Positions 1 through 64,000 of a DNA stretch of 64,000 nucleotides are shown here, one piece after another. The stretch is from contig CAXBJY010000008.1 in assembly GCA_963976285.1 (NCBI GenBank), positions 14,414 through 78,413 of the forward strand, given 5' to 3'. This stretch comes from an uncultured Gammaproteobacteria bacterium (GTDB lineage: Bacteria; Pseudomonadota; Gammaproteobacteria; Ga0077536). Below the pieces are notes generated by a model, which searched no databases, was not told where the DNA came from, and saw only the letters and a list, made by a program, of their open reading frames with translations. The position numbers and the translations under genes are program-made. The number at the start of each line of letters is the position of its first letter. The stretch's first letter is position 1.

Positions 1-877
1 AAGCCTTCGGGTCGAGGAACGCGTCGTTGATCCGCCGGTAGATCACATCCACGCGTTGCGGACCGTGGATCGTGCGCATGTAGACGCAGTCATCCTTGCC
101 CACCTCGAGATCCGACCCCTCGACGAGTTCCGTGCCCATGCGCTGGGCGAGATAGGAATGTTCGAAGTAGGCGGAATTGTAAATGCCCGGGGTCAGGACG
201 ACGATTTCCGGGTAATCCAGCGGACGCGGCGACAGGGACGCGAGCATGTCGAACAGCTGCGCCGGGTAGTCGTCGACCGGCGCGATCTCGTGCTTGCGGA
301 ACAGTTCCGGCCACACGCGTTTCGTCACGCTCCGGTTCTCGACCATGTAGGACACGCCGGACGGCACGCGCAGGTTGTCCTCGAGCACATAGATCGTGCC
401 GTCCTTGTCGCGCACGAGATCCGAGCCGCAGATATGCGCCCATACGCCGTAGCGCGGTTTCGCGCCGGCGAGTACCGGCAGGTAGTCTTTCGATCCCGCG
501 AGCACCTCGGCCGGGAATACCTTGTCCTTCACGATCTTCTGATCGTTGTAGATATCGTCGATGAAATGGTTCAGCGCGGTGACCCGCTGTTCGAGGCCCG
601 CCGCGATCCGCTGCCATTCGCTCGCCGCAAACACGCGCGGAATGATGTCGAGTGGCCACGCCCGGTCGATATTCTCGCCTTCGGAATACACAGTGAACGT
701 GATGCCCATTTCCGCAATCGCGAGTTCCGCGGCGCGCTGACGCCGCGACAGCTGTTCGTCCGACAGCGAGCGCAGGTATTTGACGAGGCCACGGGCTGCG
801 GCGCGGGCGTAGCCGGGTGACGAAATCAGCTCGTCGAAATTGCCCTGCAGGTCGTATTTTTTCCAGTCGATGCGCAT
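1..877 (-). CDS. circularly permuted ATP-grasp type 2 family protein (COG2308-like); 5' portion only, C-terminus lies beyond window start
   Basis: Own translation of minus strand from ATG (complement of 875-877): MRIDWKKYDLQGNFDELISSPGYARAAARGLVKYLRSLSDEQLSRRQRAAELAIAEMGITFTVYSEGENIDRAWPLDIIP...GVWAHICGSDLVRDKDGTIYVLEDNLRVPSGVSYMVENR... Not in ORF track because no in-window stop. Track ORFs 56..820(+) and 90..893(-) are other frames of this gene. Confidence 0.7.
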   Translation of the reverse strand, partial: MRIDWKKYDLQGNFDELISSPGYARAAARGLVKYLRSLSDEQLSRRQRAAELAIAEMGITFTVYSEGENIDRAWPLDIIPRVFAASEWQRIAAGLEQRVTALNHFIDDIYNDQKIVKDKVFPAEVLAGSKDYLPVLAGAKPRYGVWAHICGSDLVRDKDGTIYVLEDNLRVPSGVSYMVENRSVTKRVWPELFRKHEIAPVDDYPAQLFDMLASLSPRPLDYPEIVVLTPGIYNSAYFEHSYLAQRMGTELVEGSDLEVGKDDCVYMRTIHGPQRVDVIYRRINDAFLDPKA

Positions 878-1053
878 GCGATCGATTATACACACGCCCC
901 CGACCCCGCGCTCAGCGATCGCGAACGGCCCCGGCACCGTCTGGCACCACGATAGGGCTCGTGCGACTATGTAAAGCCGGAGCACAGGAAACACTATTGA
1001 ACGCAAGCGGGCAATCCGTCGCGAGCGAGCGACCATGGTGGGGAGAATTCGCG

Positions 1054-1767
1054 GTGCCCCCCGGGGACACGCTGAGCACGGAAATCAACGGCATGCGCGT
1101 GACAATCTCGCGGCGACCGGGAGAATGGCAGGTGGCAACCGTACGCGCGACGGATCAGGCGGACGACGCGGCCGAACCCCGGCGCTATGTCTTTGAACAC
1201 ACCGATGAGCGGGTTTACCTGCTGCCGCGCCTCGCCGATCGGCCCGTCATCATGCGCCCGCTGAACCCGTTGACGGTCGCCCCCGGCGCGCAAACGGAAA
1301 TCTATGTCTCCTCCCCGGTGCTCGTGCAGGTCGCGGTCGGGCCGGAACGCACCGTGCTCGAAGAACTGTTCAGCGTGCAACCGTCCGATACCTGGTTCGG
1401 TGAATCGACGATCGCGGGCGAGTTGTGCTACGCGAGCCGCACGCGCGCGCGCCTGCGCCCGGACGAACTGCCGCCGACGAACGACCGGGCAATGACCGCG
1501 GTCCGGATCTCGAACCGGGGCAGCGACCCGCTGCACATCGAACGCCTCGCGTTGCGCGCGCCGAATCTCGATTTGTTCGCGACCGCGGCCGGCACGCTGT
1601 GGACCGAGGACATCGCGCTCGATCGCGCCGGCGGCGATCGACTGACCCGTCTCACGCGTATCGAAGGCCCGCCGCGGCATGCCCACGGCGCGGAACTGCT
1701 CGGCACGGCGCGCGTGCCGATGGCACGCAATTTCGTTGTCCGCGCGTTCGGCGAAATGTTCACGTGA
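1054..1767 (+). CDS. conserved hypothetical protein (possibly DUF432-like); start uncertain (GTG 1054 with GGGAGA SD 8 nt upstream; alternative ATG 1093)
   Basis: In-frame part of track ORF 817..1767. N-terminal 79 aa of the track ORF is Arg/Pro-rich junk overlapping the divergent ATP-grasp gene. Coding-like composition from ...GMRVTISRRPGEWQVATVRATDQ onward. Confidence 0.5.
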   Translation: MPPGDTLSTEINGMRVTISRRPGEWQVATVRATDQADDAAEPRRYVFEHTDERVYLLPRLADRPVIMRPLNPLTVAPGAQTEIYVSSPVLVQVAVGPERTVLEELFSVQPSDTWFGESTIAGELCYASRTRARLRPDELPPTNDRAMTAVRISNRGSDPLHIERLALRAPNLDLFATAAGTLWTEDIALDRAGGDRLTRLTRIEGPPRHAHGAELLGTARVPMARNFVVRAFGEMFT

Positions 1768-1789
1768 ACGCGGTGCGCCGGAACGGCCG

Positions 1790-2635
1790 ATGAACGACTT
1801 ACTCGACACCCTGCAGACGCTGGCGACGAGCCCGCATGCGGTCGCGATCATCCGCGCCTGCGCGATGGCCGGCTTCGGCCTGCTGCTCGCCCGCCTCGGC
1901 AGCAAGGCACTCGAACGCATCTTCGTGACGCACCTCGACACCCACCGGGCGATGCTCGTGCGCCGCGGGGCTTATTTCACCATCCTTGCGCTGTTTCTCG
2001 TTTCCGCCCTGCACCAGCTCGGATTCAACTTCAGCGTGCTGCTCGGCGCCGCCGGCATCGTCTCGGTCGCGATCGGCTTCGCCTCGCAAACCTCGGCCTC
2101 GAACCTGATCAGCGGCCTGTTCCTGATCGGCGAACAACCGTTCCGTGTCGGCGACGTGATAAAGATCGGGGATACCACCGGGGAAGTACTGAGCATCGAT
2201 TTGCTCTCGGTGAAACTGCGCACGTTCGACAACCTGTTCGTACGGCTGCCGAACGAGCAGTTGATCAAGTCACAGGTGACGACCCTGACCCGGTTTCCGA
2301 TCCGGCGTTACGATTTGCAAATCGGGGTCGCCTACAAGGAAGACCTCGCGCGCGTAAGCGACGTGCTCATGGAGGTCGCCGATCGCAATCCCGCATGCCT
2401 CGAAGAGCCGAAACCGCTGTTCATTTTCCAGGGCTTCTCCGATTCCGCCCTCGGCATACAGTTTTCCGTCTGGGCCACACGCGCGAACTATCTCCTGTTG
2501 CGCAACACGATGTCCGAACAAATCAAGGCCGCGTTCGACGAGGCCGGGATCGAAATTCCGTTTCCGCACCGTTCGCTGTATGCCGGCAGTGCGACGGAAC
2601 CATTTCCGGTGCGCATAATCGATAGCAGCGACTGA
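1790..2635 (+). CDS. mscS: small-conductance mechanosensitive channel (MscS family)
   Basis: Met 38 of track ORF 1679..2635. MNDLLDTLQTLA...TM helices...GDVIKIGDTTGEVLSIDLLSVKLRTFDNLFVRLPNEQL..VTTLTRFPIRRYDLQIGVAY = MscS beta-domain signature. Confidence 0.85.
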   Translation: MNDLLDTLQTLATSPHAVAIIRACAMAGFGLLLARLGSKALERIFVTHLDTHRAMLVRRGAYFTILALFLVSALHQLGFNFSVLLGAAGIVSVAIGFASQTSASNLISGLFLIGEQPFRVGDVIKIGDTTGEVLSIDLLSVKLRTFDNLFVRLPNEQLIKSQVTTLTRFPIRRYDLQIGVAYKEDLARVSDVLMEVADRNPACLEEPKPLFIFQGFSDSALGIQFSVWATRANYLLLRNTMSEQIKAAFDEAGIEIPFPHRSLYAGSATEPFPVRIIDSSD

Positions 2636-2833
2636 CTCACGCGGCGCCGTGTCGGTTCACCGCGGCCCGCGCGGAACGCGGCGGTAACACCGCGGCGCGA
2701 ACCGGAACCGACGAAATTCCCGCTTGTTTTCATGCCCTCGCGCCGGCCACCGGGAGGCGTGGCCGCGGCGCGCGGAAATTTACCCGCGCCGGTTCAAACA
2801 AGCGTATAACAACGCTGACAGGAGGATACCGTC

Positions 2834-3664
2834 ATGGACAACGAAGGCGCGGGTCTCGACCCCTTGTTCGTCACTTTCGACCAGCTCATGACCATGCTCG
2901 TCGACTACCTGCCAACGCTTGCGTCGGCCGGCGCGATGCTCATGGCCGGGTTCGCGATCGCGTGGGTACTCAAGGTTTTCGTGCTGCGCCTGAGCGCCGC
3001 GATCTCCTCGCTGTTCTCACGCACTGCGGGCGCCGGGCAAACCCGTCACGTGCGCTTGCCGTGGCCGCTGTCGGTGATCGCCGCGAACCTGATTTTCGGC
3101 CTCACCGTGATCTTCTTCCTCGCCGTCAGCGCGCGCATCCTCGGGCTGGCCGGGGTTGCGGACTGGATCGAAGCGGCCGCGGCGTACCTGCCGATCCTGC
3201 TCGTTGCCGCCGCGATCGTGCTCGGCGGCTACATCGCCGCCTCGCTCGCCCGCGACAGTATTACGCGCTATAACGAGCGCGCGACGACGCTGGCGAATCT
3301 CGTGTTCGCGCTGATCAACGCGATAGCCGGGCTGGCCGCGCTGCGCCACCTCGGCATCGATCTCGTACTCGTTCGCGCCTTGGTGATCATCATTGCCGCG
3401 GCGGTCTTCGGTTCGATGGCATTTGCTTTCGCGACCGGCGCGAGCGGTTCGCTCGCGAATATCATCGCCGCCTACTACGTGCGTCGGGTGTACCGGCAGG
3501 GACAACGCGTACGTATCGCGGGGCTCGAAGGCGAAATCCTCGAAATCACCCCGACGGCCGTCGTCATCGACACACCGCTCGGTCGCGCGATGATACCGGC
3601 GACGAAATTCAACCAGGAATCCTCGATACTGCTCGGACGCGAGGAGGTCGACGATGCCGCGTGA
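2834..3664 (+). CDS. mechanosensitive ion channel family protein (MscS-like, 276 aa)
   Basis: Strong SD (GGAGGA) 7 nt upstream of ATG. Multi-TM N-terminus and C-terminal motif QGQRVRIAGLEGEILEITPTAVVIDTPLGRAMIPATKFNQES typical of the MscS-like beta domain. Confidence 0.75.
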   Translation: MDNEGAGLDPLFVTFDQLMTMLVDYLPTLASAGAMLMAGFAIAWVLKVFVLRLSAAISSLFSRTAGAGQTRHVRLPWPLSVIAANLIFGLTVIFFLAVSARILGLAGVADWIEAAAAYLPILLVAAAIVLGGYIAASLARDSITRYNERATTLANLVFALINAIAGLAALRHLGIDLVLVRALVIIIAAAVFGSMAFAFATGASGSLANIIAAYYVRRVYRQGQRVRIAGLEGEILEITPTAVVIDTPLGRAMIPATKFNQESSILLGREEVDDAA

Positions 3665-4481
3665 TACCGTAATCCACTACCTCAAACACCATCCGCGCGA
3701 TGCCCTGCGCGTACTCGAGGCCGCGCGGGCGGAAGAACTGCACGCGTTTATCGACTCGCTGGGTTCCGAGACGAAGGCGAACGTACTCGGCTACCTGCTG
3801 CCCCACACGGCTGCCGGCTATATCGCACGCGTCGGCGCGGACCGCGCCGCGGAAGTCGTGAGCCAGTTGCGCAGCGCGACGGCAGCGCGGGTGCTCGCCG
3901 CGGTCACGCAGGGCCTGCGGCGGGACATCCTCGAACAGCTACCGCTGGAAAAGCGCACGAACATCCGCCACTTGTTGCGCTACCCGGACGACAGCGTCGG
4001 CGCGCTCATGCTCACCTCGACGCTCGCCTGCCGCGTGGACGCGAACGTCAGGCGCGCGAAACAACTCGTGCGCCGGTTCTCGCAGGTCGAGCTGCCGATG
4101 ATGGTGGTCGTCGACGACGACATGCGGCCCGTCGGTCTCGTCTCGGTGAGCAATCTGCTGCGCGCCCGCGAACGCGACCCCATCGATACGCATATGCGTT
4201 TTGTCCCGGCGCGCCTGCGCGCCCATGCGGAAGTGCGCACCGTGCTCGCGCTGCCGGTATGGGACACCGAAGACTACGTGCCGGTGGTCGAAACCGACGA
4301 ACGCTATGTCGGCCTGCTGCCGAAGGCGAGCCTGCACGGACACGCACTCGCGACCCGCGGTACGACGGAGAACTCCGAGGATTTCGCCACGACGGTCCTC
4401 GACGTCGCTGATTTGTTCTGGCGCCCCGCGGCGGAAACCCTCGCACGTGCGGCATCGACGAACTCCGGAGAGCACAAATGA
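3654..4481 (+). CDS. soluble MgtE N-terminal domain + CBS-pair protein (no TM domain)
   Basis: 275-aa ORF with MgtE_N-like helical region followed by two CBS-like segments (…VGALMLTST…VVVDDDMRPVGLVSVSNLL / …VPVVETDERYVGLLPKASL). 11-nt overlap with upstream gene; ATGA overlap with downstream mgtE. Confidence 0.65.
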   Translation: MPRDTVIHYLKHHPRDALRVLEAARAEELHAFIDSLGSETKANVLGYLLPHTAAGYIARVGADRAAEVVSQLRSATAARVLAAVTQGLRRDILEQLPLEKRTNIRHLLRYPDDSVGALMLTSTLACRVDANVRRAKQLVRRFSQVELPMMVVVDDDMRPVGLVSVSNLLRARERDPIDTHMRFVPARLRAHAEVRTVLALPVWDTEDYVPVVETDERYVGLLPKASLHGHALATRGTTENSEDFATTVLDVADLFWRPAAETLARAASTNSGEHK

Positions 4482-5803
4482 GTACGCAAACCGGCGGCGC
4501 GCTCGATTCCGCGCTCGAACGCGACCTGTTCACCCGCCACCCGCTCGAAGCGGCGGGACTGCTCGAAAAAATGCCGGCCTCGGCGGTCGCCGCGATCTTC
4601 GCCGAGCACGATGCGCGAACACTCGCCCCGCTCGTCGAATCGCTGTCGCCGGCGATGCTGCCCCCGGTGTTCGTGAAGCTGCAGGAGGGGCTCGTCGCCG
4701 AGACGATCGATCGCATGGCCCCGGCGCGGGTTGCGGGCATCCTGCGGGTGCTCCCGGCCGAACTGCGCGAACGGCTGCGCCAGCGGCTCGATGCCCAGTT
4801 GAAAGCCGACGTCGATCTCGTCCTCAGCTGTCCGCCGGATACGGCCGGAGCGGTCATGGACCCGCGCGTGATCTTCCTCCGGCGCACGCAACGGGTTGCC
4901 GAGGCGCTCGCGCGCCTGCGCGAAGAGCGGCATCACCGCCGCTACGTGCGCTCGCAACGGATCCTGCTCGTCGTCGATGAATCCGCACGCCTCGAAGGCA
5001 TCGTCGCGATCCAGGATCTGGCGCTTGCCGATCCCGATGATCCGGTCGGCGACTACATGCAGGCGGCGCCGGCGTTCGCGCCGCTGACCGCGACCACGGA
5101 GGAAATGGTCGACCTGCTCACCCGCCACGCGCTGTCGAGCCTGCCGGTCGTCGACAACGAAGGCCACCTCGTCGGCGTCGTGCGCTATGAACAACTCGTC
5201 GCCGCGGCCCAGGAAAACGCGAGCGTCGACCTGCAGACGATGTTCGGTGCGAGCCGCGACGAGAAAGCGTTGTCGAAACCCGGCTTCGCGGTGAGAAAAC
5301 GTTTGCCGTGGCTGCAGATCAACCTCGTCACGGCGTTTCTTGCCGCGGCCGTCGTCGGCTTGTTCGAGGACACGATTGCCCGCTACACGGCGCTCGCGAT
5401 CCTGTTGCCGGTGGTCGCCGGCCAGTCCGGAAACACAGGCGCCCAGGCACTCGCGGTTGTGATCCGGGGCCTCGCCTTACGGGAAATTTCGAGCGCGCAC
5501 TGGCCGCGCGTCGTGCTGAAGGAGACGCTCGTCGCGGCCATGAACGGGGTTGCCGTGGCGATGTCGACGTCGCTCGCGGTGTATATCTGGAGCCGCTCGC
5601 TCGGCCTGACCGCGGTGATCGGTCTCGCGATGGTCATCTCGATGTCGATCGCCGGCACCGCGGGCGCCGGTATCCCGCTGTTGCTGAACAAGCTGGGGCA
5701 GGACCCGGCGCAGTCGTCATCGATCATCCTGACCACGGTGACCGACGTCGCGGGCTTCTTCAGCTTCCTCGGCATCGCGACCCTGTTCATTTCGATGTTG
5801 TAG
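4478..5803 (+). CDS. mgtE: magnesium transporter MgtE (N-domain, CBS pair, 5-TM pore domain)
   Basis: 441 aa. …LVVDESARLEGIVAIQDL…VVDNEGHLVGVVRYEQL (CBS pair) followed by LPVVAGQSGNTGAQALAVVIRGL and C-terminal TM helices, the canonical MgtE layout. Confidence 0.85.
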   Translation: MSTQTGGALDSALERDLFTRHPLEAAGLLEKMPASAVAAIFAEHDARTLAPLVESLSPAMLPPVFVKLQEGLVAETIDRMAPARVAGILRVLPAELRERLRQRLDAQLKADVDLVLSCPPDTAGAVMDPRVIFLRRTQRVAEALARLREERHHRRYVRSQRILLVVDESARLEGIVAIQDLALADPDDPVGDYMQAAPAFAPLTATTEEMVDLLTRHALSSLPVVDNEGHLVGVVRYEQLVAAAQENASVDLQTMFGASRDEKALSKPGFAVRKRLPWLQINLVTAFLAAAVVGLFEDTIARYTALAILLPVVAGQSGNTGAQALAVVIRGLALREISSAHWPRVVLKETLVAAMNGVAVAMSTSLAVYIWSRSLGLTAVIGLAMVISMSIAGTAGAGIPLLLNKLGQDPAQSSSIILTTVTDVAGFFSFLGIATLFISML

Positions 5804-5821
5804 GCGCCGCGGCCGCGCGGA

Positions 5822-7084
5822 TCAGCGCGCGCCGTCGACGCTGCTGCCGGGTTGCGACACGGCGTCCATGACCCGCAGTGCGCGGCGCATCGCGAATTCG
5901 GCCGCGGCCGGTGAGCGCACGACGCAGTACGTGCTCTGACCACGGATCCCGAGGCAGGTGTTCGTGGCATCACGTTGCGACAGATCCGTGATCCCGATTT
6001 GCCAGACAACGTCCCGCGCCCAGCGCGGTACGAGCATCGGCCGACCGCCGCGCAGCAGGCCACGGTGCTCGCGCATAAACTGCCGCGCGCGTGCGAGCGC
6101 CGCGCGGCGGGTCATGTCGACCCCGCCGAGCAGGATGCTCCAGCGCCGCACCCGGAAGTACTCGCGCCCGGGTTCGGGATTGATGCATTCCGTCGCGATC
6201 ATCCGCGCATTGAGCGCTTCGTCGCGCCCTTGAGCGAGCGGGTCGGGAAATGCGTCGAGCGTGTACGCGGGTGCGTAGTGACCCGCGAACCCGGCGTTCA
6301 TCAGACGCACCATGCGCGCATCGCGCGCGGCCGCGCCGGCTTCGCCGAGGACGACCCCGAGCAGATGCCGCCCGTTACGCGCGGCCGTCGCGACGAGGTT
6401 GAATCCGGCGCGACACGTAAACCCGGTCTTCACCCCGCTCGCCCCCGCATACGCGCGCACGAAGTTGTTGTGGGTCTCGATCCGCCGGCCGGCGTGCGTG
6501 AACGCCGTTGCCGCGAAGCGCGCGTACTCGCGCGGAAAGTCAGCGTGCAAGGCGCGGGTCAGCAGCGCGAGATCGCGGGCCGACGTCACCTGTCCGGGAT
6601 CCGGCAGCCCGCTCGCGTTCGTGTACCGGGTCGCGGTGAGCCCGAGCTTGCCGGCAACGGCGTTCATGCGGGCGACAAACGCCGGTTCCGTCCCGGCGAC
6701 CGTTTCGGCGATCGCCACCGCGACATCGTTGCCCGAGGTGACGATGAGGCCGCTCAGCGCGGCATCGAGCGTCAGGGTCGCGCCGGCTTTCAGACCGAGC
6801 CTGACCGGTGCCGCGGCGGCCGCGGCCGGGGAAATCGTCAGCGCATCGTCGCCGGCCAACTGCCCGTCACGCACGGCCGCGAACGCGACATACAGCGTCA
6901 TCAGTTTCGTCAGCGACGCCGGTCGCGCAGGCCGCAGCGCGCCGTCGGCGTGCAGTACCGCACCGCTGTCCATGTCCACGAGCAGACTCGCACGCGCCGC
7001 CGCGGCCGGATCCGATCCGAGCGCCGCGGCGGCGAAAACGATCAGGTGCACGGCACCGGATCGCAGGCAGGCAGTCAGGGACAT
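5822..7084 (-). CDS. D-alanyl-D-alanine carboxypeptidase (serine-type, PBP5/6-like S11) with C-terminal SPOR-like extension
   Basis: Track ORF 5822..7201 trimmed to Met 40 (MSLTACLRSGAVHLIVFAAAALG signal peptide). SLTKLMT (SxxK), SGN and KTG motifs present. C-terminal ~90 aa (…RRWSILLGGVDMTRRAALARARQF…WQIGITDL…) resembles a SPOR peptidoglycan-binding domain. Confidence 0.75.
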   Translation of the reverse strand: MSLTACLRSGAVHLIVFAAAALGSDPAAAARASLLVDMDSGAVLHADGALRPARPASLTKLMTLYVAFAAVRDGQLAGDDALTISPAAAAAAPVRLGLKAGATLTLDAALSGLIVTSGNDVAVAIAETVAGTEPAFVARMNAVAGKLGLTATRYTNASGLPDPGQVTSARDLALLTRALHADFPREYARFAATAFTHAGRRIETHNNFVRAYAGASGVKTGFTCRAGFNLVATAARNGRHLLGVVLGEAGAAARDARMVRLMNAGFAGHYAPAYTLDAFPDPLAQGRDEALNARMIATECINPEPGREYFRVRRWSILLGGVDMTRRAALARARQFMREHRGLLRGGRPMLVPRWARDVVWQIGITDLSQRDATNTCLGIRGQSTYCVVRSPAAAEFAMRRALRVMDAVSQPGSSVDGAR

Positions 7085-7447
7085 GATGAAACCGTTGCGT
7101 GGCTCTCGTGGTCGCAGCGTGCAGTATCCGGGCTTCCCGGCGCGACGCCAACTCGTCGTGCCCCGGCCTCGCGACAGTTCGCCAGCGCACGCGAAATTCA
7201 TGAAATAATGAACCGGCAGCGCGGCTTTGTTGTCACGCTAACAGTAGAAGCGGTCGCGAAACGCAATGCGGCGATGCCGGGAGCCGTTTTTCGGCAGTCC
7301 GGGGCATCCCGTGGCCACACGGCGTTTCGCGACCGCTTCCCGACGAAAAAAAGTAAACAAATTCGCCCGGCCGGCAACGGCGGGGCGCGCTGGTTCAGAA
7401 CGGGCGCTTGCGCATCGCCGCAGGCCCACCGAGGTAATGAATTAATC

Positions 7448-9250
7448 ATGTCCGACTGGAAGCGCGGCGCGCGGGTCGTGTTGATCGCGTTCGCCGTGCT
7501 GATCTTGCAGGGTTGCAGCCTGTTGCCGTGGTCCGCGGAAAAAAAAGCCGCCGCGGCCGCGGCGGAGGCCGCGCCGCAAATAAGCGCTGAAATTACCGGC
7601 ATCGACGGTGAGCTCGCGGCGAACGTACTCGCTCACCTGTCCGTTACGCACAAGCCGTGCACGATTTCCCGCGCTTATCTCTCGGTGTTCGAACAGCGCT
7701 CGCAGGACGAAGCGATCGAAGCGCTGCGGGCGCTCGGGTATTACGCGCCGGAAATCGACGTCAGCATGGAATCCGCGGACGCCTGCCCGCACGCACGGAT
7801 TCACGTCATTCCGGGGCCGCCGGTGCTGTTCGGCAAGATCAACATCGACATCCGCGGTGCCGCCGCCGGGGATCCGGATTTTCAGCAGCGCATCGAGGAC
7901 CTCGGACTCGAACCCGGGCAGCCACTGAACCACGAGAAGTACACCGGGGCGAAGCGACGCATCGAATCCGTCGCGCTCGAACTCGGGTATCTCGAGGGGA
8001 TCTTCGTGAAAAATCTGTTGCGGGTGAACCCGGAGCAGCGGATCGCGGATGTCACGCTCGCATTCGACAGCGGGCCACGCTACCGGATCGGTGACATCTC
8101 AATCGTGCAGGATCCCGATTTTCTCGACGAGGCGCTGATCCGCCGCTTCCTCGACAACGCGGCCGGCGAACCTTACAACGCCACGCGGGTTGCCGGATTC
8201 CACACGGCGTTAGCGCAAGGCGCGTATTTCAACCGCATCGACGTCCGTCCGAAACTGTCGGAAACGGTCGACGATACGATCCCCGTCGTCGTGACGCTGA
8301 CCCCGAAAGACCGCCACAAGTTTACGACCGGGGTCGGGGCCTCCACCGACGAAGGGATCCGCGGCCGGGCGTCGTACAAGAACCGGCGGGTCAACCGTTA
8401 TGGCCACCAGTTTGATGTCGCCGCGAATGCGTCGCTGATCGAGCAACGGTTTTCCGTCGGTTACAGCCTGCCGCGCGAACACCCGGTCGATGAATGGTTG
8501 ACGCTGCAGACCGGGGTCAGGCGCACGGACGTCGACACGTTCGATGCGATCGAGGCGCAGGTCGTATTGTCGGAAACGAAACGCCGTCCCCGGGGCTGGA
8601 TGGAAACCCGTTTTCTCGAATGGAACCGGTCGGATTTTGATGTCTCGTCGACGAACGATGCGACGGTTTTTCTCGCTCCGGGAGCTAAATGGCGCAAGAG
8701 CGCATCCAACCACGATCTGTTCCCGACCCGCGGTTACAGCATTGAATTCGAGGTGAAGGGCGCTGCCGACGCGCTGTTTTCAACCACGAGTTTCGCGCGC
8801 TCGAAGCTGCGCCTGTCGTCGGTCCTCGGACTCACGGAGCGCAGCCGCCTGCTGCTGCGCGGTCGCTTCGGCGCGTTGTGGGTTGACGAATTCGATCAAC
8901 TGCCGCCCTCGGAACGCTTCTTTGCCGGTGGTGACAACAGTATTCGTGGCTACGATATCGATTCGCTCGGTCCGGTCGACTCGAGCGGCGACGTCATCGG
9001 CGGCACCCAACTCGCCATCATCAGCGCCGAGGTCGACTATTACTTCACGGAGCGCTGGGGCATGGCCGCGTTCGTCGACTCCGGTAACGCGTTCGGTGGC
9101 GACGGCAGTGCCACGGGACTGCAGACCGGGATTGGCCTCGGCGTGCGCTGGCGTTCACCGATCGGTTCGATTCGGGTGGACATCGCGCACCCGCTCGACG
9201 ATACGTCGAACGACTTCCGCCTGCACCTGCGGATCGGACCGGATCTGTGA
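7448..9250 (+). CDS. tamA: translocation and assembly module outer-membrane protein TamA (Omp85 family)
   Basis: In-frame ATG within track ORF 5975..9250, downstream of the antisense overlap with the carboxypeptidase gene. MSDWKRGARVVLIAFAVLILQGC (signal/lipobox), POTRA-like repeats, and C-terminal beta-barrel ending …GSIRVDIAHPLDDTSNDFRLHLRIGPDL. Confidence 0.8.
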   Translation: MSDWKRGARVVLIAFAVLILQGCSLLPWSAEKKAAAAAAEAAPQISAEITGIDGELAANVLAHLSVTHKPCTISRAYLSVFEQRSQDEAIEALRALGYYAPEIDVSMESADACPHARIHVIPGPPVLFGKINIDIRGAAAGDPDFQQRIEDLGLEPGQPLNHEKYTGAKRRIESVALELGYLEGIFVKNLLRVNPEQRIADVTLAFDSGPRYRIGDISIVQDPDFLDEALIRRFLDNAAGEPYNATRVAGFHTALAQGAYFNRIDVRPKLSETVDDTIPVVVTLTPKDRHKFTTGVGASTDEGIRGRASYKNRRVNRYGHQFDVAANASLIEQRFSVGYSLPREHPVDEWLTLQTGVRRTDVDTFDAIEAQVVLSETKRRPRGWMETRFLEWNRSDFDVSSTNDATVFLAPGAKWRKSASNHDLFPTRGYSIEFEVKGAADALFSTTSFARSKLRLSSVLGLTERSRLLLRGRFGALWVDEFDQLPPSERFFAGGDNSIRGYDIDSLGPVDSSGDVIGGTQLAIISAEVDYYFTERWGMAAFVDSGNAFGGDGSATGLQTGIGLGVRWRSPIGSIRVDIAHPLDDTSNDFRLHLRIGPDL

Positions 9251-12200
9251 TGCGCGTGCGTCGCCTGCTTGCCTGGACCAGCGGCCTCGCGCTGACAATC
9301 GCGCTGGCCGTGTTGTGCGCCGCCTGGTACCTGACCGCAACGGAACCCGGCAGCCGCTGGCTCGTCGCACGCGCGCTGTCGTTCACCGGCGAACACACCG
9401 TGCGCATTGCGCGGATCCGCGGACGGCTGATCGATCACATCGAACTCACCGAGGCGGCCGTCGACGCGGCCGGGAGCCGGGTCAACGTGAGCGAACTCGC
9501 GTTCAGTTGGTCACCGCGGGCGCTGCTCACCGGCGAATTACTGATCGAGCGACTCCGCCTGGCCGGCGTCGAGGTCACGCCACCGCCACCGTCGGCAGAC
9601 AGCGAGCGCCCCACGGCCGTCTCGATCCCGGCATTACCGTTGCCCGGGACGATCCGCGACCTCACGCTGTTGCGCGTGACGATCCACACCCCGGATCAGG
9701 CTGTCGTGATCGACGAACTGAGCCTCGCCGCGAACTGGGATCGGGATCGCATGCAGCTGACGAACGTGATCCTGAACACCGGCGATCACCGGCTCACCGC
9801 GGACGCGATGCTCGGTATCGGTGACGCCGCCCGCCACGAACTCACTGCGAGCTGGCGCGGTAAACTCGGCGACGACCCCGCGTCCGCGACGATCGTCGCG
9901 GCCGGCCCGCTGCAAGCGCTGACGGTCGAGCTCGATGTCGACGGTCCGCTCACGGCGCAGATCGGCGGCAGCGTGCGTCCGCTCGAGGCCCGCCCCGGGG
10001 TCACGCTCAGCGGGCGCGTACAGGCGCCGCAAACCGGCGCTGCGGTGACGTTCGGTGATATCGATCTCGGTGTCGACGGCGATCTCGCGGCGCTCATCGT
10101 CAACGTCTCGACACAGGCGGGCCGCGCGGGCCGCGACGAGTACACGCTGACGGCGAGTGCCACGCTCGGCCTCGAAGCGACGGATGATGCAAGCGCGACG
10201 GTGAGCGTTGACTGGCGCGCCGTTCCGCTCACGGCGAAGCTGCCGACCGTTGCCGGCCACGGTCGATTTGCGCTCGCCGGCGAGCGCATCGCGCTGACGC
10301 ATACGACGGACGCGCCGCTGGCGACGAACCTCGCCGGCACGGTCACGCTCGGCGACCCCACCCCCGCGCTCGATGTGAAACTCGCGTGGCAGGACTTCGT
10401 GCTCCCGCTCGGCAGCGGTCAGGATATCGTCGGACGCAGCGGTACGCTGACGGCGGTCGGGACCCCCGATGCGCTCGCGCTCGTGATCGCCGGTTCGTTC
10501 GCGGGCACCCCGGTCGGCCCGGTCGACGTCGACGCCCGCGGCCACCTCGACAGTCAGCGCCTGAATCTCGAAACCCTGAGCGCGCGCCTGCTCGACGGCA
10601 CGATCGAAACCGCCGGCACGTTCGACTGGCGCGGCGAGCCCACGGCCGCCCTGCGCTTCAGCGGGCGCGAACTCGATTTCCGCCGTTTCCTCGCCGCATC
10701 GCCGAGCCGGGTCGGGTTTGCCGGTAACGGCACGTTCACCGCCGGCACGAACGGACCGCGCGCGACGCTCGAACTCGACAACGTCGGCGGCGAACTGCAC
10801 GGGCACGAAATTTCCGGCGCCGCGAGTCTGCGGACGAGCCCCGAGGCCATCGTCGTGGACCGCGCGCGGTTCGCGGCCGGACCCAACCGTCTGACTTTCC
10901 ACGGTACGTGGTCCGACGCGCTCGACGGTGAATTCGATGTCGCGCTGAGAGACCTCGGCACGCTCGACCCGCGGCTGTCCGGTTCGCTGACCGGTCAGGG
11001 AGCGGTGGGTGGCGCACTGCTGCGACCACGCATCGATGCGGCAATCGCGGGCCAGGGGCTCAAGTTCGATCGCTTCACCGCCGCGGATCTCGAGGCGAAT
11101 ATCGATATCGATCTGGCCCGCAGCGAGGCGTCGCAGGCGACGTTGAATTTTTCCGGTTTGACGCTCGACGGCGACACCCTCGGTGATGTCACGCTGCGCG
11201 GCAGCGGCACGGCCGCAGAACACCACCTGCGACTCTCGTTCGACGGCCCGCAGGCGTCGTTCGAAACCGCGGCGCAAGGCCATCTCGTCGACGACCGATG
11301 GTTCGGCGAAGTCGCCGAGTTCGATGCGACGTCGAGGATCGCGGGCGCCTGGAACCTGAGTTCACCGAGTTCGGTTTCCGTGAGCGGCAACGACGCCGTG
11401 ATCGCGGACACGTGTTTCGAATCCGGCGCCGCGCGCGTTTGTCTCACCGCGTCGCGCCTGCCGGCGGGCGGCAAGGCACGCGTCGCCATGACCGGCGTCC
11501 CGCTGGCCCTCGCGGATTACTACCTGCCGCGAACGCTGCGTCTGCGTGGCGCCCTGAATGGCGATGTTGAACTCGTCTACGACGACGGCGTGCTGACGGG
11601 CGCCGGGGCGCTCGCCGTTGCCGACGGAGTTGTCATGCGCGAGACCGCCGGCGCGGTGCCCGAGCAGGTTGCGATCGAGTCACTCGCGGGCAAATTCACG
11701 CTCGCGCCGGACGCGTTCACCGCCGAGGTGCAGGCGAACGTCGAACGCTGGCTCGACATCGACGGTGCCATCACCACCGGCCGCGCACCCGATGCGCCGC
11801 TCACCGGTACGTTCGCGGCACGCGCGACGAATCTCGTCTGGCTCGCGGAGTTTGCGCCGGAACTCGCGGGCACGGACGGCGAACTCGAGCTCACGTCGAC
11901 GATAAGCGGCAGTCGCGCCGCCCCGCGCGGTCAGGGCCGGCTGCGTCTTGCGAGCGGCGCACTCACGCTGCCCGATATCGGGCTCACGATCGCACGCTTC
12001 GATACAACGTTCGACGCGAGCCCGGAGGCCATCGTTTTCGACGCTGCGTTCGGCGCCGGCGACGGTGAATTGCGTGCGCGCGGCGACGCACGGAAACCGG
12101 CGGATGGCGCGCCGTGGAACTATACCGTCGAGCTCGGCGGCGAGGATTTCGCGCTCGTGCGGCTGCCGGAAGCGGAAGCCGACGTCAGCCCGGAGCTGAA

Positions 12201-13116
12201 ACTCGCGGGCGGAGACGAGGGCCTGCATGTCAGCGGCACCCTGAACGTGCCGCGCGTCGCGATCGATGTGAAACGCCTGCCGAGTTCCGCTGTCAGCGTC
12301 TCCGAAGACGAGATTATCGTTGCGAGTGACGACGCCGGGCTTGAAGAAACGGCGAACCGCGGCTTTATGACGGAATCCGTGAGCGGCGATGTCGCGATCC
12401 GGTTTGGCGACGATATTTCCGTCAACGGCTTCGGGCTGACGTCGAAACTTTCCGGGGCGGTCGACTGGAAAAAACGCCGCGGCGAAGCGCTCGGCCGGGC
12501 GTCCGGGAAAATCAGCATCGACGAGGGCGAGTTCAAGGCCTACGGCCAGCAACTCCAGATCGAAAACGGCCGCATCGTGTTCGCCGGGCCGGTCGATAAT
12601 CCGAATCTGAACCTGCGCGCTTACCGGCCGAACCTGGACGTCAAGGCCGGGGTCACGGTGCGCGGTACAGTAAGGGATCCGACAATATCGCTGTTTTCGG
12701 AACCGGTGCAGAGCGACGGGGATACGCTGTCCTACATCGTTACCGGGCGCGCCCTGAGCGATGCCTCGGCCGGTGAGTCATCCATGCTCGCGCAGGCCGC
12801 GTTGAGCCTCGGCGCGGAAGAATCCGCCGCGGTGACGAACCAGATCCGCGGCACGTTCGGACTCGATGAATTTTCCGTGAACGCGGGCACGACGGTTCGG
12901 GACACATCGCTCGTGGCGGGCAAGCGGCTGTCGCCGAAGTTGTCCGTGCGCACGGACTACAACCCGTTCGAACAGCTGTGGACGTTTTTTCTGAATTACA
13001 AACTCACGCCAAACTGGAGCGTCGAGGCGGAATCCGGCGAGCGCCAGGGTGCGGATCTGCTGTACAGCGTCGAGGGCGAAGATCTGATCGAAACGCTGTC
13101 GCCGTTCACGAAATAA
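9247..13116 (+). CDS. tamB: translocation and assembly module protein TamB (DUF490/AsmA-like, 1289 aa)
   Basis: ATGA overlap with tamA. N-terminal TM anchor MMRVRRLLAWTSGLALTIALAVLCAAWYL, a very long beta-rich repetitive body, and conserved C-terminal DUF490-like region (…LNLRAYRPNLDVKAGVTVRGTVRDPTISLFSEP…). Confidence 0.8.
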   Translation: MMRVRRLLAWTSGLALTIALAVLCAAWYLTATEPGSRWLVARALSFTGEHTVRIARIRGRLIDHIELTEAAVDAAGSRVNVSELAFSWSPRALLTGELLIERLRLAGVEVTPPPPSADSERPTAVSIPALPLPGTIRDLTLLRVTIHTPDQAVVIDELSLAANWDRDRMQLTNVILNTGDHRLTADAMLGIGDAARHELTASWRGKLGDDPASATIVAAGPLQALTVELDVDGPLTAQIGGSVRPLEARPGVTLSGRVQAPQTGAAVTFGDIDLGVDGDLAALIVNVSTQAGRAGRDEYTLTASATLGLEATDDASATVSVDWRAVPLTAKLPTVAGHGRFALAGERIALTHTTDAPLATNLAGTVTLGDPTPALDVKLAWQDFVLPLGSGQDIVGRSGTLTAVGTPDALALVIAGSFAGTPVGPVDVDARGHLDSQRLNLETLSARLLDGTIETAGTFDWRGEPTAALRFSGRELDFRRFLAASPSRVGFAGNGTFTAGTNGPRATLELDNVGGELHGHEISGAASLRTSPEAIVVDRARFAAGPNRLTFHGTWSDALDGEFDVALRDLGTLDPRLSGSLTGQGAVGGALLRPRIDAAIAGQGLKFDRFTAADLEANIDIDLARSEASQATLNFSGLTLDGDTLGDVTLRGSGTAAEHHLRLSFDGPQASFETAAQGHLVDDRWFGEVAEFDATSRIAGAWNLSSPSSVSVSGNDAVIADTCFESGAARVCLTASRLPAGGKARVAMTGVPLALADYYLPRTLRLRGALNGDVELVYDDGVLTGAGALAVADGVVMRETAGAVPEQVAIESLAGKFTLAPDAFTAEVQANVERWLDIDGAITTGRAPDAPLTGTFAARATNLVWLAEFAPELAGTDGELELTSTISGSRAAPRGQGRLRLASGALTLPDIGLTIARFDTTFDASPEAIVFDAAFGAGDGELRARGDARKPADGAPWNYTVELGGEDFALVRLPEAEADVSPELKLAGGDEGLHVSGTLNVPRVAIDVKRLPSSAVSVSEDEIIVASDDAGLEETANRGFMTESVSGDVAIRFGDDISVNGFGLTSKLSGAVDWKKRRGEALGRASGKISIDEGEFKAYGQQLQIENGRIVFAGPVDNPNLNLRAYRPNLDVKAGVTVRGTVRDPTISLFSEPVQSDGDTLSYIVTGRALSDASAGESSMLAQAALSLGAEESAAVTNQIRGTFGLDEFSVNAGTTVRDTSLVAGKRLSPKLSVRTDYNPFEQLWTFFLNYKLTPNWSVEAESGERQGADLLYSVEGEDLIETLSPFTK

Positions 13117-13129
13117 CGGCCGCGCTCGC

Positions 13130-13333
13130 TCACCGATCGAATTCGAGTTCGACCACCGGTTGCGTGATCCCGGACGCCGCCTGCGCGTGCCACTCGATAC
13201 ACCATTCGGTGCAGAAGATGAGGTCGGCTTGCTGTTCGGACGCCGACGTGAGGCCGGCGTCGTAAATGAGCACGCCGCAGTTATCACACTTCACGTACTT
13301 TTCGATGTAGTAACCGTTCTCCGCGAAACGCAT
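13130..13333 (-). CDS. 67-aa Cys-rich mini-protein (Zn-ribbon/TRASH-like; acetone-carboxylase-gamma-like partner of hydantoinase B)
   Basis: MRFAENGYYIEKYVKCDNCGVLIYD…ADLIFCTEWCIEW: CxxC … FCxxxC motif. Its ATG overlaps the TGA of the upstream hyuB (TGATG), implying translational coupling. Confidence 0.55.
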   Translation of the reverse strand: MRFAENGYYIEKYVKCDNCGVLIYDAGLTSASEQQADLIFCTEWCIEWHAQAASGITQPVVELEFDR

Positions 13334-15060
13334 CAGCGATGTCCCCCGTCAGGGCCGCCGGCCCCGTAGTCGCGCGCCGCCACCGCGGCGCTGATGAACC
13401 CGTCGTCGACATCCGCGGTCACGCGCGCCGGATCGCGCGCCGCGGGCTCGCCCCAGCCGCCACCACCCGGGGTGAGCAGGCGGATCCGCTCGCCCGAGCG
13501 GATCCTCACGTTCGACCATTTGCTCGTCGAGCGCTTGTTGAAGGCTTCCACCATCGTCTGCCATTCGGTGCCATCGGCAGCCTGGTACAGGGTTTGTCCG
13601 GCCGCGCCGGGCCCGCCGCCTTCGAGGCCCCAGGCCTGGTGGTCATGGCGATCGGTCAGTTGCGTGCACGTAATCTCCGCGTCGAGACAACGCCAGGTCT
13701 TGCTCGTGCCGAGACCGCCGCGGTATTGCCCCGCGCCACCGGAATCGGCGCGCAGGCTGTATTCCTCGGTGAGCCAGGGGTAGCGCGTCTCGAACACTTC
13801 GACCGGGATCACGCGGCAGTTCCCGTTGATCGAATCCGTCGCATTGTTGCCGTCGGCGAACGGCCGCGCGCCCCAGCCGACGACTTCGATGTCGTAGCAC
13901 GCGAAGTATTCGTTGTTCTTGACGTCCTGTCCGCCGAACACGAAATTCAGATGCGTGCCGCCTTCCGCCGCCATGCCGCGCGCCGGATCGGCCTGTGCCA
14001 GCGCGCCGATCACGGTACCGGCGATGCGCGGATGCGCTTCGGTGTTACCGCCGACTTCCGGCGCGGGATAATCGACGTTCACGATCGACCCGCGTGGTGC
14101 GATCACCTTGATCGGGCGGAAGCACCCGGAGTTTTTCGGAATCGACGGATCCGTCAAATGCAGGATCGCGTTGTACGTGGCCGACCACGCCACCCCGAGC
14201 GTCGCGTTGATCGGCCCCGCCACCTGCGGCGTGCTGCCGGTGAAATCGACGACGATGCGCTCGCCGCGTACGTGGCAGTGCGCCTCGATGCGGATCTCGC
14301 TGTCGGACACGCCGTCGTTGTCCATGTAGTCGACGAAGTCGTAGCGGCCGTCCGGGATGTCCGCGATTTCCGCGCGCATGCGCGCTTCCGCGTAGTCCAT
14401 CAGATCCGCGCACGTGCGTTTGAACACATCGATACCGTACTTGCGCACGATCTCGCCGAGACGCTCGGCGCCCTGCTCCACCCCGGCGATCATCGCGCGC
14501 ATATCGCCGTAGTTGTAACGCGGCGTGCGCACGTTCGCGAGCCACAGCTTCCACACTTCCGCGACGTCTTCACCGCGCTTTTTGATCTTCACCGGCGGCA
14601 CCCGGATACCTTCATGGAAAATCTCCGTCGCCTCCGACGGGAAGCCGCCCGGCACCATGCCGCCGACTTCGGCGACGTGGCCGATCGCCACGGTGAACGC
14701 AACGAGTTCATCGTCGACGTAAACCGGACAAAACAACGTGTGTTCCGGCGTATGCAGGCCACCACGGTACGGATCGTTGTGCACGATCACGTCGCCGGGT
14801 TCGATCTCGCTCAAGGGTATTTCCTCGAGACACGAGCGGATCAGCAGCGGCATGCCGCCGATCTGCGCCGGGCAGAATTCCGCCACCGCGAGCATTTCCC
14901 CGATTGGCGAAGCAATACCGCACGTGAAATCGAGCGCTTCATTGAAAATCGTCGAGTACGAGGTTTTCATCAGCGTGATGCCCATTTCGCGACACGCCGA
15001 AATCATCGTGTTCTCGATCACGTTCATCGTCACGAGATCCATCGAAGCGTTTGTGTTCAT
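13333..15060 (-). CDS. hyuB: hydantoinase B / oxoprolinase family protein (HyuB, 575 aa)
   Basis: Met 90 of track ORF 13333..15327, with GGGAGAAGAG SD upstream. MNTNASMDLVTMNVIENTMISACREMG… DPYRGGLHTPEHTLF… typical HyuB. ATGA overlap with hyuA stop. Confidence 0.85.
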   Translation of the reverse strand: MNTNASMDLVTMNVIENTMISACREMGITLMKTSYSTIFNEALDFTCGIASPIGEMLAVAEFCPAQIGGMPLLIRSCLEEIPLSEIEPGDVIVHNDPYRGGLHTPEHTLFCPVYVDDELVAFTVAIGHVAEVGGMVPGGFPSEATEIFHEGIRVPPVKIKKRGEDVAEVWKLWLANVRTPRYNYGDMRAMIAGVEQGAERLGEIVRKYGIDVFKRTCADLMDYAEARMRAEIADIPDGRYDFVDYMDNDGVSDSEIRIEAHCHVRGERIVVDFTGSTPQVAGPINATLGVAWSATYNAILHLTDPSIPKNSGCFRPIKVIAPRGSIVNVDYPAPEVGGNTEAHPRIAGTVIGALAQADPARGMAAEGGTHLNFVFGGQDVKNNEYFACYDIEVVGWGARPFADGNNATDSINGNCRVIPVEVFETRYPWLTEEYSLRADSGGAGQYRGGLGTSKTWRCLDAEITCTQLTDRHDHQAWGLEGGGPGAAGQTLYQAADGTEWQTMVEAFNKRSTSKWSNVRIRSGERIRLLTPGGGGWGEPAARDPARVTADVDDGFISAAVAARDYGAGGPDGGHR

Positions 15061-17093
15061 GTCTCTTCTCCCGCGGCGCCGATCACGAGATGCCCCGTGG
15101 GTGACACCGTCAGCTGTTGCGCAGGACCAATCACGGTCACCGACGCCGCTTCTTCGACGAGCGCCGGACCGGTGAGGGCAAAGCCCGCGCCGAGCGTCGC
15201 CCGGTCGTATACCGGCGTGTCGATCACGTCCTCGCCGAACGCCACTTTGCGCCGCGCCGGCACGGGCGGCGGACGTTCGCCGAGCGACGGGAAACGCGGT
15301 TTCTCGGTCGTTGCGAACACGGTGCATTTAATCGTCGTCATTTCGATCACCTCGTTCGGGATCGCGAAGCCGAAGCGGGCGTCGTGTTTTGCATGGAAGT
15401 CCGCCCACAGGCGGGCGCAGTTCGCCGGGGTGAACTCGTCGAACGCGATCGGTACTTCGAGTTCGTAGTTTTGGCCGAGATAGCGCAGTTCGAGTACGCG
15501 CTGGACGACGAGGTCGGTGTGGTAGCCCTGGCGTTCGAGATCGCGCCGGCCGCTCGCCACGAGATGCTGCAGCACCTCGGTCGCGCGCGCGGCATCGAAA
15601 CGTTGCGAGGTCATATCGATCGTGCGTTCGAGATCGACGCGTGCGTCGGCGAGCGTAAACCCGAGCGCGGAAAACTGGCCCGGATGGATCGGCACGACGG
15701 CCGTCGGAATGCCCGCTTCGCTGATCACCTCGGCCGCGTGCAGTGGCCCCGCCCCGCCGAACGCCATCAGCGAGAAATCCCGCGGGTCGAGTCCGCGCTC
15801 GATCAGCACCGTGCGCAGCGCGCCGACCATGTTCGTATTGACGATGCGGATGATCGCATCGGCCGTTGCGAGTACGGACAGGCCGAGTGGCCCGGCGATC
15901 CCGGCGATCGCCGCCTCGGCGCGATCGCTGGCCAGCGCCATCGTACCGCCGAGGAAATTCTCCGGATTGATCCGCCCGAGCACGACGTTCGCATCCGTCA
16001 CCGTCGGCGCCGTTCCGCCGCGGCCGTAACACGCCGGCCCCGGGTTCGCGCCGGCACTGTGCGGTCCGACGCGCAGCATGCCGCCCTTGTCGATCCACGC
16101 GATCGAACCGCCGCCGGCACCGATCGTGCGGATATCGAGCATCGGGATCTGGATCGGCAGCCCGAACGCGATTTCAAAATTCGTCGTAAACGCAATCTCG
16201 TGCTGCACGATCGTCGAGCAGTCCGTCGACGTGCCCCCCATGTCGAGCGTCACGACATGGTCGCAGTCGAGTTCCTGCGCGACGGCGCGCCCGGCGACGA
16301 TGCCGCCCGTGGGCCCGGAAATCGTTAAATGGATCGGATGTTCCGCCGCGGCCGCCGGGGTCATCTCGCCACCGTTCGATTTGATCATCGCGGTCTCGGC
16401 CCGCACGCCGAGGTCGCGGAAACGCTGCTCCATGTCGCGCAGGTAGCGTTGCAGGATTGGCTTGATATAGGCGTCGGCGATCGTCGTCGAGGCGCGCTCG
16501 AACTCTTTCCACTTCGGCAGCACGTCGAACGAGATCGAAACCGGCACGTCGGGTAGTTCTTCGCGCAGGATGTCGCGCACGCGGCGTTCGTGCACCGGGT
16601 TGACGTAGGAGAACAGCAGGTTGACCGCGATCGCCTCGATATCGCCGGCGGCGCGGATGGCGGCGGCGACGTCACGCACGCTCGCTTCGTCCAGCGGTGT
16701 GTACACCTCGCCGGTGCTGAGCAGACGTTCGGTGATTTCGAAACAGTGCCGGCGCGCGACGAGCGGCTCAATGCGCGACCAGGTGCGATCGTAGTGATGC
16801 TCGCGGTGCCCGCGCTGCAGAAACGGGATGTCGCGGAAACCGGCGGTCGTGACGTAGGCAACGCGGGCGCCCTTGCGTTCGAGGATCGCGTTCGTCGCGA
16901 CCGTCGTGCCGACGCGGAGATTGTCGATCGCGGACGGCTCGGCGATACGGCCAAGACCGGCGAGGATGCCGGCGGTCGGATCATCCGGGGTGGTCAGGTT
17001 TTTCCAGACGTCGATCGTCCGGGTGTCCTTGTCGTAGGCAACGAAGTCGGTGAACGTGCCGCCGACGTCCACCCCAAGTAAATAGGCCGGCAT
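15057..17093 (-). CDS. hyuA: hydantoinase A / oxoprolinase family protein (HyuA, 678 aa)
   Basis: MPAYLLGVDVGGTFTDFVAYD… (actin-like ATPase fold N-terminus), LDMGGTSTDCSTI, and other conserved hydantoinase A motifs. Confidence 0.85.
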   Translation of the reverse strand: MPAYLLGVDVGGTFTDFVAYDKDTRTIDVWKNLTTPDDPTAGILAGLGRIAEPSAIDNLRVGTTVATNAILERKGARVAYVTTAGFRDIPFLQRGHREHHYDRTWSRIEPLVARRHCFEITERLLSTGEVYTPLDEASVRDVAAAIRAAGDIEAIAVNLLFSYVNPVHERRVRDILREELPDVPVSISFDVLPKWKEFERASTTIADAYIKPILQRYLRDMEQRFRDLGVRAETAMIKSNGGEMTPAAAAEHPIHLTISGPTGGIVAGRAVAQELDCDHVVTLDMGGTSTDCSTIVQHEIAFTTNFEIAFGLPIQIPMLDIRTIGAGGGSIAWIDKGGMLRVGPHSAGANPGPACYGRGGTAPTVTDANVVLGRINPENFLGGTMALASDRAEAAIAGIAGPLGLSVLATADAIIRIVNTNMVGALRTVLIERGLDPRDFSLMAFGGAGPLHAAEVISEAGIPTAVVPIHPGQFSALGFTLADARVDLERTIDMTSQRFDAARATEVLQHLVASGRRDLERQGYHTDLVVQRVLELRYLGQNYELEVPIAFDEFTPANCARLWADFHAKHDARFGFAIPNEVIEMTTIKCTVFATTEKPRFPSLGERPPPVPARRKVAFGEDVIDTPVYDRATLGAGFALTGPALVEEAASVTVIGPAQQLTVSPTGHLVIGAAGEET

Positions 17094-17177
17094 GGTCGTG
17101 TCTCTCGCTTAGTGCTCGTCGGTGAGTCCTGGCGTCAGCATAACGAACGGCGACAGGCGCGACCAGAACGGAACGAC

Positions 17178-18278
17178 TCAGCGATTGCGATGGTCGCGCT
17201 CGCCGGGTTTTTTCGGGTGCGCGTAAGGATGCGCTCGCTCCGCGCGCTCCGCTACCGGGATCGCGGCAACGCTCGCCGCGGCCTCGCGCCATGCCGCGAT
17301 CAGGCGATCTTCGGCCGCATAATCGAAACGATCCTGCAGCCGTTGTTCGAGGTCACCGCCGGCCGGCGGCGCATTGGCGAGTAACCAGTCGACCGTGATG
17401 CCGAGCGCGTCGGGAACGCTGCACACGTCGCGGTAACCGAGTTTGGTGCGGATCTTTTGCGTGTCCATGAGGCGGTGATGCGTGGTCGTGCCGTCGCCGA
17501 AAATATGCGCCGAGTGGGCGAGTTCGTGCGGCAGGTTCACGAGTTCGACGTCGGCGCCCATTTTTCGCGCGATCACCTCGATCAGCTGCGCGGTCGTGTA
17601 TTGCTCGTCGTCGCCGCAATTGAAAATCTGGCCAGCCGCAGCGTCCGCCTGGTCGGCGGCCAGCAACACGCTGTGGGCGAGATTGCCGGCGAAACCGTGC
17701 GTCAGGAGTGACAGTCCGCCGTCGGCGACGATAATGTGGCGGCGGCCGTCGCGCAGGCGGCGCACGACGGACCACTCGCGCGGCACGAGCTGGCGGGGAC
17801 CATAAACGTACGGGTAGCGGAAATGCGCCGCGTCCGGGTGGTGCTCGAACACGGCGCGTTCGGTCTGGCCAATCAGCCACGAGAAGCGATGTTCCGCTTC
17901 GTCATCGACGAGCGCCGCGTCCTCGGCGATCGGACTCGTCATCCCCGCCGGACGCAAGCGTTCCGGTTCGAGGTAACCGCGATAGGCGGCGACCCCGCCG
18001 ACACTGATGAAGCGCCCGACCTTGCCCCGCAGGGCCTCGGCCAGCAGGCGAATGCGGCCGTACGTGACGACCGCGAGATCGAACGTGCGTCCGTCGAGCG
18101 CCCCGGTGATCGTGTCGAGGAAATGCGGATCGCCGTGGATATGCTCCACCGCGGGCGGGATCTCGTCGATCTCGTGCGTGCCGCGGTGGAATATCGCGAC
18201 CTCGAAGCCGCGCTCGAGCAGACCATTGACGATGTAGGGACCGGTCGGGCCGGTGCCGCCGACGACGAGTGCACGCAT
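17178..18278 (-). CDS. NAD-dependent epimerase/dehydratase family protein (extended SDR)
   Basis: MRALVVGGTGPTGPYIVNGLLERGFEVAIFHR (Rossmann GxxGxxG); 366 aa. Confidence 0.75.
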   Translation of the reverse strand: MRALVVGGTGPTGPYIVNGLLERGFEVAIFHRGTHEIDEIPPAVEHIHGDPHFLDTITGALDGRTFDLAVVTYGRIRLLAEALRGKVGRFISVGGVAAYRGYLEPERLRPAGMTSPIAEDAALVDDEAEHRFSWLIGQTERAVFEHHPDAAHFRYPYVYGPRQLVPREWSVVRRLRDGRRHIIVADGGLSLLTHGFAGNLAHSVLLAADQADAAAGQIFNCGDDEQYTTAQLIEVIARKMGADVELVNLPHELAHSAHIFGDGTTTHHRLMDTQKIRTKLGYRDVCSVPDALGITVDWLLANAPPAGGDLEQRLQDRFDYAAEDRLIAAWREAAASVAAIPVAERAERAHPYAHPKKPGERDHRNR

Positions 18279-18344
18279 GCAATTCAGCCTGATTAATCGA
18301 AAGGAACGGGCCCCAGTGTAACGCGCGGGCGCGGACCGCCGCGC

Positions 18345-19598
18345 TTACGCGCGGTCCGCGATGTAATCGCTCTTGATCGTCACGATCGAATTGAACCAGG
18401 CTTCCATGTCGCGGACGTTCATCGTCGACCAGTCCGGGATGTCGACCACGAGCGCCTGGCCGAGCTGATTGCCGAAGTGCACGAGATTATTGTTCACCTC
18501 GGTGCGCTCGACGTTCCAGGCCGCGAGCGCCGCGTCGATGTCGCCGCCAGGAGTCAGCGCATCGCCGAGCGCAATCGCATCGTTCAGCCCTTTCAGCGCG
18601 CCGGCCGCGCTGTGCGGCCGCGCGAACGCGCCGGCGTCACCGGCGAGGCAAATGCGGCCGCGGCGATAAGCCGGCACCGGGCAATCGTAGATGGCATAGG
18701 CAAACGTATCGGCACTGCGTTCGGCGATCTCCGCGTAATACGCCGGCAACACATCGCGCGCGAGATCCTTCATGCGCCGCTCCGTCGCCAACGGCATCGC
18801 GCCGGGCGGCAGGGAGCCGACGTGCTGCACCCCGTGTTTGTCGCGCATGAACGTTTCGAGTTCATCATCGGCGATCGGGACGTACAGGCCCCAGTTCACG
18901 AGGCGCTCGCCACGGGCGATCGAATCGTTCGCACCGGGCACGAAGTAAAAGATCCCGTGACCACCGGGGTAGCCGACGCAGCGGATGCCCTGCTCCAGCG
19001 GCGGCGATTCGCCGAGCGTCGCCTCGTCGATGAAACCGCGCCACAGCACGTAGCCGGCGTAATTGACGTCGATGTCCGGAAACAGCGTGCGCCGGCCGAG
19101 CGACGCATAGCCGTCGGCGCACACGACGAGATCGAATTCATGGCGTGAACCGTCGATGAGTTCGAGTTGCACGCGATCGGCGCCGCGCTGCCCGAGCCGG
19201 CACACCCCGGTGTGCGTCCGGTAGATCGAATCGGGAACGCGTTTGCGCAGATTGCGATAAAGCCCGCCCCAGTTCAGCGCGGCGAGTGAGGCCGGCTGAT
19301 CCCAGGCCAGATAGCCGTAGCGCGGCTCCGCCGGGGTGCGGCAAATGCGTGAGAACGCATGCACCGGGAAATACGGAATGTCGGCGTCGATTAGATCGCG
19401 CGCGATGAAGTCCTCGATCGCCGCGAACGGAATACCGAGCCCGGCGCCGCGGTCTTTCAGTTCGTCGCCCGAGCGTTCGAACAGGGTGACGTTCGCGCCG
19501 CAACGCAGCAGTTCGATCGCAACCGCGCAGCCGGCGATGGAACCGCCGACGACCGCAACCTCGAGATCCGCCGCAGAATTTTTCTCGCCTCGGCCCAT
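18345..19598 (-). CDS. FAD-dependent monooxygenase (UbiH/PHBH-like fold)
   Basis: LEVAVVGGSIAGCAVAIELLRCGANVTLFER (FAD dinucleotide-binding motif), …LAGDAGAFARPHSAAGALKG (GD motif). Confidence 0.75.
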   Translation of the reverse strand: MGRGEKNSAADLEVAVVGGSIAGCAVAIELLRCGANVTLFERSGDELKDRGAGLGIPFAAIEDFIARDLIDADIPYFPVHAFSRICRTPAEPRYGYLAWDQPASLAALNWGGLYRNLRKRVPDSIYRTHTGVCRLGQRGADRVQLELIDGSRHEFDLVVCADGYASLGRRTLFPDIDVNYAGYVLWRGFIDEATLGESPPLEQGIRCVGYPGGHGIFYFVPGANDSIARGERLVNWGLYVPIADDELETFMRDKHGVQHVGSLPPGAMPLATERRMKDLARDVLPAYYAEIAERSADTFAYAIYDCPVPAYRRGRICLAGDAGAFARPHSAAGALKGLNDAIALGDALTPGGDIDAALAAWNVERTEVNNNLVHFGNQLGQALVVDIPDWSTMNVRDMEAWFNSIVTIKSDYIADRA

Positions 19599-19695
19599 GT
19601 TTCGTCACCCACCCGGCACGTCGTCACGCGCGAAGAATTTCGTCCGCCGTCCATTCTAAGGCGAGAGTCACGCGAGGCACAGCGGCGACCTCGGC

Positions 19696-20532
19696 GTGCA
19701 CCGGCTTTCCGATCGGAACGCCAGGCACACTGATCTTGCGCGAGCGACGGCACGTACCTTTCAGGTGACAACAGCAAACGAACAAAACCGCGCCGCGGTG
19801 ATCCAGGGCGCGAGCCGTGGCATCGGTCTGGCGCTCGTGCGCGCGCTGCTTGCCGATCCGCACAACGACCGCATCGTGGCGAGCTGCCGCGATCCGGCCG
19901 CTGCATCGGCATTGCGCGACCTGCAACGTGCAAATCCGCGGCGTCTCGACATCGTCGCGCTCGACGTCACCCGCGAAGACTCCGTGCGCGCGGCGGCGGC
20001 GCGCACGGCGGAACGCGTCGATACGGTGTCGTTACTGATCAATTGCGCCGGCCTACTGCACGGCGATCACTTCGAACCGGAGCGCCGGCTGGCCGATGTT
20101 GACCCGGAACACCTGCAGCGGCTGTTTGCGGTCAATGCGTTCGGCCCGCTGCTCGTCGCAAAACACTTCGCTGCGCTGTTCCCGCGCCAGCAGCGCGCCG
20201 TGCTCGCGAACGTGTCCGCGCGGGTCGGCAGCATTGGCGATAATGCGCTCGGTGGCTGGTACGGCTACCGCGGGTCGAAAGCCGCGCAAAATATGTTCAC
20301 GCGCAACCTCGCGATCGAACTGAAGCGCAGGCATCGCGGTATCATTTGCGTCGCGCTGCACCCCGGCACCGTCGACACGGATCTGTCGCAACCGTTCCAG
20401 CGCGGGGTGCCGGCGCACAAACTGTTCCCGGCGGCGCGCGCCGCGGCGCAGTTGCTCGCCGTGATCGACGGCCTGGGTCCGTCCGCCAACGGCGGTTTCT
20501 ACGCCTGGGATGGATCGGAAATCGAATGGTAA
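19696..20532 (+). CDS. SDR family oxidoreductase (CsgA/C-factor-like short-chain dehydrogenase); start uncertain (track GTG 19696; alternative GTG 19765)
   Basis: …AAVIQGASRGIGLALVRALL (TGxxxGxG), …YGYRGSKAAQNMFTRNLAIEL (YxxxK catalytic pair). Confidence 0.7.
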   Translation: MHRLSDRNARHTDLARATARTFQVTTANEQNRAAVIQGASRGIGLALVRALLADPHNDRIVASCRDPAAASALRDLQRANPRRLDIVALDVTREDSVRAAAARTAERVDTVSLLINCAGLLHGDHFEPERRLADVDPEHLQRLFAVNAFGPLLVAKHFAALFPRQQRAVLANVSARVGSIGDNALGGWYGYRGSKAAQNMFTRNLAIELKRRHRGIICVALHPGTVDTDLSQPFQRGVPAHKLFPAARAAAQLLAVIDGLGPSANGGFYAWDGSEIEW

Positions 20533-20637
20533 GCCGATCCGATACGCAGCGCCGCCGACGCGCCGCGACCTTGCAATGAACCGCGAACCCGGGCGCCGGC
20601 TGCGCCGGCCCGTGCGCAATCTCAAAAGGAGTTTCAA

Positions 20638-21090
20638 GTGAATACAGCAGATGTTGCGACAACCAGCGCCTGGCCGCTCGCGCCGATCGAAACCTACCTC
20701 GCCGAGACCGCGCTGCCGTGCCGCCTGGCCTGCGTCACCGACGCCGGTTTTCCGCATGTCACGTCGTTGTGGTACCTGTATCGCGACGGCGAACTGCTGT
20801 TCAGCGTGCAACGCAGCGCCATGGTTTCCACCTGGCTCGCGGAAAATCCGCAATGCGGCTTTGAAGTTGCCGTCAACGATCCCCCGTACCGCGGCGTGCG
20901 CGGGCGCGGCACCGCGACCGTTGCGCCGGCCACGGACGACACCGTGTTACGCAGCCTGATCGATCGCTTTCTCGGCGATGACAACCCGGGCCTCGCGCGC
21001 TGGTTGCTGTCGCGCACGGCGACGGAGTTGACGCTGCGGGTTCGCCCGCAATGGCTCACGGCGTGGGATTACGGCAAGCGCATGGCGTGA
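20638..21090 (+). CDS. pyridoxamine 5'-phosphate oxidase family protein (FMN-binding split barrel)
   Basis: GTG start with AAAGGA SD; 150 aa; …PHVTSLWYLYRDGELLFSV… pattern of PNPOx-like/general stress protein 26 family. Confidence 0.7.
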   Translation: MNTADVATTSAWPLAPIETYLAETALPCRLACVTDAGFPHVTSLWYLYRDGELLFSVQRSAMVSTWLAENPQCGFEVAVNDPPYRGVRGRGTATVAPATDDTVLRSLIDRFLGDDNPGLARWLLSRTATELTLRVRPQWLTAWDYGKRMA

Positions 21091-21106
21091 CCCCGCGACC
21101 GCCGGC

Positions 21107-22102
21107 TCACGACTGCCGGCTCTGCAGTTTGGCCGGCAACGCGATGCCCTCGTACTCGGCGACTTCGATCAGGGCGTGTTCGAAGATCTCGCGCGCCGCG
21201 CTCGTCGTGCGGCGCAGCTTCGCGTGCAACACGGCGTCCTCGTCGTTGCGGTTCTCACACTCCGCGCTGTACGCCTCGAATTGAGTCAGGGTGCGCACGA
21301 TGTCCACGAGATGATGCGGGCATTCGCATTGCACCGCCGGCGCCGCGTTCGCCAGCATTTCCAGTAGCGCATCGTCGAGAATCCGCGGCACCACGGTATC
21401 GGGCAAGCCGCGGTCGGGCGCCGCGCGCGGCGGCAGGGGCCGCGCGAGTTCCCGCCCGAGCTGGTAGCTGTCGGCCGGCGAGCGCAACGTGACGATCCCG
21501 TCGCGCGCGAGGTCGGCGAGCACGTCGGCAGGCGCGAAGCCGTAAATCACGACCGTCCGCTTCGCCGCCGTCTGCGCATGCAGTTGCCGGATCTGTCGCG
21601 CGCGGTTGCGCAGCAATGCGGCGACGTCGATCACGAGCGCGTCGGGCAGCGTGCGCAACGCTTCGGCTTCGAATTCGGGCCAGCTGCGACAGTGCGCTCT
21701 CACGGTCATGTCATCGAACGACGGATGGCCGGCCGGCAGGAGCGATTCGCGAGACTCACTGAACACAACGGCATCGGCGATCCCGGGCGACGCGGCGGCG
21801 CCGTCGGTGTGCTGGTCCTCGTGATGCAACTGCGTCAGTTCATCGAGTTCCGCCCGGCTCAGATTCGCGACCGAACTGATCGCGTGACCGCTGCCAATGA
21901 GCCGTTTGATTAGCTTTAACCGCTCGACATCGTCACTGCTGTACAAGCGCGCCGCGCTGCCGGTGCGCTGCGGCGAGACGACCTGGTAACGGCGCTCCCA
22001 CGCCCGCAGCGTGTCCACCGGGATCTGCGTAATGCGCGATACAGCGCCGATTTTGAACCGGGAACCGTCGTCCGGGTTTTCGTTCTCCGTGTCTTTGACC
22101 AT
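21107..22102 (-). CDS. MerR family transcriptional regulator with ~250-aa C-terminal domain of unknown function
   Basis: N-terminal HTH FKIGAVSRITQIPVDTLRAWERRYQVVSPQRTGSAARLYSSDDVERLKLIKRL = MerR-type. Divergent from the HiPIP operon promoter. Confidence 0.75.
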   Translation of the reverse strand: MVKDTENENPDDGSRFKIGAVSRITQIPVDTLRAWERRYQVVSPQRTGSAARLYSSDDVERLKLIKRLIGSGHAISSVANLSRAELDELTQLHHEDQHTDGAAASPGIADAVVFSESRESLLPAGHPSFDDMTVRAHCRSWPEFEAEALRTLPDALVIDVAALLRNRARQIRQLHAQTAAKRTVVIYGFAPADVLADLARDGIVTLRSPADSYQLGRELARPLPPRAAPDRGLPDTVVPRILDDALLEMLANAAPAVQCECPHHLVDIVRTLTQFEAYSAECENRNDEDAVLHAKLRRTTSAAREIFEHALIEVAEYEGIALPAKLQSRQS

Positions 22103-22221
22103 GTTGTTCGTTTCCTCACGTTATCCGGTGCTGTCCGGCACTCGCGGCGGTGTACACCGCGAGTGCGCAGTCGCGATCAGGCGATTCCTCGCAGGGATGA
22201 ATATAACGACCGAACTATTAA

Positions 22222-22280
22222 TTGAACAGTGCAAAGCATTGACATACCGTTCGAGCTTGTCTATATTTTGCACTGTTCAT
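22222..22280. promoter_or_regulatory. inverted pair of a 15-nt motif (TTGAACAGTGCAAAG at 22222-22236; TTTTGCACTGTTCAT at 22266-22280) bracketing the promoter: candidate operator
   Basis: Reverse complement of the second copy is ATGAACAGTGCAAAA. Copy 1 abuts the -35; copy 2 overlaps the -10 and predicted TSS. The same motif recurs at 25785-25829. Confidence 0.45.
22239..22267 (+). promoter_or_regulatory. consensus sigma70-type promoter TTGACA-17 bp-TATATT driving the small-ORF/HiPIP operon
   Basis: TTGACA at 22239-22244, 17-nt spacer, TATATT at 22262-22267, in a locally AT-rich intergenic region about 37 nt upstream of the ATG at 22304. Confidence 0.55.
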
Positions 22281-22303
22281 AACATATACAAAAGGACGCG
22301 CAC

Positions 22304-22405
22304 ATGAAAATCGCTCTGCACACGACCCGCCTCAACATTGTCAGCCTCGTCGCGATCGCGCCATTAGGCGTGCTTTCGGCGTTCGCCATCGTCGGCACCC
22401 TGTAA
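22304..22405 (+). CDS. 33-aa hydrophobic small ORF (MKIALHTTRLNIVSLVAIAPLGVLSAFAIVGTL); putative membrane mini-protein or leader peptide
   Basis: AAGGA SD 7 nt upstream of ATG, between promoter and HiPIP gene. Below the ORF-track size cutoff. Predicted single TM helix. Confidence 0.35.
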   Translation: MKIALHTTRLNIVSLVAIAPLGVLSAFAIVGTL

Positions 22406-22438
22406 ACCGATCAAGAAATTTTCCCGGAGGAACCCTCA

Positions 22439-22813
22439 ATGATAGACAAAACCCGTGCAACCGCATCGGCGACGACGCTTCGGTCGCGCCGCGACGCGTT
22501 GAAGAAAACAGCCGCCCTGGGTGCCGGACTCGTGCTCGGCGCCGGCCTCGCGACGCACCGCCGCGCCGCGGCGACGGAGCTGCCGCAACTCGCCGAAGAC
22601 CATCCGCAGGCGATCGCGCTCGGCTATCGCCACGACGCGGCAACCGTCGACCCGGTGAAATATCCGACCGCCGATGCGGCGTCGAAGAACTGCGCGAACT
22701 GCCAGTTGTTCCAGGCCGACGGCGATTCCGCCTGGGGCGGGTGTCCACTGTTCGCCGGCAAGGCGGTTAACGCGCAGGGCTGGTGCACCGCCTGGGTCAA
22801 GCGGGTCGGCTAG
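22439..22813 (+). CDS. high-potential iron-sulfur protein (HiPIP) with twin-arginine (Tat) signal peptide
   Basis: SRRDALKKTAALGAGLVLGAGLA (Tat motif); mature domain with CANCQLF…GGCPLF…GWCTAW, the four-Cys HiPIP [4Fe-4S] signature. Confidence 0.85.
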   Translation: MIDKTRATASATTLRSRRDALKKTAALGAGLVLGAGLATHRRAAATELPQLAEDHPQAIALGYRHDAATVDPVKYPTADAASKNCANCQLFQADGDSAWGGCPLFAGKAVNAQGWCTAWVKRVG

Positions 22814-22822
22814 GAGAGCAAC

Positions 22823-22984
22823 ATGGAACTGATTACGCCTGTTCGTGATTGCGGCGGTGCCGCGTGGCAATGGCTGCAGCGGCTCGCCGGCCCGCATGAA
22901 CGGATCTGTCGCCATCGGGAGTGGACGAAGTTCGGCACGTACTCGGAGCAGATGCTGTGTCGTCTGCTCGATGACCTGTGCTGA
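22823..22984 (+). CDS. 53-aa Cys-rich hypothetical protein
   Basis: MELITPVRDCGGAAWQWLQRLAGPHERICRHREWTKFGTYSEQMLCRLLDDLC. GGAGAG SD immediately after the HiPIP stop codon (TAG-GAGAGCAAC-ATG). Four Cys. Below ORF-track cutoff. Confidence 0.45.
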   Translation: MELITPVRDCGGAAWQWLQRLAGPHERICRHREWTKFGTYSEQMLCRLLDDLC

Positions 22985-23016
22985 TCTGCGTCGCGATCGC
23001 AACCGTACCCCCCGTA

Positions 23017-23916
23017 ATGAACCCATCACCCCGCACGGCTGCACCTCCGGTCACCGTCTACTTCGACGGCGACTGTCCGGTGTGCAGCCGGGAGATCGGC
23101 TGGTACCGGCGCTGCCGCGGGGCGGAGTCGGTCGCCTGGGTCGACATCCACGGCACTGCGTTCGCACCGGCTTGCGGCCTCACCCGCGACGCCGCGCTCG
23201 CCGAACTGCATGTGCGCGGGTCGGATGGTTCAGTCGTTACCGGCGTCGATGCGTTCGTCGAGTTGTGGCGCGAGTTGCCCGGCTGGCGCTGGCTCGCGCG
23301 CCTCGCGGCGCGCCGCGGGGTCAACCGGGTGCTCAAACGGGGCTACGCCGTCTTCCTGTGGTGGCGCCAGCGTGGCGACGCTACGGCGCCGGCATTTACC
23401 GCGCTTCCGACTCCGGTGCAGCGTGACTTGCGTTCGAATCACGCCGGTGAACTCGGCGCCGTGTGGATCTATCGCGGCATCCTGACGGCCAGCCGCGATG
23501 CGCAACTGCGGCACTTCGCCCGACGTCACCTGGCAACCGAGCAAACCCATCTCGCGCTGATGCGCGCACGTGTGCCGTTGCGCCGGCGCAGCGTCTTCGG
23601 GCCGATCTGGATCCTCGCCGGCTACGTCACGGGACTGCTCCCGGCGCTTGCCGGCAAGCACGCGGTCTACGCGACCGTCGCGGCGGTCGAGGCGTTCGTC
23701 GATGAACACTACCGGCAGCAGATCGAATACCTCGACAAGCAATCCGGTTGCGCCGATTTGCGCGCGCTGATCAACCGTTGTCACGCCGACGAGATCAACC
23801 ATCGCGACGAAGCGCGCCGCGCAGCGGGCGCGCCTGCCGGGCGGTGGCTCGACGCGTGGATCAAGCTCGTCACAAACACCTCACGCATCGCGGTGCGGAT
23901 CGCGCGCCGCGCGTAA
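23017..23916 (+). CDS. coq7: fusion protein: N-terminal DCC-family thiol-disulfide oxidoreductase domain (DUF393) + C-terminal Coq7-type di-iron demethoxyubiquinone hydroxylase domain
   Basis: Met 14 of track ORF 22978..23916 (alternative GTG 22978 overlapping the upstream stop). VYFDGDCPVCSREIGWYRR…WVDI = DCC signature. C-terminal half has NHAGELGAVWIYRG, ATEQTHLALM, AAVEAFVDEHYRQQ and DEINHRDEA, i.e. the E…ExxH…E…ExxH ligand set of Coq7/CLK-1. Confidence 0.75.
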   Translation: MNPSPRTAAPPVTVYFDGDCPVCSREIGWYRRCRGAESVAWVDIHGTAFAPACGLTRDAALAELHVRGSDGSVVTGVDAFVELWRELPGWRWLARLAARRGVNRVLKRGYAVFLWWRQRGDATAPAFTALPTPVQRDLRSNHAGELGAVWIYRGILTASRDAQLRHFARRHLATEQTHLALMRARVPLRRRSVFGPIWILAGYVTGLLPALAGKHAVYATVAAVEAFVDEHYRQQIEYLDKQSGCADLRALINRCHADEINHRDEARRAAGAPAGRWLDAWIKLVTNTSRIAVRIARRA

Positions 23917-23933
23917 ACCAGCAGGAGCAGCAC

Positions 23934-24968
23934 ATGGCCAGTGTAGCGATAGCAGGCGCCGGCATCGCCGGTATCAGCGCCGCCCGGGCGCTGCGGCAGG
24001 ATGGATACAGGATCACCCTGTTCGACCGCGGGCGACGTCTCGGTGGACGCGCCTGCTCGCGACGGACGGGTGGCGGTTACGATCACGGCGCGCAGTACTT
24101 CACCGTCTCCGACCCGGCATTCGCACGCGCACTCGCGCCGCACATGCGCAGCGGCGCGGTCGCGCCGTGGCACGGACGCGTCGTGCGCAGCGTCGGCGGG
24201 CAACTGCACGAGTTCGACGCGCGCCGCTATGTCGGGGTCCCGGGTATGGGTCGCCTCGCCGAAGTGCTGGCGCAAGACTGCGAAGTTTTGACCGACACCC
24301 GAGTCACCGTGGCTGAGCAAGGCGCACGCGGCTGGTCGCTCGTCGACGCGGACGGTTCGGAACTCGGCGAATACGATGTGCTGCTGCTCGCGATGCCGCC
24401 GGAACAGGCGAGCGCGCTGACACCGCGCGATTGCCCGTTGCGCGAGACCTTGCGCGCCTGTCGCTCGCAACCCGCGTGGGCCGCGCTGCTTCAATTCGCC
24501 GAGCGCCTGCCGCTCGATTTTGACGGCGCGACGTTCGATCGGCTCGACCTTGCCTGGGCGGCGCGCGACTCGGGCAAACCGGGCCGTGAACCGGGTGAAC
24601 GCTGGGTCGTGCATGCCGCCGCGGAATGGTCGCGGGAGCGGTTCGGGGCCGCACCCGAGCGGGTGGCGGCAGAACTCGCCAGCGCATTGTTCACCGCCAC
24701 CGCTCTCGATCCACGCGAGACGACAGCGATGTCCGCGCACCGCTGGGGCTTCGCGCGGGTCGGGAACGGACCGGCTTGTGGCGCGTTATGGGACGAACAC
24801 CTGCGCCTCGGGATTTGCGGCGACTGGTGTGTCAGCCCGCGTATCGAAGGCGCCTGGCTGAGCGGGGTCGAAGCCGCCGCGCAAATCCGCGCAAGCGTCG
24901 GTCGGCCACGACGGCGAACCGCGAAAACCGCCGCCGTCACGCCTGGCGACGAGGCAGCGCTGACATGA
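23934..24968 (+). CDS. NAD(P)/FAD-dependent oxidoreductase (amine-oxidase/renalase-like fold)
   Basis: Met 63 of track ORF 23748..24968 with AGGAG SD. MASVAIAGAGIAGISAARALRQDGYRITLFDRGRRLGGR (dinucleotide-binding motif). Confidence 0.7.
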   Translation: MASVAIAGAGIAGISAARALRQDGYRITLFDRGRRLGGRACSRRTGGGYDHGAQYFTVSDPAFARALAPHMRSGAVAPWHGRVVRSVGGQLHEFDARRYVGVPGMGRLAEVLAQDCEVLTDTRVTVAEQGARGWSLVDADGSELGEYDVLLLAMPPEQASALTPRDCPLRETLRACRSQPAWAALLQFAERLPLDFDGATFDRLDLAWAARDSGKPGREPGERWVVHAAAEWSRERFGAAPERVAAELASALFTATALDPRETTAMSAHRWGFARVGNGPACGALWDEHLRLGICGDWCVSPRIEGAWLSGVEAAAQIRASVGRPRRRTAKTAAVTPGDEAALT

Positions 24969-25759
24969 GCAAGGCCGACACGAAACCGTTCTCCGCCAGC
25001 GTCGATATGAACGAAGTGGCGTACTACGCGCAGCGCGCGCACACGTGGTGGGACGAACACGGCCCGTTCTGGCCGCTGCACCGACTGAACGCGCTGCGCG
25101 TCGACTACCTGAAGCGCGAACTCGCGACCGCGTTCGATCGCAACCCCGATTCGCCACAACCGCTCGCGGATCTCGAGGTACTCGACGTCGGCTGCGGTGG
25201 CGGCCTGCTTGCCGAAGCGATGGCGGCCCTCGGTGCGCGCGTGCACGGTATCGACGTCGTCGAGGGCAATATCCTCACGGCGCGCCATCATGCCCGCTCC
25301 CGGCCGTACCGCATCACTTATGACATAACGACGATCGAGGAACTCGCGCGCGGGACGCAACGCTACGATGTCGTGTTGACGCTCGAAGTGGTCGAGCACG
25401 TGGCGGACCTGGCGGGCTTCATGGCCGCCTGCACGCGGGTCGTGAAACCCGGCGGTATCCTCGCCGTCGCCACGATCAACCGCACGTGGCGGTCGTGGCT
25501 GTTCGCGATCGTGGGCGCGGAATATGTCCTGCGCTGGCTCCCGCGCGGGACGCATCAATGGCGCAAATTCGTGCGCCCCCGGTTCCTGCGGCAATTACTC
25601 GACGCACACGGGTTCGAGGTGTTCGCCGCGCGCGGCGTGCGCATCAATCCACTGAACCGGCGGTTTTCGACCACGAGTGATCTCAGCGTGAACTACATGC
25701 TGCTCGCCACCCGCACGAACGCAGCGGTTTCCCCGATCGCAACCGGCACAACACAGTGA
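24965..25759 (+). CDS. ubiG: ubiquinone biosynthesis O-methyltransferase UbiG (3-demethylubiquinone 3-O-methyltransferase)
   Basis: Met 114 of track ORF 24626..25759; ATGA overlap with the upstream gene. …LEVLDVGCGGGLLAEAMAALGARVHGIDVVE… (SAM-binding motif I), DVVLTLEVVEHVADL, VKPGGILAVATINRT. Confidence 0.8.
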   Translation: MSKADTKPFSASVDMNEVAYYAQRAHTWWDEHGPFWPLHRLNALRVDYLKRELATAFDRNPDSPQPLADLEVLDVGCGGGLLAEAMAALGARVHGIDVVEGNILTARHHARSRPYRITYDITTIEELARGTQRYDVVLTLEVVEHVADLAGFMAACTRVVKPGGILAVATINRTWRSWLFAIVGAEYVLRWLPRGTHQWRKFVRPRFLRQLLDAHGFEVFAARGVRINPLNRRFSTTSDLSVNYMLLATRTNAAVSPIATGTTQ

Positions 25760-25784
25760 TCCGGAATTCCCGAATGCACGTATG

Positions 25785-25829
25785 TTGAACAGTGCAAATA
25801 TTGTTCACACGATTTGAACAGTGTTGCAA
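25785..25829. promoter_or_regulatory. second occurrence of the TTGAACAGTG(C)AAA motif (two direct copies) upstream of the fasciclin gene
   Basis: TTGAACAGTGCAAAT (25785-25799) and TTGAACAGTGTTGCAA (25814-25829), with TGAACA/TGTTCA inverted half-sites in between. In the ubiG-fasciclin intergenic region. Confidence 0.4.
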
Positions 25830-25900
25830 CGATAAACCGAACCGGCCAATGCCGGCCCGGTACGCCACCTGGTCCTTAATGAATGGAGTTTGCGAGTCTG

Positions 25901-26416
25901 ATGAAACTGAAAACCCTGATCACCACCGCGTTCCTCGCCGCCGCCACCGTGACGAGCGCCCACGCGGAAAACCATGGTCACCATCACATGGCGACCCCGG
26001 CGCAGCAGAACATCGTTGAAATTGCCGCCACGAACGACAGCTTCAAGACGCTTACCGCCGCGGTCACCGCCGCCGGGCTTGCCGACACGCTGCAGGGCGC
26101 GGGACCGTTTACGGTCTTCGCCCCGACCGACGCGGCGTTTGCCGCACTGCCGGCGGGCACGCTCGAGAACTTGTTGAAGCCTGAGAACAAGCAGCAGCTC
26201 GCCGCGATCCTCACCTACCACGTCGTGCCGGGTGCCGTCATGGCACAAGACGTCGTCGGCCTCAGTGAAGCGGCGACCGTCCACGGCAACAGTCTTGCCA
26301 TCAGTGTGATCGACGGTGCCGTCGTGATCGACGACGCGCGGGTCGTGTCGACGGACATCAAGGCATCGAACGGGGTCATTCACGTGATTGACAAAGTCAT
26401 GCTGCCGAAATCCTGA
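25901..26416 (+). CDS. fasciclin (FAS1) domain-containing secreted protein
   Basis: Met 7 of track ORF 25883..26416. [22 protein letters not shown] signal peptide; [15 protein letters not shown]…TYHVVPG…[13 protein letters not shown] (FAS1 H1/H2 boxes). Confidence 0.8.
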
Positions 26417-26438
26417 TCTCCCCCAGCGAAGCTGAGTT

Positions 26439-26467
26439 GGGCCGGCCCGTTCGCCGGCCCTTTTTTT
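26439..26467 (+). terminator. rho-independent terminator after the fasciclin gene
   Basis: GGGCCGGC-CCGTTC-GCCGGCCC stem-loop followed by TTTTTTT (26461-26467). Confidence 0.7.
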
Positions 26468-26480
26468 CGAGGATACCGTT

Positions 26481-26819
26481 ATGAAATACCGTGACGTTTG
26501 GGTCCGGGCACTTGCACCGCTGTGCGTTGCGCCACTCATTCTGGGTTTGCTCCGGCAGCCGGCCAGCGCGCAGCAATTCGACGGCGCCGCCCTCGCGGCC
26601 AGCTGCGCGGCGCACGACTGGACCACGTATATGAACTGCCAGCGTGAACTGCTCGAGGTGCGTCGCGCCGGCGCCTACTGTGTGCCCGGGGCCAACAATG
26701 CCGCGCGCTACCAGCTGGAATTCGTGCGCTTTGCCCGCGACAACCCGGCCGCCGTGAACGGCATACCCGCCGCGGTCGCCGCCGCCACGTACTTCAGCCG
26801 CTATCACGGCTGCGGGTGA
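26481..26819 (+). CDS. secreted Cys-containing hypothetical protein (112 aa)
   Basis: GAGGA SD; MKYRDVWVRALAPLCVAPLILGLLRQPASA signal peptide; four Cys in the mature part. Confidence 0.55.
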   Translation: MKYRDVWVRALAPLCVAPLILGLLRQPASAQQFDGAALAASCAAHDWTTYMNCQRELLEVRRAGAYCVPGANNAARYQLEFVRFARDNPAAVNGIPAAVAAATYFSRYHGCG

Positions 26820-27008
26820 GCCGTGCGTCGCTGCCGTGACTGGCGTTGCTGCGGCGCAGCGGTATACTTTGAAGCCTATGCCGCCATGTTCCCGATCCGC
26901 CACGACACCCCGCGACGCAGTCCGGCACCCGCGTCCGGTCCCTGCCCTCCCCGGCGCCCGAATCCGCACCGCCCCGGATAGCACCTGGCGCTACCCGGCC
27001 ACCGCCCA

Positions 27009-29111
27009 ATGAGTTACATCGTCGCGACGGATGTGGGGGGTACCTGCACCGACACGGTGATCGCATCCGATGACGGCCACATCGAAATCGGCAAAGTGCT
27101 GTCGACCCCGCCGCAGTTCGCGAACGGGGTGCTCGATTCCGTGCGCACGACGGCCGCCGCGATGGGCCTGACGCTCGAGCAACTGCTCGCCGACACGCGG
27201 CTGTTCGTCCACGGCTCGACCGTCGTCGACAATATCCTGCTGACACACAGCGGCACGGCAACGGCGCTGCTGACGACCGCGGGCTTCGAGGATACGCTGC
27301 GCGTCACCCGCGGCGCCTACGGCCGCTGGGCCGGCCTGCCCGAAGACCAGGTGAAGCATCCGGTCGCCACGGACCGCCCGCCGCCGCTCGTCGATATCGC
27401 CGATGTCGTGGGGATCCGTGAACGCATCGATTACCAGGGCGCGGTGGTCGAAGCCCTCGATGAAGTCGCCGCGGAGGCCGCGATCCGCGAATTGCTCGCC
27501 GATGACCGGATCGGCGCGGTCGCGATTTGCCTGTTGTGGTCGTTCCGCAATCCCGCGCATGAAACGACGCTGCGCGACCTCGTACGACGGATCGCACCGG
27601 ATTGTTTCGTCTGCACGTCCGCCGACATCGCGCCGCTGCCGGGCGAATACGAACGCACCTCGACGACCGTGATCAACGCTTACGCCGGCACGGAAACGCA
27701 GCGCTACGTCGAACAGCTGCAGGCGCAACTGCAGGCCGCGGGCTACACCGGGCCGCTGCTCGTGATGCAGGGACACGGCGGGCTCGCGAATGCCCGCGAC
27801 GCCGCGGTCCGCGCCGTGTCGATGATCGAATGCGGTCCCGTCGCCGGTCTCATCGGCAGCCGCCATCTCGGCGAATTGCTCGACGATCGCAGCATCATCG
27901 CCGTCGACATTGGCGGCACGACATCGAAAGTCGGCGTGATCCGCGACGGCGCGCTCGAATACGCGCGCGAACCGATGGTCAACCGCTATCACTATCTCGG
28001 ACCGAAAATCGAAGTCGCCTCGATCGGCGCCGGCGGCGGCAGCATCATCACGCTCGAGGCGGATTCGCTCGCGCCGCGGGTGGGGCCGAAAAGCGCCGGC
28101 GCGAGCCCGGGTCCCGTGTGTTACGGCCGCGGCGGCGAACAGATCACGCTGACCGACGTCCTGCTGCTCGCCGGTTACATGGATCCCGGGCAGTTCCTCG
28201 GCGGTCGCATGCGTCTCGACCTCGAGCGTTGCCGCAGCGAGTTCGCGCGCCAAATCGCCGACCCGCTCGGCATGAGCATCAGCGAAGCCGCGTTCGGGAT
28301 TTTCCGGGTCGCGGCGTCGCAGTTGACGGATCTGATCCACGAGATCACGGTCGAACGCGGGCTCGACCCGCGCGATTATTCGCTGCACGCGTTCGGCGGG
28401 ACGTGTCCGATGCTCGCCGGCGTGTTCGGCGCGGAGCTGAACGTCGCGCGCATCGTCGTGCCGTACACCGCGGCGGTGAACTGCGCGTTCGGCCTCGCCG
28501 CGTCCGACGTCGTGCACGAAATGGCGCTGCCGGTGCTCGTGCCGTTACCGGTCGATCCCGACGCGTTGAACCGGGAATTCGCGCCGCTCGTCGAACGCGG
28601 ACGCGCGGCACTCGCGAGCGAGGGATTCGAGCCCGGGCGGATCCGCATCGAATGCGCCGCGGCGCTGCGCTACGGTTTGCAGGTGCACGAAATCATCACC
28701 CCGCTCGACGTCACCCCGCCGCTCGATGGCGCCGCGCTCGAGCGCCTCGCGGCGACGTTCGAAGCGCTGTACGAACAGCGCTACGGCGCCGGTTCGGCCT
28801 ACCGCGAAGCGGGGATCGAAATCACCGGGCTGCGCGTGACCGCGCGCGGCTTGCTGGAACGTCCGCAATTCGTCACCCGCGACGTCGCCGGGCCGGATTC
28901 CACCGCCGCACAGATCGGTCGCCGCGCGATCTTCGTCGAGGCGGCCAACGATTTCGTCGACTCGCCGATTTACGATTTCACGCAGTTGCTGCCCGGCAAC
29001 GTCGTCGCCGGCCCCGCCGTTATCCACACGCCGGTGACGACGATCGTCGTGCAAGGCGACCAGGTCGCGCGCATCGATGCGACCCTGAACACGATCATCG
29101 AACGGGCCTGA
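27009..29111 (+). CDS. hyuA: hydantoinase A / oxoprolinase family protein (second copy, 700 aa)
   Basis: MSYIVATDVGGTCTDTVIASDD…, IAVDIGGTTSKVGVI…; paralogous to the 15057..17093 gene. Confidence 0.85.
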   Translation: MSYIVATDVGGTCTDTVIASDDGHIEIGKVLSTPPQFANGVLDSVRTTAAAMGLTLEQLLADTRLFVHGSTVVDNILLTHSGTATALLTTAGFEDTLRVTRGAYGRWAGLPEDQVKHPVATDRPPPLVDIADVVGIRERIDYQGAVVEALDEVAAEAAIRELLADDRIGAVAICLLWSFRNPAHETTLRDLVRRIAPDCFVCTSADIAPLPGEYERTSTTVINAYAGTETQRYVEQLQAQLQAAGYTGPLLVMQGHGGLANARDAAVRAVSMIECGPVAGLIGSRHLGELLDDRSIIAVDIGGTTSKVGVIRDGALEYAREPMVNRYHYLGPKIEVASIGAGGGSIITLEADSLAPRVGPKSAGASPGPVCYGRGGEQITLTDVLLLAGYMDPGQFLGGRMRLDLERCRSEFARQIADPLGMSISEAAFGIFRVAASQLTDLIHEITVERGLDPRDYSLHAFGGTCPMLAGVFGAELNVARIVVPYTAAVNCAFGLAASDVVHEMALPVLVPLPVDPDALNREFAPLVERGRAALASEGFEPGRIRIECAAALRYGLQVHEIITPLDVTPPLDGAALERLAATFEALYEQRYGAGSAYREAGIEITGLRVTARGLLERPQFVTRDVAGPDSTAAQIGRRAIFVEAANDFVDSPIYDFTQLLPGNVVAGPAVIHTPVTTIVVQGDQVARIDATLNTIIERA

Positions 29112-29115
29112 ATCC

Positions 29116-31161
29116 ATGGATCCGATCACGTTTTCGATCATTCGCCACCGCCTGTTCCGGATCGTCGACGAGGCCGTGATCACGCTGAAGAACGTGTCCG
29201 GCAGCGCGATCACGAACGAGGGTCACGACCTCATGGTGTCGCTGTACCGCGCGGACGGTTCGCTGCTCATGGGCGGGGTCGGATTCCTGCACCATCTCAC
29301 GAGCGCCGCCGAGGCCTGCCAGTCGATCATCCGTCGCTTCAAGGGTCGCATCGAACCCGGTGACGTCTACCTGCTGAACGATCCGTACACCGCCGCGCTG
29401 CACACCTCGGACGTGTATCTCGTGGCCCCGATCCACGTCGGCGACGAACTCGTCGCCTGGAGCGCGTGTTTCGTCCACGTCTACGACATCGGGGCGAAGA
29501 ATCCCGGCGGTTTCTGCCCCGATGCCGACAGCATTTATATCGAGGGCTTCAGCTCGCCGGGGATCCGCCTCGTGCGGCGCGGCGAAATCAACCGCGACGT
29601 GTTCGATACGCTCATGAACATGGTGCGCTCGCCGGAAATGGTCGCGCTCGACATCTCCTCGATGATCGCGTGCAACAACGTCGCCCGCGAACGCATGGTC
29701 GCGCTCGTCGAGAAATACGGCGCCGCGACCGTCGACGCCGCGTGCTCGGCCCTGATCGAGAATTCCGAAACGAAACTGCGCGAACGCCTGCGGAGCCTGC
29801 CGGACGGCCAGTGGCGCTCGCGCCAGTACCTGAACGTCGGCGAGGACATCTCGCGCATTTGCCTCACGATGACGAAGCGCGACGACGAACTGCACTTCGA
29901 TTTCACGGGTTCGAGCGCGCAGAGCCCGTATGCCGTGAACTGCACGCAATGGGCCTCGCTCGGCGGCCTGTTCGCGCCGCTGTTCCCGCTGCTGTGTTAC
30001 GACATCACGTGGAACGAAGGCGTGATCCGGCCGATCCGCATGACCGCCCCGGCCGGTTCGATCGTGAACTGCACGCGCCCGGCGCCGGTGTCCGTCGCCA
30101 CGGTCGGCGCGATCCAGTCCGTGAACAATGCCGCGTGCGCGACGATCGGCAAGCTGCTCGCCACGAGCGATGAGTACCGGCGCGAAGCGACGGCGGTGTG
30201 GCATGCGAACCATTTCGCGATATTCAAATTCGGCCGCAACCAGCACGGGCGTGATGCGATCGGGATCCTGACGGAAACGTTCGCCGGCGCCGGCGGCGCG
30301 CGCACGTTCGCCGACGGGATCGATGTCGGCGGCGAGATCCCGAATCCGATTTCACGCATGGCTAATGTTGAAACGATCGAAAACCTGTTTCCGATCCGCT
30401 ACCGCTATCGCCGCCTCAGAACGGATTCCGGCGGCGCCGGACGCTATCGCGGCGGCGCCGGTATGGAACTCGCGATCACGGCGCACGATGCGCCGGACGG
30501 CGGCATCCACTACGTCGTCTCCGGCAAGGGCGCAGCGTTCCCGATGAGCGACGGCCTCGGCGGCGGCTACCCGGGCGCGCCGAACGCGTATTACTGGCAC
30601 GCCGCGGACGGTACGACGCAAGCCGTGGACTGGGGCGTATTTCCGCTGTTCGGCGAGGACGCGCTCGAAGTGCGCTGGAATGGCGGCGGCGGGGTTGGTG
30701 ACCCGTTGCAGCGCGACCCGCGCGCCGTGGCCCGCGACGTCACGGCCGGCCTCGTGTCCGGCGATGCCGCGCGCGAGTTGTACGGGGTCGTCATCGCGGG
30801 CGCGGACGTCGATGCCGCGGCGACGACGGCGGCCCGGGCCGCGATCCGCGCCAGCCGGCTCGGCGGCACCGCACCGGAGGCGAACGACCCAGTCCCTGAT
30901 GCCGCGATCGTCTTCGATGGCAAAACGGTTGCCTGCGCCGCCTGCGGGCAGCATCTCGCCGATCCGGGCAGCGCGTGGAAGACCGCTGCGCGGCAGGTCG
31001 CACGCACGATGTCCGGCGTGATACCCGCCTATACGACGATCGCGGCGGTGAGCTTGCGCGAATTCGTCTGCCCGGGCTGCGCCACCGTGCTCGACACCGA
31101 AACCGTGTGCGACAACGATCCCCCCTTACTCGATTACCTTGGAGTCATTCCCGATGCATGA
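29116..31161 (+). CDS. hyuB: hydantoinase B family protein (second copy, 681 aa) with ~100-aa C-terminal Zn-ribbon-like extension
   Basis: MDPITFSIIRHRLFRIVDEAVITLKN…DPYTAALHTSDVYL… = HyuB. The tail …GKTVACAACGQHLADPGSAWK…REFVCPGCATVLDTETVCD carries CxxC…CxxC, absent from the 575-aa paralog. Confidence 0.85.
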   Translation: MDPITFSIIRHRLFRIVDEAVITLKNVSGSAITNEGHDLMVSLYRADGSLLMGGVGFLHHLTSAAEACQSIIRRFKGRIEPGDVYLLNDPYTAALHTSDVYLVAPIHVGDELVAWSACFVHVYDIGAKNPGGFCPDADSIYIEGFSSPGIRLVRRGEINRDVFDTLMNMVRSPEMVALDISSMIACNNVARERMVALVEKYGAATVDAACSALIENSETKLRERLRSLPDGQWRSRQYLNVGEDISRICLTMTKRDDELHFDFTGSSAQSPYAVNCTQWASLGGLFAPLFPLLCYDITWNEGVIRPIRMTAPAGSIVNCTRPAPVSVATVGAIQSVNNAACATIGKLLATSDEYRREATAVWHANHFAIFKFGRNQHGRDAIGILTETFAGAGGARTFADGIDVGGEIPNPISRMANVETIENLFPIRYRYRRLRTDSGGAGRYRGGAGMELAITAHDAPDGGIHYVVSGKGAAFPMSDGLGGGYPGAPNAYYWHAADGTTQAVDWGVFPLFGEDALEVRWNGGGGVGDPLQRDPRAVARDVTAGLVSGDAARELYGVVIAGADVDAAATTAARAAIRASRLGGTAPEANDPVPDAAIVFDGKTVACAACGQHLADPGSAWKTAARQVARTMSGVIPAYTTIAAVSLREFVCPGCATVLDTETVCDNDPPLLDYLGVIPDA

Positions 31162-31834
31162 TGCCGATGTCGGTGCGGATATCGTCGAGCGCGTCATGGC
31201 GCGCCGCGGCCGCTACCATATTTATGATCAGATCGAGGCCGCGAAATCCGCCCTGATCGTCGTCGATATGCAGAACGCGTTCTGCAAGCCGGGCGCGCCG
31301 GCGGAAGTCCCGGCCTCGCGCGGTATCGTCGCGAACATCAACGCGCTCGCGAAGACCCTGCGCGGCGCGGGCGGGCAGGTGATCTGGATCGTCAGCGTGT
31401 TCGATGCCCGCAGCGGCCGCAGCGACTGGGAAAACTTCTTCAATCACATCGTCGCCGCGGACGTGCGCGAGCGCACGATGGCGAACATGGCGCCCGGCGG
31501 TGACGGCACGTTCCTGTGGCACGAAATGGACGACCACGACGAGGACAGCCTGATCGAGAAGAACCGCTACAGCTGTTTCGCGCCCGGCGCTTCCCAGCTC
31601 GAACGCATCCTGCGCAGCCGCGGGGTCGAGACCGTGATCATTACCGGGACGAAAACGAATATCTGCTGCGAGACGACGGCGCGCGCCGCGTTCGACATGG
31701 ATTTCAACGTCATCATGGCGAGCGATTGCTGCGCGGCCCTGTCCGATCGCGAACACGTCGCCGCGCTCGAAAACATCATTCAGCAATTCGGTGATGTGAT
31801 GACGAGCGAGGAGATCGCTGAACGCCTCGCGTAA
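31154..31834 (+). CDS. isochorismatase-family cysteine hydrolase (N-carbamoylsarcosine amidase-like)
   Basis: Met 6 of track ORF 31139..31834 with GGAG SD. …SALIVVDMQNAFCKPG… (Asp), …TGTKTNICCETTARAAFDMDFNVIM… (catalytic Cys within an isochorismatase-like fold). 8-nt overlap with hyuB. Confidence 0.75.
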   Translation: MHDADVGADIVERVMARRGRYHIYDQIEAAKSALIVVDMQNAFCKPGAPAEVPASRGIVANINALAKTLRGAGGQVIWIVSVFDARSGRSDWENFFNHIVAADVRERTMANMAPGGDGTFLWHEMDDHDEDSLIEKNRYSCFAPGASQLERILRSRGVETVIITGTKTNICCETTARAAFDMDFNVIMASDCCAALSDREHVAALENIIQQFGDVMTSEEIAERLA

Positions 31835-32021
31835 GCGACGCCAGCGAATACGCGCAGCACCCGGCTGACGGATACTGCCGCGAGCCACGATCCGTCGTTC
31901 GCATGCGCAGCGCCACCGGGCACCCCGGAGTGCGCGGGCTCCCGACGCGGGGACAGGGCCGGCGCTTAAGAGCAACCGTGAAGTCACGCCGCCGTCGCCG
32001 CGCGGCCCGTCGCACCCGGGA

Positions 32022-32858
32022 TCAGAACTGGTAGATCAGGCCCGTGCTCGCGCTCAGCTGGTTCGCATCGCCGAGCCTGGCGGTGAGCGGACTGTCCGCG
32101 GCGTCGCCGAGGAGACGTTCGTAATTGAGCACCGCCACGAGCGCGAGGCCGCGCCACAGCGGCAGCCGGGACGAGAGCGAAAAGCCGACGTCCCGGATCC
32201 CGGCAGTCGCCCGGAACGGCCGCAGGCCGGAACGCGCCGCCTGGCGTGCGGTGATCCCGAAATAGCTGCTCGTGTAATCCTGATCGGCCCACGTCGCCTT
32301 GCCCATGAGCAGGAACCAGGGGCGGTCGAACGGCACCTGCACCCCGGCCCCCATTTCGACCACGGCGCCATTGTGGCCACCGCCGACGTCGTGCACGGCG
32401 GTCAGGCGCAAGCGGTACGGGCCGGTTCGATAGCGCGCAAACCCGCCCACCTCGAGCGCGCGGTCGTCATCACCGAGGCCCCGCAGATCGTCGTTGTCAT
32501 CCTCGTCGCGCCCCCCGCGCAGGCGCGCGACGGGACCCACGCTGAAGCCCTGCCGATCGAAAATCCGCGCACGGACGGAACGACCACCGAGCACGATCGT
32601 GTCTTTCCAGTTGATGCGGAAGTACGGCGCGAGGCTCGTGTCGTAGTCGTCCGAACCCGCGTAGTCGGGGTGGACAGCGCCGAGCAGGCCGACCCGGATG
32701 TCCCAGACTTCCGGCTCCAGCGGCGCCTCGATCCCCGGGGTATCGTCGAGTGGATCGACGTTGCGCAACACCGCAACCTGATCCGGATCGTCACTTGCGG
32801 TGCACGTTCCGGTTAGCAGCAGCAACAGGATCGGATAGTAGCGGCACTTGAAATTCAT
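32022..32858 (-). CDS. MipA/OmpV family outer-membrane protein
   Basis: Met 12 of track ORF (MNFKCRYYPILLLLLTGTCTA signal peptide); beta-barrel-like alternating pattern; C-terminal …STGLIYQF aromatic terminus. Confidence 0.7.
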   Translation of the reverse strand: MNFKCRYYPILLLLLTGTCTASDDPDQVAVLRNVDPLDDTPGIEAPLEPEVWDIRVGLLGAVHPDYAGSDDYDTSLAPYFRINWKDTIVLGGRSVRARIFDRQGFSVGPVARLRGGRDEDDNDDLRGLGDDDRALEVGGFARYRTGPYRLRLTAVHDVGGGHNGAVVEMGAGVQVPFDRPWFLLMGKATWADQDYTSSYFGITARQAARSGLRPFRATAGIRDVGFSLSSRLPLWRGLALVAVLNYERLLGDAADSPLTARLGDANQLSASTGLIYQF

Positions 32859-33179
32859 TCTAGAATTATTCTGCTTTAGTGATGCAAGCATCTGATTGTA
32901 ATAAATTTCGCGTTACGATTCTTGTGCTACTTAAAGTTGATTCGAGCTTATTCAGGTACCCACCGGGGGCCCGCGGCGGCCCCGGCATGCAGAATCCCGC
33001 CGCCCGGGCTCCGAATCCCGGCACCGGCGCCGTCGCGGGGCCGGGCAGCGTTGGCGGGACCCGAGCAGGCATCGCCCGCTTGCTGCGGGCGATTCACGAT
33101 TAATCATTCAACCCACTGATACTACGGGTATTCGCGATCGGGGTGAGCCGACACTTAACGTGTTTTCGAGATCGCGGGC

Positions 33180-33944
33180 TCAGCCGATCATCGTCAGTCC
33201 GCCGGAGACACTGAGCACCTGTCCGGTGATATAGCCGGCATCGTCACTGGCAAAGAACGCGACCGCGCCGGGCAGGTCACCGGGCTCGCCGAGCCGACCC
33301 ATCGGCACGGAGCGGCGGAACGCTTCCCGCAACTTGTCGGGGTTGCTCACGTCGGCCATGAACGATTCGAACAGCGGTGTCTCCGTCGCCCCGGGGCACA
33401 CGACGTTGAACGTGATGTTGTGCCGCGAGTGTTCACGCGCGAGTGATTTCGACAGGGCCATGAGCCCGGCCTTGCAACCCGAGTAGACGGCTTCGCCGGA
33501 CGAGCCGCCACGACCGGCGTCCGAGGCGATGCTGACGACCCGCCCACCGCCGCCCGCGATCAGCAACGGTAACGCACTATGTAACACGTTCAGCGGCGCG
33601 CGGTAGTTGATATCGATCACGCGGGACCAGAAGTCCGGGGTCGTGTCGACAAACGGGATGAACTGATCCCAGCCGGCGTTGTTGATCACGATGTCGAGAC
33701 CCTGTGCCGCATGGGTCGCCCCGATCGCGGCCTTGACCGCGGCGTGATCCGTCAGGTCGACGGTCACGGCCCCGGCGCGACCACCGGCGTCGCGAATCGC
33801 GGCCGCGGTGGCCTCGGCCGTGTCGCCGTTGATGTCGTAGATCGCGACCGCTACCCCTTCCTCGCCAAACCGTTTCGCGATTGCCTGGCCGATGCCGCTG
33901 CCGGCGCCCGTGATGATTGCCGATTTGCCGTCGAGTCCGCGCAT
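33180..33944 (-). CDS. SDR family oxidoreductase (3-oxoacyl-ACP reductase-like)
   Basis: KSAIITGAGSGIGQAIAKRF (TGxxxGxG), NNAG, YSGCKAGLMALSKSLA (YxxxK). Confidence 0.8.
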   Translation of the reverse strand: MRGLDGKSAIITGAGSGIGQAIAKRFGEEGVAVAIYDINGDTAEATAAAIRDAGGRAGAVTVDLTDHAAVKAAIGATHAAQGLDIVINNAGWDQFIPFVDTTPDFWSRVIDINYRAPLNVLHSALPLLIAGGGGRVVSIASDAGRGGSSGEAVYSGCKAGLMALSKSLAREHSRHNITFNVVCPGATETPLFESFMADVSNPDKLREAFRRSVPMGRLGEPGDLPGAVAFFASDDAGYITGQVLSVSGGLTMIG

Positions 33945-34157
33945 GTTTTGTCCCCGTGTGATTCAGTTGATGTTGTCACGGTCATTCTAAAGACGCGTTC
34001 CGGCTTCCGAAACCAGCGGGTGGCGCGCGCGGATCACCGGTGACGTCGCCCGCGGGATTGCGCCCGCCCGGTTCGGGACAGCGCCGCCGCGGGATCCGAT
34101 GACGGATCAGCCGCGCCGGTTCGTTCCGCGCCGGGCGCGGCCGGTTCGGCGCAGCGC

Positions 34158-35057
34158 TCAGTCGGAGTCGCTGAACGCCTCGACGAGATAATCGACGAAA
34201 CTGCGGACCTTCGTGGCGAGAAACTCGCGATGCGGATACACCGCGTGGATCGGACGACTCGGCACGGCGTACGCGCGCAGGATGGCGACGAGGCGCCCGG
34301 CGGCGAGATCCTCGCGCACGATGTATTCCGGCAGGTGCACGATCCCGCGTCCCGCGATGGCGGCGATGCGCAACGCATCACCCTGGTTCGACACCATCGG
34401 GCCGGACACGCGCACGGTTTCCCGCGTACTGCCGCTGCCGAAACGCCAGTCGCCGTGGTTGCGCTGGACGCTTTCCGCGAACACGAGGCACGCATGATCG
34501 GCGAGCGCCGCGGGGCTGTCGGGCTCGCCATGGGCCTCGAGATACGCCGGCGCGGCGCACGTGATCATCGACGCCTCGCCGAGACGGCGCGCGACGAGGC
34601 CCGAGTCATCGAGTTCGCCGATGTGGATCGCAACATCGAAACCCTCGTCGATCAGATTCACGCTGCGATCGGTCAGCAGCAGGTGTACGTCGACGTCCGG
34701 GTACCGGGTCATATAACGCGCGATGCGGTGGGACAAATGAAACAGGCCGAACGAGGTTGGCGCGGCCACCGCGAGCCGCCCGGTCGGCGTCGTCGTCAGA
34801 TCGCCCATATGGTTCGCGACCTCGGCGAGCGCTTCGAGCAGCGGACTCACCTCGCGGCGATACGCCGCGCCGGCATCGGTCAGGTGAATCGCGCGGGTCG
34901 AACGGTTGAACAGGCGCACGCCGAGCGTGGCCTCGAGCGCCTGGACGTGTTTCGACACCATCGCGCGGGACATGCCGAGTTCCTCCGCCGTGCGGGAAAA
35001 GCTCCCGTTGCGCGCGATGGCAAGGAAGACCTCGATACTGGTGATGCGGTCGAGCAT
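34158..35057 (-). CDS. LysR family transcriptional regulator
   Basis: MLDRITSIEVFLAIARNGSFSRTAEELGMSRAMVSKHVQALEATLGVRLFNRSTR = LysR HTH; C-terminal substrate-binding domain. Divergent from the SnoaL-like gene. Confidence 0.85.
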   Translation of the reverse strand: MLDRITSIEVFLAIARNGSFSRTAEELGMSRAMVSKHVQALEATLGVRLFNRSTRAIHLTDAGAAYRREVSPLLEALAEVANHMGDLTTTPTGRLAVAAPTSFGLFHLSHRIARYMTRYPDVDVHLLLTDRSVNLIDEGFDVAIHIGELDDSGLVARRLGEASMITCAAPAYLEAHGEPDSPAALADHACLVFAESVQRNHGDWRFGSGSTRETVRVSGPMVSNQGDALRIAAIAGRGIVHLPEYIVREDLAAGRLVAILRAYAVPSRPIHAVYPHREFLATKVRSFVDYLVEAFSDSD

Positions 35058-35197
35058 GACTGTTTTCTCGCAGTAAACGGTGTGTTTCGTCGACGGCCCT
35101 AGATGAATTTCTCCGCGGCACTATATTTGATGCATCGCAGCAAAACTACCGCGCAGCTGCCGCAAGGTCACCATTTCAAGTCTTAGGAGAAACCCTG

Positions 35198-35662
35198 ATG
35201 AACAAGCGATCAAGGCATTTCGTTGCCGCCGTGCTGGCCACAGCATCCCTCGCCACCGAGGCGACCGACTTCGGTTGTCCCGCCGGTGGTGCCGCCGAGC
35301 GCCTCGCCGCGGCGACGACGATCCGCTGGCTCGACGCCGCGCAAAGTGGCAACCCGCAGGCGCTGGCCGAACTGTATACGGAAAACGCGGTGCTGATGCC
35401 GCCGACCGACGAGACGATCGTCGGCCGCGCGCCAATCGCCCGCTACCTCGCCGAGGGCCCCGGGGCGACGAGCCTGCATGGTTATACCGTCGACATCGTC
35501 GGCTGTGATCTGCGCGGCGATACGCTCGAAATCGCCGGCGTGTGGGGGGTCGACCCCGCGCACCCGGATCCGCGGCCGGGCTTGCGCACGGGCAACGTGA
35601 TGCGGGTGGCGAACCGCCAGGCGGATGGCAGCTGGGCGCTGAAGTACGAGATCTGGAACTGA
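35198..35662 (+). CDS. secreted NTF2-like/SnoaL-like (DUF4440-type) protein
   Basis: AGGAGA SD; signal peptide MNKRSRHFVAAVLATASLATEA; …WLDAAQSGNPQALAELYTENAVLMPP… typical NTF2-like fold. Confidence 0.6.
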   Translation: MNKRSRHFVAAVLATASLATEATDFGCPAGGAAERLAAATTIRWLDAAQSGNPQALAELYTENAVLMPPTDETIVGRAPIARYLAEGPGATSLHGYTVDIVGCDLRGDTLEIAGVWGVDPAHPDPRPGLRTGNVMRVANRQADGSWALKYEIWN

Positions 35663-35724
35663 CCCGGTGTGCGTAAATCTGCAGCCCTGTGGCTTCGGGA
35701 GCGGAACCACGGTCTCCACCCCAT

Positions 35725-35751
35725 CCCTTCCCCTCGATTTGAGGGGAAGGG
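35725..35751. terminator. GC-rich hairpin CCCTTCCCCTC-GATTT-GAGGGGAAGGG (11-bp perfect stem, no U-tract) 60 nt after the SnoaL-like gene
   Basis: Perfect inverted repeat seen directly; a related hairpin occurs at 53120-53145. Confidence 0.4.
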
Positions 35752-36051
35752 TACCGGGCTCATCAAAGTCGGTGTTGCATAATTTTTGACCACGTATTCA
35801 GCCCATCGGGATCGCGCCGCCGGTGTCAGCGCCCGCGCGTGCCCGCCGGCCGCGTGCGCTGACGCAGCGTCGCAACGCCCGGGTTCGCGCCTTGCGGGCA
35901 CGGGCTCGCGGCGGCTTACCCCGCCGCGGACGCCACGGGCGCACGACACAAGACCCCGGTCGTCGCGACTCGCGCAGCCGCGACGTCGGCGGACGTGCCC
36001 GGCCAGGCCCCGATGATTGCGGGATCCAGCCCGCGTCATTAGCATCGCCGC

Positions 36052-36660
36052 ATGGACATCAAGCTCACGGCGGTCCGCGCCGTCGTTTTCGATCTCGGTC
36101 GGGTGCTGATCGACATTCAACCGCGCCGCTGCCTCGCCCACTGGGCGCGGCACGCGAACGTGGCCGTCGAAGAACTCGAGCGCGCGTTCGTCCACGATGC
36201 CGAGTACGAGCGCTTCGAACGCGGCGAAATCACGTTCCGTGACTACGCCGCGCATCTGCGCGCGACGCTCGCCGTGAACCTGCCGGACGACGTGCTCGAA
36301 TACGGCTGGAACGCCCTGCTCGGCGACGCCTTGCCGCATGCGCGCGATGCGATTGCGGCGGCGACGGCGCGCTATCCGGGCTTCGTGTTCAGTAATTCGA
36401 ACCTGACCCATGAAACCGTCTGGCGTCGCACGCATGCCGAATTGCTCGCACCGCTGCAGCAGATTTTCGTGTCTTCCACACTCGGGTTGCGCAAACCCGA
36501 AGCGCGCGCTTACCGCGCCGTCGCCGACGCGATCGGCGTCGCACCGGACGCGATCTTGTTTTTCGACGACCTCGCGGAAAACGTCGCCGCGAGCCGCGCG
36601 GTCGGTTACCAGGCCGTCCATGTGCGTAGCGCGCGTGATATTCTCGACGTGTTTTGCTGA
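36052..36660 (+). CDS. HAD family hydrolase (HAD-IA)
   Basis: AVVFDLGRVLID (motif I DxG), …FVFSNSN…, …ILFFDDLAENVAASRAVGYQAV (motif III/IV). Confidence 0.75.
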   Translation: MDIKLTAVRAVVFDLGRVLIDIQPRRCLAHWARHANVAVEELERAFVHDAEYERFERGEITFRDYAAHLRATLAVNLPDDVLEYGWNALLGDALPHARDAIAAATARYPGFVFSNSNLTHETVWRRTHAELLAPLQQIFVSSTLGLRKPEARAYRAVADAIGVAPDAILFFDDLAENVAASRAVGYQAVHVRSARDILDVFC

Positions 36661-36684
36661 ACCGTCCCGGACCCCGAATTTTTC

Positions 36685-37473
36685 ATGAATGACCCTGCCA
36701 CGAACCCGAACCCGCGCATCCTGATCACGAACGACGACGGCATCCATGCGCCGGGGATCGCGGTACTGGAAACGATCGCGCGGGGATTTTCCGACGACAT
36801 CTGGGTCGTCGCCCCGGATCAGGAGCGCAGCGGTGCCGGGCATTCCGTCTCACTCGCGCATCCCGTGCGCATGCGCCAGCTCGATGAGCGACACTTCCAG
36901 GTGTCCGGCACACCGACGGACTGCGTGCTCATGGCCGTGTGCGAGATCCTGCGCGACGAGCGGCCGACGTATTTGCTGTCCGGCATCAACAGCGGCGCGA
37001 ACCTCGCCGAAGACGTGAGTTATTCCGGCACGATCGCGGCGGCGATGGAAGGCACGCTGCTCGGGATCCGCTCGCTCGCGATCAGCCAGTTACGCGGGCC
37101 CGACCGACAGGTGGATTTCGCCCCGTGCGAGCGCTACGCACCGGATCTGATCCGGCGCCTGCTGCATCTCGAACCGTGGCCGGCCGACTCACTCATTAAT
37201 ATCAATTTCCCGCATGCCGATCCGCACGCGATTTCGGGGGTGCGTCTGACGACGCAGGGCCAGCGGCCGCCCGGCTCGTTTTCCATCGCGCCGCGCACGG
37301 ACACGCGCGGTCAGCCGTATTACTGGGTGAACGTCGAATACACGGACGGCGCGAAGGAGCCGGACAGCGATCTGCACGCGATCGCGGAGGACGCGATCTC
37401 GGTGACGCCGATCAAGATGAATTACACGGATCGCGCCTGGCGTGAGGAATTGCGCGGCCTCTTCGACGCCTGA
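36685..37473 (+). CDS. surE: 5'/3'-nucleotidase SurE
   Basis: RILITNDDGIHAPGIAVLE…, GINSGANLAEDVSYSGTIAAAMEG… = SurE signature. Confidence 0.85.
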   Translation: MNDPATNPNPRILITNDDGIHAPGIAVLETIARGFSDDIWVVAPDQERSGAGHSVSLAHPVRMRQLDERHFQVSGTPTDCVLMAVCEILRDERPTYLLSGINSGANLAEDVSYSGTIAAAMEGTLLGIRSLAISQLRGPDRQVDFAPCERYAPDLIRRLLHLEPWPADSLININFPHADPHAISGVRLTTQGQRPPGSFSIAPRTDTRGQPYYWVNVEYTDGAKEPDSDLHAIAEDAISVTPIKMNYTDRAWREELRGLFDA

Positions 37474-37497
37474 GCGCGAGTCCGCGCTCGTGCGCGC

Positions 37498-38286
37498 TTA
37501 TTGCCGCGCGGTCGTCCCGCCGTCGATCGGCAACACGACGCCGTTGCAGTAACTCGCTTCGTCCGAGGCGAGATAGAGACAGCCGTAGGCCATTTCCTCG
37601 GGGGTGCCGGCGCGTTGCATCGGCGTGAGCACGTCGGCGACGGCCTTGTCGTCGAACAGGTTCATCACGGGGGAGATCATCGGCGTGTCGGTATAACCCG
37701 GACACACGCAATTCGAGCGGATCCCGTCCATCGCGTACGTTGCCGACATCGCGCGGGTCAGGTTGATCATCGCGCCCTTGCCGGCGCAGTACGTATGCGC
37801 CGTGGTCATGCCCTGAAAACCCGAGATACTCGCGACGTTCACGATCGAACCGGCACCCTGTTTTTGCATGATCGGGATCACGCCACGGCACATGTAGAAA
37901 CACGAGTCGAGGTTGATCGCCATCACCTCGGCCCAGTGCTCGGGGGTCGTGTTCGCGATGTCCTGCATCGACCCCGGACTCTGCTCCTGACCCCAGCTCC
38001 AGCCCACCCCGGCGGCATGCACGAGGATGTCGATGCGGCCATAAGCCTCCAGCGTCGCCGCGATGACCTTCTCGGCGCCAGCCAGGGTCGACAGATCACT
38101 CGCGACGACGAAGCCGTCGCCGCCCGCGGCGCGCGTTTGCGCCAGCGTGTCGTCGAGCGCGGACTGCGTCCGCGACACCCCGACCACCCGCGCACCTTCA
38201 CGGCCGAACAACACCATCGTCGCCTCGCCGATCCCCGTACCGGCGCCGGTAATGATCGCTACCTTGTCCTGAACCCGTCCGCTCAT
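37498..38286 (-). CDS. SDR family oxidoreductase
   Basis: KVAIITGAGTGIGEATMVLF, NVASISG, YCAGKGAMINLTRAMS (YxxxK). Confidence 0.8.
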   Translation of the reverse strand: MSGRVQDKVAIITGAGTGIGEATMVLFGREGARVVGVSRTQSALDDTLAQTRAAGGDGFVVASDLSTLAGAEKVIAATLEAYGRIDILVHAAGVGWSWGQEQSPGSMQDIANTTPEHWAEVMAINLDSCFYMCRGVIPIMQKQGAGSIVNVASISGFQGMTTAHTYCAGKGAMINLTRAMSATYAMDGIRSNCVCPGYTDTPMISPVMNLFDDKAVADVLTPMQRAGTPEEMAYGCLYLASDEASYCNGVVLPIDGGTTARQ

Positions 38287-38387
38287 ATCGCTTCCTCGCT
38301 CGCTCGCTGTGACCGCGGTGGCGCGCCTGCTGTGGCAGGTTCACGCGTGGTGGTTGTGCCGCGGTCGTTTGCAGATAAAATTGTATG

Positions 38388-38402
38388 ACAAAAATGTTTT
38401 GT
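38388..38402. promoter_or_regulatory. perfect palindrome ACAAAA-ATG-TTTTGT in the AT-rich SDR/GntR divergent intergenic region (candidate operator)
   Basis: Seen directly in sequence; roughly 70 nt upstream of the preferred GntR start and 100 nt from the divergent SDR start. Confidence 0.35.
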
Positions 38403-38471
38403 GATGCCCCGGATGACGTCTGCTACGCACGCCACACCATTGTGACTTCCTCATCAAAACGTGTCAGCCGC

Positions 38472-39131
38472 ATGAGTTCGCCCGACAGCGTCGCCGCGGC
38501 GCTGCTCGACGGCATCAAGACCGGGCGCTACGTGCCCGGCCAGCGACTCATCGAAGCGGATCTGACCGCCGAACTCGACGTCAGCCGCGGCCCCGTGCGC
38601 GAGGCGCTGAAACGGCTCGCCGCGGAAGGCGTCGTGCAGTTGATCCCGCATCGCGGCGCCTACATCCGCAAACTGACCCGGCGCGAAGTCATGGACATAC
38701 TCACGATCCAGGAAGTCCTCACCGGGCTCGCGGCGCGCCTCGCGGCCGAACAAATCGACATTGGCGGCAACCGCGACCGCTTCCGCAGCGCGTATGAAAA
38801 ACTCGTCGCGCTGCGCGACCTGCCGGACGCGGACGTCATGCTCGACGAGCGCGCGCGCTTCTACGAAACGCTCGTGACCCTGAGCGACAACCGCGAATTG
38901 TCGCGTTTCGTGCCGATCCCGCAGACAAACCTGCTGCGTACGCAGCTAAGCCACTACGCGGGCGCACGCGAACGCGCGCGCCAGTTCAAGGACTACGACA
39001 GCATCGCGAAGCACGTGCTCGCCGGCAACGGGCCGGGCGCGGAATCCGTCATGCAACGCCACATCCGCAACAGCCGCCTGAGTATCGATCGCCTCGGCGA
39101 CGAAGCGTTCGCGAACGCTGCGCTCGCCTGA
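38472..39131 (+). CDS. GntR family transcriptional regulator (FadR/FCD subfamily)
   Basis: Met 30 of track ORF 38385..39131. …GQRLIEADLTAELDVSRGPVREALKRLAAEGVVQLIPHRGAYIRK (GntR wHTH) + FCD-like C-terminal helical domain. Confidence 0.75.
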   Translation: MSSPDSVAAALLDGIKTGRYVPGQRLIEADLTAELDVSRGPVREALKRLAAEGVVQLIPHRGAYIRKLTRREVMDILTIQEVLTGLAARLAAEQIDIGGNRDRFRSAYEKLVALRDLPDADVMLDERARFYETLVTLSDNRELSRFVPIPQTNLLRTQLSHYAGARERARQFKDYDSIAKHVLAGNGPGAESVMQRHIRNSRLSIDRLGDEAFANAALA

Positions 39132-39219
39132 TCGGCGCTCGCACAACAACCGCGCGACATTCCGCACCGCCGGCAACCCGCACGGCTTGCCGGCGTCGCC
39201 GCGGATGCCGCGACCCGGC

Positions 39220-40512
39220 TCAGACGATCAGTACGGGCCGATCGCTGAATTCGCCGTCGACATCGAGCGGCAGCACGTGCGCATTACCGCCGCGTTTGCT
39301 CGGGGTGTCGTCGTATTCACGCAGCTCGAGCCGCGCGAGCTGATTGCGGTGCACTTCATCGGGACCGTCGGCGATACGAATCAGACGGGCGTTCGCATAG
39401 GCGAATGGCAGTCCGTAATCGGTCGTCACCCCGGCCGCGCCGAACGCCTGGATCGCCCAGTCGATCACCTGGCAGGCCATGTTCGGCACGACGACCTTGA
39501 TCATCGCGATTTCCTTGCGCGCGACCTTGTTGCCGACCGTGTCCATCATGTAGGCGGCCTTTAACGTCAACAGACGCGCCTGCTCGATCATGATCCGCGA
39601 TTCCGCGATGCGTTCCTGGGTGACGGTCTGCTCGGACACCGGCTTGCCGAACGCAACCCGCTGTTTCGTGCGCCGGCACATGCGCTCGAGCGCACGTTCG
39701 GCGGCACCGATCAGGCGCATGCAGTGGTGGATGCGACCGGGCCCGAGGCGGCCCTGGGCGATTTCGAAGCCGCGCCCCTCGCCGAGCAGCATGTTCGATA
39801 CCGGCACGCGGACGTTATCGAAATGCACTTCGGCATGGCCGTGCGGGGCGTCGTCGAAACCGAATACCGGCAGGATCCGTTTCATCTTGATCCCGGCCGT
39901 GTCCATCGGCACGAGCACCATCGATTGCTGTTCGTGACGGTTCGGGTTGTCGGGGTCGGTCTTGCCCATGACGATGAGAATCTTACAGCGCGGATCGGGC
40001 GCACCCGAGGTCCACCACTTGCGGCCATTGATCACATACTCATCGCCGTCGCGTTCGATGCTCGTTTCGATGTTCGTCGCGTCCGACGAGGCGACCTCGA
40101 TCTCCGTCATTGCGAACGCGGAGCGGATCTTGCCGTCGAGCAGCGGCTGCAACCAGTCGCGCTTGTGTTCTTCCGTGCCGTAACGCGCGATGACTTCCAT
40201 GTTGCCGGTGTCCGGGGCGGAACAATTGAACACTTCCGGCGCGAGCGGCGAACGACCCATTTCCTCGCACAGCGGCGCGTATTCGAGGTTCGTGAGACCG
40301 GCCCCGAGATCGCTCTCGGGCAGGAACAGGTTCCACAACCCGGCCGCTTTCGCTTTCTCTTTCAACTCCTCGAGCAGCGGGTACGGCGCCCAGCGATCGC
40401 CGTCGTCGATCTGCGCGAACATTTGCGCTTCGTTCGGATAGATGTGCTCGATCATGAACTCGCGCACTTGCGCGAGCAGTTGCTGGGTTTTGTCACTGTA
40501 CTCAAAGTTCAT
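39220..40512 (-). CDS. acyl-CoA dehydrogenase family protein
   Basis: Met 29 of track ORF, GGGGAGCG SD. …[39 protein letters not shown]… (ACAD middle-domain signature), C-terminal …[35 protein letters not shown]…. Confidence 0.85.
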
Positions 40513-40547
40513 CGTTTCGCTCCCCCACGGGAATTTGCTCCCGGTTA

Positions 40548-41735
40548 TTACAATCGTTCGATCAATGTCGCGTTCGCCATGCCGCCGCTTTCGCACATCG
40601 TCTGCAGGCCATAACGGCCGTTCGTCTGTTCGAGTGCGCGGATCAGGTTCGCGGTGAGCCGGCCGCCGGACGCGCCGACCGGATGGCCGAGCGCGATCGC
40701 GCCGCCGAAGCGGTTCAGGCGTTCGGGATCGGTATTGAATTCCTTCTCCCAGGCCAGCGGCACCGACGCGAACGCTTCGTTCACCTCGTACGCATCAATC
40801 TGATCGAGGCTCAATCCCGCGCGTTCGAGCAGTTTACGGGTGGCCGGAATGATCCCGGTCAACATCATGATTGGATCGTCGCCACTGACCGCGAAATGCG
40901 TGACCGCCGCGCGCGCCTGCAGGCCGAGACGTTCCGCCATACCCGCTTCCATAACGAGCATCGCGCTCGCGCCATCCGTCACCTGGCTCGCGTTCCCGGC
41001 CGTCACGGACCAGTTGATGTCGGGGAAGCGCGCCGCCATGTCCGCGTTTTCGAACGCGGCTTTCAGCGTACCGAGCTTCTCCAGGGTCGAGTTCGCGCGG
41101 ATCCCCTCGTCGCGCGCGACGAGCACCGTCGTACCGTCGCGCGCCGTTTCAATCGGCGCAATATCGCGCGCCGCATCGGCGCGATCCGCTTCCGCGCGCT
41201 GATGCGAGCGCAGCGCAAAGCGATCCTGGGTTTCGCGGTCGAGCTGCCAGCGCGCCGCGATCAACTCCGCGGAAATGCCCTGGCGCACGAGCCCTTCGGG
41301 GTAGCGCGCGTGAAAGCGGCTGCCCTCGTTATCCTTGCCCATGCGGTTCACCCGCATCGGTACGACGGACATCATCTCGACCCCGCCGGCGATCACGGCG
41401 TCATACGCGCCCGCGATCACGCCCTGCGCCGCGAAGTCGAGCGCCTGCTGCGCGGAGCCGCATTTGCGGTCGAGCGTCACCGCCGGCACGGACTCCGGAA
41501 AACCGGCCGCGAGCACGGCCTGGCGTCCGATGTTGCCGGACTGTTCGGCCACCTGTATCACGCAACCGCTGATCACGTCGTCGACGATCGCCGGGTCGAT
41601 GCCCGTACGTTCAATCAACGCCGCGAGCACGTGCGCGTACAGGTTCACCGGGTGCAGGCTCGCGAGCGCGCCGTCTTCGCGCGCGCGGCCAAACGGCGAG
41701 CGCACGATATCGACAATCACGGCGCGGCGAGTCAT
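40548..41735 (-). CDS. acetyl-CoA C-acyltransferase (thiolase)
   Basis: …[13 protein letters not shown] (active-site Cys), …NEAFASV…, …[11 protein letters not shown]…[13 protein letters not shown] (C-terminal Cys/His signatures). Confidence 0.85.
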
Positions 41736-41783
41736 CGTCCGCGCCCCGAGGTGCCGCGCGCGGCGGCGGGTTGAATGGTTTGT

Positions 41784-43244
41784 TCAGGCATTTTTTCTCA
41801 GCGACAATTCGAGACCTTCCGTTTTCAGCTGCACGACCGGCGAGTTCGCGATGTTCATGAGCCGCCGCACCTGTTCGAGTTCGGGGCTCGACAGTAGCGG
41901 ATAGGTTTGTTTCACCGGGCCCGCGGCCCACATTTTCTTCAGATCGGCTTCCGGCACGAGCGCGCGCAGGATCAGTTCGTCGTCGTTGTCCGTGCCGTAT
42001 TGCTTGCGCAGATCCTCGATGCTCGGTTGCGGCGGCGGATTCGCCGCGACTTCCTTTGCCCGCGACGAGGACATGATCTTGTCGAGGATATTCGGATCGA
42101 TCGGCGCGGCCGGTTCGCCGTAGAACTTGCACGCATACTGCACGACCTCGTCCGGGACGACGGAGTAGCGCTCGCCGGTGACGATGTTCAGCACGGCTTG
42201 CGTACCGACGAGCTGGCTGAACGGGGTGGCCATGCCGGGATACCCGAGTTCGTGGCGCACGACGGCCGTTTCCGTCAGCACGTCGTCGAGACGATCCATC
42301 ATGTTCTGCTGCGCGAGCTGGGCCTTCAGGGTGCCGACCATGCCGCCCGGCACCTGGTGCTGGATCGACAGCACATCGTATTCCGCATACTGGTTCACGA
42401 GAAAACCCGCGGCCTTGCCCACTTGCTCGAAATGCCGGGAGACCGGCGGCACGAGGCTCATGTCGACATCGTGCGTGTGCCCGAGCAGTTCGAGATTGCG
42501 GGTCATGATTTCGACCGATGGCACGGACGGCCCGTTCGCCATCGGCCGCACGGCCGTGTGCAGGATCGTGACCCCGAGGTCGACGGCGTCGAGATAGGCT
42601 TTCGCGGATTGGCCGAGCAGGTTGTTCGAATGGAACTCGATCGGTTTGCCGCGCGATTTTTCGATGATCGCCGGCAGCAGGGTCGTCAGGCGTTCCTTCT
42701 CCAGCACCCCGGCCGTGTCGTAGAGCAGGATCGTGTCGATGTCGGGACACACGGACAATTTATCGGCCTTGTCGGCGTAGTACTCGTCCGTGTGCACGGG
42801 GCTCAAGGTGAACATGATCGCGCCGGCGACTTCGGAGCCGAACTCCTTCGCGACTTTCGCGAGGCGATGCGTCTTGTCGTTATTGAACAGCACGTCGTAG
42901 ACCCAGAAGCTGCGGCAGCCGTGCACGTTCAGTTGCCGCATCCACGCATCCATGAGCGCATCCGGGGTGACCCCGAACGTGACCGAGGCATTCGAGCGCA
43001 TGCCCGCGCGGATCGGGGTGCGCGGCATCGCCGCGGCCATCAGGTCGAGACCTTCCCACGGGTTTTCCTGGCAGTGCCGGATCATCACCTCGAACATGGA
43101 CGAGCCCGTCAGGTCGATCACGCGGTAGCCGCTGCGGTCGATCATCGGCGCCACGGGTAACGCCATGCCGGCCTGCATGCGCATTCCCCACAGACTCTGT
43201 TGTCCGTCGCGCATCGTTTCGTCGAGCAGTTCGATATGGGCCAT
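41784..43244 (-). CDS. 5S-type carboxyltransferase subunit (oxaloacetate decarboxylase alpha / pyruvate carboxylase B-subunit-like TIM barrel + conserved carboxylase domain; no biotinyl domain)
   Basis: ATG (aa 4 of track ORF) with AAGGAG SD 10 nt upstream. MAHIELLDETMRDGQQSLW (the RDxxQS motif of pyruvate carboxyltransferase domains). 5-nt gap to the upstream biotin carboxylase gene. Confidence 0.75.
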   Translation of the reverse strand: MAHIELLDETMRDGQQSLWGMRMQAGMALPVAPMIDRSGYRVIDLTGSSMFEVMIRHCQENPWEGLDLMAAAMPRTPIRAGMRSNASVTFGVTPDALMDAWMRQLNVHGCRSFWVYDVLFNNDKTHRLAKVAKEFGSEVAGAIMFTLSPVHTDEYYADKADKLSVCPDIDTILLYDTAGVLEKERLTTLLPAIIEKSRGKPIEFHSNNLLGQSAKAYLDAVDLGVTILHTAVRPMANGPSVPSVEIMTRNLELLGHTHDVDMSLVPPVSRHFEQVGKAAGFLVNQYAEYDVLSIQHQVPGGMVGTLKAQLAQQNMMDRLDDVLTETAVVRHELGYPGMATPFSQLVGTQAVLNIVTGERYSVVPDEVVQYACKFYGEPAAPIDPNILDKIMSSSRAKEVAANPPPQPSIEDLRKQYGTDNDDELILRALVPEADLKKMWAAGPVKQTYPLLSSPELEQVRRLMNIANSPVVQLKTEGLELSLRKNA

Positions 43245-43249
43245 TGCCG

Positions 43250-44617
43250 TCAAGCTCCTTCAGTTTGAAAGCCGCTGAGCACGCTTTGTTCGAGCCAGCG
43301 GGTAGAAATTTCGTTAGCCATAAAGTCCGGGTGTTTCACGATGTGCCGGAGCAGCGGCAGGTTCGTCACGATGCCGTCGATCGTGAATTCGTCGAGCGCC
43401 GCGGCGAGGCGTTCGACCGCGCTCGCGCGATCGTTCGCGGTGACGATCAGTTTGCCGATCATCGAGTCGTAGTACGGCGGTACGAGGTAGCCGTCGGCGC
43501 AGTGGCTGTCGACCCGGATCCCGGCGCCACGCGGCGGCTGCCACGACGTGATCCGGCCCGGGCTCGGGCGAAAATCGTGCGCCGCGTCCTCGGCGTTGAT
43601 GCGGCATTCGATCGAATGCCGGCTTACCGTGATCGCCGACTGATCGAAGCTCACGGGCTCGCCACCGGCAACCCTGAACTGCAGTTGCACGAGATCGGCG
43701 CCGGTCACCTGTTCGCTCACCGGATGCTCCACCTGGATCCGCGTATTCACCTCGATGAAGAACACTTCTTCATGGTCGACGTCGTAGAGAAACTCGACCG
43801 TGCCGGCATTGCGGTATTTCAGCTTCGACAGCAGGTTCACCGCGGCCGCATGCAGCTTGCCGCGCACGTGTTCCGGCATGATCGCGCACGGCGCTTCCTC
43901 GATCACCTTCTGGTAACGCCGCTGCGTGGAACAGTCTCGCTCACCGAAATGCACGACCTGCCCGGTGCCGTCGCCGAGCACTTGCACTTCGACGTGACGC
44001 GCATTGCCGACGAAGCGCTCCATATAGAGCGTGCCGTCGCCGAATGCTTCGAGCGCTTCGGTACTCGCCTTGTCGAACGACCCGGCGAGATCCGCCGGGG
44101 TGCGCGCGATGAACATGCCGCGCCCGCCGCCGCCGGCCGACGCTTTCATGACGACCGGATAGCCGATGTCCTCGGCCGCCCGTTGCGCGCTCTGCACATC
44201 GGCGATCGAATCCGTGCCGGGCACGAGCGGCACCCCGGCTTCGGCGGCGATCGCGCGCGCCCGCAGTTTGTCGCCGAGCGCGTCGATCACGTCCGCATCC
44301 GGCCCGACGAATGTGATGTCGTGCTCGCGGCACAGGTTCGCGAGCGACGCGCGCTCCGACAGGAAACCGTAGCCGGGATGCAGCGCGTCGCAGCCCGTTT
44401 GTTGCGCCGCGTGCAGCAGCAGTTTCGCCTCGAGATAACTCTGTTTCGATGGCGCCGGCCCGATCACGACCGCGCGATCGGCGAGACGCGCGGCGGCGCT
44501 GTCGCGATCCGCTGCGGATAACACCTGCACGGTTTCGATCCCGAGCGCCTGCGCGGCACGAATGATGCGCACGGCGATTTCGCCCCGGTTCGCGACGAGC
44601 ACCCGGTTTATCGGCAT
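43250..44617 (-). CDS. biotin carboxylase (ATP-grasp; AccC-like, 455 aa)
   Basis: MPINRVLVANRGEIAVRIIRAAQALGIETV…GYGFLSE…, glycine-rich loop GGGGRGM, typical BC. Confidence 0.85.
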   Translation of the reverse strand: MPINRVLVANRGEIAVRIIRAAQALGIETVQVLSAADRDSAAARLADRAVVIGPAPSKQSYLEAKLLLHAAQQTGCDALHPGYGFLSERASLANLCREHDITFVGPDADVIDALGDKLRARAIAAEAGVPLVPGTDSIADVQSAQRAAEDIGYPVVMKASAGGGGRGMFIARTPADLAGSFDKASTEALEAFGDGTLYMERFVGNARHVEVQVLGDGTGQVVHFGERDCSTQRRYQKVIEEAPCAIMPEHVRGKLHAAAVNLLSKLKYRNAGTVEFLYDVDHEEVFFIEVNTRIQVEHPVSEQVTGADLVQLQFRVAGGEPVSFDQSAITVSRHSIECRINAEDAAHDFRPSPGRITSWQPPRGAGIRVDSHCADGYLVPPYYDSMIGKLIVTANDRASAVERLAAALDEFTIDGIVTNLPLLRHIVKHPDFMANEISTRWLEQSVLSGFQTEGA

Positions 44618-44677
44618 GCGCGGATCACCCCGTGGGTTTCGCGGCGAACGTGCGTTGGTCGTCGTTGCTGCATCGGT

Positions 44678-45184
44678 TCAGGCGCCCGGTTCGATGATCA
44701 CGAGCAGTTGCCCGAACTCGACCATCTGCCCGTCTTCGATACAGATCTCGCGCACGACCCCGGCGGTCCCGGCGCTGACGGGGGTAAACAGTTTCATCAC
44801 CTCGATCAGGCACACTTCCGTGCCCGGCTCAACGGCCTGGCCCACTTCGACGTACGGTGGCGCACCGGGCTTCGGCGCGCGGTAGAACGTACCGAGGTTC
44901 GGCGCGGTGATCCCGATCATGCCGTCCGGCACCGTGGCGGCAGCACTCGCTGGAGCAGCCCCTGCAACGGGCGCCGGCTCACCCGGAGCGGCCGCGGGCG
45001 CGGTGGCAGCGGGCGGGGTCGCGGCGATGGCCGCCGGCGCGGCCGGCGCCGCCGGTCCGCTCGCTTGCGGATCGTTCGACAGGAAAATTTCCAGCCCGTC
45101 CGTCTTTACATACAGTTCGTCCCAGTCGGACTGGTTGAACAATTCGACCAGATTGTCGACGTCTCGCGGATCAGGATTGGCCAT
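44678..45184 (-). CDS. biotin carboxyl carrier protein (AccB-like) with Ala/Pro-rich linker
   Basis: C-terminal biotinyl domain …GTEVCLIEVMKLFTPVSAGTAGVVREI… (EVMKL in place of the canonical EAMKM biotinylation motif); long PAAPAAPAA linker. Confidence 0.75.
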   Translation of the reverse strand: MANPDPRDVDNLVELFNQSDWDELYVKTDGLEIFLSNDPQASGPAAPAAPAAIAATPPAATAPAAAPGEPAPVAGAAPASAAATVPDGMIGITAPNLGTFYRAPKPGAPPYVEVGQAVEPGTEVCLIEVMKLFTPVSAGTAGVVREICIEDGQMVEFGQLLVIIEPGA

Positions 45185-45218
45185 CGGGCACGGTCCTCGT
45201 CATCTGTGTTTGAGCGTT

Positions 45219-46967
45219 TCAGGTTTGTTCACGGTGCAGTGCATACAGCAAGACCGGCAGCACATGGCCGGCGACGATCTGTTGCACCCCGGCAGTCAGC
45301 GCGGCGTCGAGTCCGGCATCGCTTTCGAGCGCGCCACCGGTGACGCTCTTCGCCTCGCCGATCAGCGCACCGAGGCGTTCCGGATCTTCGCCGCCCTCGA
45401 GCGTGTTCAGGTCGAGCGTGTCCGGCGGCACCCCGTCGGCTTTCGCGATCACGCGCAGCGGACACAGGCGACTCGCCCATGCCGTCAGCGTCGCGAGCGC
45501 CGGATCGTCGAATTCGTTCGGGTGCACGACCGCGAGTTCGCCGTCGTAGACCTTGCCACTGATCCCGTCCACCGTAACCGTGCGCTCGGCGAGTTGGGCC
45601 ACGCTGCCCTCGCCGCAACCGACGATGCACGGCACCCCGAGCGCGCGGCTCACGACCGCCGCGTGGGACGTCGAACCGCCGTGATCGGTGACGACGGCGA
45701 CGCTCGCAATCATGCCGTGCACGTCTTCGGGACTCGTACTCGGCCGCGCCAGTACCACCGCCTCACCGGCGGCGGCGCGCGTTTCCGCCGCGTCCGCGTT
45801 CGTCACGACGACCCCGGCCCCGACACCCTGGCACGCCGGTTCACCGCTTGCGAGCACGGTGGCGGCATCGGCCGCGCCAGGCGCGAGGTGTGGCTGCAAT
45901 AATGTGCGCACCTGTTCGGCGGACACGCGCGACAGCGCCGTGGCTTCATCGATCAAACCGTCGGCGACGAGGTCGAGCGCAAAGCGCACGGCCGCGGCCG
46001 GCGCGCGCTTCGCGGCGCGTGACTGCAACAGGAACAACTGTCCCTGCTGCACCGTGAACTCGATGTCCTGTACGTCCGCGCCGTCGCGTTCGAGCACGGC
46101 GGCGGCGGCGAGCAGTTCGTCGTGCACCGCGGGCAGCGCCTCGCGCAGGCTCGACAGCGGCTCCGGCGTGAACTTGCCGGACACGACGTCTTCGCCCTGC
46201 GCGCGGTGCAGGTATTCCCCGTAAGGTTCGCGATCGCCGTTCAGCGGATTGCGACTGAACAGGACGCCGGTGCCGGAGTTGTCGTCGAGATTACCGAACA
46301 CCATCGCCTGGATCGTGACCGCGGTGCCGAGGTTCTCCGGCAGATTGTGATGCTTGCGGTAACGCCGCGCGCGGCGCGAATTGCACGAATCGAACACGGC
46401 CGTCACGGCGTCGTGCAACTGCTCGCGCGCGCCGTCGGGGACGGACTTGCCGGCGGCGCGCGCGATCTCCGCGAGCCAGCTGGCCGGCTCGGCATCGGCA
46501 GCGAGCGCCGGCACCGTCGCCTTCATGACGATCCCGGCATACAGTTCAAGGAAGCGGCGGTGCGTGTCGCGCGCGAACGCAGCGCTGCCGGACTGGGCCG
46601 CGAGCGCGGCTTCCGTGTCGGCGTTAATACCGAGATTCAGCACCGTGTCCATCATGCCCGGCATCGAGATCGCCGCGCCCGAACGCACCGACACGAGCAG
46701 CGGCGATCCGCCGTGACCGAACGTGCGGCCGCTCTGCGCTTCGAGCCAGGCGATCGCCGTGTCCAGTTCTTCGACGAGGCCGTCCGGCATGGCCCCCGTG
46801 TCGAGATAGGCGGCGCACGCCTCGGTTGTGACCACGACGGCCGGCGGCACGTTCAGGCCGAGTTCGCGCATGCGCGCGATCGACCACGCCTTGCCCCCGA
46901 TCAACTCGCGCGACGGCAGCGAGCTGCCATCGATCGTGACTATCCATTTTCCGCCTGGCGCCGTCAT
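45219..46967 (-). CDS. PPDK/PEP-synthase-like protein: N-terminal nucleotide-binding (ATP-grasp) domain + phosphohistidine swivel domain, lacking the C-terminal PEP/pyruvate TIM-barrel
   Basis: …LIGGKAWSIARM…PLLVSVRSGAAISMPGMMDTVLNLGIN… (PPDK_N signature); …VVTDHGGSTSHAAVVSRALGVPCIVG… (PEP-utilizers His domain). Confidence 0.7.
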   Translation of the reverse strand: MTAPGGKWIVTIDGSSLPSRELIGGKAWSIARMRELGLNVPPAVVVTTEACAAYLDTGAMPDGLVEELDTAIAWLEAQSGRTFGHGGSPLLVSVRSGAAISMPGMMDTVLNLGINADTEAALAAQSGSAAFARDTHRRFLELYAGIVMKATVPALAADAEPASWLAEIARAAGKSVPDGAREQLHDAVTAVFDSCNSRRARRYRKHHNLPENLGTAVTIQAMVFGNLDDNSGTGVLFSRNPLNGDREPYGEYLHRAQGEDVVSGKFTPEPLSSLREALPAVHDELLAAAAVLERDGADVQDIEFTVQQGQLFLLQSRAAKRAPAAAVRFALDLVADGLIDEATALSRVSAEQVRTLLQPHLAPGAADAATVLASGEPACQGVGAGVVVTNADAAETRAAAGEAVVLARPSTSPEDVHGMIASVAVVTDHGGSTSHAAVVSRALGVPCIVGCGEGSVAQLAERTVTVDGISGKVYDGELAVVHPNEFDDPALATLTAWASRLCPLRVIAKADGVPPDTLDLNTLEGGEDPERLGALIGEAKSVTGGALESDAGLDAALTAGVQQIVAGHVLPVLLYALHREQT

Positions 46968-46977
46968 GCTCCCGTTC

Positions 46978-47580
46978 CTATTCGTCGCGCACGCGTGCGA
47001 GCACGCGCAGCAGGTCTTCGTGCAGTTCGAACCACACCGTGTGGTAACTCTCGATCGTCGCGTCGCTCACCCATGCCGGGTCGCCGTCTTCCGCGCGCTC
47101 GAGCGCGTGTTCGAGTTTCTCACCATAACGCGCGAAGCGCGGCGCGGATGCGGCGAACGTTTGCACGATCGGCTCGAAGCGCTCATGGATAGCCGCGAGC
47201 CGGTCGAGGATCGCCGCATCGTAATCGGGATCGCTGTGATCGTTCGGCATCGCCTGGCCGCCGATATCGACGAGCTGCCAGTCCGTGATCGCCTGTTTCA
47301 ATTCTGTATTGATCAACTCGAACCGATCGTAAGCCGCGACGAACGCCGGATCATCCCGCAATGCCGCGCAACGCACGGGATACTGGCCCTCGAGGATCAT
47401 GTGCCCGGCCGGGGTGAGCAGGTATTTGCCCTGCGCCGCGGCCGCGCGCCCCGTGTTGACAGCCCGTTCGAGCAGGGGCGCGAGTGCCGCCTGCGGCTGC
47501 CCCGTCAGTTCGGCGAGCGCGGCGGCATCGGCGTGTTTCTTGATCGCGATGGCGTGCAGCAGTTCGTGCATCGTGTTCAT
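46978..47580 (-). CDS. hypothetical protein (200 aa), translationally coupled (ATGA overlap) to the upstream ~520-aa gene
   Basis: MNTMHELLHAIAIKKHADAAALAELTGQPQAALAPLLERAVNTGRAAAAQGKYLLTPAGHMILE… no recognisable catalytic motif; possible winged-helix-like N-terminus. Confidence 0.5.
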   Translation of the reverse strand: MNTMHELLHAIAIKKHADAAALAELTGQPQAALAPLLERAVNTGRAAAAQGKYLLTPAGHMILEGQYPVRCAALRDDPAFVAAYDRFELINTELKQAITDWQLVDIGGQAMPNDHSDPDYDAAILDRLAAIHERFEPIVQTFAASAPRFARYGEKLEHALERAEDGDPAWVSDATIESYHTVWFELHEDLLRVLARVRDE

Positions 47581-49139
47581 TCGCCGCTCCTGCGCAGGCG
47601 TTCGACGTCGTCACGCGAGAGCCCCGCGCCGGCGCCCTTGAGGCGCCGGGAGTGGATCTGATCGAGACCATACAGTTCGTCCGCGAGTGGCGTGTGCGCG
47701 TTGTACTTGACCCAGGTTTCACACAGGTGACGGTATTTGTCCGTGCACACCTGCGGCACGAACTCGCGCGCGCGGCGATTGTATTCCGCGAGCCCGAGCA
47801 CCCCGGCCGAGGTCGTGTAGCGATCGATTTTCGGCGGCAGATGCGTGATCCCGGGCTGCAGTTCACCGCACGTGCGCGTGAAGTTGCCGTCGGCGAGGAT
47901 CGAATACGGGATGTGCGAGTACACGCGGGTCGGCGCGTTCGAATGCTTCATCATGTTGTAGCCGTGCAGTTGCTGCGACGGGTTCGAGATATAGCCGACG
48001 AGTTCGCCGAGCACGGCGTTCGCGTACTCGTCATTGAACAGCGGCCGGAAACGCTCGGCGCGTTCGTCGACCATCATCCAGTCTTCCACCGCGTAGACCC
48101 CGGCGACGTGCGCGAGATCCTTGACGATGCCGAAGTACACCATCGCCCCGGCGTCGATCATCTGATCGCGCGACCAGCCGGCGATCCGCCGCCACAGTTT
48201 CGACGTCGCGTCTTTCACCCGCACGGTCAGATCCTCGAACGCCTCGGTGAGCGTTTCGCGGCTGTCCATGGCCACGGGGACGTAACCTTCCGTGAGTACA
48301 TCGGACGTGTACAGGCCCACCCCGACGACATGGTGTGCCTTGAACTCGGGCTCCGATTCGAACGAACCCCAGTCGTCCATCAGGTAGAAATGACAGCCTT
48401 CGACGGCCATCGGCACGGTGAGGTTGTTGTACGGCACGTCGGCGGCGACGTCGTCGAGCCAGGGAAAGTCGCTCTCCGAAAGATCCATGTAATCGCGCAC
48501 GATCATCTCGCGCGTGTCCGACAATTTATACGGCCCGGAATTATGCAGGCTCACCCGGCTTTCGCAGGAAATGAGGAAGCCGTACTGCGATGCCGCCGCC
48601 ATGAACGCCTGCGCGGCGGTATGCAGGCGATCGCCCTCGCGGCATTCATACATATCGGCGTGAAACACCTGCAGCCGGCGTTCCGGCAGCAGTTGCGCGC
48701 GATGACCGTATTCGCTGTTTGTAATGTGACCGTCGTTGCGGTGCCAGGAGAGCTGAAAGCGCTTCCAGAAATCCATCACCGTAATGAGGTCTTCCACCGC
48801 GTCCGTCGGCCTGAGCAAGCCCATGTTCATGAGCAGTTCGCGCCCGAGCAGGTAGAACGACAAGCCCCAGCCCATGCTCGGGTTCTGGATCTTGATCCCC
48901 ATGTTGCGCGCGCGATCGCCGATGTCCTCGGCCGGCAGCGCGCGATCGATTTTGCGCAGCAGCTCCGGGTAGCGATAGAACGCCATCATGTAGGACAGCA
49001 ACATGTACGGCGACACGGGGAACAGTTTCGACTCCTGCACCGTGCGGGTGAGGCACAGCCAGTACGTCTCGTCCGCGAGTTGCTGGATCAGCGTGTTCGT
49101 CTCGAGCAGTTGTTCGTAGCTGATCCGCTTGTCGGTCAT
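47577..49139 (-). CDS. hypothetical protein (~520 aa; no recognisable domain); start uncertain (ATG 49139 or GTG 49160)
   Basis: Coding-like, aromatic-rich composition (MTDKRISYEQLLETNTLIQQLADETYWLCLTRT…); embedded between the two PEP-utilizing-enzyme modules. Confidence 0.5.
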   Translation of the reverse strand: MTDKRISYEQLLETNTLIQQLADETYWLCLTRTVQESKLFPVSPYMLLSYMMAFYRYPELLRKIDRALPAEDIGDRARNMGIKIQNPSMGWGLSFYLLGRELLMNMGLLRPTDAVEDLITVMDFWKRFQLSWHRNDGHITNSEYGHRAQLLPERRLQVFHADMYECREGDRLHTAAQAFMAAASQYGFLISCESRVSLHNSGPYKLSDTREMIVRDYMDLSESDFPWLDDVAADVPYNNLTVPMAVEGCHFYLMDDWGSFESEPEFKAHHVVGVGLYTSDVLTEGYVPVAMDSRETLTEAFEDLTVRVKDATSKLWRRIAGWSRDQMIDAGAMVYFGIVKDLAHVAGVYAVEDWMMVDERAERFRPLFNDEYANAVLGELVGYISNPSQQLHGYNMMKHSNAPTRVYSHIPYSILADGNFTRTCGELQPGITHLPPKIDRYTTSAGVLGLAEYNRRAREFVPQVCTDKYRHLCETWVKYNAHTPLADELYGLDQIHSRRLKGAGAGLSRDDVERLRRSGE

Positions 49140-49149
49140 CGTCGGGTGC

Positions 49150-49905
49150 TCAGGCTTCACCGGCGCGCGCGTGACGCCAGATCCGCGCCGTCATCGCGAT
49201 GCCCTGCTGGTAGGCTTCGGCCGTTTTCGCCGCCGCGGTCGTCTCCATGATGACCGTATCGCCCTCGATGATGTCGGCCACTTTCGCGTTCATGAAACAC
49301 GGGATGCCGTATTCGCGGGTGAGGATGCCGAGGTGTGAGCGCACCGTGCCGCCGGCGCAGATCACCCCGGCGAACTGCTCGAGGATCGGCGCGGTTAACG
49401 TGCCACCGGAATCGTCGATGACGGCAATCGTGCCGGGTGGCACGCCGTCGCTCAGGTATTTCAGCACGCGATCGCTCGAGCGCAGGTAGCGCGCCGTGCC
49501 CGTCGTGTACTCGGGATAGCCGACGACGTTATCCCCGATCCCGCACAACACCCGGCCGTCTTCGTCGGTTTCCGGGGTCGGCGCTTCCGGGTGGGCAAAA
49601 CTGAATTGCGTCGCGTCGTCGTCGAGCCCCTCGGCGGGCTTGTACGCCTCCGGTCGCTCGCGGACCGAGGCGAGCGCGGACCAGTCGTAGCGATGGCCGA
49701 GTTCGAGCAGGCGCGCATCGATTGCGCGCAGGGCCCCGGCGTCGATCACGGACGGCGCACTGCCGAACACGAACGCGTCCCAGGTTTCACCGCTCGTCGC
49801 GAGATGTTCGCGCACGCGGGTTTTGATGGCGGCATGGAAGGCCTCGACGATGGCGAATTCAGCTTCGTCGCCGTACTTGTCCCCATCGTTGTAGTGGCTC
49901 GCCAT
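49150..49905 (-). CDS. PEP-utilizing-enzyme mobile (phosphohistidine swivel) domain protein with ~150-aa N-terminal region of unknown function
   Basis: Met 80 of track ORF 49150..50142 (MASHYNDGDKYGDE…). C-terminus …ICAGGTVRSHLGILTREYGIPCFMNAKVADIIEGDTVIME… = PEP-utilizers domain. Confidence 0.6.
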   Translation of the reverse strand: MASHYNDGDKYGDEAEFAIVEAFHAAIKTRVREHLATSGETWDAFVFGSAPSVIDAGALRAIDARLLELGHRYDWSALASVRERPEAYKPAEGLDDDATQFSFAHPEAPTPETDEDGRVLCGIGDNVVGYPEYTTGTARYLRSSDRVLKYLSDGVPPGTIAVIDDSGGTLTAPILEQFAGVICAGGTVRSHLGILTREYGIPCFMNAKVADIIEGDTVIMETTAAAKTAEAYQQGIAMTARIWRHARAGEA

Positions 49906-50300
49906 GGCATCCCCATCGATCCGCTTGAACCCGTCCGCCCGGCGCTGCTCGCGGCTCTTGATTGTGCGCGAACGGGGTCCGGCAGGATGTCGTAGTTTGG
50001 AATTCGTGTCAAACCTGATAGGACGATATTGTCCTACAATCCGGACCATACCGGGTGCCAAAATCGCCCGCCTCGCGACCCCGCTCGCACCGCTCCCGCG
50101 ACCCTGGCCATGGCCATGAAGCCGGCGCACGAACGCCGCCAATCACCGCCGCCGGGTACCTGCCAGCCGCCCCGCCAGCGCGCGCGGGTACCGCCGTTGG
50201 CACGGGCTGCCAAAGCGCCGCGGTAGCGCCACCGGCCACCGCCCCGGCGCAACTTGAACGGCGCGTTCTTCGCCGTGAGAATAGGTGAGCGAAACTTCCA

Positions 50301-51122
50301 ATGGAGATCGAGCACATGGCCAGCAGCGCCGCCGCAACCGCCAGCCCCGCAGTCCCCGTGATCCGCACGGATAACGCCGGGATCACGCAATTGATGCTGA
50401 ACGACCCGGACAAGTACAACACGCTGTCGCGCGAAGTCATCGACGACATGCTCACGCATCTCGACAACATCGCCGCCGATGAATCGGTGCGCGTGGTCGT
50501 GATCGCGGCCCGCGGCAAGGCGTTTTGCAGCGGTCACAACCTGAAGCAGATGCACGCAAACCACGATCGGGCCTACTACGAGGCCCTGCTGACGGACTGC
50601 TCGCGCATGATGCAGAGCATTGTTGCGCTGCCGCAGCCGGTGATTGCCCGGGTGCAGGGCATCGCCACGGCGGCCGGTTGCCAGCTCGTCGCGAGCTGCG
50701 ATCTCGCCATCGCCGCGGCGAGCGCCGCGTTCGCCACGAACGGGATCAACAACGGCCTGTTCTGCGCCACCCCGGCGGTGGCCGTCAGCCGCACGGTCGC
50801 GCGCAAGCACGCGCTCGAAATGCTGCTCACGGGCGATTTCGTCGACGCAGCGCGGGCGGCGGACATCGGCCTCGTCAATCACGTCGTCCCCGATGACGAA
50901 CTCGATGCCGCTATCGACGCGCTCGCGGGCAAACTCGCCGGCCAGTCGCAGTATGCGCTGCGTCTCGGCAAGGCCTCGTTCAATCGCCAGTTGCACGAAC
51001 CGCTCGACCGCGCGTATCGCGGCGCCGCGAGCGATCTCGTGTGTAACCTGCTCGCCGACGACGGGGTCGAGGGGGTCACCGCGTTTCTCGAGAAACGTAA
51101 ACCGCGGTGGCAGAACGACTAG
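50301..51122 (+). CDS. enoyl-CoA hydratase/isomerase family protein
   Basis: …VVVIAARGKAFCSGHNLKQM…, …VIARVQGIATAAGCQLVASCDLAIAA… (crotonase fold oxyanion-hole segments). Confidence 0.8.
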   Translation: MEIEHMASSAAATASPAVPVIRTDNAGITQLMLNDPDKYNTLSREVIDDMLTHLDNIAADESVRVVVIAARGKAFCSGHNLKQMHANHDRAYYEALLTDCSRMMQSIVALPQPVIARVQGIATAAGCQLVASCDLAIAAASAAFATNGINNGLFCATPAVAVSRTVARKHALEMLLTGDFVDAARAADIGLVNHVVPDDELDAAIDALAGKLAGQSQYALRLGKASFNRQLHEPLDRAYRGAASDLVCNLLADDGVEGVTAFLEKRKPRWQND

Positions 51123-51394
51123 CAGGCCGGCAGCATCGAACCCGTCGCGTTGCGCGCAGAACATATATATAAAGACGCCGCGCGGCGAACACGACAACGC
51201 CGACAGCGCCGACAGCGCTGCCCCCGGCACCCGGGCGGCGGGGTCGCGGCGCTTATCGAGGACGTTGACGTCAGTCATCGATAATTTTTCCGGCTGAATG
51301 TCGCTCCTCGCGCCCAGGAATGCGTAATAATGGCTCCCGGCGCGAACCCATTCAGTCACCAGGATCGCCTCTACTAAGAAATCGGACCGACACC

Positions 51395-53038
51395 ATGAGC
51401 ACATCGACAAACATCTACGAACAAGACCTGCCGAAGGTTGAAGCGAACTACACCCCGCTGTCGCCGCTGAGTACGATCGAGCGCGCGGCCTCCGTGTATC
51501 CCACCCAGCTTGCCGTCGTCCACGGCGATCGCGAGTTCACGTGGGCGGAAACGTTCGCGCGCTGCCGCCAGCTCGCCTCCGCGCTGAGCCAGCGCGGGAT
51601 CGGCCTCGGCGACACGGTCGCCGTACTCGCGACGAATATCCCGGCGTTCTACGAAGGCCTGTTCGGGATCCCGGCCACGGGCGCCGTGATCAACCCGATC
51701 AACATCCGCCTCGATGCCGAAGCCATCGCGTTCATTCTCGACCACGGCGAAGCGAAGGTGCTGTTCACGGATACGGAATTCGCGCCGGTCGTGAGCGAGG
51801 CGCTGAAAATCTGCAAAGTGAAACCGCTCGTGATCGACATCGCCGACGAAGCGGCGCATTGCCACGACCGGATCGGCGAGATCGAATACGAGGACTTCAT
51901 CGCGGCCGGCGATCCGGAGTATCCATGGGAACTGCCGAAGGACGAATGGCAGGCCATCGCGCTGTGCTACACGTCCGGCACCACCGGCAACCCGAAGGGC
52001 GTGGTCACGCATCACCGCGGCGCGTACCTGAATGCGATTGGCAACATCATGGCGTGGACCCTGCCGCACAACCCGGTGTACCTGTGGACCTTGCCGATGT
52101 TTCATTGCTGCGGCTGGTGCTACCCGTGGTCGATCGCGATGCAGGGCGGCACGAACGTATGCCTGCGACGGATCGCGGCGGCGGATATCTACGACGCGAT
52201 CGACCGCCACGGGGTGACGCATTTCTGCGGCGCGCCGATCGTGCTGAATTTCATCGTCAACGCGAGCGAAGAAGAAAAGTGCGTGCCGAAGACCCCGATC
52301 AACGTGATGACCGCCGGGGCCGCGCCGCCGGCGGCGATCCTGAAATCGATGGCCGATCAGGGCTTCAAGGTGACGCACGCCTATGGCCTGACGGAAGTTT
52401 ACGGCCCGGCCGTGTTCACGGCGCACCAACCGTCGTGGGATTCGCTGTCGAGCCTCGAACTCGCGGAAAAACGCATCCAGCAGGGCGTGCGCTACAACGT
52501 GCTCGAGGATCTCGACGTGCTCGACCCGGAGACGATGAAGCCCGTGCCGCGTGACGGCGAGACGATCGGTGAAATCATGTTCAAGGGCAATGTCGTCATG
52601 CGCGGTTATCTGAAAAACCCGAAGGCGACGCAGGAATCGCTCGCGGACGGCTGGTTTCACTCCGGCGACCTCGGGGTGATGCACCCGGAGAACTATATCC
52701 AGCTGAAGGACCGCTCGAAGGACATCATCATTTCCGGCGGCGAGAATATCTCCTCGATCGAAGTCGAAGAAGTGTTGTACAAACACCCGCACGTGCTCGA
52801 AGCCGCCGTCGTCGCGCGGCCGGACGAAAAGTGGGGCGAGACGCCGTGCGCGTTCGTGGCCCTGAAACCATCGGCACCGGACGTGAGCGCGGACGAGCTG
52901 ATCAAGTATTGCCGCGAGCACATCGCGCACTTCAAAGCGCCGAAGACGATCGTTTTCCGCGAACTGCCGAAAACCTCGACCGGCAAGATCCAGAAATTCA
53001 AACTGCGGGTTGAAGCCGACGAGATGGGATCGCTGTAA
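51395..53038 (+). CDS. AMP-dependent synthetase/ligase (acyl-CoA synthetase)
   Basis: Met within track ORF 51320..53038. …YTSGTTGNPKGV (AMP-binding motif), …YGLTEV…, …GWFHSGDLG…, …ELPKTSTGKIQK (C-terminal Lys motif). Confidence 0.8.
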   Translation: MSTSTNIYEQDLPKVEANYTPLSPLSTIERAASVYPTQLAVVHGDREFTWAETFARCRQLASALSQRGIGLGDTVAVLATNIPAFYEGLFGIPATGAVINPINIRLDAEAIAFILDHGEAKVLFTDTEFAPVVSEALKICKVKPLVIDIADEAAHCHDRIGEIEYEDFIAAGDPEYPWELPKDEWQAIALCYTSGTTGNPKGVVTHHRGAYLNAIGNIMAWTLPHNPVYLWTLPMFHCCGWCYPWSIAMQGGTNVCLRRIAAADIYDAIDRHGVTHFCGAPIVLNFIVNASEEEKCVPKTPINVMTAGAAPPAAILKSMADQGFKVTHAYGLTEVYGPAVFTAHQPSWDSLSSLELAEKRIQQGVRYNVLEDLDVLDPETMKPVPRDGETIGEIMFKGNVVMRGYLKNPKATQESLADGWFHSGDLGVMHPENYIQLKDRSKDIIISGGENISSIEVEEVLYKHPHVLEAAVVARPDEKWGETPCAFVALKPSAPDVSADELIKYCREHIAHFKAPKTIVFRELPKTSTGKIQKFKLRVEADEMGSL

Positions 53039-53119
53039 CGCGCGACCACCCGGGGTGAATGCGGGCGCGACGTAAACCGCAGCGCCTGCAGGCCCCCCCG
53101 GGAAGACAACGCAACGTCC

Positions 53120-53145
53120 CCTCCCCTTCAACCGTGAAGGGGAGG
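53120..53145. terminator. GC-rich hairpin CCTCCCCTTC-AACCGT-GAAGGGGAGG between convergent AMP-ligase and hlyD genes (no U-tract)
   Basis: Perfect 10-bp inverted repeat seen directly; compositionally related to the 35725-35751 hairpin. Confidence 0.4.
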
Positions 53146-53213
53146 AACTCCCCAAGGGTATCAACCCCGACACGAACCCGACGCCCGCCTGGCACGGCAT
53201 CCGAACCGCGGCG

Positions 53214-54566
53214 TTAACGCTCACGAAAACCCTCGTCGCGGTAGCGCAATAACGGCGCGGCGAGGAATTCGATCAGGCGGCGGCGACCGAGTTTGATCTC
53301 CACCGTCACCGCCATCCCCGGCGCGAGATTCGCGACCCGGTCGGCGGTCTCGATCGTCGTGCGCTCGAGGCTCACTTGCGCCGGATACACGAGCCCCTGC
53401 TTCTCATCCGCGATCGCATCGTGCGCGACATGTGTAATGCGGCCGTCGATCGTGCCGTATTGCGTGAACGGGAACGTCTCGACCTTGATCTCCGCGTGCT
53501 GGCCCGCGCGCACGAAGCCGGCGTCGCGGTTCGTGACGAACGCCTCGACGACGAGCGCGCCATCGAGCGGCACGAGCAACATCAGTTGTTCCGCCGGGGT
53601 GACGACTCCGCCGATCGTATGCACGGAGAGCTGGTGCACCGTGGCCGCCTCCGGCGCGCGCAGAACGCGCTCCCGGATCTGCATTTCCGCCTTGCCGATC
53701 TCGGGTTCGATCGCGGCGAGTTCCGTTGCGAGCGTTGCCCGCGATTCGATCAGCCGCGAGCGTTCGCCGGCGGCGAGCGCGCGCAAACGCCTTAGCAAAC
53801 CGGCATGCGCGGCATCGAGCGCGGCGAGGCGCGCGCCGACGATACCGCGCTCGCGCTCGGTTTCGAGTCGCGGGATCTCGAGTTCAAACCAGCTCGCGCG
53901 CGACGCGAGCGAACGCGCTTCGAGTTGTGCCAGCGCGTTCGCGCGTTCCGTGAGCAGCGGCAAGGTCGCGTCGAGCATGGCAAGACGCCGTTCGCTGGCG
54001 AGACGTTCCGCGCGGTTCTCCGCGGCCGCGTCCTCGAGTGCCGCGCGCTCGGCGTAATGCGCTTCGAGCTGGCTGTCGATGCGGCGCCGGATCGCCATCG
54101 GCGTGGCCGCGATCGCCACGTTCAGTGGATGCCCGGGCGCGCGATCGAGGTAAGCGGCCGCGGTCGGGAACGCCGCGAACGCGCGTAACTGCAATTCCAG
54201 TGCGCGCAGTTCCGCGGCCATCGCATCGCGCGCAACGCGCAGGCGGCGCAAGTCGGCGCGAGATTTCTCGTCGTCGAGCTGGATCAGCGGATCGCCGGCG
54301 GCGACCGTCTCGCCTTCGCGCACATGGATCGCACTGACCACCCCGGCCTCGAGCGGCTGCACCGTCTTCACCCTGCCGGTGGGGACGATCCGGCCTTGCG
54401 CGACGGCCACGACATCCACCCGCCCGAGCACGGACCAGCCGAGCGCGAACGCAAACAACGTCATCACGCTCCACAGGATCGCGCGCGACGCCGGCAGCGG
54501 CGGCGTGTGTTCCACTTCGAGCACGGCCGGCAGAAACGCGCAAGACTCACGCGAGCGGGACATCAC
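53214..54566 (-). CDS. HlyD family type I secretion periplasmic adaptor subunit
   Basis: N-terminal TM, long coiled-coil (…RALELQLRAFAAF…), C-terminal beta-barrel/lipoyl-like …VTVEIKLGRRRLIEFL…. Confidence 0.8.
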   Translation of the reverse strand: MMSRSRESCAFLPAVLEVEHTPPLPASRAILWSVMTLFAFALGWSVLGRVDVVAVAQGRIVPTGRVKTVQPLEAGVVSAIHVREGETVAAGDPLIQLDDEKSRADLRRLRVARDAMAAELRALELQLRAFAAFPTAAAYLDRAPGHPLNVAIAATPMAIRRRIDSQLEAHYAERAALEDAAAENRAERLASERRLAMLDATLPLLTERANALAQLEARSLASRASWFELEIPRLETERERGIVGARLAALDAAHAGLLRRLRALAAGERSRLIESRATLATELAAIEPEIGKAEMQIRERVLRAPEAATVHQLSVHTIGGVVTPAEQLMLLVPLDGALVVEAFVTNRDAGFVRAGQHAEIKVETFPFTQYGTIDGRITHVAHDAIADEKQGLVYPAQVSLERTTIETADRVANLAPGMAVTVEIKLGRRRLIEFLAAPLLRYRDEGFRER

Positions 54567-54594
54567 TCGCCCCCTGGATGCGCGGCGTGAAGCA

Positions 54595-56733
54595 TCACCC
54601 TGCGGGCTCGGCCTGCAGGCGCACGAGTTCAGCGTAATAACCGTCCCGCGACACGAGCTCCGCGTGACTGCCGCACTCGACGATACGACCGTCGTCGATC
54701 ACGATGATCCGGTTCGCGGCGCGCACGCTGCTGAGGCGGTGCGCGATCAGGAACACGGTGCGACCGCCGCAGATCCGGCGCAGGTTACGCCGGATCACGG
54801 CTTCCGATTCGACGTCGAGCGCACTCGTCGCTTCGTCGAAAATGAGGATCCGCGGATCCGTGATCAGCGCCCGCGCGATCGCGATCCGCTGGCGTTGTCC
54901 GCCGGAGAGATTGCTGCCCTGTTCGCCGACGATCGTGTCGTAACCGGCCGGCAGATCGAGAATGAAGTCGTGGGCGCCGGCGAGTTCCGCCACGTGCATG
55001 ATCCGTTCGAGCGGCAGGGTCGGATCCGTGATCGCGATATTCTCGCGCACGCTGCGGTTGAACAGCCGGTTCTCCTGCAGCACCACCCCGATGCGACGGC
55101 GCAACCACGCGCTGTCGACGAGCGCGAGATCGATCCCGTCCACGAGCACACGCCCCGCGCCCGGTACGTACAGGCGCTGGATCAGTTTCGCGAACGAACT
55201 CTTGCCCGAGCCCGAACGGCCGACGATGCCGATCATCTCGCCCGGCGCGACATCGAGCGTGATGTCGCGCAACACGTCCGGCCCGTCCGGGCGATAGCGG
55301 AACGTGACCGCCTCGAACGTCACCCGCCCGCGAACGTCCGGCAGCGAAGCGCGGCTCGACACGGCGGCGGGTTCCGCGGGCGCGTTCAGAATGTCGCCGA
55401 GGCGACGCAATGAAATCGCCGCTTGCTGGAAGTCCTGCCACAACTGCACGAGGCGCAGGATCGGTCCGGACACGCGCGCCGCGATCATATTGAACGCGAC
55501 GAGTTGACCCACCGTAAGCGCGCCGTCGATCACGAGCCGCGCGCCGAACCACAGGATCCCGAGGATCATCAGCTTGTTGGTCAAACCCGCGATCTGGGCC
55601 GCCACGTTCGACAGGTTCGTCGCGCGGAAACTCGCGCCCACGTAGGCCGCGAGGCGTTCTTCGAAGCGCCGTTGCGTGGCCGGCTCGATCGCGCCGGCCT
55701 TCAGCGTTTCGATGCCGCTGACGGCTTCGACGAGATAGGCCTGGTTGTCGGCCCCGCGATCGAATTTCTCGTTCAGCCGATGACGCAACACCGGGGTCAC
55801 GAACAGCGCGAGCGCGATGTAGCACGGCAACGTGGCCACAACGACGATGGTCAACATCGGGCTGTAGGCGAACAACACGGCGAAGAACACGAGCGTGAAC
55901 GTGACATCAACAATGAGCGTGAGCGCGGAACCGGTGATGAAATTGCGCAACGTTTCGAGTTCGCGCACCCGCGCGACGACATCGCCCACCCGGCGCGCCT
56001 CGAAATACGCGAGCGGCAGGCGCAACAAGTGCCGGAACAGCTCGGCCCCGAGCGCGACGTCGATCCGGTTCGCCGTGTGCGAGAACACGTACGCGCGCAA
56101 CCCGCCGAGCCCGGCATCGAACAGCGACACGACGAGCAGCCCGAACGCGAGCAGATCGAGCGTGGTGAGACTGCGGTGCACGAGTACCTTGTCGACGACG
56201 ACCTGGAAGAACAGCGGCGTGACGAGCGCGAACAACTGCAGAAAGAACGACGCGAGCAGCACTTCCGAAAAATAGCGCCGGTACTTCAGGATAAACGGCG
56301 CGAACCAGGCGAGGTTGAACTCGCGCCGCCCGCTGGCTATCCCGGCGCGGCGGGTGAGCAGGATCAGCTCACCGTTCCACTGCGACTCGAACTCGGATTT
56401 CGAGATCTCCCGCGGCGCCGGATCGCACGGATCCCGGATCAGCAACCTGTCGCCGCCGATCGCCGCGAGCGCAACGAAGCGATCGTCGTCCAGGCCAACG
56501 ATGCACGGACACACCGCGTCGTGGAGACGCCGGCGGGCCGCACGCATCCGGCGCGAGCGCAAGCCGAGCCAGCGCGCCGCGCGCACGATGTCGGCACTTG
56601 TGAAGCAGCGATCATGCGCGGCGAACTCGTGCTTCAGTTCATGCGGATTCGCGCGCACTTCGAGGAAACGCGCGATCAGCACGAGACTCATCAATCCGGT
56701 ATCCGCATCCTGCGGAGTTGCGTGTGCCTCCAT
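54595..56733 (-). CDS. type I secretion system permease/ATPase (HlyB-like) with N-terminal C39-like domain lacking the catalytic Cys (CLD type)
   Basis: Met 45 of track ORF (MEAHATPQDADTGLMSLVLIARF…). Six-TM ABC exporter core; Walker A GRSGSGKSS, signature LSGGQRQRIAIARAL, Walker B ILIFDEATSALD. Confidence 0.8.
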   Translation of the reverse strand: MEAHATPQDADTGLMSLVLIARFLEVRANPHELKHEFAAHDRCFTSADIVRAARWLGLRSRRMRAARRRLHDAVCPCIVGLDDDRFVALAAIGGDRLLIRDPCDPAPREISKSEFESQWNGELILLTRRAGIASGRREFNLAWFAPFILKYRRYFSEVLLASFFLQLFALVTPLFFQVVVDKVLVHRSLTTLDLLAFGLLVVSLFDAGLGGLRAYVFSHTANRIDVALGAELFRHLLRLPLAYFEARRVGDVVARVRELETLRNFITGSALTLIVDVTFTLVFFAVLFAYSPMLTIVVVATLPCYIALALFVTPVLRHRLNEKFDRGADNQAYLVEAVSGIETLKAGAIEPATQRRFEERLAAYVGASFRATNLSNVAAQIAGLTNKLMILGILWFGARLVIDGALTVGQLVAFNMIAARVSGPILRLVQLWQDFQQAAISLRRLGDILNAPAEPAAVSSRASLPDVRGRVTFEAVTFRYRPDGPDVLRDITLDVAPGEMIGIVGRSGSGKSSFAKLIQRLYVPGAGRVLVDGIDLALVDSAWLRRRIGVVLQENRLFNRSVRENIAITDPTLPLERIMHVAELAGAHDFILDLPAGYDTIVGEQGSNLSGGQRQRIAIARALITDPRILIFDEATSALDVESEAVIRRNLRRICGGRTVFLIAHRLSSVRAANRIIVIDDGRIVECGSHAELVSRDGYYAELVRLQAEPAG

Positions 56734-57136
56734 GGCCGATCCGTGATCCTTGCGTGCTGTTTGCAACGGGCGATCGTTGCGTGATCGCGCGCAACCCGCG
56801 TTCGAGCGGGCTGCAGCTTGCGTGGGATTGAATCTAGCGCGCCCCGTTGCGCGACGCCCAGACACGAGGACGCGTAATGATCGATGCGCGAAGCACGGTA
56901 ATTAACTGAACACCCGACGGAATCACCCGGGCTCCCGTCGCGCCGGTACTGCCGCGCCGAACGCACAAGGACCAATTCCCGGCACCGGCCGTCGCAAACC
57001 CGCGCGCAATGATTGCCAGCGGGACCCGCACCGCCGTTCGCGGCACCCGGCAACCCGACGCGGCCAAACCGGCGCCCGTAGTTCCCGTAACACAAATTTT
57101 GTATGCTGCCAGCCCCATTCGCATTGAGGCGAACCG

Positions 57137-57688
57137 ATGCTGGAAATCGATTTTTCCGGTCCCTGGGCGTTGCTGCCAAACGCCGACAACGTGCCCTACC
57201 TGCTGGCAGCACCCGCGGCGTGGGGGCCCGGTATCTACCTGTGGACGTTTCTGTTCAACCAGGCGCACCGGATGAACCGGATCGAAGCCGTGGGGGACAG
57301 CATCGCGGCGCGACACGAGGAAACCCTCGCCGCATTTCTCGCCGGCAAACGCACCGTGTATCGCGCCGCCGAACTCGACGCGGGCACGTTGATCCCGGCG
57401 TATTCCCCGACGGACGATCGCGACGCGTTCATCGCGGCCTACCCCGATGTTATGCATCACGTCTCGAGCCTGCGCGTGTTCTACGCGCCGTACGACGGCG
57501 ACGATGCAATGCGCGAACGGATCGCCATCGCACTCACGGCGCACTTCCATCGCCTCGGCGGCAAAGCCATCGCGTGGCTGGAGAACGAACCGGTAAGTTA
57601 CGATGCAAACGCTGACGCAAACCCGATAACGCTGCGCATCGGCAGACCCGCCTTCGTCGCCAGCCTGCCGGACGAAATGCACCTGTAA
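57137..57688 (+). CDS. hypothetical protein (183 aa)
   Basis: Coding-like high-GC ORF (MLEIDFSGPWALLPNADNVPYLLAAPAAWGPGIYLWTF…); no recognised motif. Confidence 0.45.
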   Translation: MLEIDFSGPWALLPNADNVPYLLAAPAAWGPGIYLWTFLFNQAHRMNRIEAVGDSIAARHEETLAAFLAGKRTVYRAAELDAGTLIPAYSPTDDRDAFIAAYPDVMHHVSSLRVFYAPYDGDDAMRERIAIALTAHFHRLGGKAIAWLENEPVSYDANADANPITLRIGRPAFVASLPDEMHL

Positions 57689-57772
57689 TATGCGGCAACG
57701 ACAATGCGCGCGTTCGCCACGCTGCGCGATAGTGATGAATCAACACGGGGAACGGCGCCTGTGATCCGCCTC

Positions 57773-58183
57773 ATGATCCTGGCGCTCACCCTGACATCCC
57801 TGGTCGGCTGCACCAGCCCCCCGAACCCACAGCTGAACGCGTTCACCACGGACGGCTGCAGCAGCTTCCCCAACGGCACCCGCGATAACAAAACCCTGTG
57901 GCTGCACTGCTGCACGGCACACGACGTCGCCTATTGGCAGGGCGGCACGCGCGAAGAACGTCGCGCGGCGGATTTCGCGCTGCGTGAATGTGTGGGCGCG
58001 ACCGGCGAGACGACGATTGCGAACCTGATGCTGGCGGGGGTGTGGATCGGTGGGTCGCCGTATTTGCCGACGTCGTTTCGGTGGGGGTATGGGTGGCCGT
58101 ATCCGCGGGGGTATGGGGCGTTGGATGGGGAGGCGCGGGGGATGGTGGTGGAGTTGTTGGAGGCGTATCGGCGTAGTCGGTGA
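57773..58183 (+). CDS. hypothetical lipoprotein with Gly/aromatic-rich C-terminus
   Basis: Met 24 of track ORF 57704..58183. MILALTLTSLVGC lipobox; …CSSFPNGTRDNKTLWLHCCTAHD…. Last host-composition gene before the low-GC island. Confidence 0.5.
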   Translation: MILALTLTSLVGCTSPPNPQLNAFTTDGCSSFPNGTRDNKTLWLHCCTAHDVAYWQGGTREERRAADFALRECVGATGETTIANLMLAGVWIGGSPYLPTSFRWGYGWPYPRGYGALDGEARGMVVELLEAYRRSR

Positions 58184-58604
58184 CTCGGTTTACTTTCGTT
58201 GCGGGTGCTGCGAATTGGGACGATACGGATAGGCGCGGCGCGCCTGCATGCGGCGCTCGGCTTCGTTGAGCAAACTGCGGAGATACTTGCAGACGAAACC
58301 GCTCTGTGGGGCGGCTTTCATGAGCCGGGTTTTATCAGATGCTTGTTACCGGACTATGGATTAACGCGACGCAACAGCATCCCGCTGATCCCCTCCGAAG
58401 CTTCCCGAAACGCTGCATTGCAATATTTTCTGGCTCTTCAACTGCGACTTCTTGCAGATGAGAAATCCTGCTATCTTCTGTGCCAGTAGCGTTCCGGGAT
58501 TGACGTGATATGCAGATTCTACATAGAGCAGCAGTACGTCGTTCTGCGTATTTCGAGTATGCGTAATTTCTCTAAACCGCTGTTAGGCGGTAGGAGCAGA
58601 AGTA

Positions 58605-58844
58605 TTGTCGCGTAATAATCGTTACCTCCCGATACTAATGGGCTTTGGATCTTTTGCGCTGGCCATATGGCTTGCTATGGGTCATGTATCGTGGTGGAAA
58701 GCTATTCTCGGCGCCCTACTGCTTATGTTTGGTTGGGGTTCATTAAGAACGGGAATTAGCGCTTCGGATGAGGAAATTGAAGAATTGACCTCGCCGAAAC
58801 CTTTATCTGAAAGTACGAGGAAAAAATTCGAAGAACGATTTTGA
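58605..58844 (+). CDS. small membrane protein (79 aa, 2 predicted TM helices, charged C-terminal tail)
   Basis: TTG start with AGGAG SD 8 nt upstream (internal ATG at 58638 lacks SD). MSRNNRYLPILMGFGSFALAIWLAMGHVSWWKAILGALLLMFGWGSL…. Confidence 0.5.
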   Translation: MSRNNRYLPILMGFGSFALAIWLAMGHVSWWKAILGALLLMFGWGSLRTGISASDEEIEELTSPKPLSESTRKKFEERF

Positions 58845-58860
58845 AACGAATGCAGCAGAG

Positions 58861-59151
58861 ATGAATCCAGCATTATTGATAACAGCGGCCGGCCCTATTC
58901 TTGGGGCAATCGGTCTGTATGGGGGAATCGACTGGCTATTTTGGTCAGGAATAGTCATAGCACTACTAGCGTTGTTTCTGAATTTGGCTTCCGGAATATT
59001 GAAAGCACCTGTACTGCCCGGACTGTGCGTAGTCGTGGGTGCGGCGGCGATAACCCCCTGGTATCACGGTGCCGGAGTCGGGCTTCTAGTTTGGACGGCG
59101 TTGGAAACCGCCGGAGAAATTGTGGGCCTTCGCAAAGAAGGCAGACTATAA
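58861..59151 (+). CDS. small membrane protein (96 aa, 3 predicted TM helices)
   Basis: MNPALLITAAGPILGAIGLYGGIDWLFWSGIVIALLALFLNLASGIL…; 16-nt gap from the upstream small TM gene (same cassette). Confidence 0.5.
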   Translation: MNPALLITAAGPILGAIGLYGGIDWLFWSGIVIALLALFLNLASGILKAPVLPGLCVVVGAAAITPWYHGAGVGLLVWTALETAGEIVGLRKEGRL

Positions 59152-59158
59152 ACGTGCC

Positions 59159-59268
59159 GCCTAAAAAACGCTGCAGTCCAACCCATTACAGTGCGCTTTT
59201 CCAGCGTACCTTCGGATTTTCCCGCTTCCAAAGCGCACTGCAACGGGCTGCATCGCGCGGCGTTAGAT
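59159..59268. repeat. attC-like imperfect palindromic element 1 (GCCTAAA…CAGTGCGCTTT…AAAGCGCACTG…GTTAGAT)
   Basis: Perfect 11-bp core inverted repeat 59189-59199/59230-59240. Outer arms GCCTAAAAAACGCTGCAG vs CTGCATCGCGCGGCGTTAGAT also partly complementary; ends in the GTTAGAT core 14 nt before the next ATG. Confidence 0.45.
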
Positions 59269-59281
59269 TACGCGCACACCT

Positions 59282-61042
59282 ATGATTCTGCCTGACGTGA
59301 CACGCGTCCTTGAATCCTTTACGGCGTCGGGCGAAGCTGAGGCTATCTCTATAACAGGCGATTGGGGCGTAGGGAAAACGTACTACTGGAGGTCATTCGT
59401 TGGTAGCTTGAGTCAAAGAAACGACCTTCAATTCACAAAGTATTCGTATGTATCTTTATTCGGGCTGTCATCCCTGCCCGAAGTACGTGACGCGATATTT
59501 GACAATGCAGTTCCTTCCGAAGAGATTTCGGCTGAGCCGTCGCTCTCTTCTTTCTTCGGAAATCTAGCTGCGATTACCGATTCCGGAGGCGCGCTTTTCG
59601 CAATCAAGGGCGTTTTCTCAAGAGCTCGGAAGCACTTAGGAACTATAGAGAAGGTGCCCGCAATTAGCAGGGTTTCTCCATTTCTACGAGCCGCGTCCTA
59701 CTTCGCCATATCGAACTATTTGGTCTGCCTAGATGATGTTGAACGCAAAGGTGAAGGTCTCTCCGGCCGCGACCTCTATGGATTAATTTCCCACCTTAAA
59801 GAGCGGCGGAATTGCAAGGTTGTGATAATCCTAAATTCCGATTCACTAGATGAATCGGAGCGTAGCGAGTATGACCAGTTTCGGGAAAAAGTATTTGATA
59901 TCGAGATGTCGTTCCGTCCTACCAAAGCAGACTGCATCAGCTTGGTTTTTGGAGATGGCTCAGATGTATCGGTGAAAGCCATCCGCTACTGCGGCGAACT
60001 TGGAATTAACAACATTCGGGTCCTGAAACGGATCCATCGAAATTTGAACTATCTGCTCCCGTTCACGGAAGGTCTAGACCCCCTACTAGAAGAACAGATC
60101 TTCCATTCAACGGTGTTACTAACATGGAGTTACAACAGCCGACAAGCCGACGCACCGGATTACGATTTCGTGAAGAAACTTGGCGTTGCGGATATGTTTT
60201 CGCTAGACGTCGAAACAACCGAGGACGACACCGAAGAAAAGGAATGGCGAGACCGACTTTGGAACTACAAATACACGTCATCGGATGAGATTGATTTAGA
60301 AATCTGTAGATTCCTCGAAAATGGGTACTTAGATAGCGATCTGTTTCGCACCGTGCTTAACCAAAAAAACAAAGAACTTACCCAGACTCATACCAGGAAT
60401 AAGTTTGAGGCGGCATGGCGTTTATTTCACGATTCGTTTAATGATAATGAAGCGGAGTTTATTGAAGAGCTGTCGAGGGCGTTTCATGAAAGCGCGAGAT
60501 GGATTAGCCGCGCTAATGTCGACGCCGCCGTCCGGATATTGCGCGACCTAGACCGATCTGAGCTAGCAGACAAATTCATCGCCCATTGGATCGACGTGCA
60601 ATCTAGAGAAAACGCCTCATCTCTAACAGCAGAGCCAGATCATTTTGATCGGGAAATAAGAGACGAATCGTTGCGTGTCGCGATCGAGAACGCTGCCGAT
60701 CAAAACATGCCGATCCCGACTCTCGATGAGATTGTTCCTAGGATTGCCGGTAATGAAGGTTGGGGACAAAAAGATGAGGAGTTCTTGTCAACTGCGTCCG
60801 TTGACGATTTCTACTATTACTTCAAAAGGACAGAAGATCGAAATCTGACGACTTACGTAAGGACATGTCTGAAATTTGGCCAGTTCCTCAATCCAACTGG
60901 GCCGATGCGAACAATATCGGGGAAAGCGATAGAAGCGCTCAGGCGGATAGAAAGTGAATCCAAGCTCAATGAACTGCGCATTCGTAAATTCGGGTTAGGC
61001 ACCAAACCGGATGACGCCCGCGTCGACAAACAATTGGATTAA
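59282..61042 (+). CDS. KAP-family P-loop NTPase (586 aa)
   Basis: N-terminal Walker A ITGDWGVGKTYYW and Walker B LVCLDDVER, characteristic of KAP NTPases; large helical C-terminal region. Confidence 0.65.
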   Translation: MILPDVTRVLESFTASGEAEAISITGDWGVGKTYYWRSFVGSLSQRNDLQFTKYSYVSLFGLSSLPEVRDAIFDNAVPSEEISAEPSLSSFFGNLAAITDSGGALFAIKGVFSRARKHLGTIEKVPAISRVSPFLRAASYFAISNYLVCLDDVERKGEGLSGRDLYGLISHLKERRNCKVVIILNSDSLDESERSEYDQFREKVFDIEMSFRPTKADCISLVFGDGSDVSVKAIRYCGELGINNIRVLKRIHRNLNYLLPFTEGLDPLLEEQIFHSTVLLTWSYNSRQADAPDYDFVKKLGVADMFSLDVETTEDDTEEKEWRDRLWNYKYTSSDEIDLEICRFLENGYLDSDLFRTVLNQKNKELTQTHTRNKFEAAWRLFHDSFNDNEAEFIEELSRAFHESARWISRANVDAAVRILRDLDRSELADKFIAHWIDVQSRENASSLTAEPDHFDREIRDESLRVAIENAADQNMPIPTLDEIVPRIAGNEGWGQKDEEFLSTASVDDFYYYFKRTEDRNLTTYVRTCLKFGQFLNPTGPMRTISGKAIEALRRIESESKLNELRIRKFGLGTKPDDARVDKQLD

Positions 61043-61134
61043 GCGGTCGTGTTTCAGCGCGCTTCCTTCCGCCGGATCCGCATTTTCACCTACACGAAAC
61101 GCGCTGAAACACGCCGATTATCCAAGCGTTAAGT
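61028..61134. repeat. attC-like imperfect palindromic element 2 (arms TTGGATTAAGCGGTCGTGTTTCAGCGCGC / GCGCGCTGAAACACGCCGATTATCCAAGC, ending in GTTAAGT)
   Basis: Perfect 14-bp core inverted repeat 61048-61061/61100-61113 extending to ~28 bp with bulges. Left arm overlaps the KAP gene stop codon. Inner GCGGATCCGC palindrome. GTTAAGT core at 61128-61134. Confidence 0.5.
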
Positions 61135-61152
61135 TTCTTTTGAGATTGAAAT

Positions 61153-62250
61153 ATGCGAGTTCTAGTTTTTGACACGAACGCCTTTGTCCAAGACTTGGGG
61201 CTAGAGGGTCATGCATTTCAGCTGCTGCTCTTGCATTTAAATGTCGTGACTGACCTAGTCGCGTTTCCGATTGTGGTACTACAAGAAACCTCGAATAAGT
61301 ATGAGGAGTTCCTGCGCAAGGTCGTCTCTGATGCGAAGAAAGCGTCTGAGCGATTCGAAAGACTTACTGGAACGGCACTAGAGCCGCCCGACCCAAGAAT
61401 AGTTGTTGAATCTATTTCTCAGTACCGCGCAAAGCTCATGTCGAAGTTTGGCGGCCTCGCTGAAGCATTCCCCTATCCGTCTATAGATCACGAATCTGTC
61501 GTTCAAAGGGCCATCCTTCGAAGGCGTCCTTTTCAAGATTCCGGGGCCGGGTACAGAGACACGATAATCTGGGAGTCGATTCTAGAAATTGCCGACAAGC
61601 CGGACATCGATTCCATTATTTTTATTACTAACAATTCGAAAGACTTCCTGGCCGAAGACCGGCTGGCACCAGACCTTATAGAAGACTTGAGAGAGCGGGG
61701 GCACCCAGACTCCTTAATTCGCACTTACGGGACGGTGAAAGCCCTCGTTGATGCTGAGATCCTGCCAAGCATCGAACAATTTAGTGAAGTAGCAACGCTC
61801 ATAGAAGAACGCAATATTCCCGGCATTGATTTCGACGCTTGGTTGCAAGATGCCTTGTTCGATTGCGTGCCGGCGGCCGATGCAGCGCGGGCGATAGCAG
61901 GGATAGCCCCCGGTGATGCCGATACAGAGCTATCTGAAATCTATGAAATCAAAGAATTCAAGGTAGAGCATGGCTATCCGCTCCCAAACGACGAGCACTA
62001 TCTAATTGTGTCCGTATTCGCAGGCGTTGGCGTGAACGTTTGCGCCAGCTGGGTGCAATACGGTGATTCGCTCGCGGTCACCGAATTGTTTGACTGTGAG
62101 GGAACGGGCCAACCAGCGCCTTACGCGTGTGTATATGCCGGAGAAGTTATTTGGATCACTTTATCCCTCGTGGTTCATTCATTAGTTCCGTTTACCTGGT
62201 CTGTTGAAATCATTTCCGTTGAGTCGACAGGAAGCGAGTCGGAAACCTAA
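61153..62250 (+). CDS. PIN-like nuclease domain protein with ~185-aa C-terminal domain of unknown function (365 aa)
   Basis: MRVLVFDTNAFVQD (first PIN acidic residue), …VVLQETSNKY… (Glu), …IIFITNNSKDF… (distal Asp pair) within the first ~180 aa. Confidence 0.55.
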   Translation: MRVLVFDTNAFVQDLGLEGHAFQLLLLHLNVVTDLVAFPIVVLQETSNKYEEFLRKVVSDAKKASERFERLTGTALEPPDPRIVVESISQYRAKLMSKFGGLAEAFPYPSIDHESVVQRAILRRRPFQDSGAGYRDTIIWESILEIADKPDIDSIIFITNNSKDFLAEDRLAPDLIEDLRERGHPDSLIRTYGTVKALVDAEILPSIEQFSEVATLIEERNIPGIDFDAWLQDALFDCVPAADAARAIAGIAPGDADTELSEIYEIKEFKVEHGYPLPNDEHYLIVSVFAGVGVNVCASWVQYGDSLAVTELFDCEGTGQPAPYACVYAGEVIWITLSLVVHSLVPFTWSVEIISVESTGSESET

Positions 62251-62261
62251 TAAATGGCTCA

Positions 62262-62343
62262 ATATGCCGCGTTACAGCGCGCTTCCCTCAGGCGGATCCG
62301 TATTTTCGCCTCCCCAAAGCGCGCCGAAATACGCAGGTTATCT
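62262..62343. repeat. attC-like imperfect palindromic element 3 (…CGCGTTACAGCGCGCTTCCCTCAGGCGGATCCGTATTTTCGCC…GCGCGCCGAAATACGCAG-GTTATCT)
   Basis: About 75% identical to element 2 over the central region (CAGCGCGCTTCC…GGCGGATCCG…ATTTTC…GCGCGC…GAAA). Ends with GTTATCT (imperfect core) 15 nt before the next start. Confidence 0.45.
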
Positions 62344-62357
62344 GAGCCTTAGAACTC

Positions 62358-63134
62358 TTGGCGGAAATTATGGCGCAATCAAACCGGAAGCAATACGGCG
62401 AAGCACAGAACGTCGCGCTGACTTCACAGGTCGGCGGCGTTTGCCCGCGCTGCGACGAGCCGCTTTTCTACAAGAAAATGGGCAAAAGTTTTAAAGCGTA
62501 TGAGGTAGCGCACATCTACCCCCTAAACCCCACCCCCGAAGAAATCGAACACCTTAAGGACGAGCCTAGACTTAGCCAAGACGTGAATGATGAAGATAAC
62601 CTGATTCCTCTCTGCAAGAGCTGTCATGGCAAGTTCGATAAGCCTCGGACAGCTGAAGAGTATCGGCAACTCGTCGAACTCAAGAAGCGCTACATCGCGC
62701 GTTCAGGCCAAGAGATATTGTGGTCTTCGCATCATCTTGAGTCTGAGATCCGCAGTGTCATCGAGGCGCTTTATGAGGAACACTTCATCGGGGCTTCAAC
62801 CGCTGTAATTGAGTACGAGCCAGCTACAATCGATGAAAAGGTCGATGACTCGATAACGAGACCTACCGTCCGAAAGATCAAGAATAACGTCAGTGATTAC
62901 TTCACGTTAATCAAGACTCATTTTTCTGAAATTGACAAGACCAATCCGAATTTTTCAGACATAGTGTCGCTACAGGTCAAGACATACTTTCTGAAGCAGC
63001 AACAGTTGGGGGTAGATAAACAAGCGATCTTTGACAATTTAGTTTCCTGGGTGCGTGTAAAAACTAAACCCCGAAGTATTGATGCTGCCGAGATATTGGT
63101 TTCGTTTTTCATCCAGAATTGCGAGGTGTTTTGA
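62358..63134 (+). CDS. HNH-family nuclease domain protein (258 aa) with C-terminal helical domain
   Basis: TTG start (internal ATG at 62370). CPRCDEP…AHIYPLNP…NLIPLCKSCHGKFDK = CxxC…H…N…CxxCH HNH zinc-finger nuclease signature. Confidence 0.65.
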   Translation: MAEIMAQSNRKQYGEAQNVALTSQVGGVCPRCDEPLFYKKMGKSFKAYEVAHIYPLNPTPEEIEHLKDEPRLSQDVNDEDNLIPLCKSCHGKFDKPRTAEEYRQLVELKKRYIARSGQEILWSSHHLESEIRSVIEALYEEHFIGASTAVIEYEPATIDEKVDDSITRPTVRKIKNNVSDYFTLIKTHFSEIDKTNPNFSDIVSLQVKTYFLKQQQLGVDKQAIFDNLVSWVRVKTKPRSIDAAEILVSFFIQNCEVF

Positions 63135-63355
63135 TGATTGTTCCCACCAAGTTCACCTCCCTAGACAAGAGCGCCTTAGGCAAATCACCAATCGTGTTGC
63201 AAGCTTTCGATCGTCCGGTTTCGGCTCACAGCTTATACAAACTCGTAGACCGCCAATTCGAGGACGTTGGCGAATTCTTGTTTACGCTTGATGTTCTGTA
63301 TGTCCTGGGATCGATTCGCCTCGACACAGCTACAGGGATGGTAGAAAAATGCTGA
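63134..63355 (+). CDS. 73-aa hypothetical protein, translationally coupled between the HNH and ATPase genes
   Basis: ATG overlaps the TGA of the HNH gene (TGATG). Its own stop overlaps the ATPase start by 7 nt. MIVPTKFTSLDKSALGKSPIVLQAFDRPVSAHSLYKLVDRQFEDVGEFLFTLDVLYVLGSIRLDTATGMVEKC. Confidence 0.45.
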   Translation: MIVPTKFTSLDKSALGKSPIVLQAFDRPVSAHSLYKLVDRQFEDVGEFLFTLDVLYVLGSIRLDTATGMVEKC

Positions 63356-64000
63356 AAGCAATCTCGTGTATAAAATTTAGCCAGGAGACGATCAGTTTCA
63401 AACCTGGCCTGAACGTTGTTGTTGGCGATGATCTGGCGACAAATTCGATCGGTAAATCTACTTTGCTGATGGTAGTAGATTTTGTCATGGGCGGATCTGA
63501 TTTCCTTGTTCACAACAACGATGTTGTGGCTGAGCTCGGCGATCATGCCTACCGCGCTGCGTTCGATTTTGTCGGCGAATCTTACTTTTTTCGCCGTGAT
63601 ACAGCGACGCCTGATGTAGTGGACCTTTGCGATAAGTCGTGGAAGGTCATTGAGGCGCTCACCATTCAGGACTATCGAGAGCGTTTAACTACCCTGTATG
63701 GCCTGAATGACGTCGGCCTAAGCTTTCGGCAGATCTGTGCTCCGTTTTCGAGAATCTGGGGAAAGCAGAACCTAAACCCTGCAAGGCCGTTAGATGCGCA
63801 TCTCAAACAATCGGCCGCAGATTCGCTGTATCTAGCGCTCAAGTTATTCCAGAAATATGACGAAGTGGAAGATCTAGAGGGGGCGCTGAAAAGCGTTCAA
63901 AACAAGGCGAGTGCACTAAATTCCGCGTTTCGCGAACAGGTTGTTCCGAGGATCACCAAGAGGAAATATAACGACAACTCTAGAAACATTTCGGAGCTCT
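63349..64000 (+). CDS. ABC/SMC-type (AAA_15/23-like) ATPase, N-terminal 217 aa only (runs off window end)
   Basis: Own translation: MLKAISCIKFSQETISFKPGLNVVVGDDLATNSIGKSTLLMVVDFVMGG… = N-terminal Walker A region typical of defense-associated ABC ATPases. No stop before position 64000, so absent from the ORF track. Confidence 0.6.
   Translation, partial: MLKAISCIKFSQETISFKPGLNVVVGDDLATNSIGKSTLLMVVDFVMGGSDFLVHNNDVVAELGDHAYRAAFDFVGESYFFRRDTATPDVVDLCDKSWKVIEALTIQDYRERLTTLYGLNDVGLSFRQICAPFSRIWGKQNLNPARPLDAHLKQSAADSLYLALKLFQKYDEVEDLEGALKSVQNKASALNSAFREQVVPRITKRKYNDNSRNISEL

Follow-up and report, generated by a model that had tools for sequence, protein, structure and literature searches.

The window analysed here is a stretch of 64,000 nt from an uncultured Gammaproteobacteria bacterium (contig CAXBJY010000008.1, positions 14,414 to 78,413). 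The GC content drops sharply at ∼58.2 kb, from ∼65% (host) to 45–52%, at the start of a cassette array, and all genes past this point are on the + strand. The array includes a gene of the PIN_12 (DUF4935) family, with attC-like sites on both sides, and a three-gene ABC-3C unit that runs past the window end and is completed in L001. The features are:

58605–59151, + strand: two small ORFs (79 and 96 aa) forming one unit, with no Pfam match; the unit ends with the attC-like hairpin given next
∼59163–59268: attC-like hairpin, ending in GTTAGAT
59282–61042, + strand: KAP-like P-loop NTPase, 586 aa, with a weak Pfam KAP_NTPase match and a match to PADLOC PDC-S49 (E = 1.6e-21)
61025–61134, + strand: upstream attC-like site, 110 nt (R'' GACAAAC, AATTG, imperfect palindrome, AAGC, R' GTTAAGT)
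61129–62348, + strand: putative gene cassette, 1220 nt, with a single gene, delimited by the distance between the two copies of the repeat
61153–62250, + strand: PIN_12 (DUF4935) family gene, ATG start, 365 aa, stop codon within the coordinates
61153–61662, + strand: N-terminal VapC-group PIN domain, residues 1–170 (D7, E45, D136, N161, D164)
61663–62247, + strand: family-specific C-terminal domain, residues 171–365, modelled with a helical portion ahead of a curved sheet of four strands
62245–62354, + strand: downstream attC-like site, 110 nt (R'' ACCTAAT overlapping the stop codon, R' CTTAGAA)
62358–64000, continuing at L001:11218–13816, + strand: complete ABC-3C system, a three-gene unit (HNH-CTD11, MC7 and a DUF2326-type ABC ATPase)
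L001:13815–13915: attC-like hairpin after the ABC-3C unit (z −3.6)

Residues 4–165 of the 365-aa protein match the Pfam family PIN_12 (PF16289, formerly DUF4935) with an E-value of 6e-23 and 82.5 bits (the gathering cut-off is 32 bits), and the alignment covers positions 1–172 of the 172 positions of the model. An earlier note, made from the letters of this DNA, had read a PIN acidic constellation in the N-terminal part of the protein; the family match bears this out, and the motifs that the note quoted are all present (VFDTN at residues 5–9, QETSN at 44–48 and ITNNSKDF at 158–165). Nor is the fold degenerate, which the note had allowed for: among 177 non-redundant relatives, D7 is conserved in 95% (the remainder are gaps), E45 in 99%, D136 in 100% and D164 in 95%, and N161 is kept in 90%, with most exceptions carrying D. 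Residues G133, W140, P126 and F165 of the PIN domain are also conserved in this alignment, and a long helical insert or hairpin (about residues 40–98) follows strand 2 of the domain. An active site that is intact and this strongly constrained argues that catalysis matters; RNA is the most likely substrate, given the likeness to PIN domains of the VapC group.

The gene is real and both of its domains are constrained, as judged from three observations: the identical 365-aa protein recurs in several TARA Oceans samples (8 contigs), full-length relatives exist at 86%, 47% and 32% identity, and dN/dS (in comparison with the 86% homolog) is 0.23 in both protein halves, indicating purifying selection. 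Zero matches to the protein were found in NCBIfam and PADLOC (2.0), and no significant match in PHROGs. PDB sequence searches with profiles of two groups (that of the window protein and that of Cosus, a PIN_12 protein described below) gave no solved structure.

As a stand-alone member of PIN_12 (DUF4935), the gene is typical of an architecture already published. DUF4935 was described as a family of bacterial proteins, ∼350 aa long, in which a VapC-group PIN domain (four to five acidic residues conserved; helical insert following S2) makes up the N-terminal part and an alpha/beta region (201–380) without detectable homologs the C-terminal one; the genes are mostly mono-cistronic (Matelska et al. 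2017, NAR 45:6995, PMC5499597). In length class, PIN domain, insert, alpha/beta C-terminus and mono-cistronic organization there is no essential difference between this description and the window protein, and DUF4935 is bacterial with rare archaeal members, as are the relatives found here. The present analysis adds to DUF4935 a separate model of the C-terminal domain, with an NTF2/Tim44/cystatin-like fold, the exclusivity and fast divergence of this domain (below), and a copy of the gene that is bounded by attC-like sites.

The flanking repeats that the earlier note had called attC-like are two 110-nt hairpins, the upstream one canonical and the downstream one with a degenerate R box. In the upstream site the R'' box (GACAAAC, 61025–61031) lies within the end of the upstream gene and the R' box (GTTAAGT) is at 61128–61134; the 18-nt arms are 94% complementary, and the bottom strand, folded as DNA, has bulged bases and reaches −25 kcal/mol (z −4.3). 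We take its layout and its AATTG and AAGC spacers to resemble closely those of the canonical attC of aadA7. The downstream site is 75% identical to the upstream site and folds with −25 kcal/mol (z −3.4). All four hairpins (∼105–110 nt) that separate the units of the array fold far better than shuffled sequences, with z from −3.4 to −5.1. The position of the crossover is established for integron recombination, and the cassette was delimited on that basis, from the TT of G|TTAAGT up to and including base 1 of the R' box that follows. From this arrangement we infer that the PIN_12 gene forms an integron-type single-gene cassette of its own. The downstream site, which is the attC-like site of the cassette itself, has AAT/CTT in place of the AAC/GTT expected of an R box (GTT is retained at the neighbouring sites); with the crossover point lacking its AAC/GTT pair, the cassette may no longer excise, and by its sequence it looks like a decaying, possibly immobile one. 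Further copies of this attC type were sought in the metagenome collection, which returned only the same TARA locus. The gene of the 47% homolog (L090) was considered as a second cassette: it has an R''-like GCCTAAC at its stop codon, but its flanks fold no better than shuffles (z 0.2–0.3), so there is no evidence of a cassette at L090.

On the + strand, neither the PIN_12 gene nor the sequence upstream of it contains a sigma-70-like promoter. Promoter-like sites are in fact scarce in the region between 58.1 and 64 kb (two observed, 5.9 expected by chance), and the sole site on the + strand (63321–63350) is downstream of the gene. An integron integrase was searched for by tblastn with an IntI1 sequence in the 64-kb window plus 10 kb downstream (on the 148-kb TARA scaffold ERZ2783031 scaffold_268), which gave nothing, and the Phage_integrase family is absent among the called genes of L001. 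The array thus looks CALIN-like, with no integrase within the searched range. The mutated R box of the downstream attC, together with the negative integrase search, makes both the mobility of the cassette and its Pc-driven expression uncertain.

The gene directly 5' of the PIN_12 cassette, that of the KAP-like NTPase, likewise forms a putative cassette of its own between attC-like sites, and the PADLOC family that it matches (PDC-S49) is a single-gene defence candidate. Further downstream, past the end of the window, the array carries an inserted IS3-family transposase gene (HTH_Tnp_1 and rve; L001:14986–16097), preceded by a CSD-DUF1294 gene (L001:14106–14717). The transposase is missing at the same position in L003, so the insertion is polymorphic between samples.

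Word-indexed searches with the protein and with its profile gave only 8–9 relatives; the wider set comes from an exhaustive search and a genome scan. 119 confirmed PIN_12 loci were found among 185,579 species genomes (one genome per species) by a motif scan, a number that is a lower bound because only one motif was scanned. Of these loci 80 were kept; the many phyla that they represent include Bacteroidota, Actinomycetota, Chloroflexota, Pseudomonadota, Planctomycetota and Acidobacteriota, plus one archaeon, and nearly all of their ORFs are 340–400 aa long. PIN_12 relatives are also found on 23 plasmids (e.g. a Rhodococcus plasmid, on which the relative adjoins a type I restriction enzyme and recombinases, and an Escherichia albertii plasmid, on which it adjoins a PAPS reductase and a ParB-N protein). 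A collection of 50,697 phage genome records contains zero relatives.

Genomic contexts were compared for the 80 loci kept out of the 119. No neighbouring family is shared by more than four of the 80 (all-against-all BLASTP, three genes on each side), and Pfam and PADLOC scans of 150 adjacent genes revealed no family in more than two of them. Intergenic distances at the homologous loci are mostly larger than 50 nt. The neighbours are housekeeping genes mixed with defence or mobile genes (BrxL of BREX, AbiJ, PD-T4-6-like kinases, TnsD, TraQ and group II intron reverse transcriptases). The PIN_12 gene therefore stands alone, without a conserved partner.

This holds for small partners as well. The earlier note had reported that no small antitoxin-like ORF adjoins the gene, and had named an antitoxin overlapping on the other strand as an arrangement that would speak against its reading. 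There is none beside the gene: about 19–24 nt separate the R' region of the upstream attC from the ATG, and they contain no ORF; at the 80 loci no small gene recurs beside the PIN_12 genes. On the opposite strand, the longest ORF antisense to the gene encodes 63 aa (33 aa when counted from an ATG), which is below the longest ORFs of 96–99% of synonymous shuffles and so within chance expectation. This distinguishes the gene from vapC of type II VapBC systems, which has an adjoining VapB antitoxin gene, usually upstream and overlapping, of a kind absent at the window gene and at the 80 loci. The window protein is also 2.5 times larger than VapC, and has the helical insert and an extra domain in addition.

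Residues 171–365 were confidently modelled as a helical part followed by a long, curved, four-stranded antiparallel sheet, giving a cone shape. In the model the fold class is that called NTF2/Tim44/cystatin-like, as compared with NTF2, SnoaL/ketosteroid isomerase, the Tim44 C-terminal domain/mL45, VirB8 and the CaMKII association domain, and also with the cystatin fold. No close solved relative was found for the fold, and the fold by itself reveals no function. The earlier note had seen no recognizable motif in this half of the protein: that stands for Pfam, in which the domain has no match (the ABC-3C CTD families included) even at E ≤ 10, but no longer for structure, as the half is now modelled as a family-specific NTF2-like fold, and the cysteines that the note had pointed out are not conserved.

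The note had also suggested a search for homologs fused to other effector domains. A profile of residues 171–365 was searched with HMMER against 1.84 billion (1.84e9) representative proteins (E ≤ 1e-3), and among these the domain is found behind PIN_12 only. There are 125 matches, practically all of them proteins of 340–390 aa that are aligned at about residues 171–360; the shorter matches were taken as fragments. The sole matches without a PIN domain (P0047, P0049, P0110 and P0132) are large repetitive surface proteins in which a short stretch was matched five to six times, and they were for this reason rejected as compositional or spurious. In the species genomes the domain was detected with an iterated HMM in 63 of the 73 full-length PIN_12 genes. 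By these searches the C-terminal domain is exclusive to the PIN_12 architecture among the 1.84e9 proteins.

The two halves differ in how fast they diverge. The mean pairwise identity is 17–19% for the C-terminal domain versus 36.5% for the PIN core, so that, measured by sequence identity, the C-terminal domain evolves at about twice the rate of the PIN core. The alignment of the 177 relatives has no conserved polar residue in this domain. Exclusivity to the family, co-inheritance with the PIN domain, a defined structure, hypervariability and the lack of catalytic-looking conserved residues fit a recognition, regulatory or oligomerization module better than an enzyme, and we infer that the domain is such a module.

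A PIN_12 relative in Pseudoalteromonas sp. CuT4-3 (NZ_CP142031.1; L095:4884–5974) is annotated as two adjoining ORFs, which encode a 170-aa PIN protein and a 191-aa hypothetical protein, with the break exactly at the domain boundary. The gene may be naturally split or may have been disrupted.

A PIN_12 protein has been linked with phage defence in a screen of function-unassigned cassettes from mobile integrons (Kieffer et al., bioRxiv 10.1101/2024.07.02.601719). In this screen brc24, named Cosus, a single gene with a PIN12 domain carried as a class 1 integron cassette (382 aa), conferred complete T7 resistance in E. coli, and no T7 escape mutants were obtained. Out of 11 mutants, three (T12A, D14A and D96A) cut protection by more than 1e5-fold, with ∼100-fold protection remaining, and interference with genome injection was proposed by the authors as a second activity. 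Cosus is predicted to form a hexamer and is costly under strong expression; its homologs were reported outside integrons as well as in Marinobacter cassette arrays and near attC sites of Vibrio (same source). As strong mutants are few, some protection remains and an effect on injection is suspected, nuclease-based defence is not fully established for Cosus itself.

We recovered the Cosus protein (382 aa) from plasmid pKAZ2 and compared it with the window protein. Both match PIN_12 (E = 2.4e-36 at residues 11–180 for Cosus, 6e-23 for the window protein), they are of similar length (382 and 365 aa) with a C-terminal half of ∼195 aa, and D14 of Cosus corresponds to D7 of the window protein by position of the Pfam match. 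Both are single genes followed by an attC or, in the window, an attC-like site whose R'' box overlaps the stop codon, and homologs of Cosus, like the window group, occur in cassette arrays of marine gammaproteobacteria and outside integrons. The differences are considerable, however: around the first catalytic aspartate Cosus reads IDN and the window protein DTN, GYRDxxIW in Cosus stands against EFPDAIAL, and phage defence has been tested for Cosus only. BLASTP of Cosus against the window protein is not significant (E = 0.14), and iterated HMMs started from either group never reach the other. Profile–profile comparison of the two groups (50 and 20 sequences; hhalign) gave a probability of 34% with E = 4e-4, in the PIN domain only. 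A link through the C-terminal domain was sought with BLASTP, iterated HMMs and hhalign in local, greedy and global modes, and none was found (hhalign probability 2%), although the forced alignment is colinear. At the level of sequence, then, homology to Cosus is detectable in the PIN domain only and the relation is distant. One source labels a Cosus homolog ‘NTF2 superfamily protein’, which hints that the C-terminal fold may be shared.

Some close relatives of Cosus (76% identity, 462–467 aa; P0231, P0235, P0241 and P0248) have an N-terminal cold-shock domain (PF00313), which would fit a single-stranded nucleic-acid target for the Cosus branch.

We consider it probable (roughly 0.6) that the PIN_12 protein, like Cosus, is a single-protein anti-phage (or anti-mobile-element) defence nuclease. 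The gene would form a cassette by itself, lacking a promoter, within a co-oriented, attC-bounded and CALIN-like defence array. Its effector would be the N-terminal VapC-type PIN domain, acting as a metal-dependent endonuclease, most probably on RNA, and its controller the fast-evolving NTF2-like C-terminal domain, which might sense an infection cue or organize an oligomer that restrains the nuclease. A defence role fits the single-gene organization, the location on plasmids and in low-GC islands, the cassette structure, the two defence-type neighbours and the phenotype of Cosus; that many relatives adjoin housekeeping genes counts against it. The earlier note's proposal of a single-protein PIN effector in its own cassette has gained ground, as no partner is found at the 80 loci and the catalytic residues are conserved, with Cosus as a precedent that makes a defence role plausible. 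A wider form of this proposal is more doubtful, and we put it forward tentatively: the main PIN_12 clade, which includes the window gene and leaves Cosus outside, might consist of pan-phylum single-protein abortive-infection or defence nucleases, in which the hypervariable NTF2-like domain would act as the direct sensor, of a protein from the phage or of a small molecule, and in this way gate the active site of the PIN domain.

Toxin–antitoxin cassettes act as addiction or stabilization modules in chromosomal integrons, and the PIN_12 protein could be a self-contained or orphan toxin that stabilizes the cassette array, with the C-terminal domain serving as a fused, cis-acting antitoxin instead of a phage sensor. 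The toxicity of Cosus is compatible with this explanation, which we nevertheless regard as improbable: addiction requires a labile antitoxin that is made separately, and a fused domain gives no obvious post-segregational killing; the family is mostly a lone gene outside integrons; and its sole tested member is clearly anti-phage. It is less probable still that the protein is a housekeeping or stress RNA-processing endonuclease (for maturation or decay, in the manner of Nob1 or Fcf1) that came to lie in a variable region by chance, given the sporadic distribution (at least 119 loci in 185,579 species genomes), the plasmid copies, the low-GC island with its attC-like bounds, the variable neighbourhoods and the hypervariable C-terminal domain. 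Least likely of all, to the point that we give it little weight, is that the protein belongs to a multi-gene system as the effector for the upstream KAP-like NTPase or an alternative effector of the downstream ABC-3C unit: the genes are co-oriented and closely spaced, and ABC-3C effectors (a nuclease with one of CTD1–11, the C-terminal coupling domain, encoded beside a middle component and an ABC ATPase) have superficially the same layout, but a Pfam search with the C-terminal domain, even at E ≤ 10, brings up no ABC-3C CTD family, the genes are separated by attC-like sites, the ABC-3C locus has an HNH-CTD11 effector of its own on the far side of such a site, and neither a KAP nor an ABC-3C neighbour ever recurs at the 80 homologous loci.

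For a putative single-protein defence nuclease of this type, the architecture (2017) and the divergent member Cosus as an integron-borne defence gene (2024–25) were already known. New are the fold of the C-terminal domain (NTF2/Tim44-like) and its exclusivity, the contrast in rate between the domains, and an environmental CALIN-like array with three defence-type cassettes, in which three unrelated defence-type units lie side by side. The array adds an environmental, chromosomal case to the recent finding that phage-defence genes are stored in integron cassettes. PIN_12/DUF4935 is far broader and more diverse than its sole tested member, and because its C-terminal half is exclusive and fast-evolving, this half is likely to be a specificity or regulatory module. 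As PADLOC 2.0 does not recognize the gene, such cassettes are missed in defence inventories. If the wider proposal on the main PIN_12 clade is true, the NTF2-like gate would be a type of sensor not yet described among defence nucleases, and the single observation made with Cosus would extend to hundreds of genes that defence-finding tools overlook.

Follow-up and report, generated by a model that had tools for sequence, protein, structure and literature searches.

At the 3′ end of the window, the 64,000-nucleotide stretch of DNA analysed here, three co-directional genes form a compact 2.6 kb operon encoding an effector, a middle component and an ATPase (254 + 73 + 539 aa = 866 aa). The operon is in an island of ~50% GC within a marine proteobacterial genome of 65% GC, and 5′ of it are two further genes and three attC-like repeats. 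The features are:

59160..59271, + strand: attC-like repeat 1, preceded by two ORFs for small membrane proteins; the 3′ end has the canonical form, GGCGTTAGAT, whereas the 5′ end departs from it
59282..61042, + strand: gene for a KAP-family P-loop NTPase-like protein, 586 aa (PADLOC defence candidate PDC-S49, 1.6e-21; Pfam KAP_NTPase weak, 1e-3)
61025..61134, + strand: attC-like repeat 2, GACAAAC AATTG GATTAAGC ... CCAAGC GTTAAGT, between the KAP-NTPase and PIN genes
61153..62250, + strand: gene for a protein with a PIN_12 domain, 365 aa (Pfam PIN_12, 6e-23)
62245..62354, + strand: attC-like repeat 3, degenerate, ACCTAAT ... CTTAGAA
62370..63134, + strand: effector gene (LmuA-like), 254 aa; public gene calls agree
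62427-62645, + strand: HNH nuclease domain, effector N-terminus (aa ~20-92)
62724-63131, + strand: CTD11 ABC-3C docking domain, effector C-terminus (aa 119-254)
63134..63355, + strand: middle component gene (LmuC-like, MC7), 73 aa
63349..64000 in the window, + strand: ATPase gene (LmuB-like, SMC/Rad50-type ABC), first 217 of 539 aa
63451-63462, + strand: Walker A GKST of the ATPase (aa 35-38)

The longest form of the effector ORF begins at a TTG (62358..63134), and as all homologues have MAQS or MGQS at their N-terminus, the ATG at 62370 is taken as the true start. Stop and start codons of the effector and middle genes overlap by 1 nt in TGATG (63132-63136), while the ATG of the ATPase gene, at 63349, is part of ATGCTGA (63349-63355), a 7-nt overlap with the end of the middle gene; an initial annotation, made from the letters of the window, had located both junctions and the common direction of the three genes correctly. 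It had also recognized that the window end cuts the ATPase, which is so after 217 aa, and had called for the rest of the gene. This is supplied by a 148 kb TARA scaffold (L001; ENA ERZ2783031, scaffold_268) that is 100% identical to window positions 53134-64000 and places the ATPase stop at 64968 in window numbering, giving a full length of 539 aa.

The CxxC…H…N…CxxCH motif from which the first gene had been called an HNH nuclease is intact, with C25-P-R-C28, H48 (within AHIYP), N73/N77 and C82-K-S-C85-H86 all invariant in the 30 homologues aligned. Pfam recognizes HNH N-terminally and CTD11 "of ABC-3C systems" (1.4e-26) C-terminally, and the protein thus has the ABC-3C plan of a CTD docking domain behind a variable enzymatic domain. 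The nearest solved relative of the HNH domain is CBASS Cap5 (8fm1, 9e-6, about 25-30% identity), with the alignment confined to effector aa 15-111 and the catalytic His aligned with Cap5 His56. In PADLOC the effector matches PDC-M68A (7e-15). Cap5 nuclease is switched on by tetramerisation, so that a Cap5-like HNH domain fits an oligomerisation-gated activation of the effector. Membership of CBASS itself was rejected: Cap5 has its HNH fused to a SAVED sensor and is activated by a cyclic nucleotide, whereas the effector here has CTD11 rather than SAVED and would be activated by release from an ATPase complex, and there is no cyclase (CD-NTase) gene near the operon or in the island.

The 73-aa ORF, which the initial annotation took for an insertion into a known gene pair, is nothing of the kind. 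It belongs to Pfam ABC-3C Middle Component 7 (MC7; 1.1e-14, 54.6 bits against a cutoff of 27), also has a weak match to MC6, and is therefore a member of the MC families from which ABC-3C middle components come; 77 of 78 testable related loci have a homologous ORF of 73-85 aa in the corresponding place.

The ATPase does start with the Walker A-bearing N-terminus previously noted (GKST), and its full-length C-terminus matches Pfam DUF2326 (5.5e-18). PADLOC assigns it to PDC-M68B (1e-15), with the PADLOC LmuB HMMs matching the P-loop region only (1e-5 to 1e-7). An AF2 model (pLDDT 86) has the Rad50/SMC-like split ABC head with coiled-coil insertion that characterizes LmuB, long helices at aa ~171-418 forming a coiled-coil region of roughly 220 aa between the N- and C-terminal halves of the head. 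When this model was compared with the PDB by Foldseek, a search proposed along with the initial annotation, YydD ranked first (9a6c_A, a YydD-YydB integrative model, 6.5e-19) and five Lamassu LmuB chains next (2e-12 to 2e-10), all above Rad50 and SMC. The relationship to Bacillus subtilis YydB-YydC-YydD extends to the DUF2326 family, but the effector partner there is YydB, a phosphoesterase-like protein, rather than HNH-CTD11; a literature search on YydD and YydB returned unrelated papers only. Walker B is F-L-I-H-D-S, with H-D-[S/T] invariant in 51 homologues, and so is degenerate and devoid of the catalytic Glu; none of the 51 has the CxxC of a zinc hook. The signature of short Lamassu is an LmuB well below ~800 aa with Walker B hhhhD[Q/S/T/E] (PMC12663957), and the length of 539 aa and the D-[S/T] found here agree with it.

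Conservation of the trio as a unit, which had been suggested as a check, was confirmed. Of 80 effector loci, 78 have the ATPase gene directly 3′ of the effector gene and two stop at a contig end (78/78 of those testable), and the middle ORF follows with the single exception given above. Middle and ATPase genes overlap by 7, 11, 17 or 23 nt in 77 related loci, and in 54 of these the effector and middle genes also overlap, by 4 nt in 46 loci and by 1 nt in 8; because overlapping junctions recur across so many loci, the three-gene arrangement is not due to chance. The loci with the trio span many phyla, across which it is conserved as a single unit with translational coupling. Among close relatives, nucleotide homology does not go beyond the three genes and the flanking genes vary, with SIR2, a DEAD/DUF3427 helicase or type I RM among the neighbors, placing the trio in variable, defence-rich neighborhoods. 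An 89%-identical homologue carries the NCBI name 'ABC-three component system protein'.

Effector, middle component and ATPase, in that order and in three co-directional genes, is the ABC-3C architecture, and it is found likewise in every testable relative. ABC-3C equals type II Lamassu, with its gene order LmuA-LmuC-LmuB (PMC10586767; bioRxiv 10.1101/2025.06.23.660979), and HNH is already among the LmuA effectors of short Lamassu (PMC12663957; PMC10586767). The operon is best read as a complete ABC-3C, i.e. a "short" type II Lamassu anti-phage/anti-plasmid module, at a probability of close to 0.9, and the family membership of all three of its proteins is established by the matches above. It is a real defence module, though one of a kind already catalogued, and its function in this host is assigned by analogy. 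The general reading first given to it, in which one anti-phage cassette combines a nuclease effector with a sensor ATPase of ABC/SMC type and a small third protein, was right. What did not hold was the view of the layout as matching no canonical one, since it equals the published Lamassu order, and of the module as undescribed, since its effector and middle proteins fall in the Pfam families CTD11 and MC7 and HNH is a listed LmuA effector.

Examples of type II or short Lamassu are V. cholerae DdmABC, S. enterica LmuACB and E. coli Lamassu-Lipase. Shared with this type are the gene order, the overlapping genes and the SMC-like ABC ATPase in last place; the effector plan of enzymatic N-domain and helical C-terminal docking domain; the ATPase fold, the degenerate Walker B D[S/T] and the short ATPase; and the defence-island context. 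The zinc hook is missing here as in the V. cholerae clade. There are also differences. The effector here is HNH, not Cap4, lipase, Mrr or Sir2, and V. cholerae Lamassu belongs to the Pfam subfamilies CTD7/MC3 while this operon is CTD11/MC7. Solved chains are about 355-372 aa (LmuA) and 562-653 aa (LmuB), as against the smaller 254 and 539 aa here, and the cited DNA contacts of V. cholerae LmuC reach residue 133, beyond the length of the 73-aa middle protein; with a middle protein so much smaller, assembly and DNA contacts may differ from those of V. cholerae Lamassu. PDB searches with single sequences of the ATPase and effector, and with profiles of all three proteins, found no match to solved LmuA, LmuB or LmuC chains. 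As these searches fail and the LmuB HMMs see the P-loop only, the link to characterised Lamassu is through fold, the Pfam ABC-3C families and gene order.

By analogy with the solved Lamassu complexes, an LmuB dimer with one LmuC would hold a single LmuA inactive. Binding by LmuB and LmuC of free or aberrant DNA ends, or of hairpins, arising from phage or plasmid replication would release LmuA, which would oligomerise via its C-terminal domain, and its HNH domain would then degrade DNA indiscriminately so that the infected cell is killed or arrested. ATP binding and slow hydrolysis would gate the switch. An ATPase-held nuclease, freed by aberrant DNA ends and acting by abortive infection, is the likely mechanism on this analogy. 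Wherever tested, defence needed all three components (10.1101/2022.05.11.491447).

A module of the same ABC-3C/Lamassu architecture could have its main role against plasmids and other mobile DNA, or be an addiction module that stabilizes the island or its cassette array. V. cholerae DdmABC eliminates both phages and plasmids and, once triggered, is toxic (PMC10586767; 10.1101/2025.06.23.660979), and the low-GC island around the operon was acquired horizontally and contains attC-like repeats and an IS element. Yet there is neither a toxin-antitoxin-like pair nor any plasmid function nearby, and relatives adjoin the SIR2, RM and helicase defence genes typical of defence islands, so a principal role of this sort is improbable; anti-plasmid and anti-phage roles are in any case not exclusive, as one mechanism is common to both.

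The initial annotation favored an undescribed three-gene system or a variant of Septu (PtuA/PtuB) in which the gene order is reversed and a small ORF inserted, and either is very improbable. Septu consists of two genes, the ATPase first and the HNH second, and here too an ABC-type ATPase occurs together with an HNH nuclease; PADLOC gives weak PtuA (E = 0.002) and PtuB (E = 0.014) matches, and holds the effector and ATPase only as the untested candidate PDC-M68, with no model for the small ORF. However, the PtuA/PtuB matches are marginal against those to PDC-M68A/B (7e-15/1e-15), and Septu lacks both a middle component and an ABC-3C CTD. The operon has both, its third gene being conserved, and has the order reversed, on which grounds membership of Septu was rejected. 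A system of a new kind is countered by the two non-ATPase proteins being in Pfam families defined for ABC-3C, by the coiled coil of the ATPase and its structural closeness to YydD and LmuB, by the retention of the small ORF and by the published precedents for gene order and HNH effectors. HMM scores, the order of the genes, the ranking of structural matches and the context likewise led to the rejection of a Gabija- or PARIS-type reading. That the ATPase is a housekeeping SMC/RecN/RecF-type repair protein with accessory proteins, an outcome that the initial annotation said would overturn its own reading, has next to no chance of being correct, for although the fold also matches Rad50, SMC and RecN heads and there is a weak NCBIfam Rad50 match, its score is 25 bits against a cutoff of 700, Walker B lacks the catalytic Glu, the gene is coupled to one for a Cap5-like HNH effector in an island of deviant GC content, and the neighbors differ in every genome.

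The setting 5′ of the operon bears on how it may have been acquired. True attC sites are imperfect palindromes of 57-141 nt between co-directional ORFs, with the form R''(RYYYAAC)-L'' ... L'-R'(GTTRRRY). All three repeats fold strongly as ssDNA (z of -4.7, -4.7 and -3.4 for repeats 1, 2 and 3). Scored with a two-arm PWM built from only 8 real class-1 integron attC sites, repeat 2 is the best match on both strands of 73 kb, at 25.4 bits; shuffled controls had a mean maximum of 16.2 (sd 3.1) and 1 of 40 reached 25.4 bits. Repeats 1 and 3 share homology with repeat 2 but are degenerate. The first of them, which corresponds to repeat family D2 and inverted repeat I1, is outside the PWM top 15. Repeat 3 is 75% identical to repeat 2 but scores 8.7 bits; it starts within the stop codon of the PIN gene and stops 15 nt 5′ of the effector ATG. 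Between the operon and its relatives, nucleotide homology begins at 62349, the R' crossover position of repeat 3, and several TARA contigs start in or near these repeats, four at 61000-61123 around repeat 2 (L006, L007, L008 and L100) and one at 62250 in repeat 3. A covariance model from the 8 real attCs (28+28 nt, filters on or off) found no candidate site, though a 56-nt model cannot span sites of 110 nt. No integron integrase was detected by tblastn with IntI1 in the window or in L001, and the hairpin after the ATPase stop is not attC-like (0.9 bits). When metagenomes were scanned with the repeat core, the TARA locus itself and 5 matches due to chance came up, with no sister arrays; Rfam, promoter and terminator scans of the island gave nothing useful, and the PIN_12 protein had no PADLOC or NCBIfam match.

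Judged on sequence, the repeats are like a CALIN cluster, with three attC-like hairpins and no integrase directly 5′ of the operon. Integron cassettes and CALIN are known to carry defence systems (Darracq et al., bioRxiv 10.1101/2024.07.02.601686), and the likeness is in the co-directional, apparently promoterless units, in the ~110-nt imperfect palindromes that run between them from a stop codon to about 15 nt before the next start, in the rank of repeat 2 and in the defence-related look of the neighbors; the absence of an integrase, the degeneracy of two of three sites and the 3′ hairpin set it apart. Horizontal acquisition of the operon is probable, and it may have arrived as an integron cassette. 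A general association of the family with cassettes was rejected, as attC-like arms are not enriched at the ATPase stop across 82 family loci (p = 0.25). Three of these are exceptions that score at least 10 bits. A canonical attC follows the ATPase gene in L078 and L024, and one relative, L011, adjoins an intI remnant (TIGR02249, 3e-39).

These attC sites and the intI remnant, with the start of homology at the attC crossover, are the hints for a more specific reading, in itself rather unlikely, that a streamlined Lamassu (HNH-CTD11, 73-aa MC7 and a 539-aa hook-less DUF2326 ATPase) is spreading as an integron cassette. With a middle protein much smaller than that of V. cholerae, it might assemble or sense DNA otherwise than the characterised systems do, and its nuclease would be a Cap5-like HNH gated by oligomerisation. 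As a discovery the operon has little weight. The ABC-3C architecture was reportedly catalogued by Krishnan et al. in 2020, its Pfam families and NCBI-named homologues exist, and HNH is a listed effector. A literature search on CTD11, MC7 and DUF2326 returned unrelated papers only, and in the literature apart from the original ABC-3C paper no phage test of an HNH/CTD11-MC7-DUF2326 system was found. The residual practical value is that of a compact representative of a Lamassu subtype for which the literature yielded neither experimental test nor structure, of the kinship of its HNH with oligomerisation-activated Cap5, and of a setting like a decayed integron array that adds a further example of integron/CALIN cassettes storing defence systems (10.1101/2024.07.02.601686).

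A point against a working defence operon is that sister TARA contigs carry possible variants of it, with a frameshifted effector gene (10-nt insertion) in L005 and an internal ATPase deletion of ~78 nt in L007 and L008.

The three-gene operon at the end of the window is an ABC-three-component (ABC-3C) system, that is, a short type II Lamassu with an HNH effector, and it is almost certainly a real defence module of a family already described. Type II Lamassu and ABC-3C are one and the same thing, and Lamassu operons are ordered LmuA (an effector N-domain with a CTD), LmuC (the middle component) and LmuB (an SMC-like ATPase), with HNH among the effector domains given (PMC10586767; 10.1101/2025.06.23.660979). 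In Haudiquet et al. HNH is among the effectors restricted to short Lamassu (PMC12663957); it is not mentioned by Millman et al. The initial annotation proposed an undescribed three-gene module or a Septu variant, but its argument for novelty fails because this gene order and the presence of a middle ORF are what defines ABC-3C/Lamassu. The operon is laid out as follows.

62358-63134, + strand: gene 1 as an ORF, LmuA-like effector; ATG at 62370, 254 aa, start set by homologues
63134-63355, + strand: gene 2, LmuC-like middle component, 73 aa
63349 to past the window end, + strand: gene 3, LmuB-like ATPase, 217 aa inside the window

The gene 1 protein is assigned 254 aa because all its homologues begin with MAQS or MGQS at the position of ATG 62370. 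Its stop and the start of gene 2 share TGATG at 63132-63136, and genes 2 and 3 overlap by 7 nt (ATGCTGA). The HNH signature (C25xxC28, H48, N73/N77, C82xxC85-H86) is invariant in 30 homologues, and the Walker A of gene 3 is GKST at aa 35-38; the overlapping genes and both motifs reported in the initial annotation are thus all seen in the sequence. Exact look-up of the 73-aa protein returned 13 contigs, mostly TARA Oceans assemblies, one of which (L001, from a 148-kb scaffold) is 100% identical to window 53134-64000 and adds 9.3 kb beyond it. From this the full ATPase frame past 64000, whose recovery had been proposed as a check, could be read: its 539 aa reach to 64968 in window numbering.

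In Pfam, gene 1 matches HNH_2/HNH and CTD11 (1.4e-26), gene 2 "ABC-3C system Middle Component 7" (1.1e-14) and the full gene 3 DUF2326 at its C-terminus (5.5e-18), and a Marinobacter protein with 89% identity is already named "ABC-three component system protein" by NCBI. The top PADLOC models are PDC-M68A/B (7e-15 and 1e-15), an untested candidate, followed by Lamassu LmuB; the matches there to Septu PtuA (0.002) and PtuB (0.014) are marginal. Neither single-sequence queries with the ATPase and effector nor profiles of all three proteins reached the solved LmuA, LmuB and LmuC chains, and so the tie to characterised Lamassu is through fold, Pfam families and gene order.

An AlphaFold2 model of the ATPase from 51 homologues (pLDDT 86) has a split ABC head, with long helices spanning about aa 171-418. 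In a Foldseek search of the PDB the B. subtilis YydD-YydB model ranks first (6.5e-19), five Lamassu LmuB chains come next (9hqx_B, 9hqu_A, 9uxh_F, 9ux7_A and 9nyg_B, 2e-12 to 2e-10), and Rad50, SMC, cohesin and JetC rank below these. The Walker B reads F-L-I-H-D-S, H-D-[S/T] being invariant among the 51 homologues, none of which has a CxxC hook; it matches hhhhD[Q/S/T/E], the Walker B signature of "short Lamassu" (PMC12663957). The effector model (pLDDT 77) consists of an HNH domain and, after it, a bundle of five helices, and the nearest relative of the HNH part is CBASS Cap5, by sequence (8fm1, 9e-6) as well as by fold.

In tested systems defence is abortive and depends on all three genes as well as on the active sites of ATPase and effector (10.1101/2022.05.11.491447). 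In the structures an LmuB dimer and one LmuC sequester one LmuA, which is freed by binding of DNA ends and is an active nuclease as a tetramer formed via its CTD (10.1101/2025.06.23.660979; PMC12663957). By analogy, an LmuB dimer with one LmuC would here hold a single LmuA, and binding of DNA ends would release it to tetramerise via its CTD into the active nuclease. The operon differs from characterised systems in its HNH effector and in the smaller size of all three proteins, and from V. cholerae Lamassu in being CTD11/MC7 instead of CTD7/MC3. Neither an experimental test nor a structure of the HNH/CTD11-MC7 subtype was found in the literature, and the interest that is left lies in this compact subtype and in its integron-like setting.

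A one-genome-per-species scan found 286 effector relatives, and the 80 loci kept span Gamma-, Beta- and Deltaproteobacteria, Planctomycetes, Nitrospirae, Chloroflexi, Acidobacteria, Bacteroidetes, Firmicutes, Cyanobacteria and Patescibacteria. Co-occurrence of the trio across genomes, another check proposed at the outset, is borne out: the ATPase is directly 3′ of the effector in 78/80 loci, the other two being contig ends, and a homologous ORF of 73-85 aa lies between them in 77 of the 78, the lone exception having a disrupted effector. Effector and middle genes share 4 nt in 46 loci and 1 nt in a further 8, and middle and ATPase genes overlap by 7-23 nt in 77/77. Among the closest relatives, at 68-83% nucleotide identity, only the three genes and a leader of about 20 nt are homologous, and each locus has other neighbours (SIR2, a DEAD/DUF3427 helicase or type I RM). 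Since the trio and its junctions are conserved and the neighbours differ, the 73-aa ORF belongs to the canonical components of the family, the overlaps are characteristic of the family and in keeping with translational coupling, and the module travels as a block between defence-rich neighbourhoods.

Near window 58200 the GC content drops sharply, from about 65% to some 50%, marking an island of horizontally acquired DNA, and it stays low to the end of L001 (L001 20222), more than 9 kb beyond the window, the right-hand island limit lying further out. The stretch at 58190-58600 is 400 nt of non-coding DNA and ends in GTTAGGC at 58582. The island genes preceding the Lamassu operon, all co-directional with it, and the repeats 3′ of each of the first three units are:

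58605-58844 and 58861-59151, + strand: first unit, small hydrophobic ORFs of 79 and 96 aa, no family match, probably membrane proteins
59160-59271: repeat 1, imperfect palindrome of about 110 nt
59282-61042, + strand: KAP-family P-loop NTPase-like protein, 586 aa; PADLOC PDC-S49 (single-gene defence candidate), 1.6e-21
61025-61134: repeat 2, likewise
61153-62250, + strand: PIN_12 protein, 365 aa; N-terminal PIN_12 (6e-23), C-terminal half uncharacterised
62245-62354: repeat 3, likewise

The KAP-like NTPase is probably a separate defence-related unit, and the PIN_12 protein, without a PADLOC or NCBIfam match, may be a nuclease that acts alone, in defence or as a toxin. The host-type genes nearest the island (53214-56865, − strand) encode a membrane-fusion protein of the HlyD family and an ABC exporter carrying a C39 peptidase domain, together an export system of the bacteriocin/RTX type; in L001 a beta-barrel AprE-type component adjoins them. 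TamA/TamB indicate a Gram-negative host, TamB having no named relative above about 30% identity, which places the host as an uncultured marine proteobacterium, and the GC-rich host part has two separate hydantoinase/oxoprolinase A+B pairs in 15 kb (13333-17093, − strand; 27009-31161, + strand).

On balance, the setting is judged to be a CALIN-like decayed cassette cluster (attC sites without an integrase) ending distally in the Lamassu operon. The repeats are mutually homologous (65-75% identity). Each begins at or a few nt from the upstream stop and leaves 11-19 nt to the next start; as single-stranded DNA they form strong folds (z -3.4 to -4.7), and the 73 kb examined has no further copy. 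A two-arm PWM built only from real attCs (eight, from class 1 integrons on plasmids) places 61025-61134 top in the 73 kb on both strands (25.4 bits), at exactly the predicted boundaries; shuffle maxima average 16.2 (sd 3.1), and 1/40 shuffles reached 25.4. A short covariance model from real attCs, which cannot span 110-nt sites, found no candidate. Repeats 1 and 3 are degenerate, one keeping the canonical GGCGTTAGAT end, and repeat 3, beside the operon, shows AAT/CTT in place of the expected AAC/GTT. Homology with operon relatives starts at 62349, the crossover position of repeat 3 (between C and TTAGAA), and the relatives have TTAG at the same place. No integrase was found in the window or L001, the hairpin 3′ of the ATPase is not attC-like, and the whole family has no enrichment of attC-like sites after the ATPase; canonical ones follow it in two loci (L078 and L024). 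Integron and CALIN cassettes bearing defence systems have already been published (10.1101/2024.07.02.601686). In an uncultured Moraxellaceae (L011) a homologous trio lies about 630 nt from a divergent integron-integrase remnant (6644-7357, − strand; TIGR02249, 3e-39), with direct repeats of about 300 nt on both sides (7480-7900 / 10720-11260).

Five of eight sister contigs start within, or at most 25 nt from, repeat 2 or 3 (L007 and L008 at 61000, L006 at 61056, L100 at 61123, L005 at 62250), and L002 and L003 start at 58120 and 58136. Contigs of independent metagenome assemblies tend to begin at the GC junction and the attC-like repeats, which suggests either that the population varies structurally here or that the hairpins hamper assembly.

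Past the ATPase, L001 carries a cold-shock-domain/DUF1294 gene, an IS3-family element, two small ORFs, LysR, carbonic anhydrase and SulP. A strong imperfect hairpin of about 85 nt (L001 11843-11925, window numbering 64976-65058; ssDNA z -3.9), with neither T-run nor attC-like arms, begins 8 nt after the ATPase stop. The gene directly downstream of the operon (L001 12125-12736, window numbering 65258-65869) fuses a cold-shock domain to the membrane domain DUF1294 and has a weak PADLOC CSD_V match. Of the IS3-family element (L001 13005-14116, window numbering 66138-67249), L002 has an intact copy, L001 a broken one and L003 none, and past it L003 is only 94% identical to L001/L002. In one TARA assembly (L005) a 10-nt insertion at about window 62896, in the CTD11 part, splits the effector into ORFs of 189 and 83 aa, the remainder being identical, which may be natural inactivation of a toxic effector or an assembly error. 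Two further TARA contigs (L007 and L008) have a deletion of about 78 nt just after Walker B (window numbering ~64800-64877) that gives a 487-aa ATPase, apparently a second inactivating variant of the operon.
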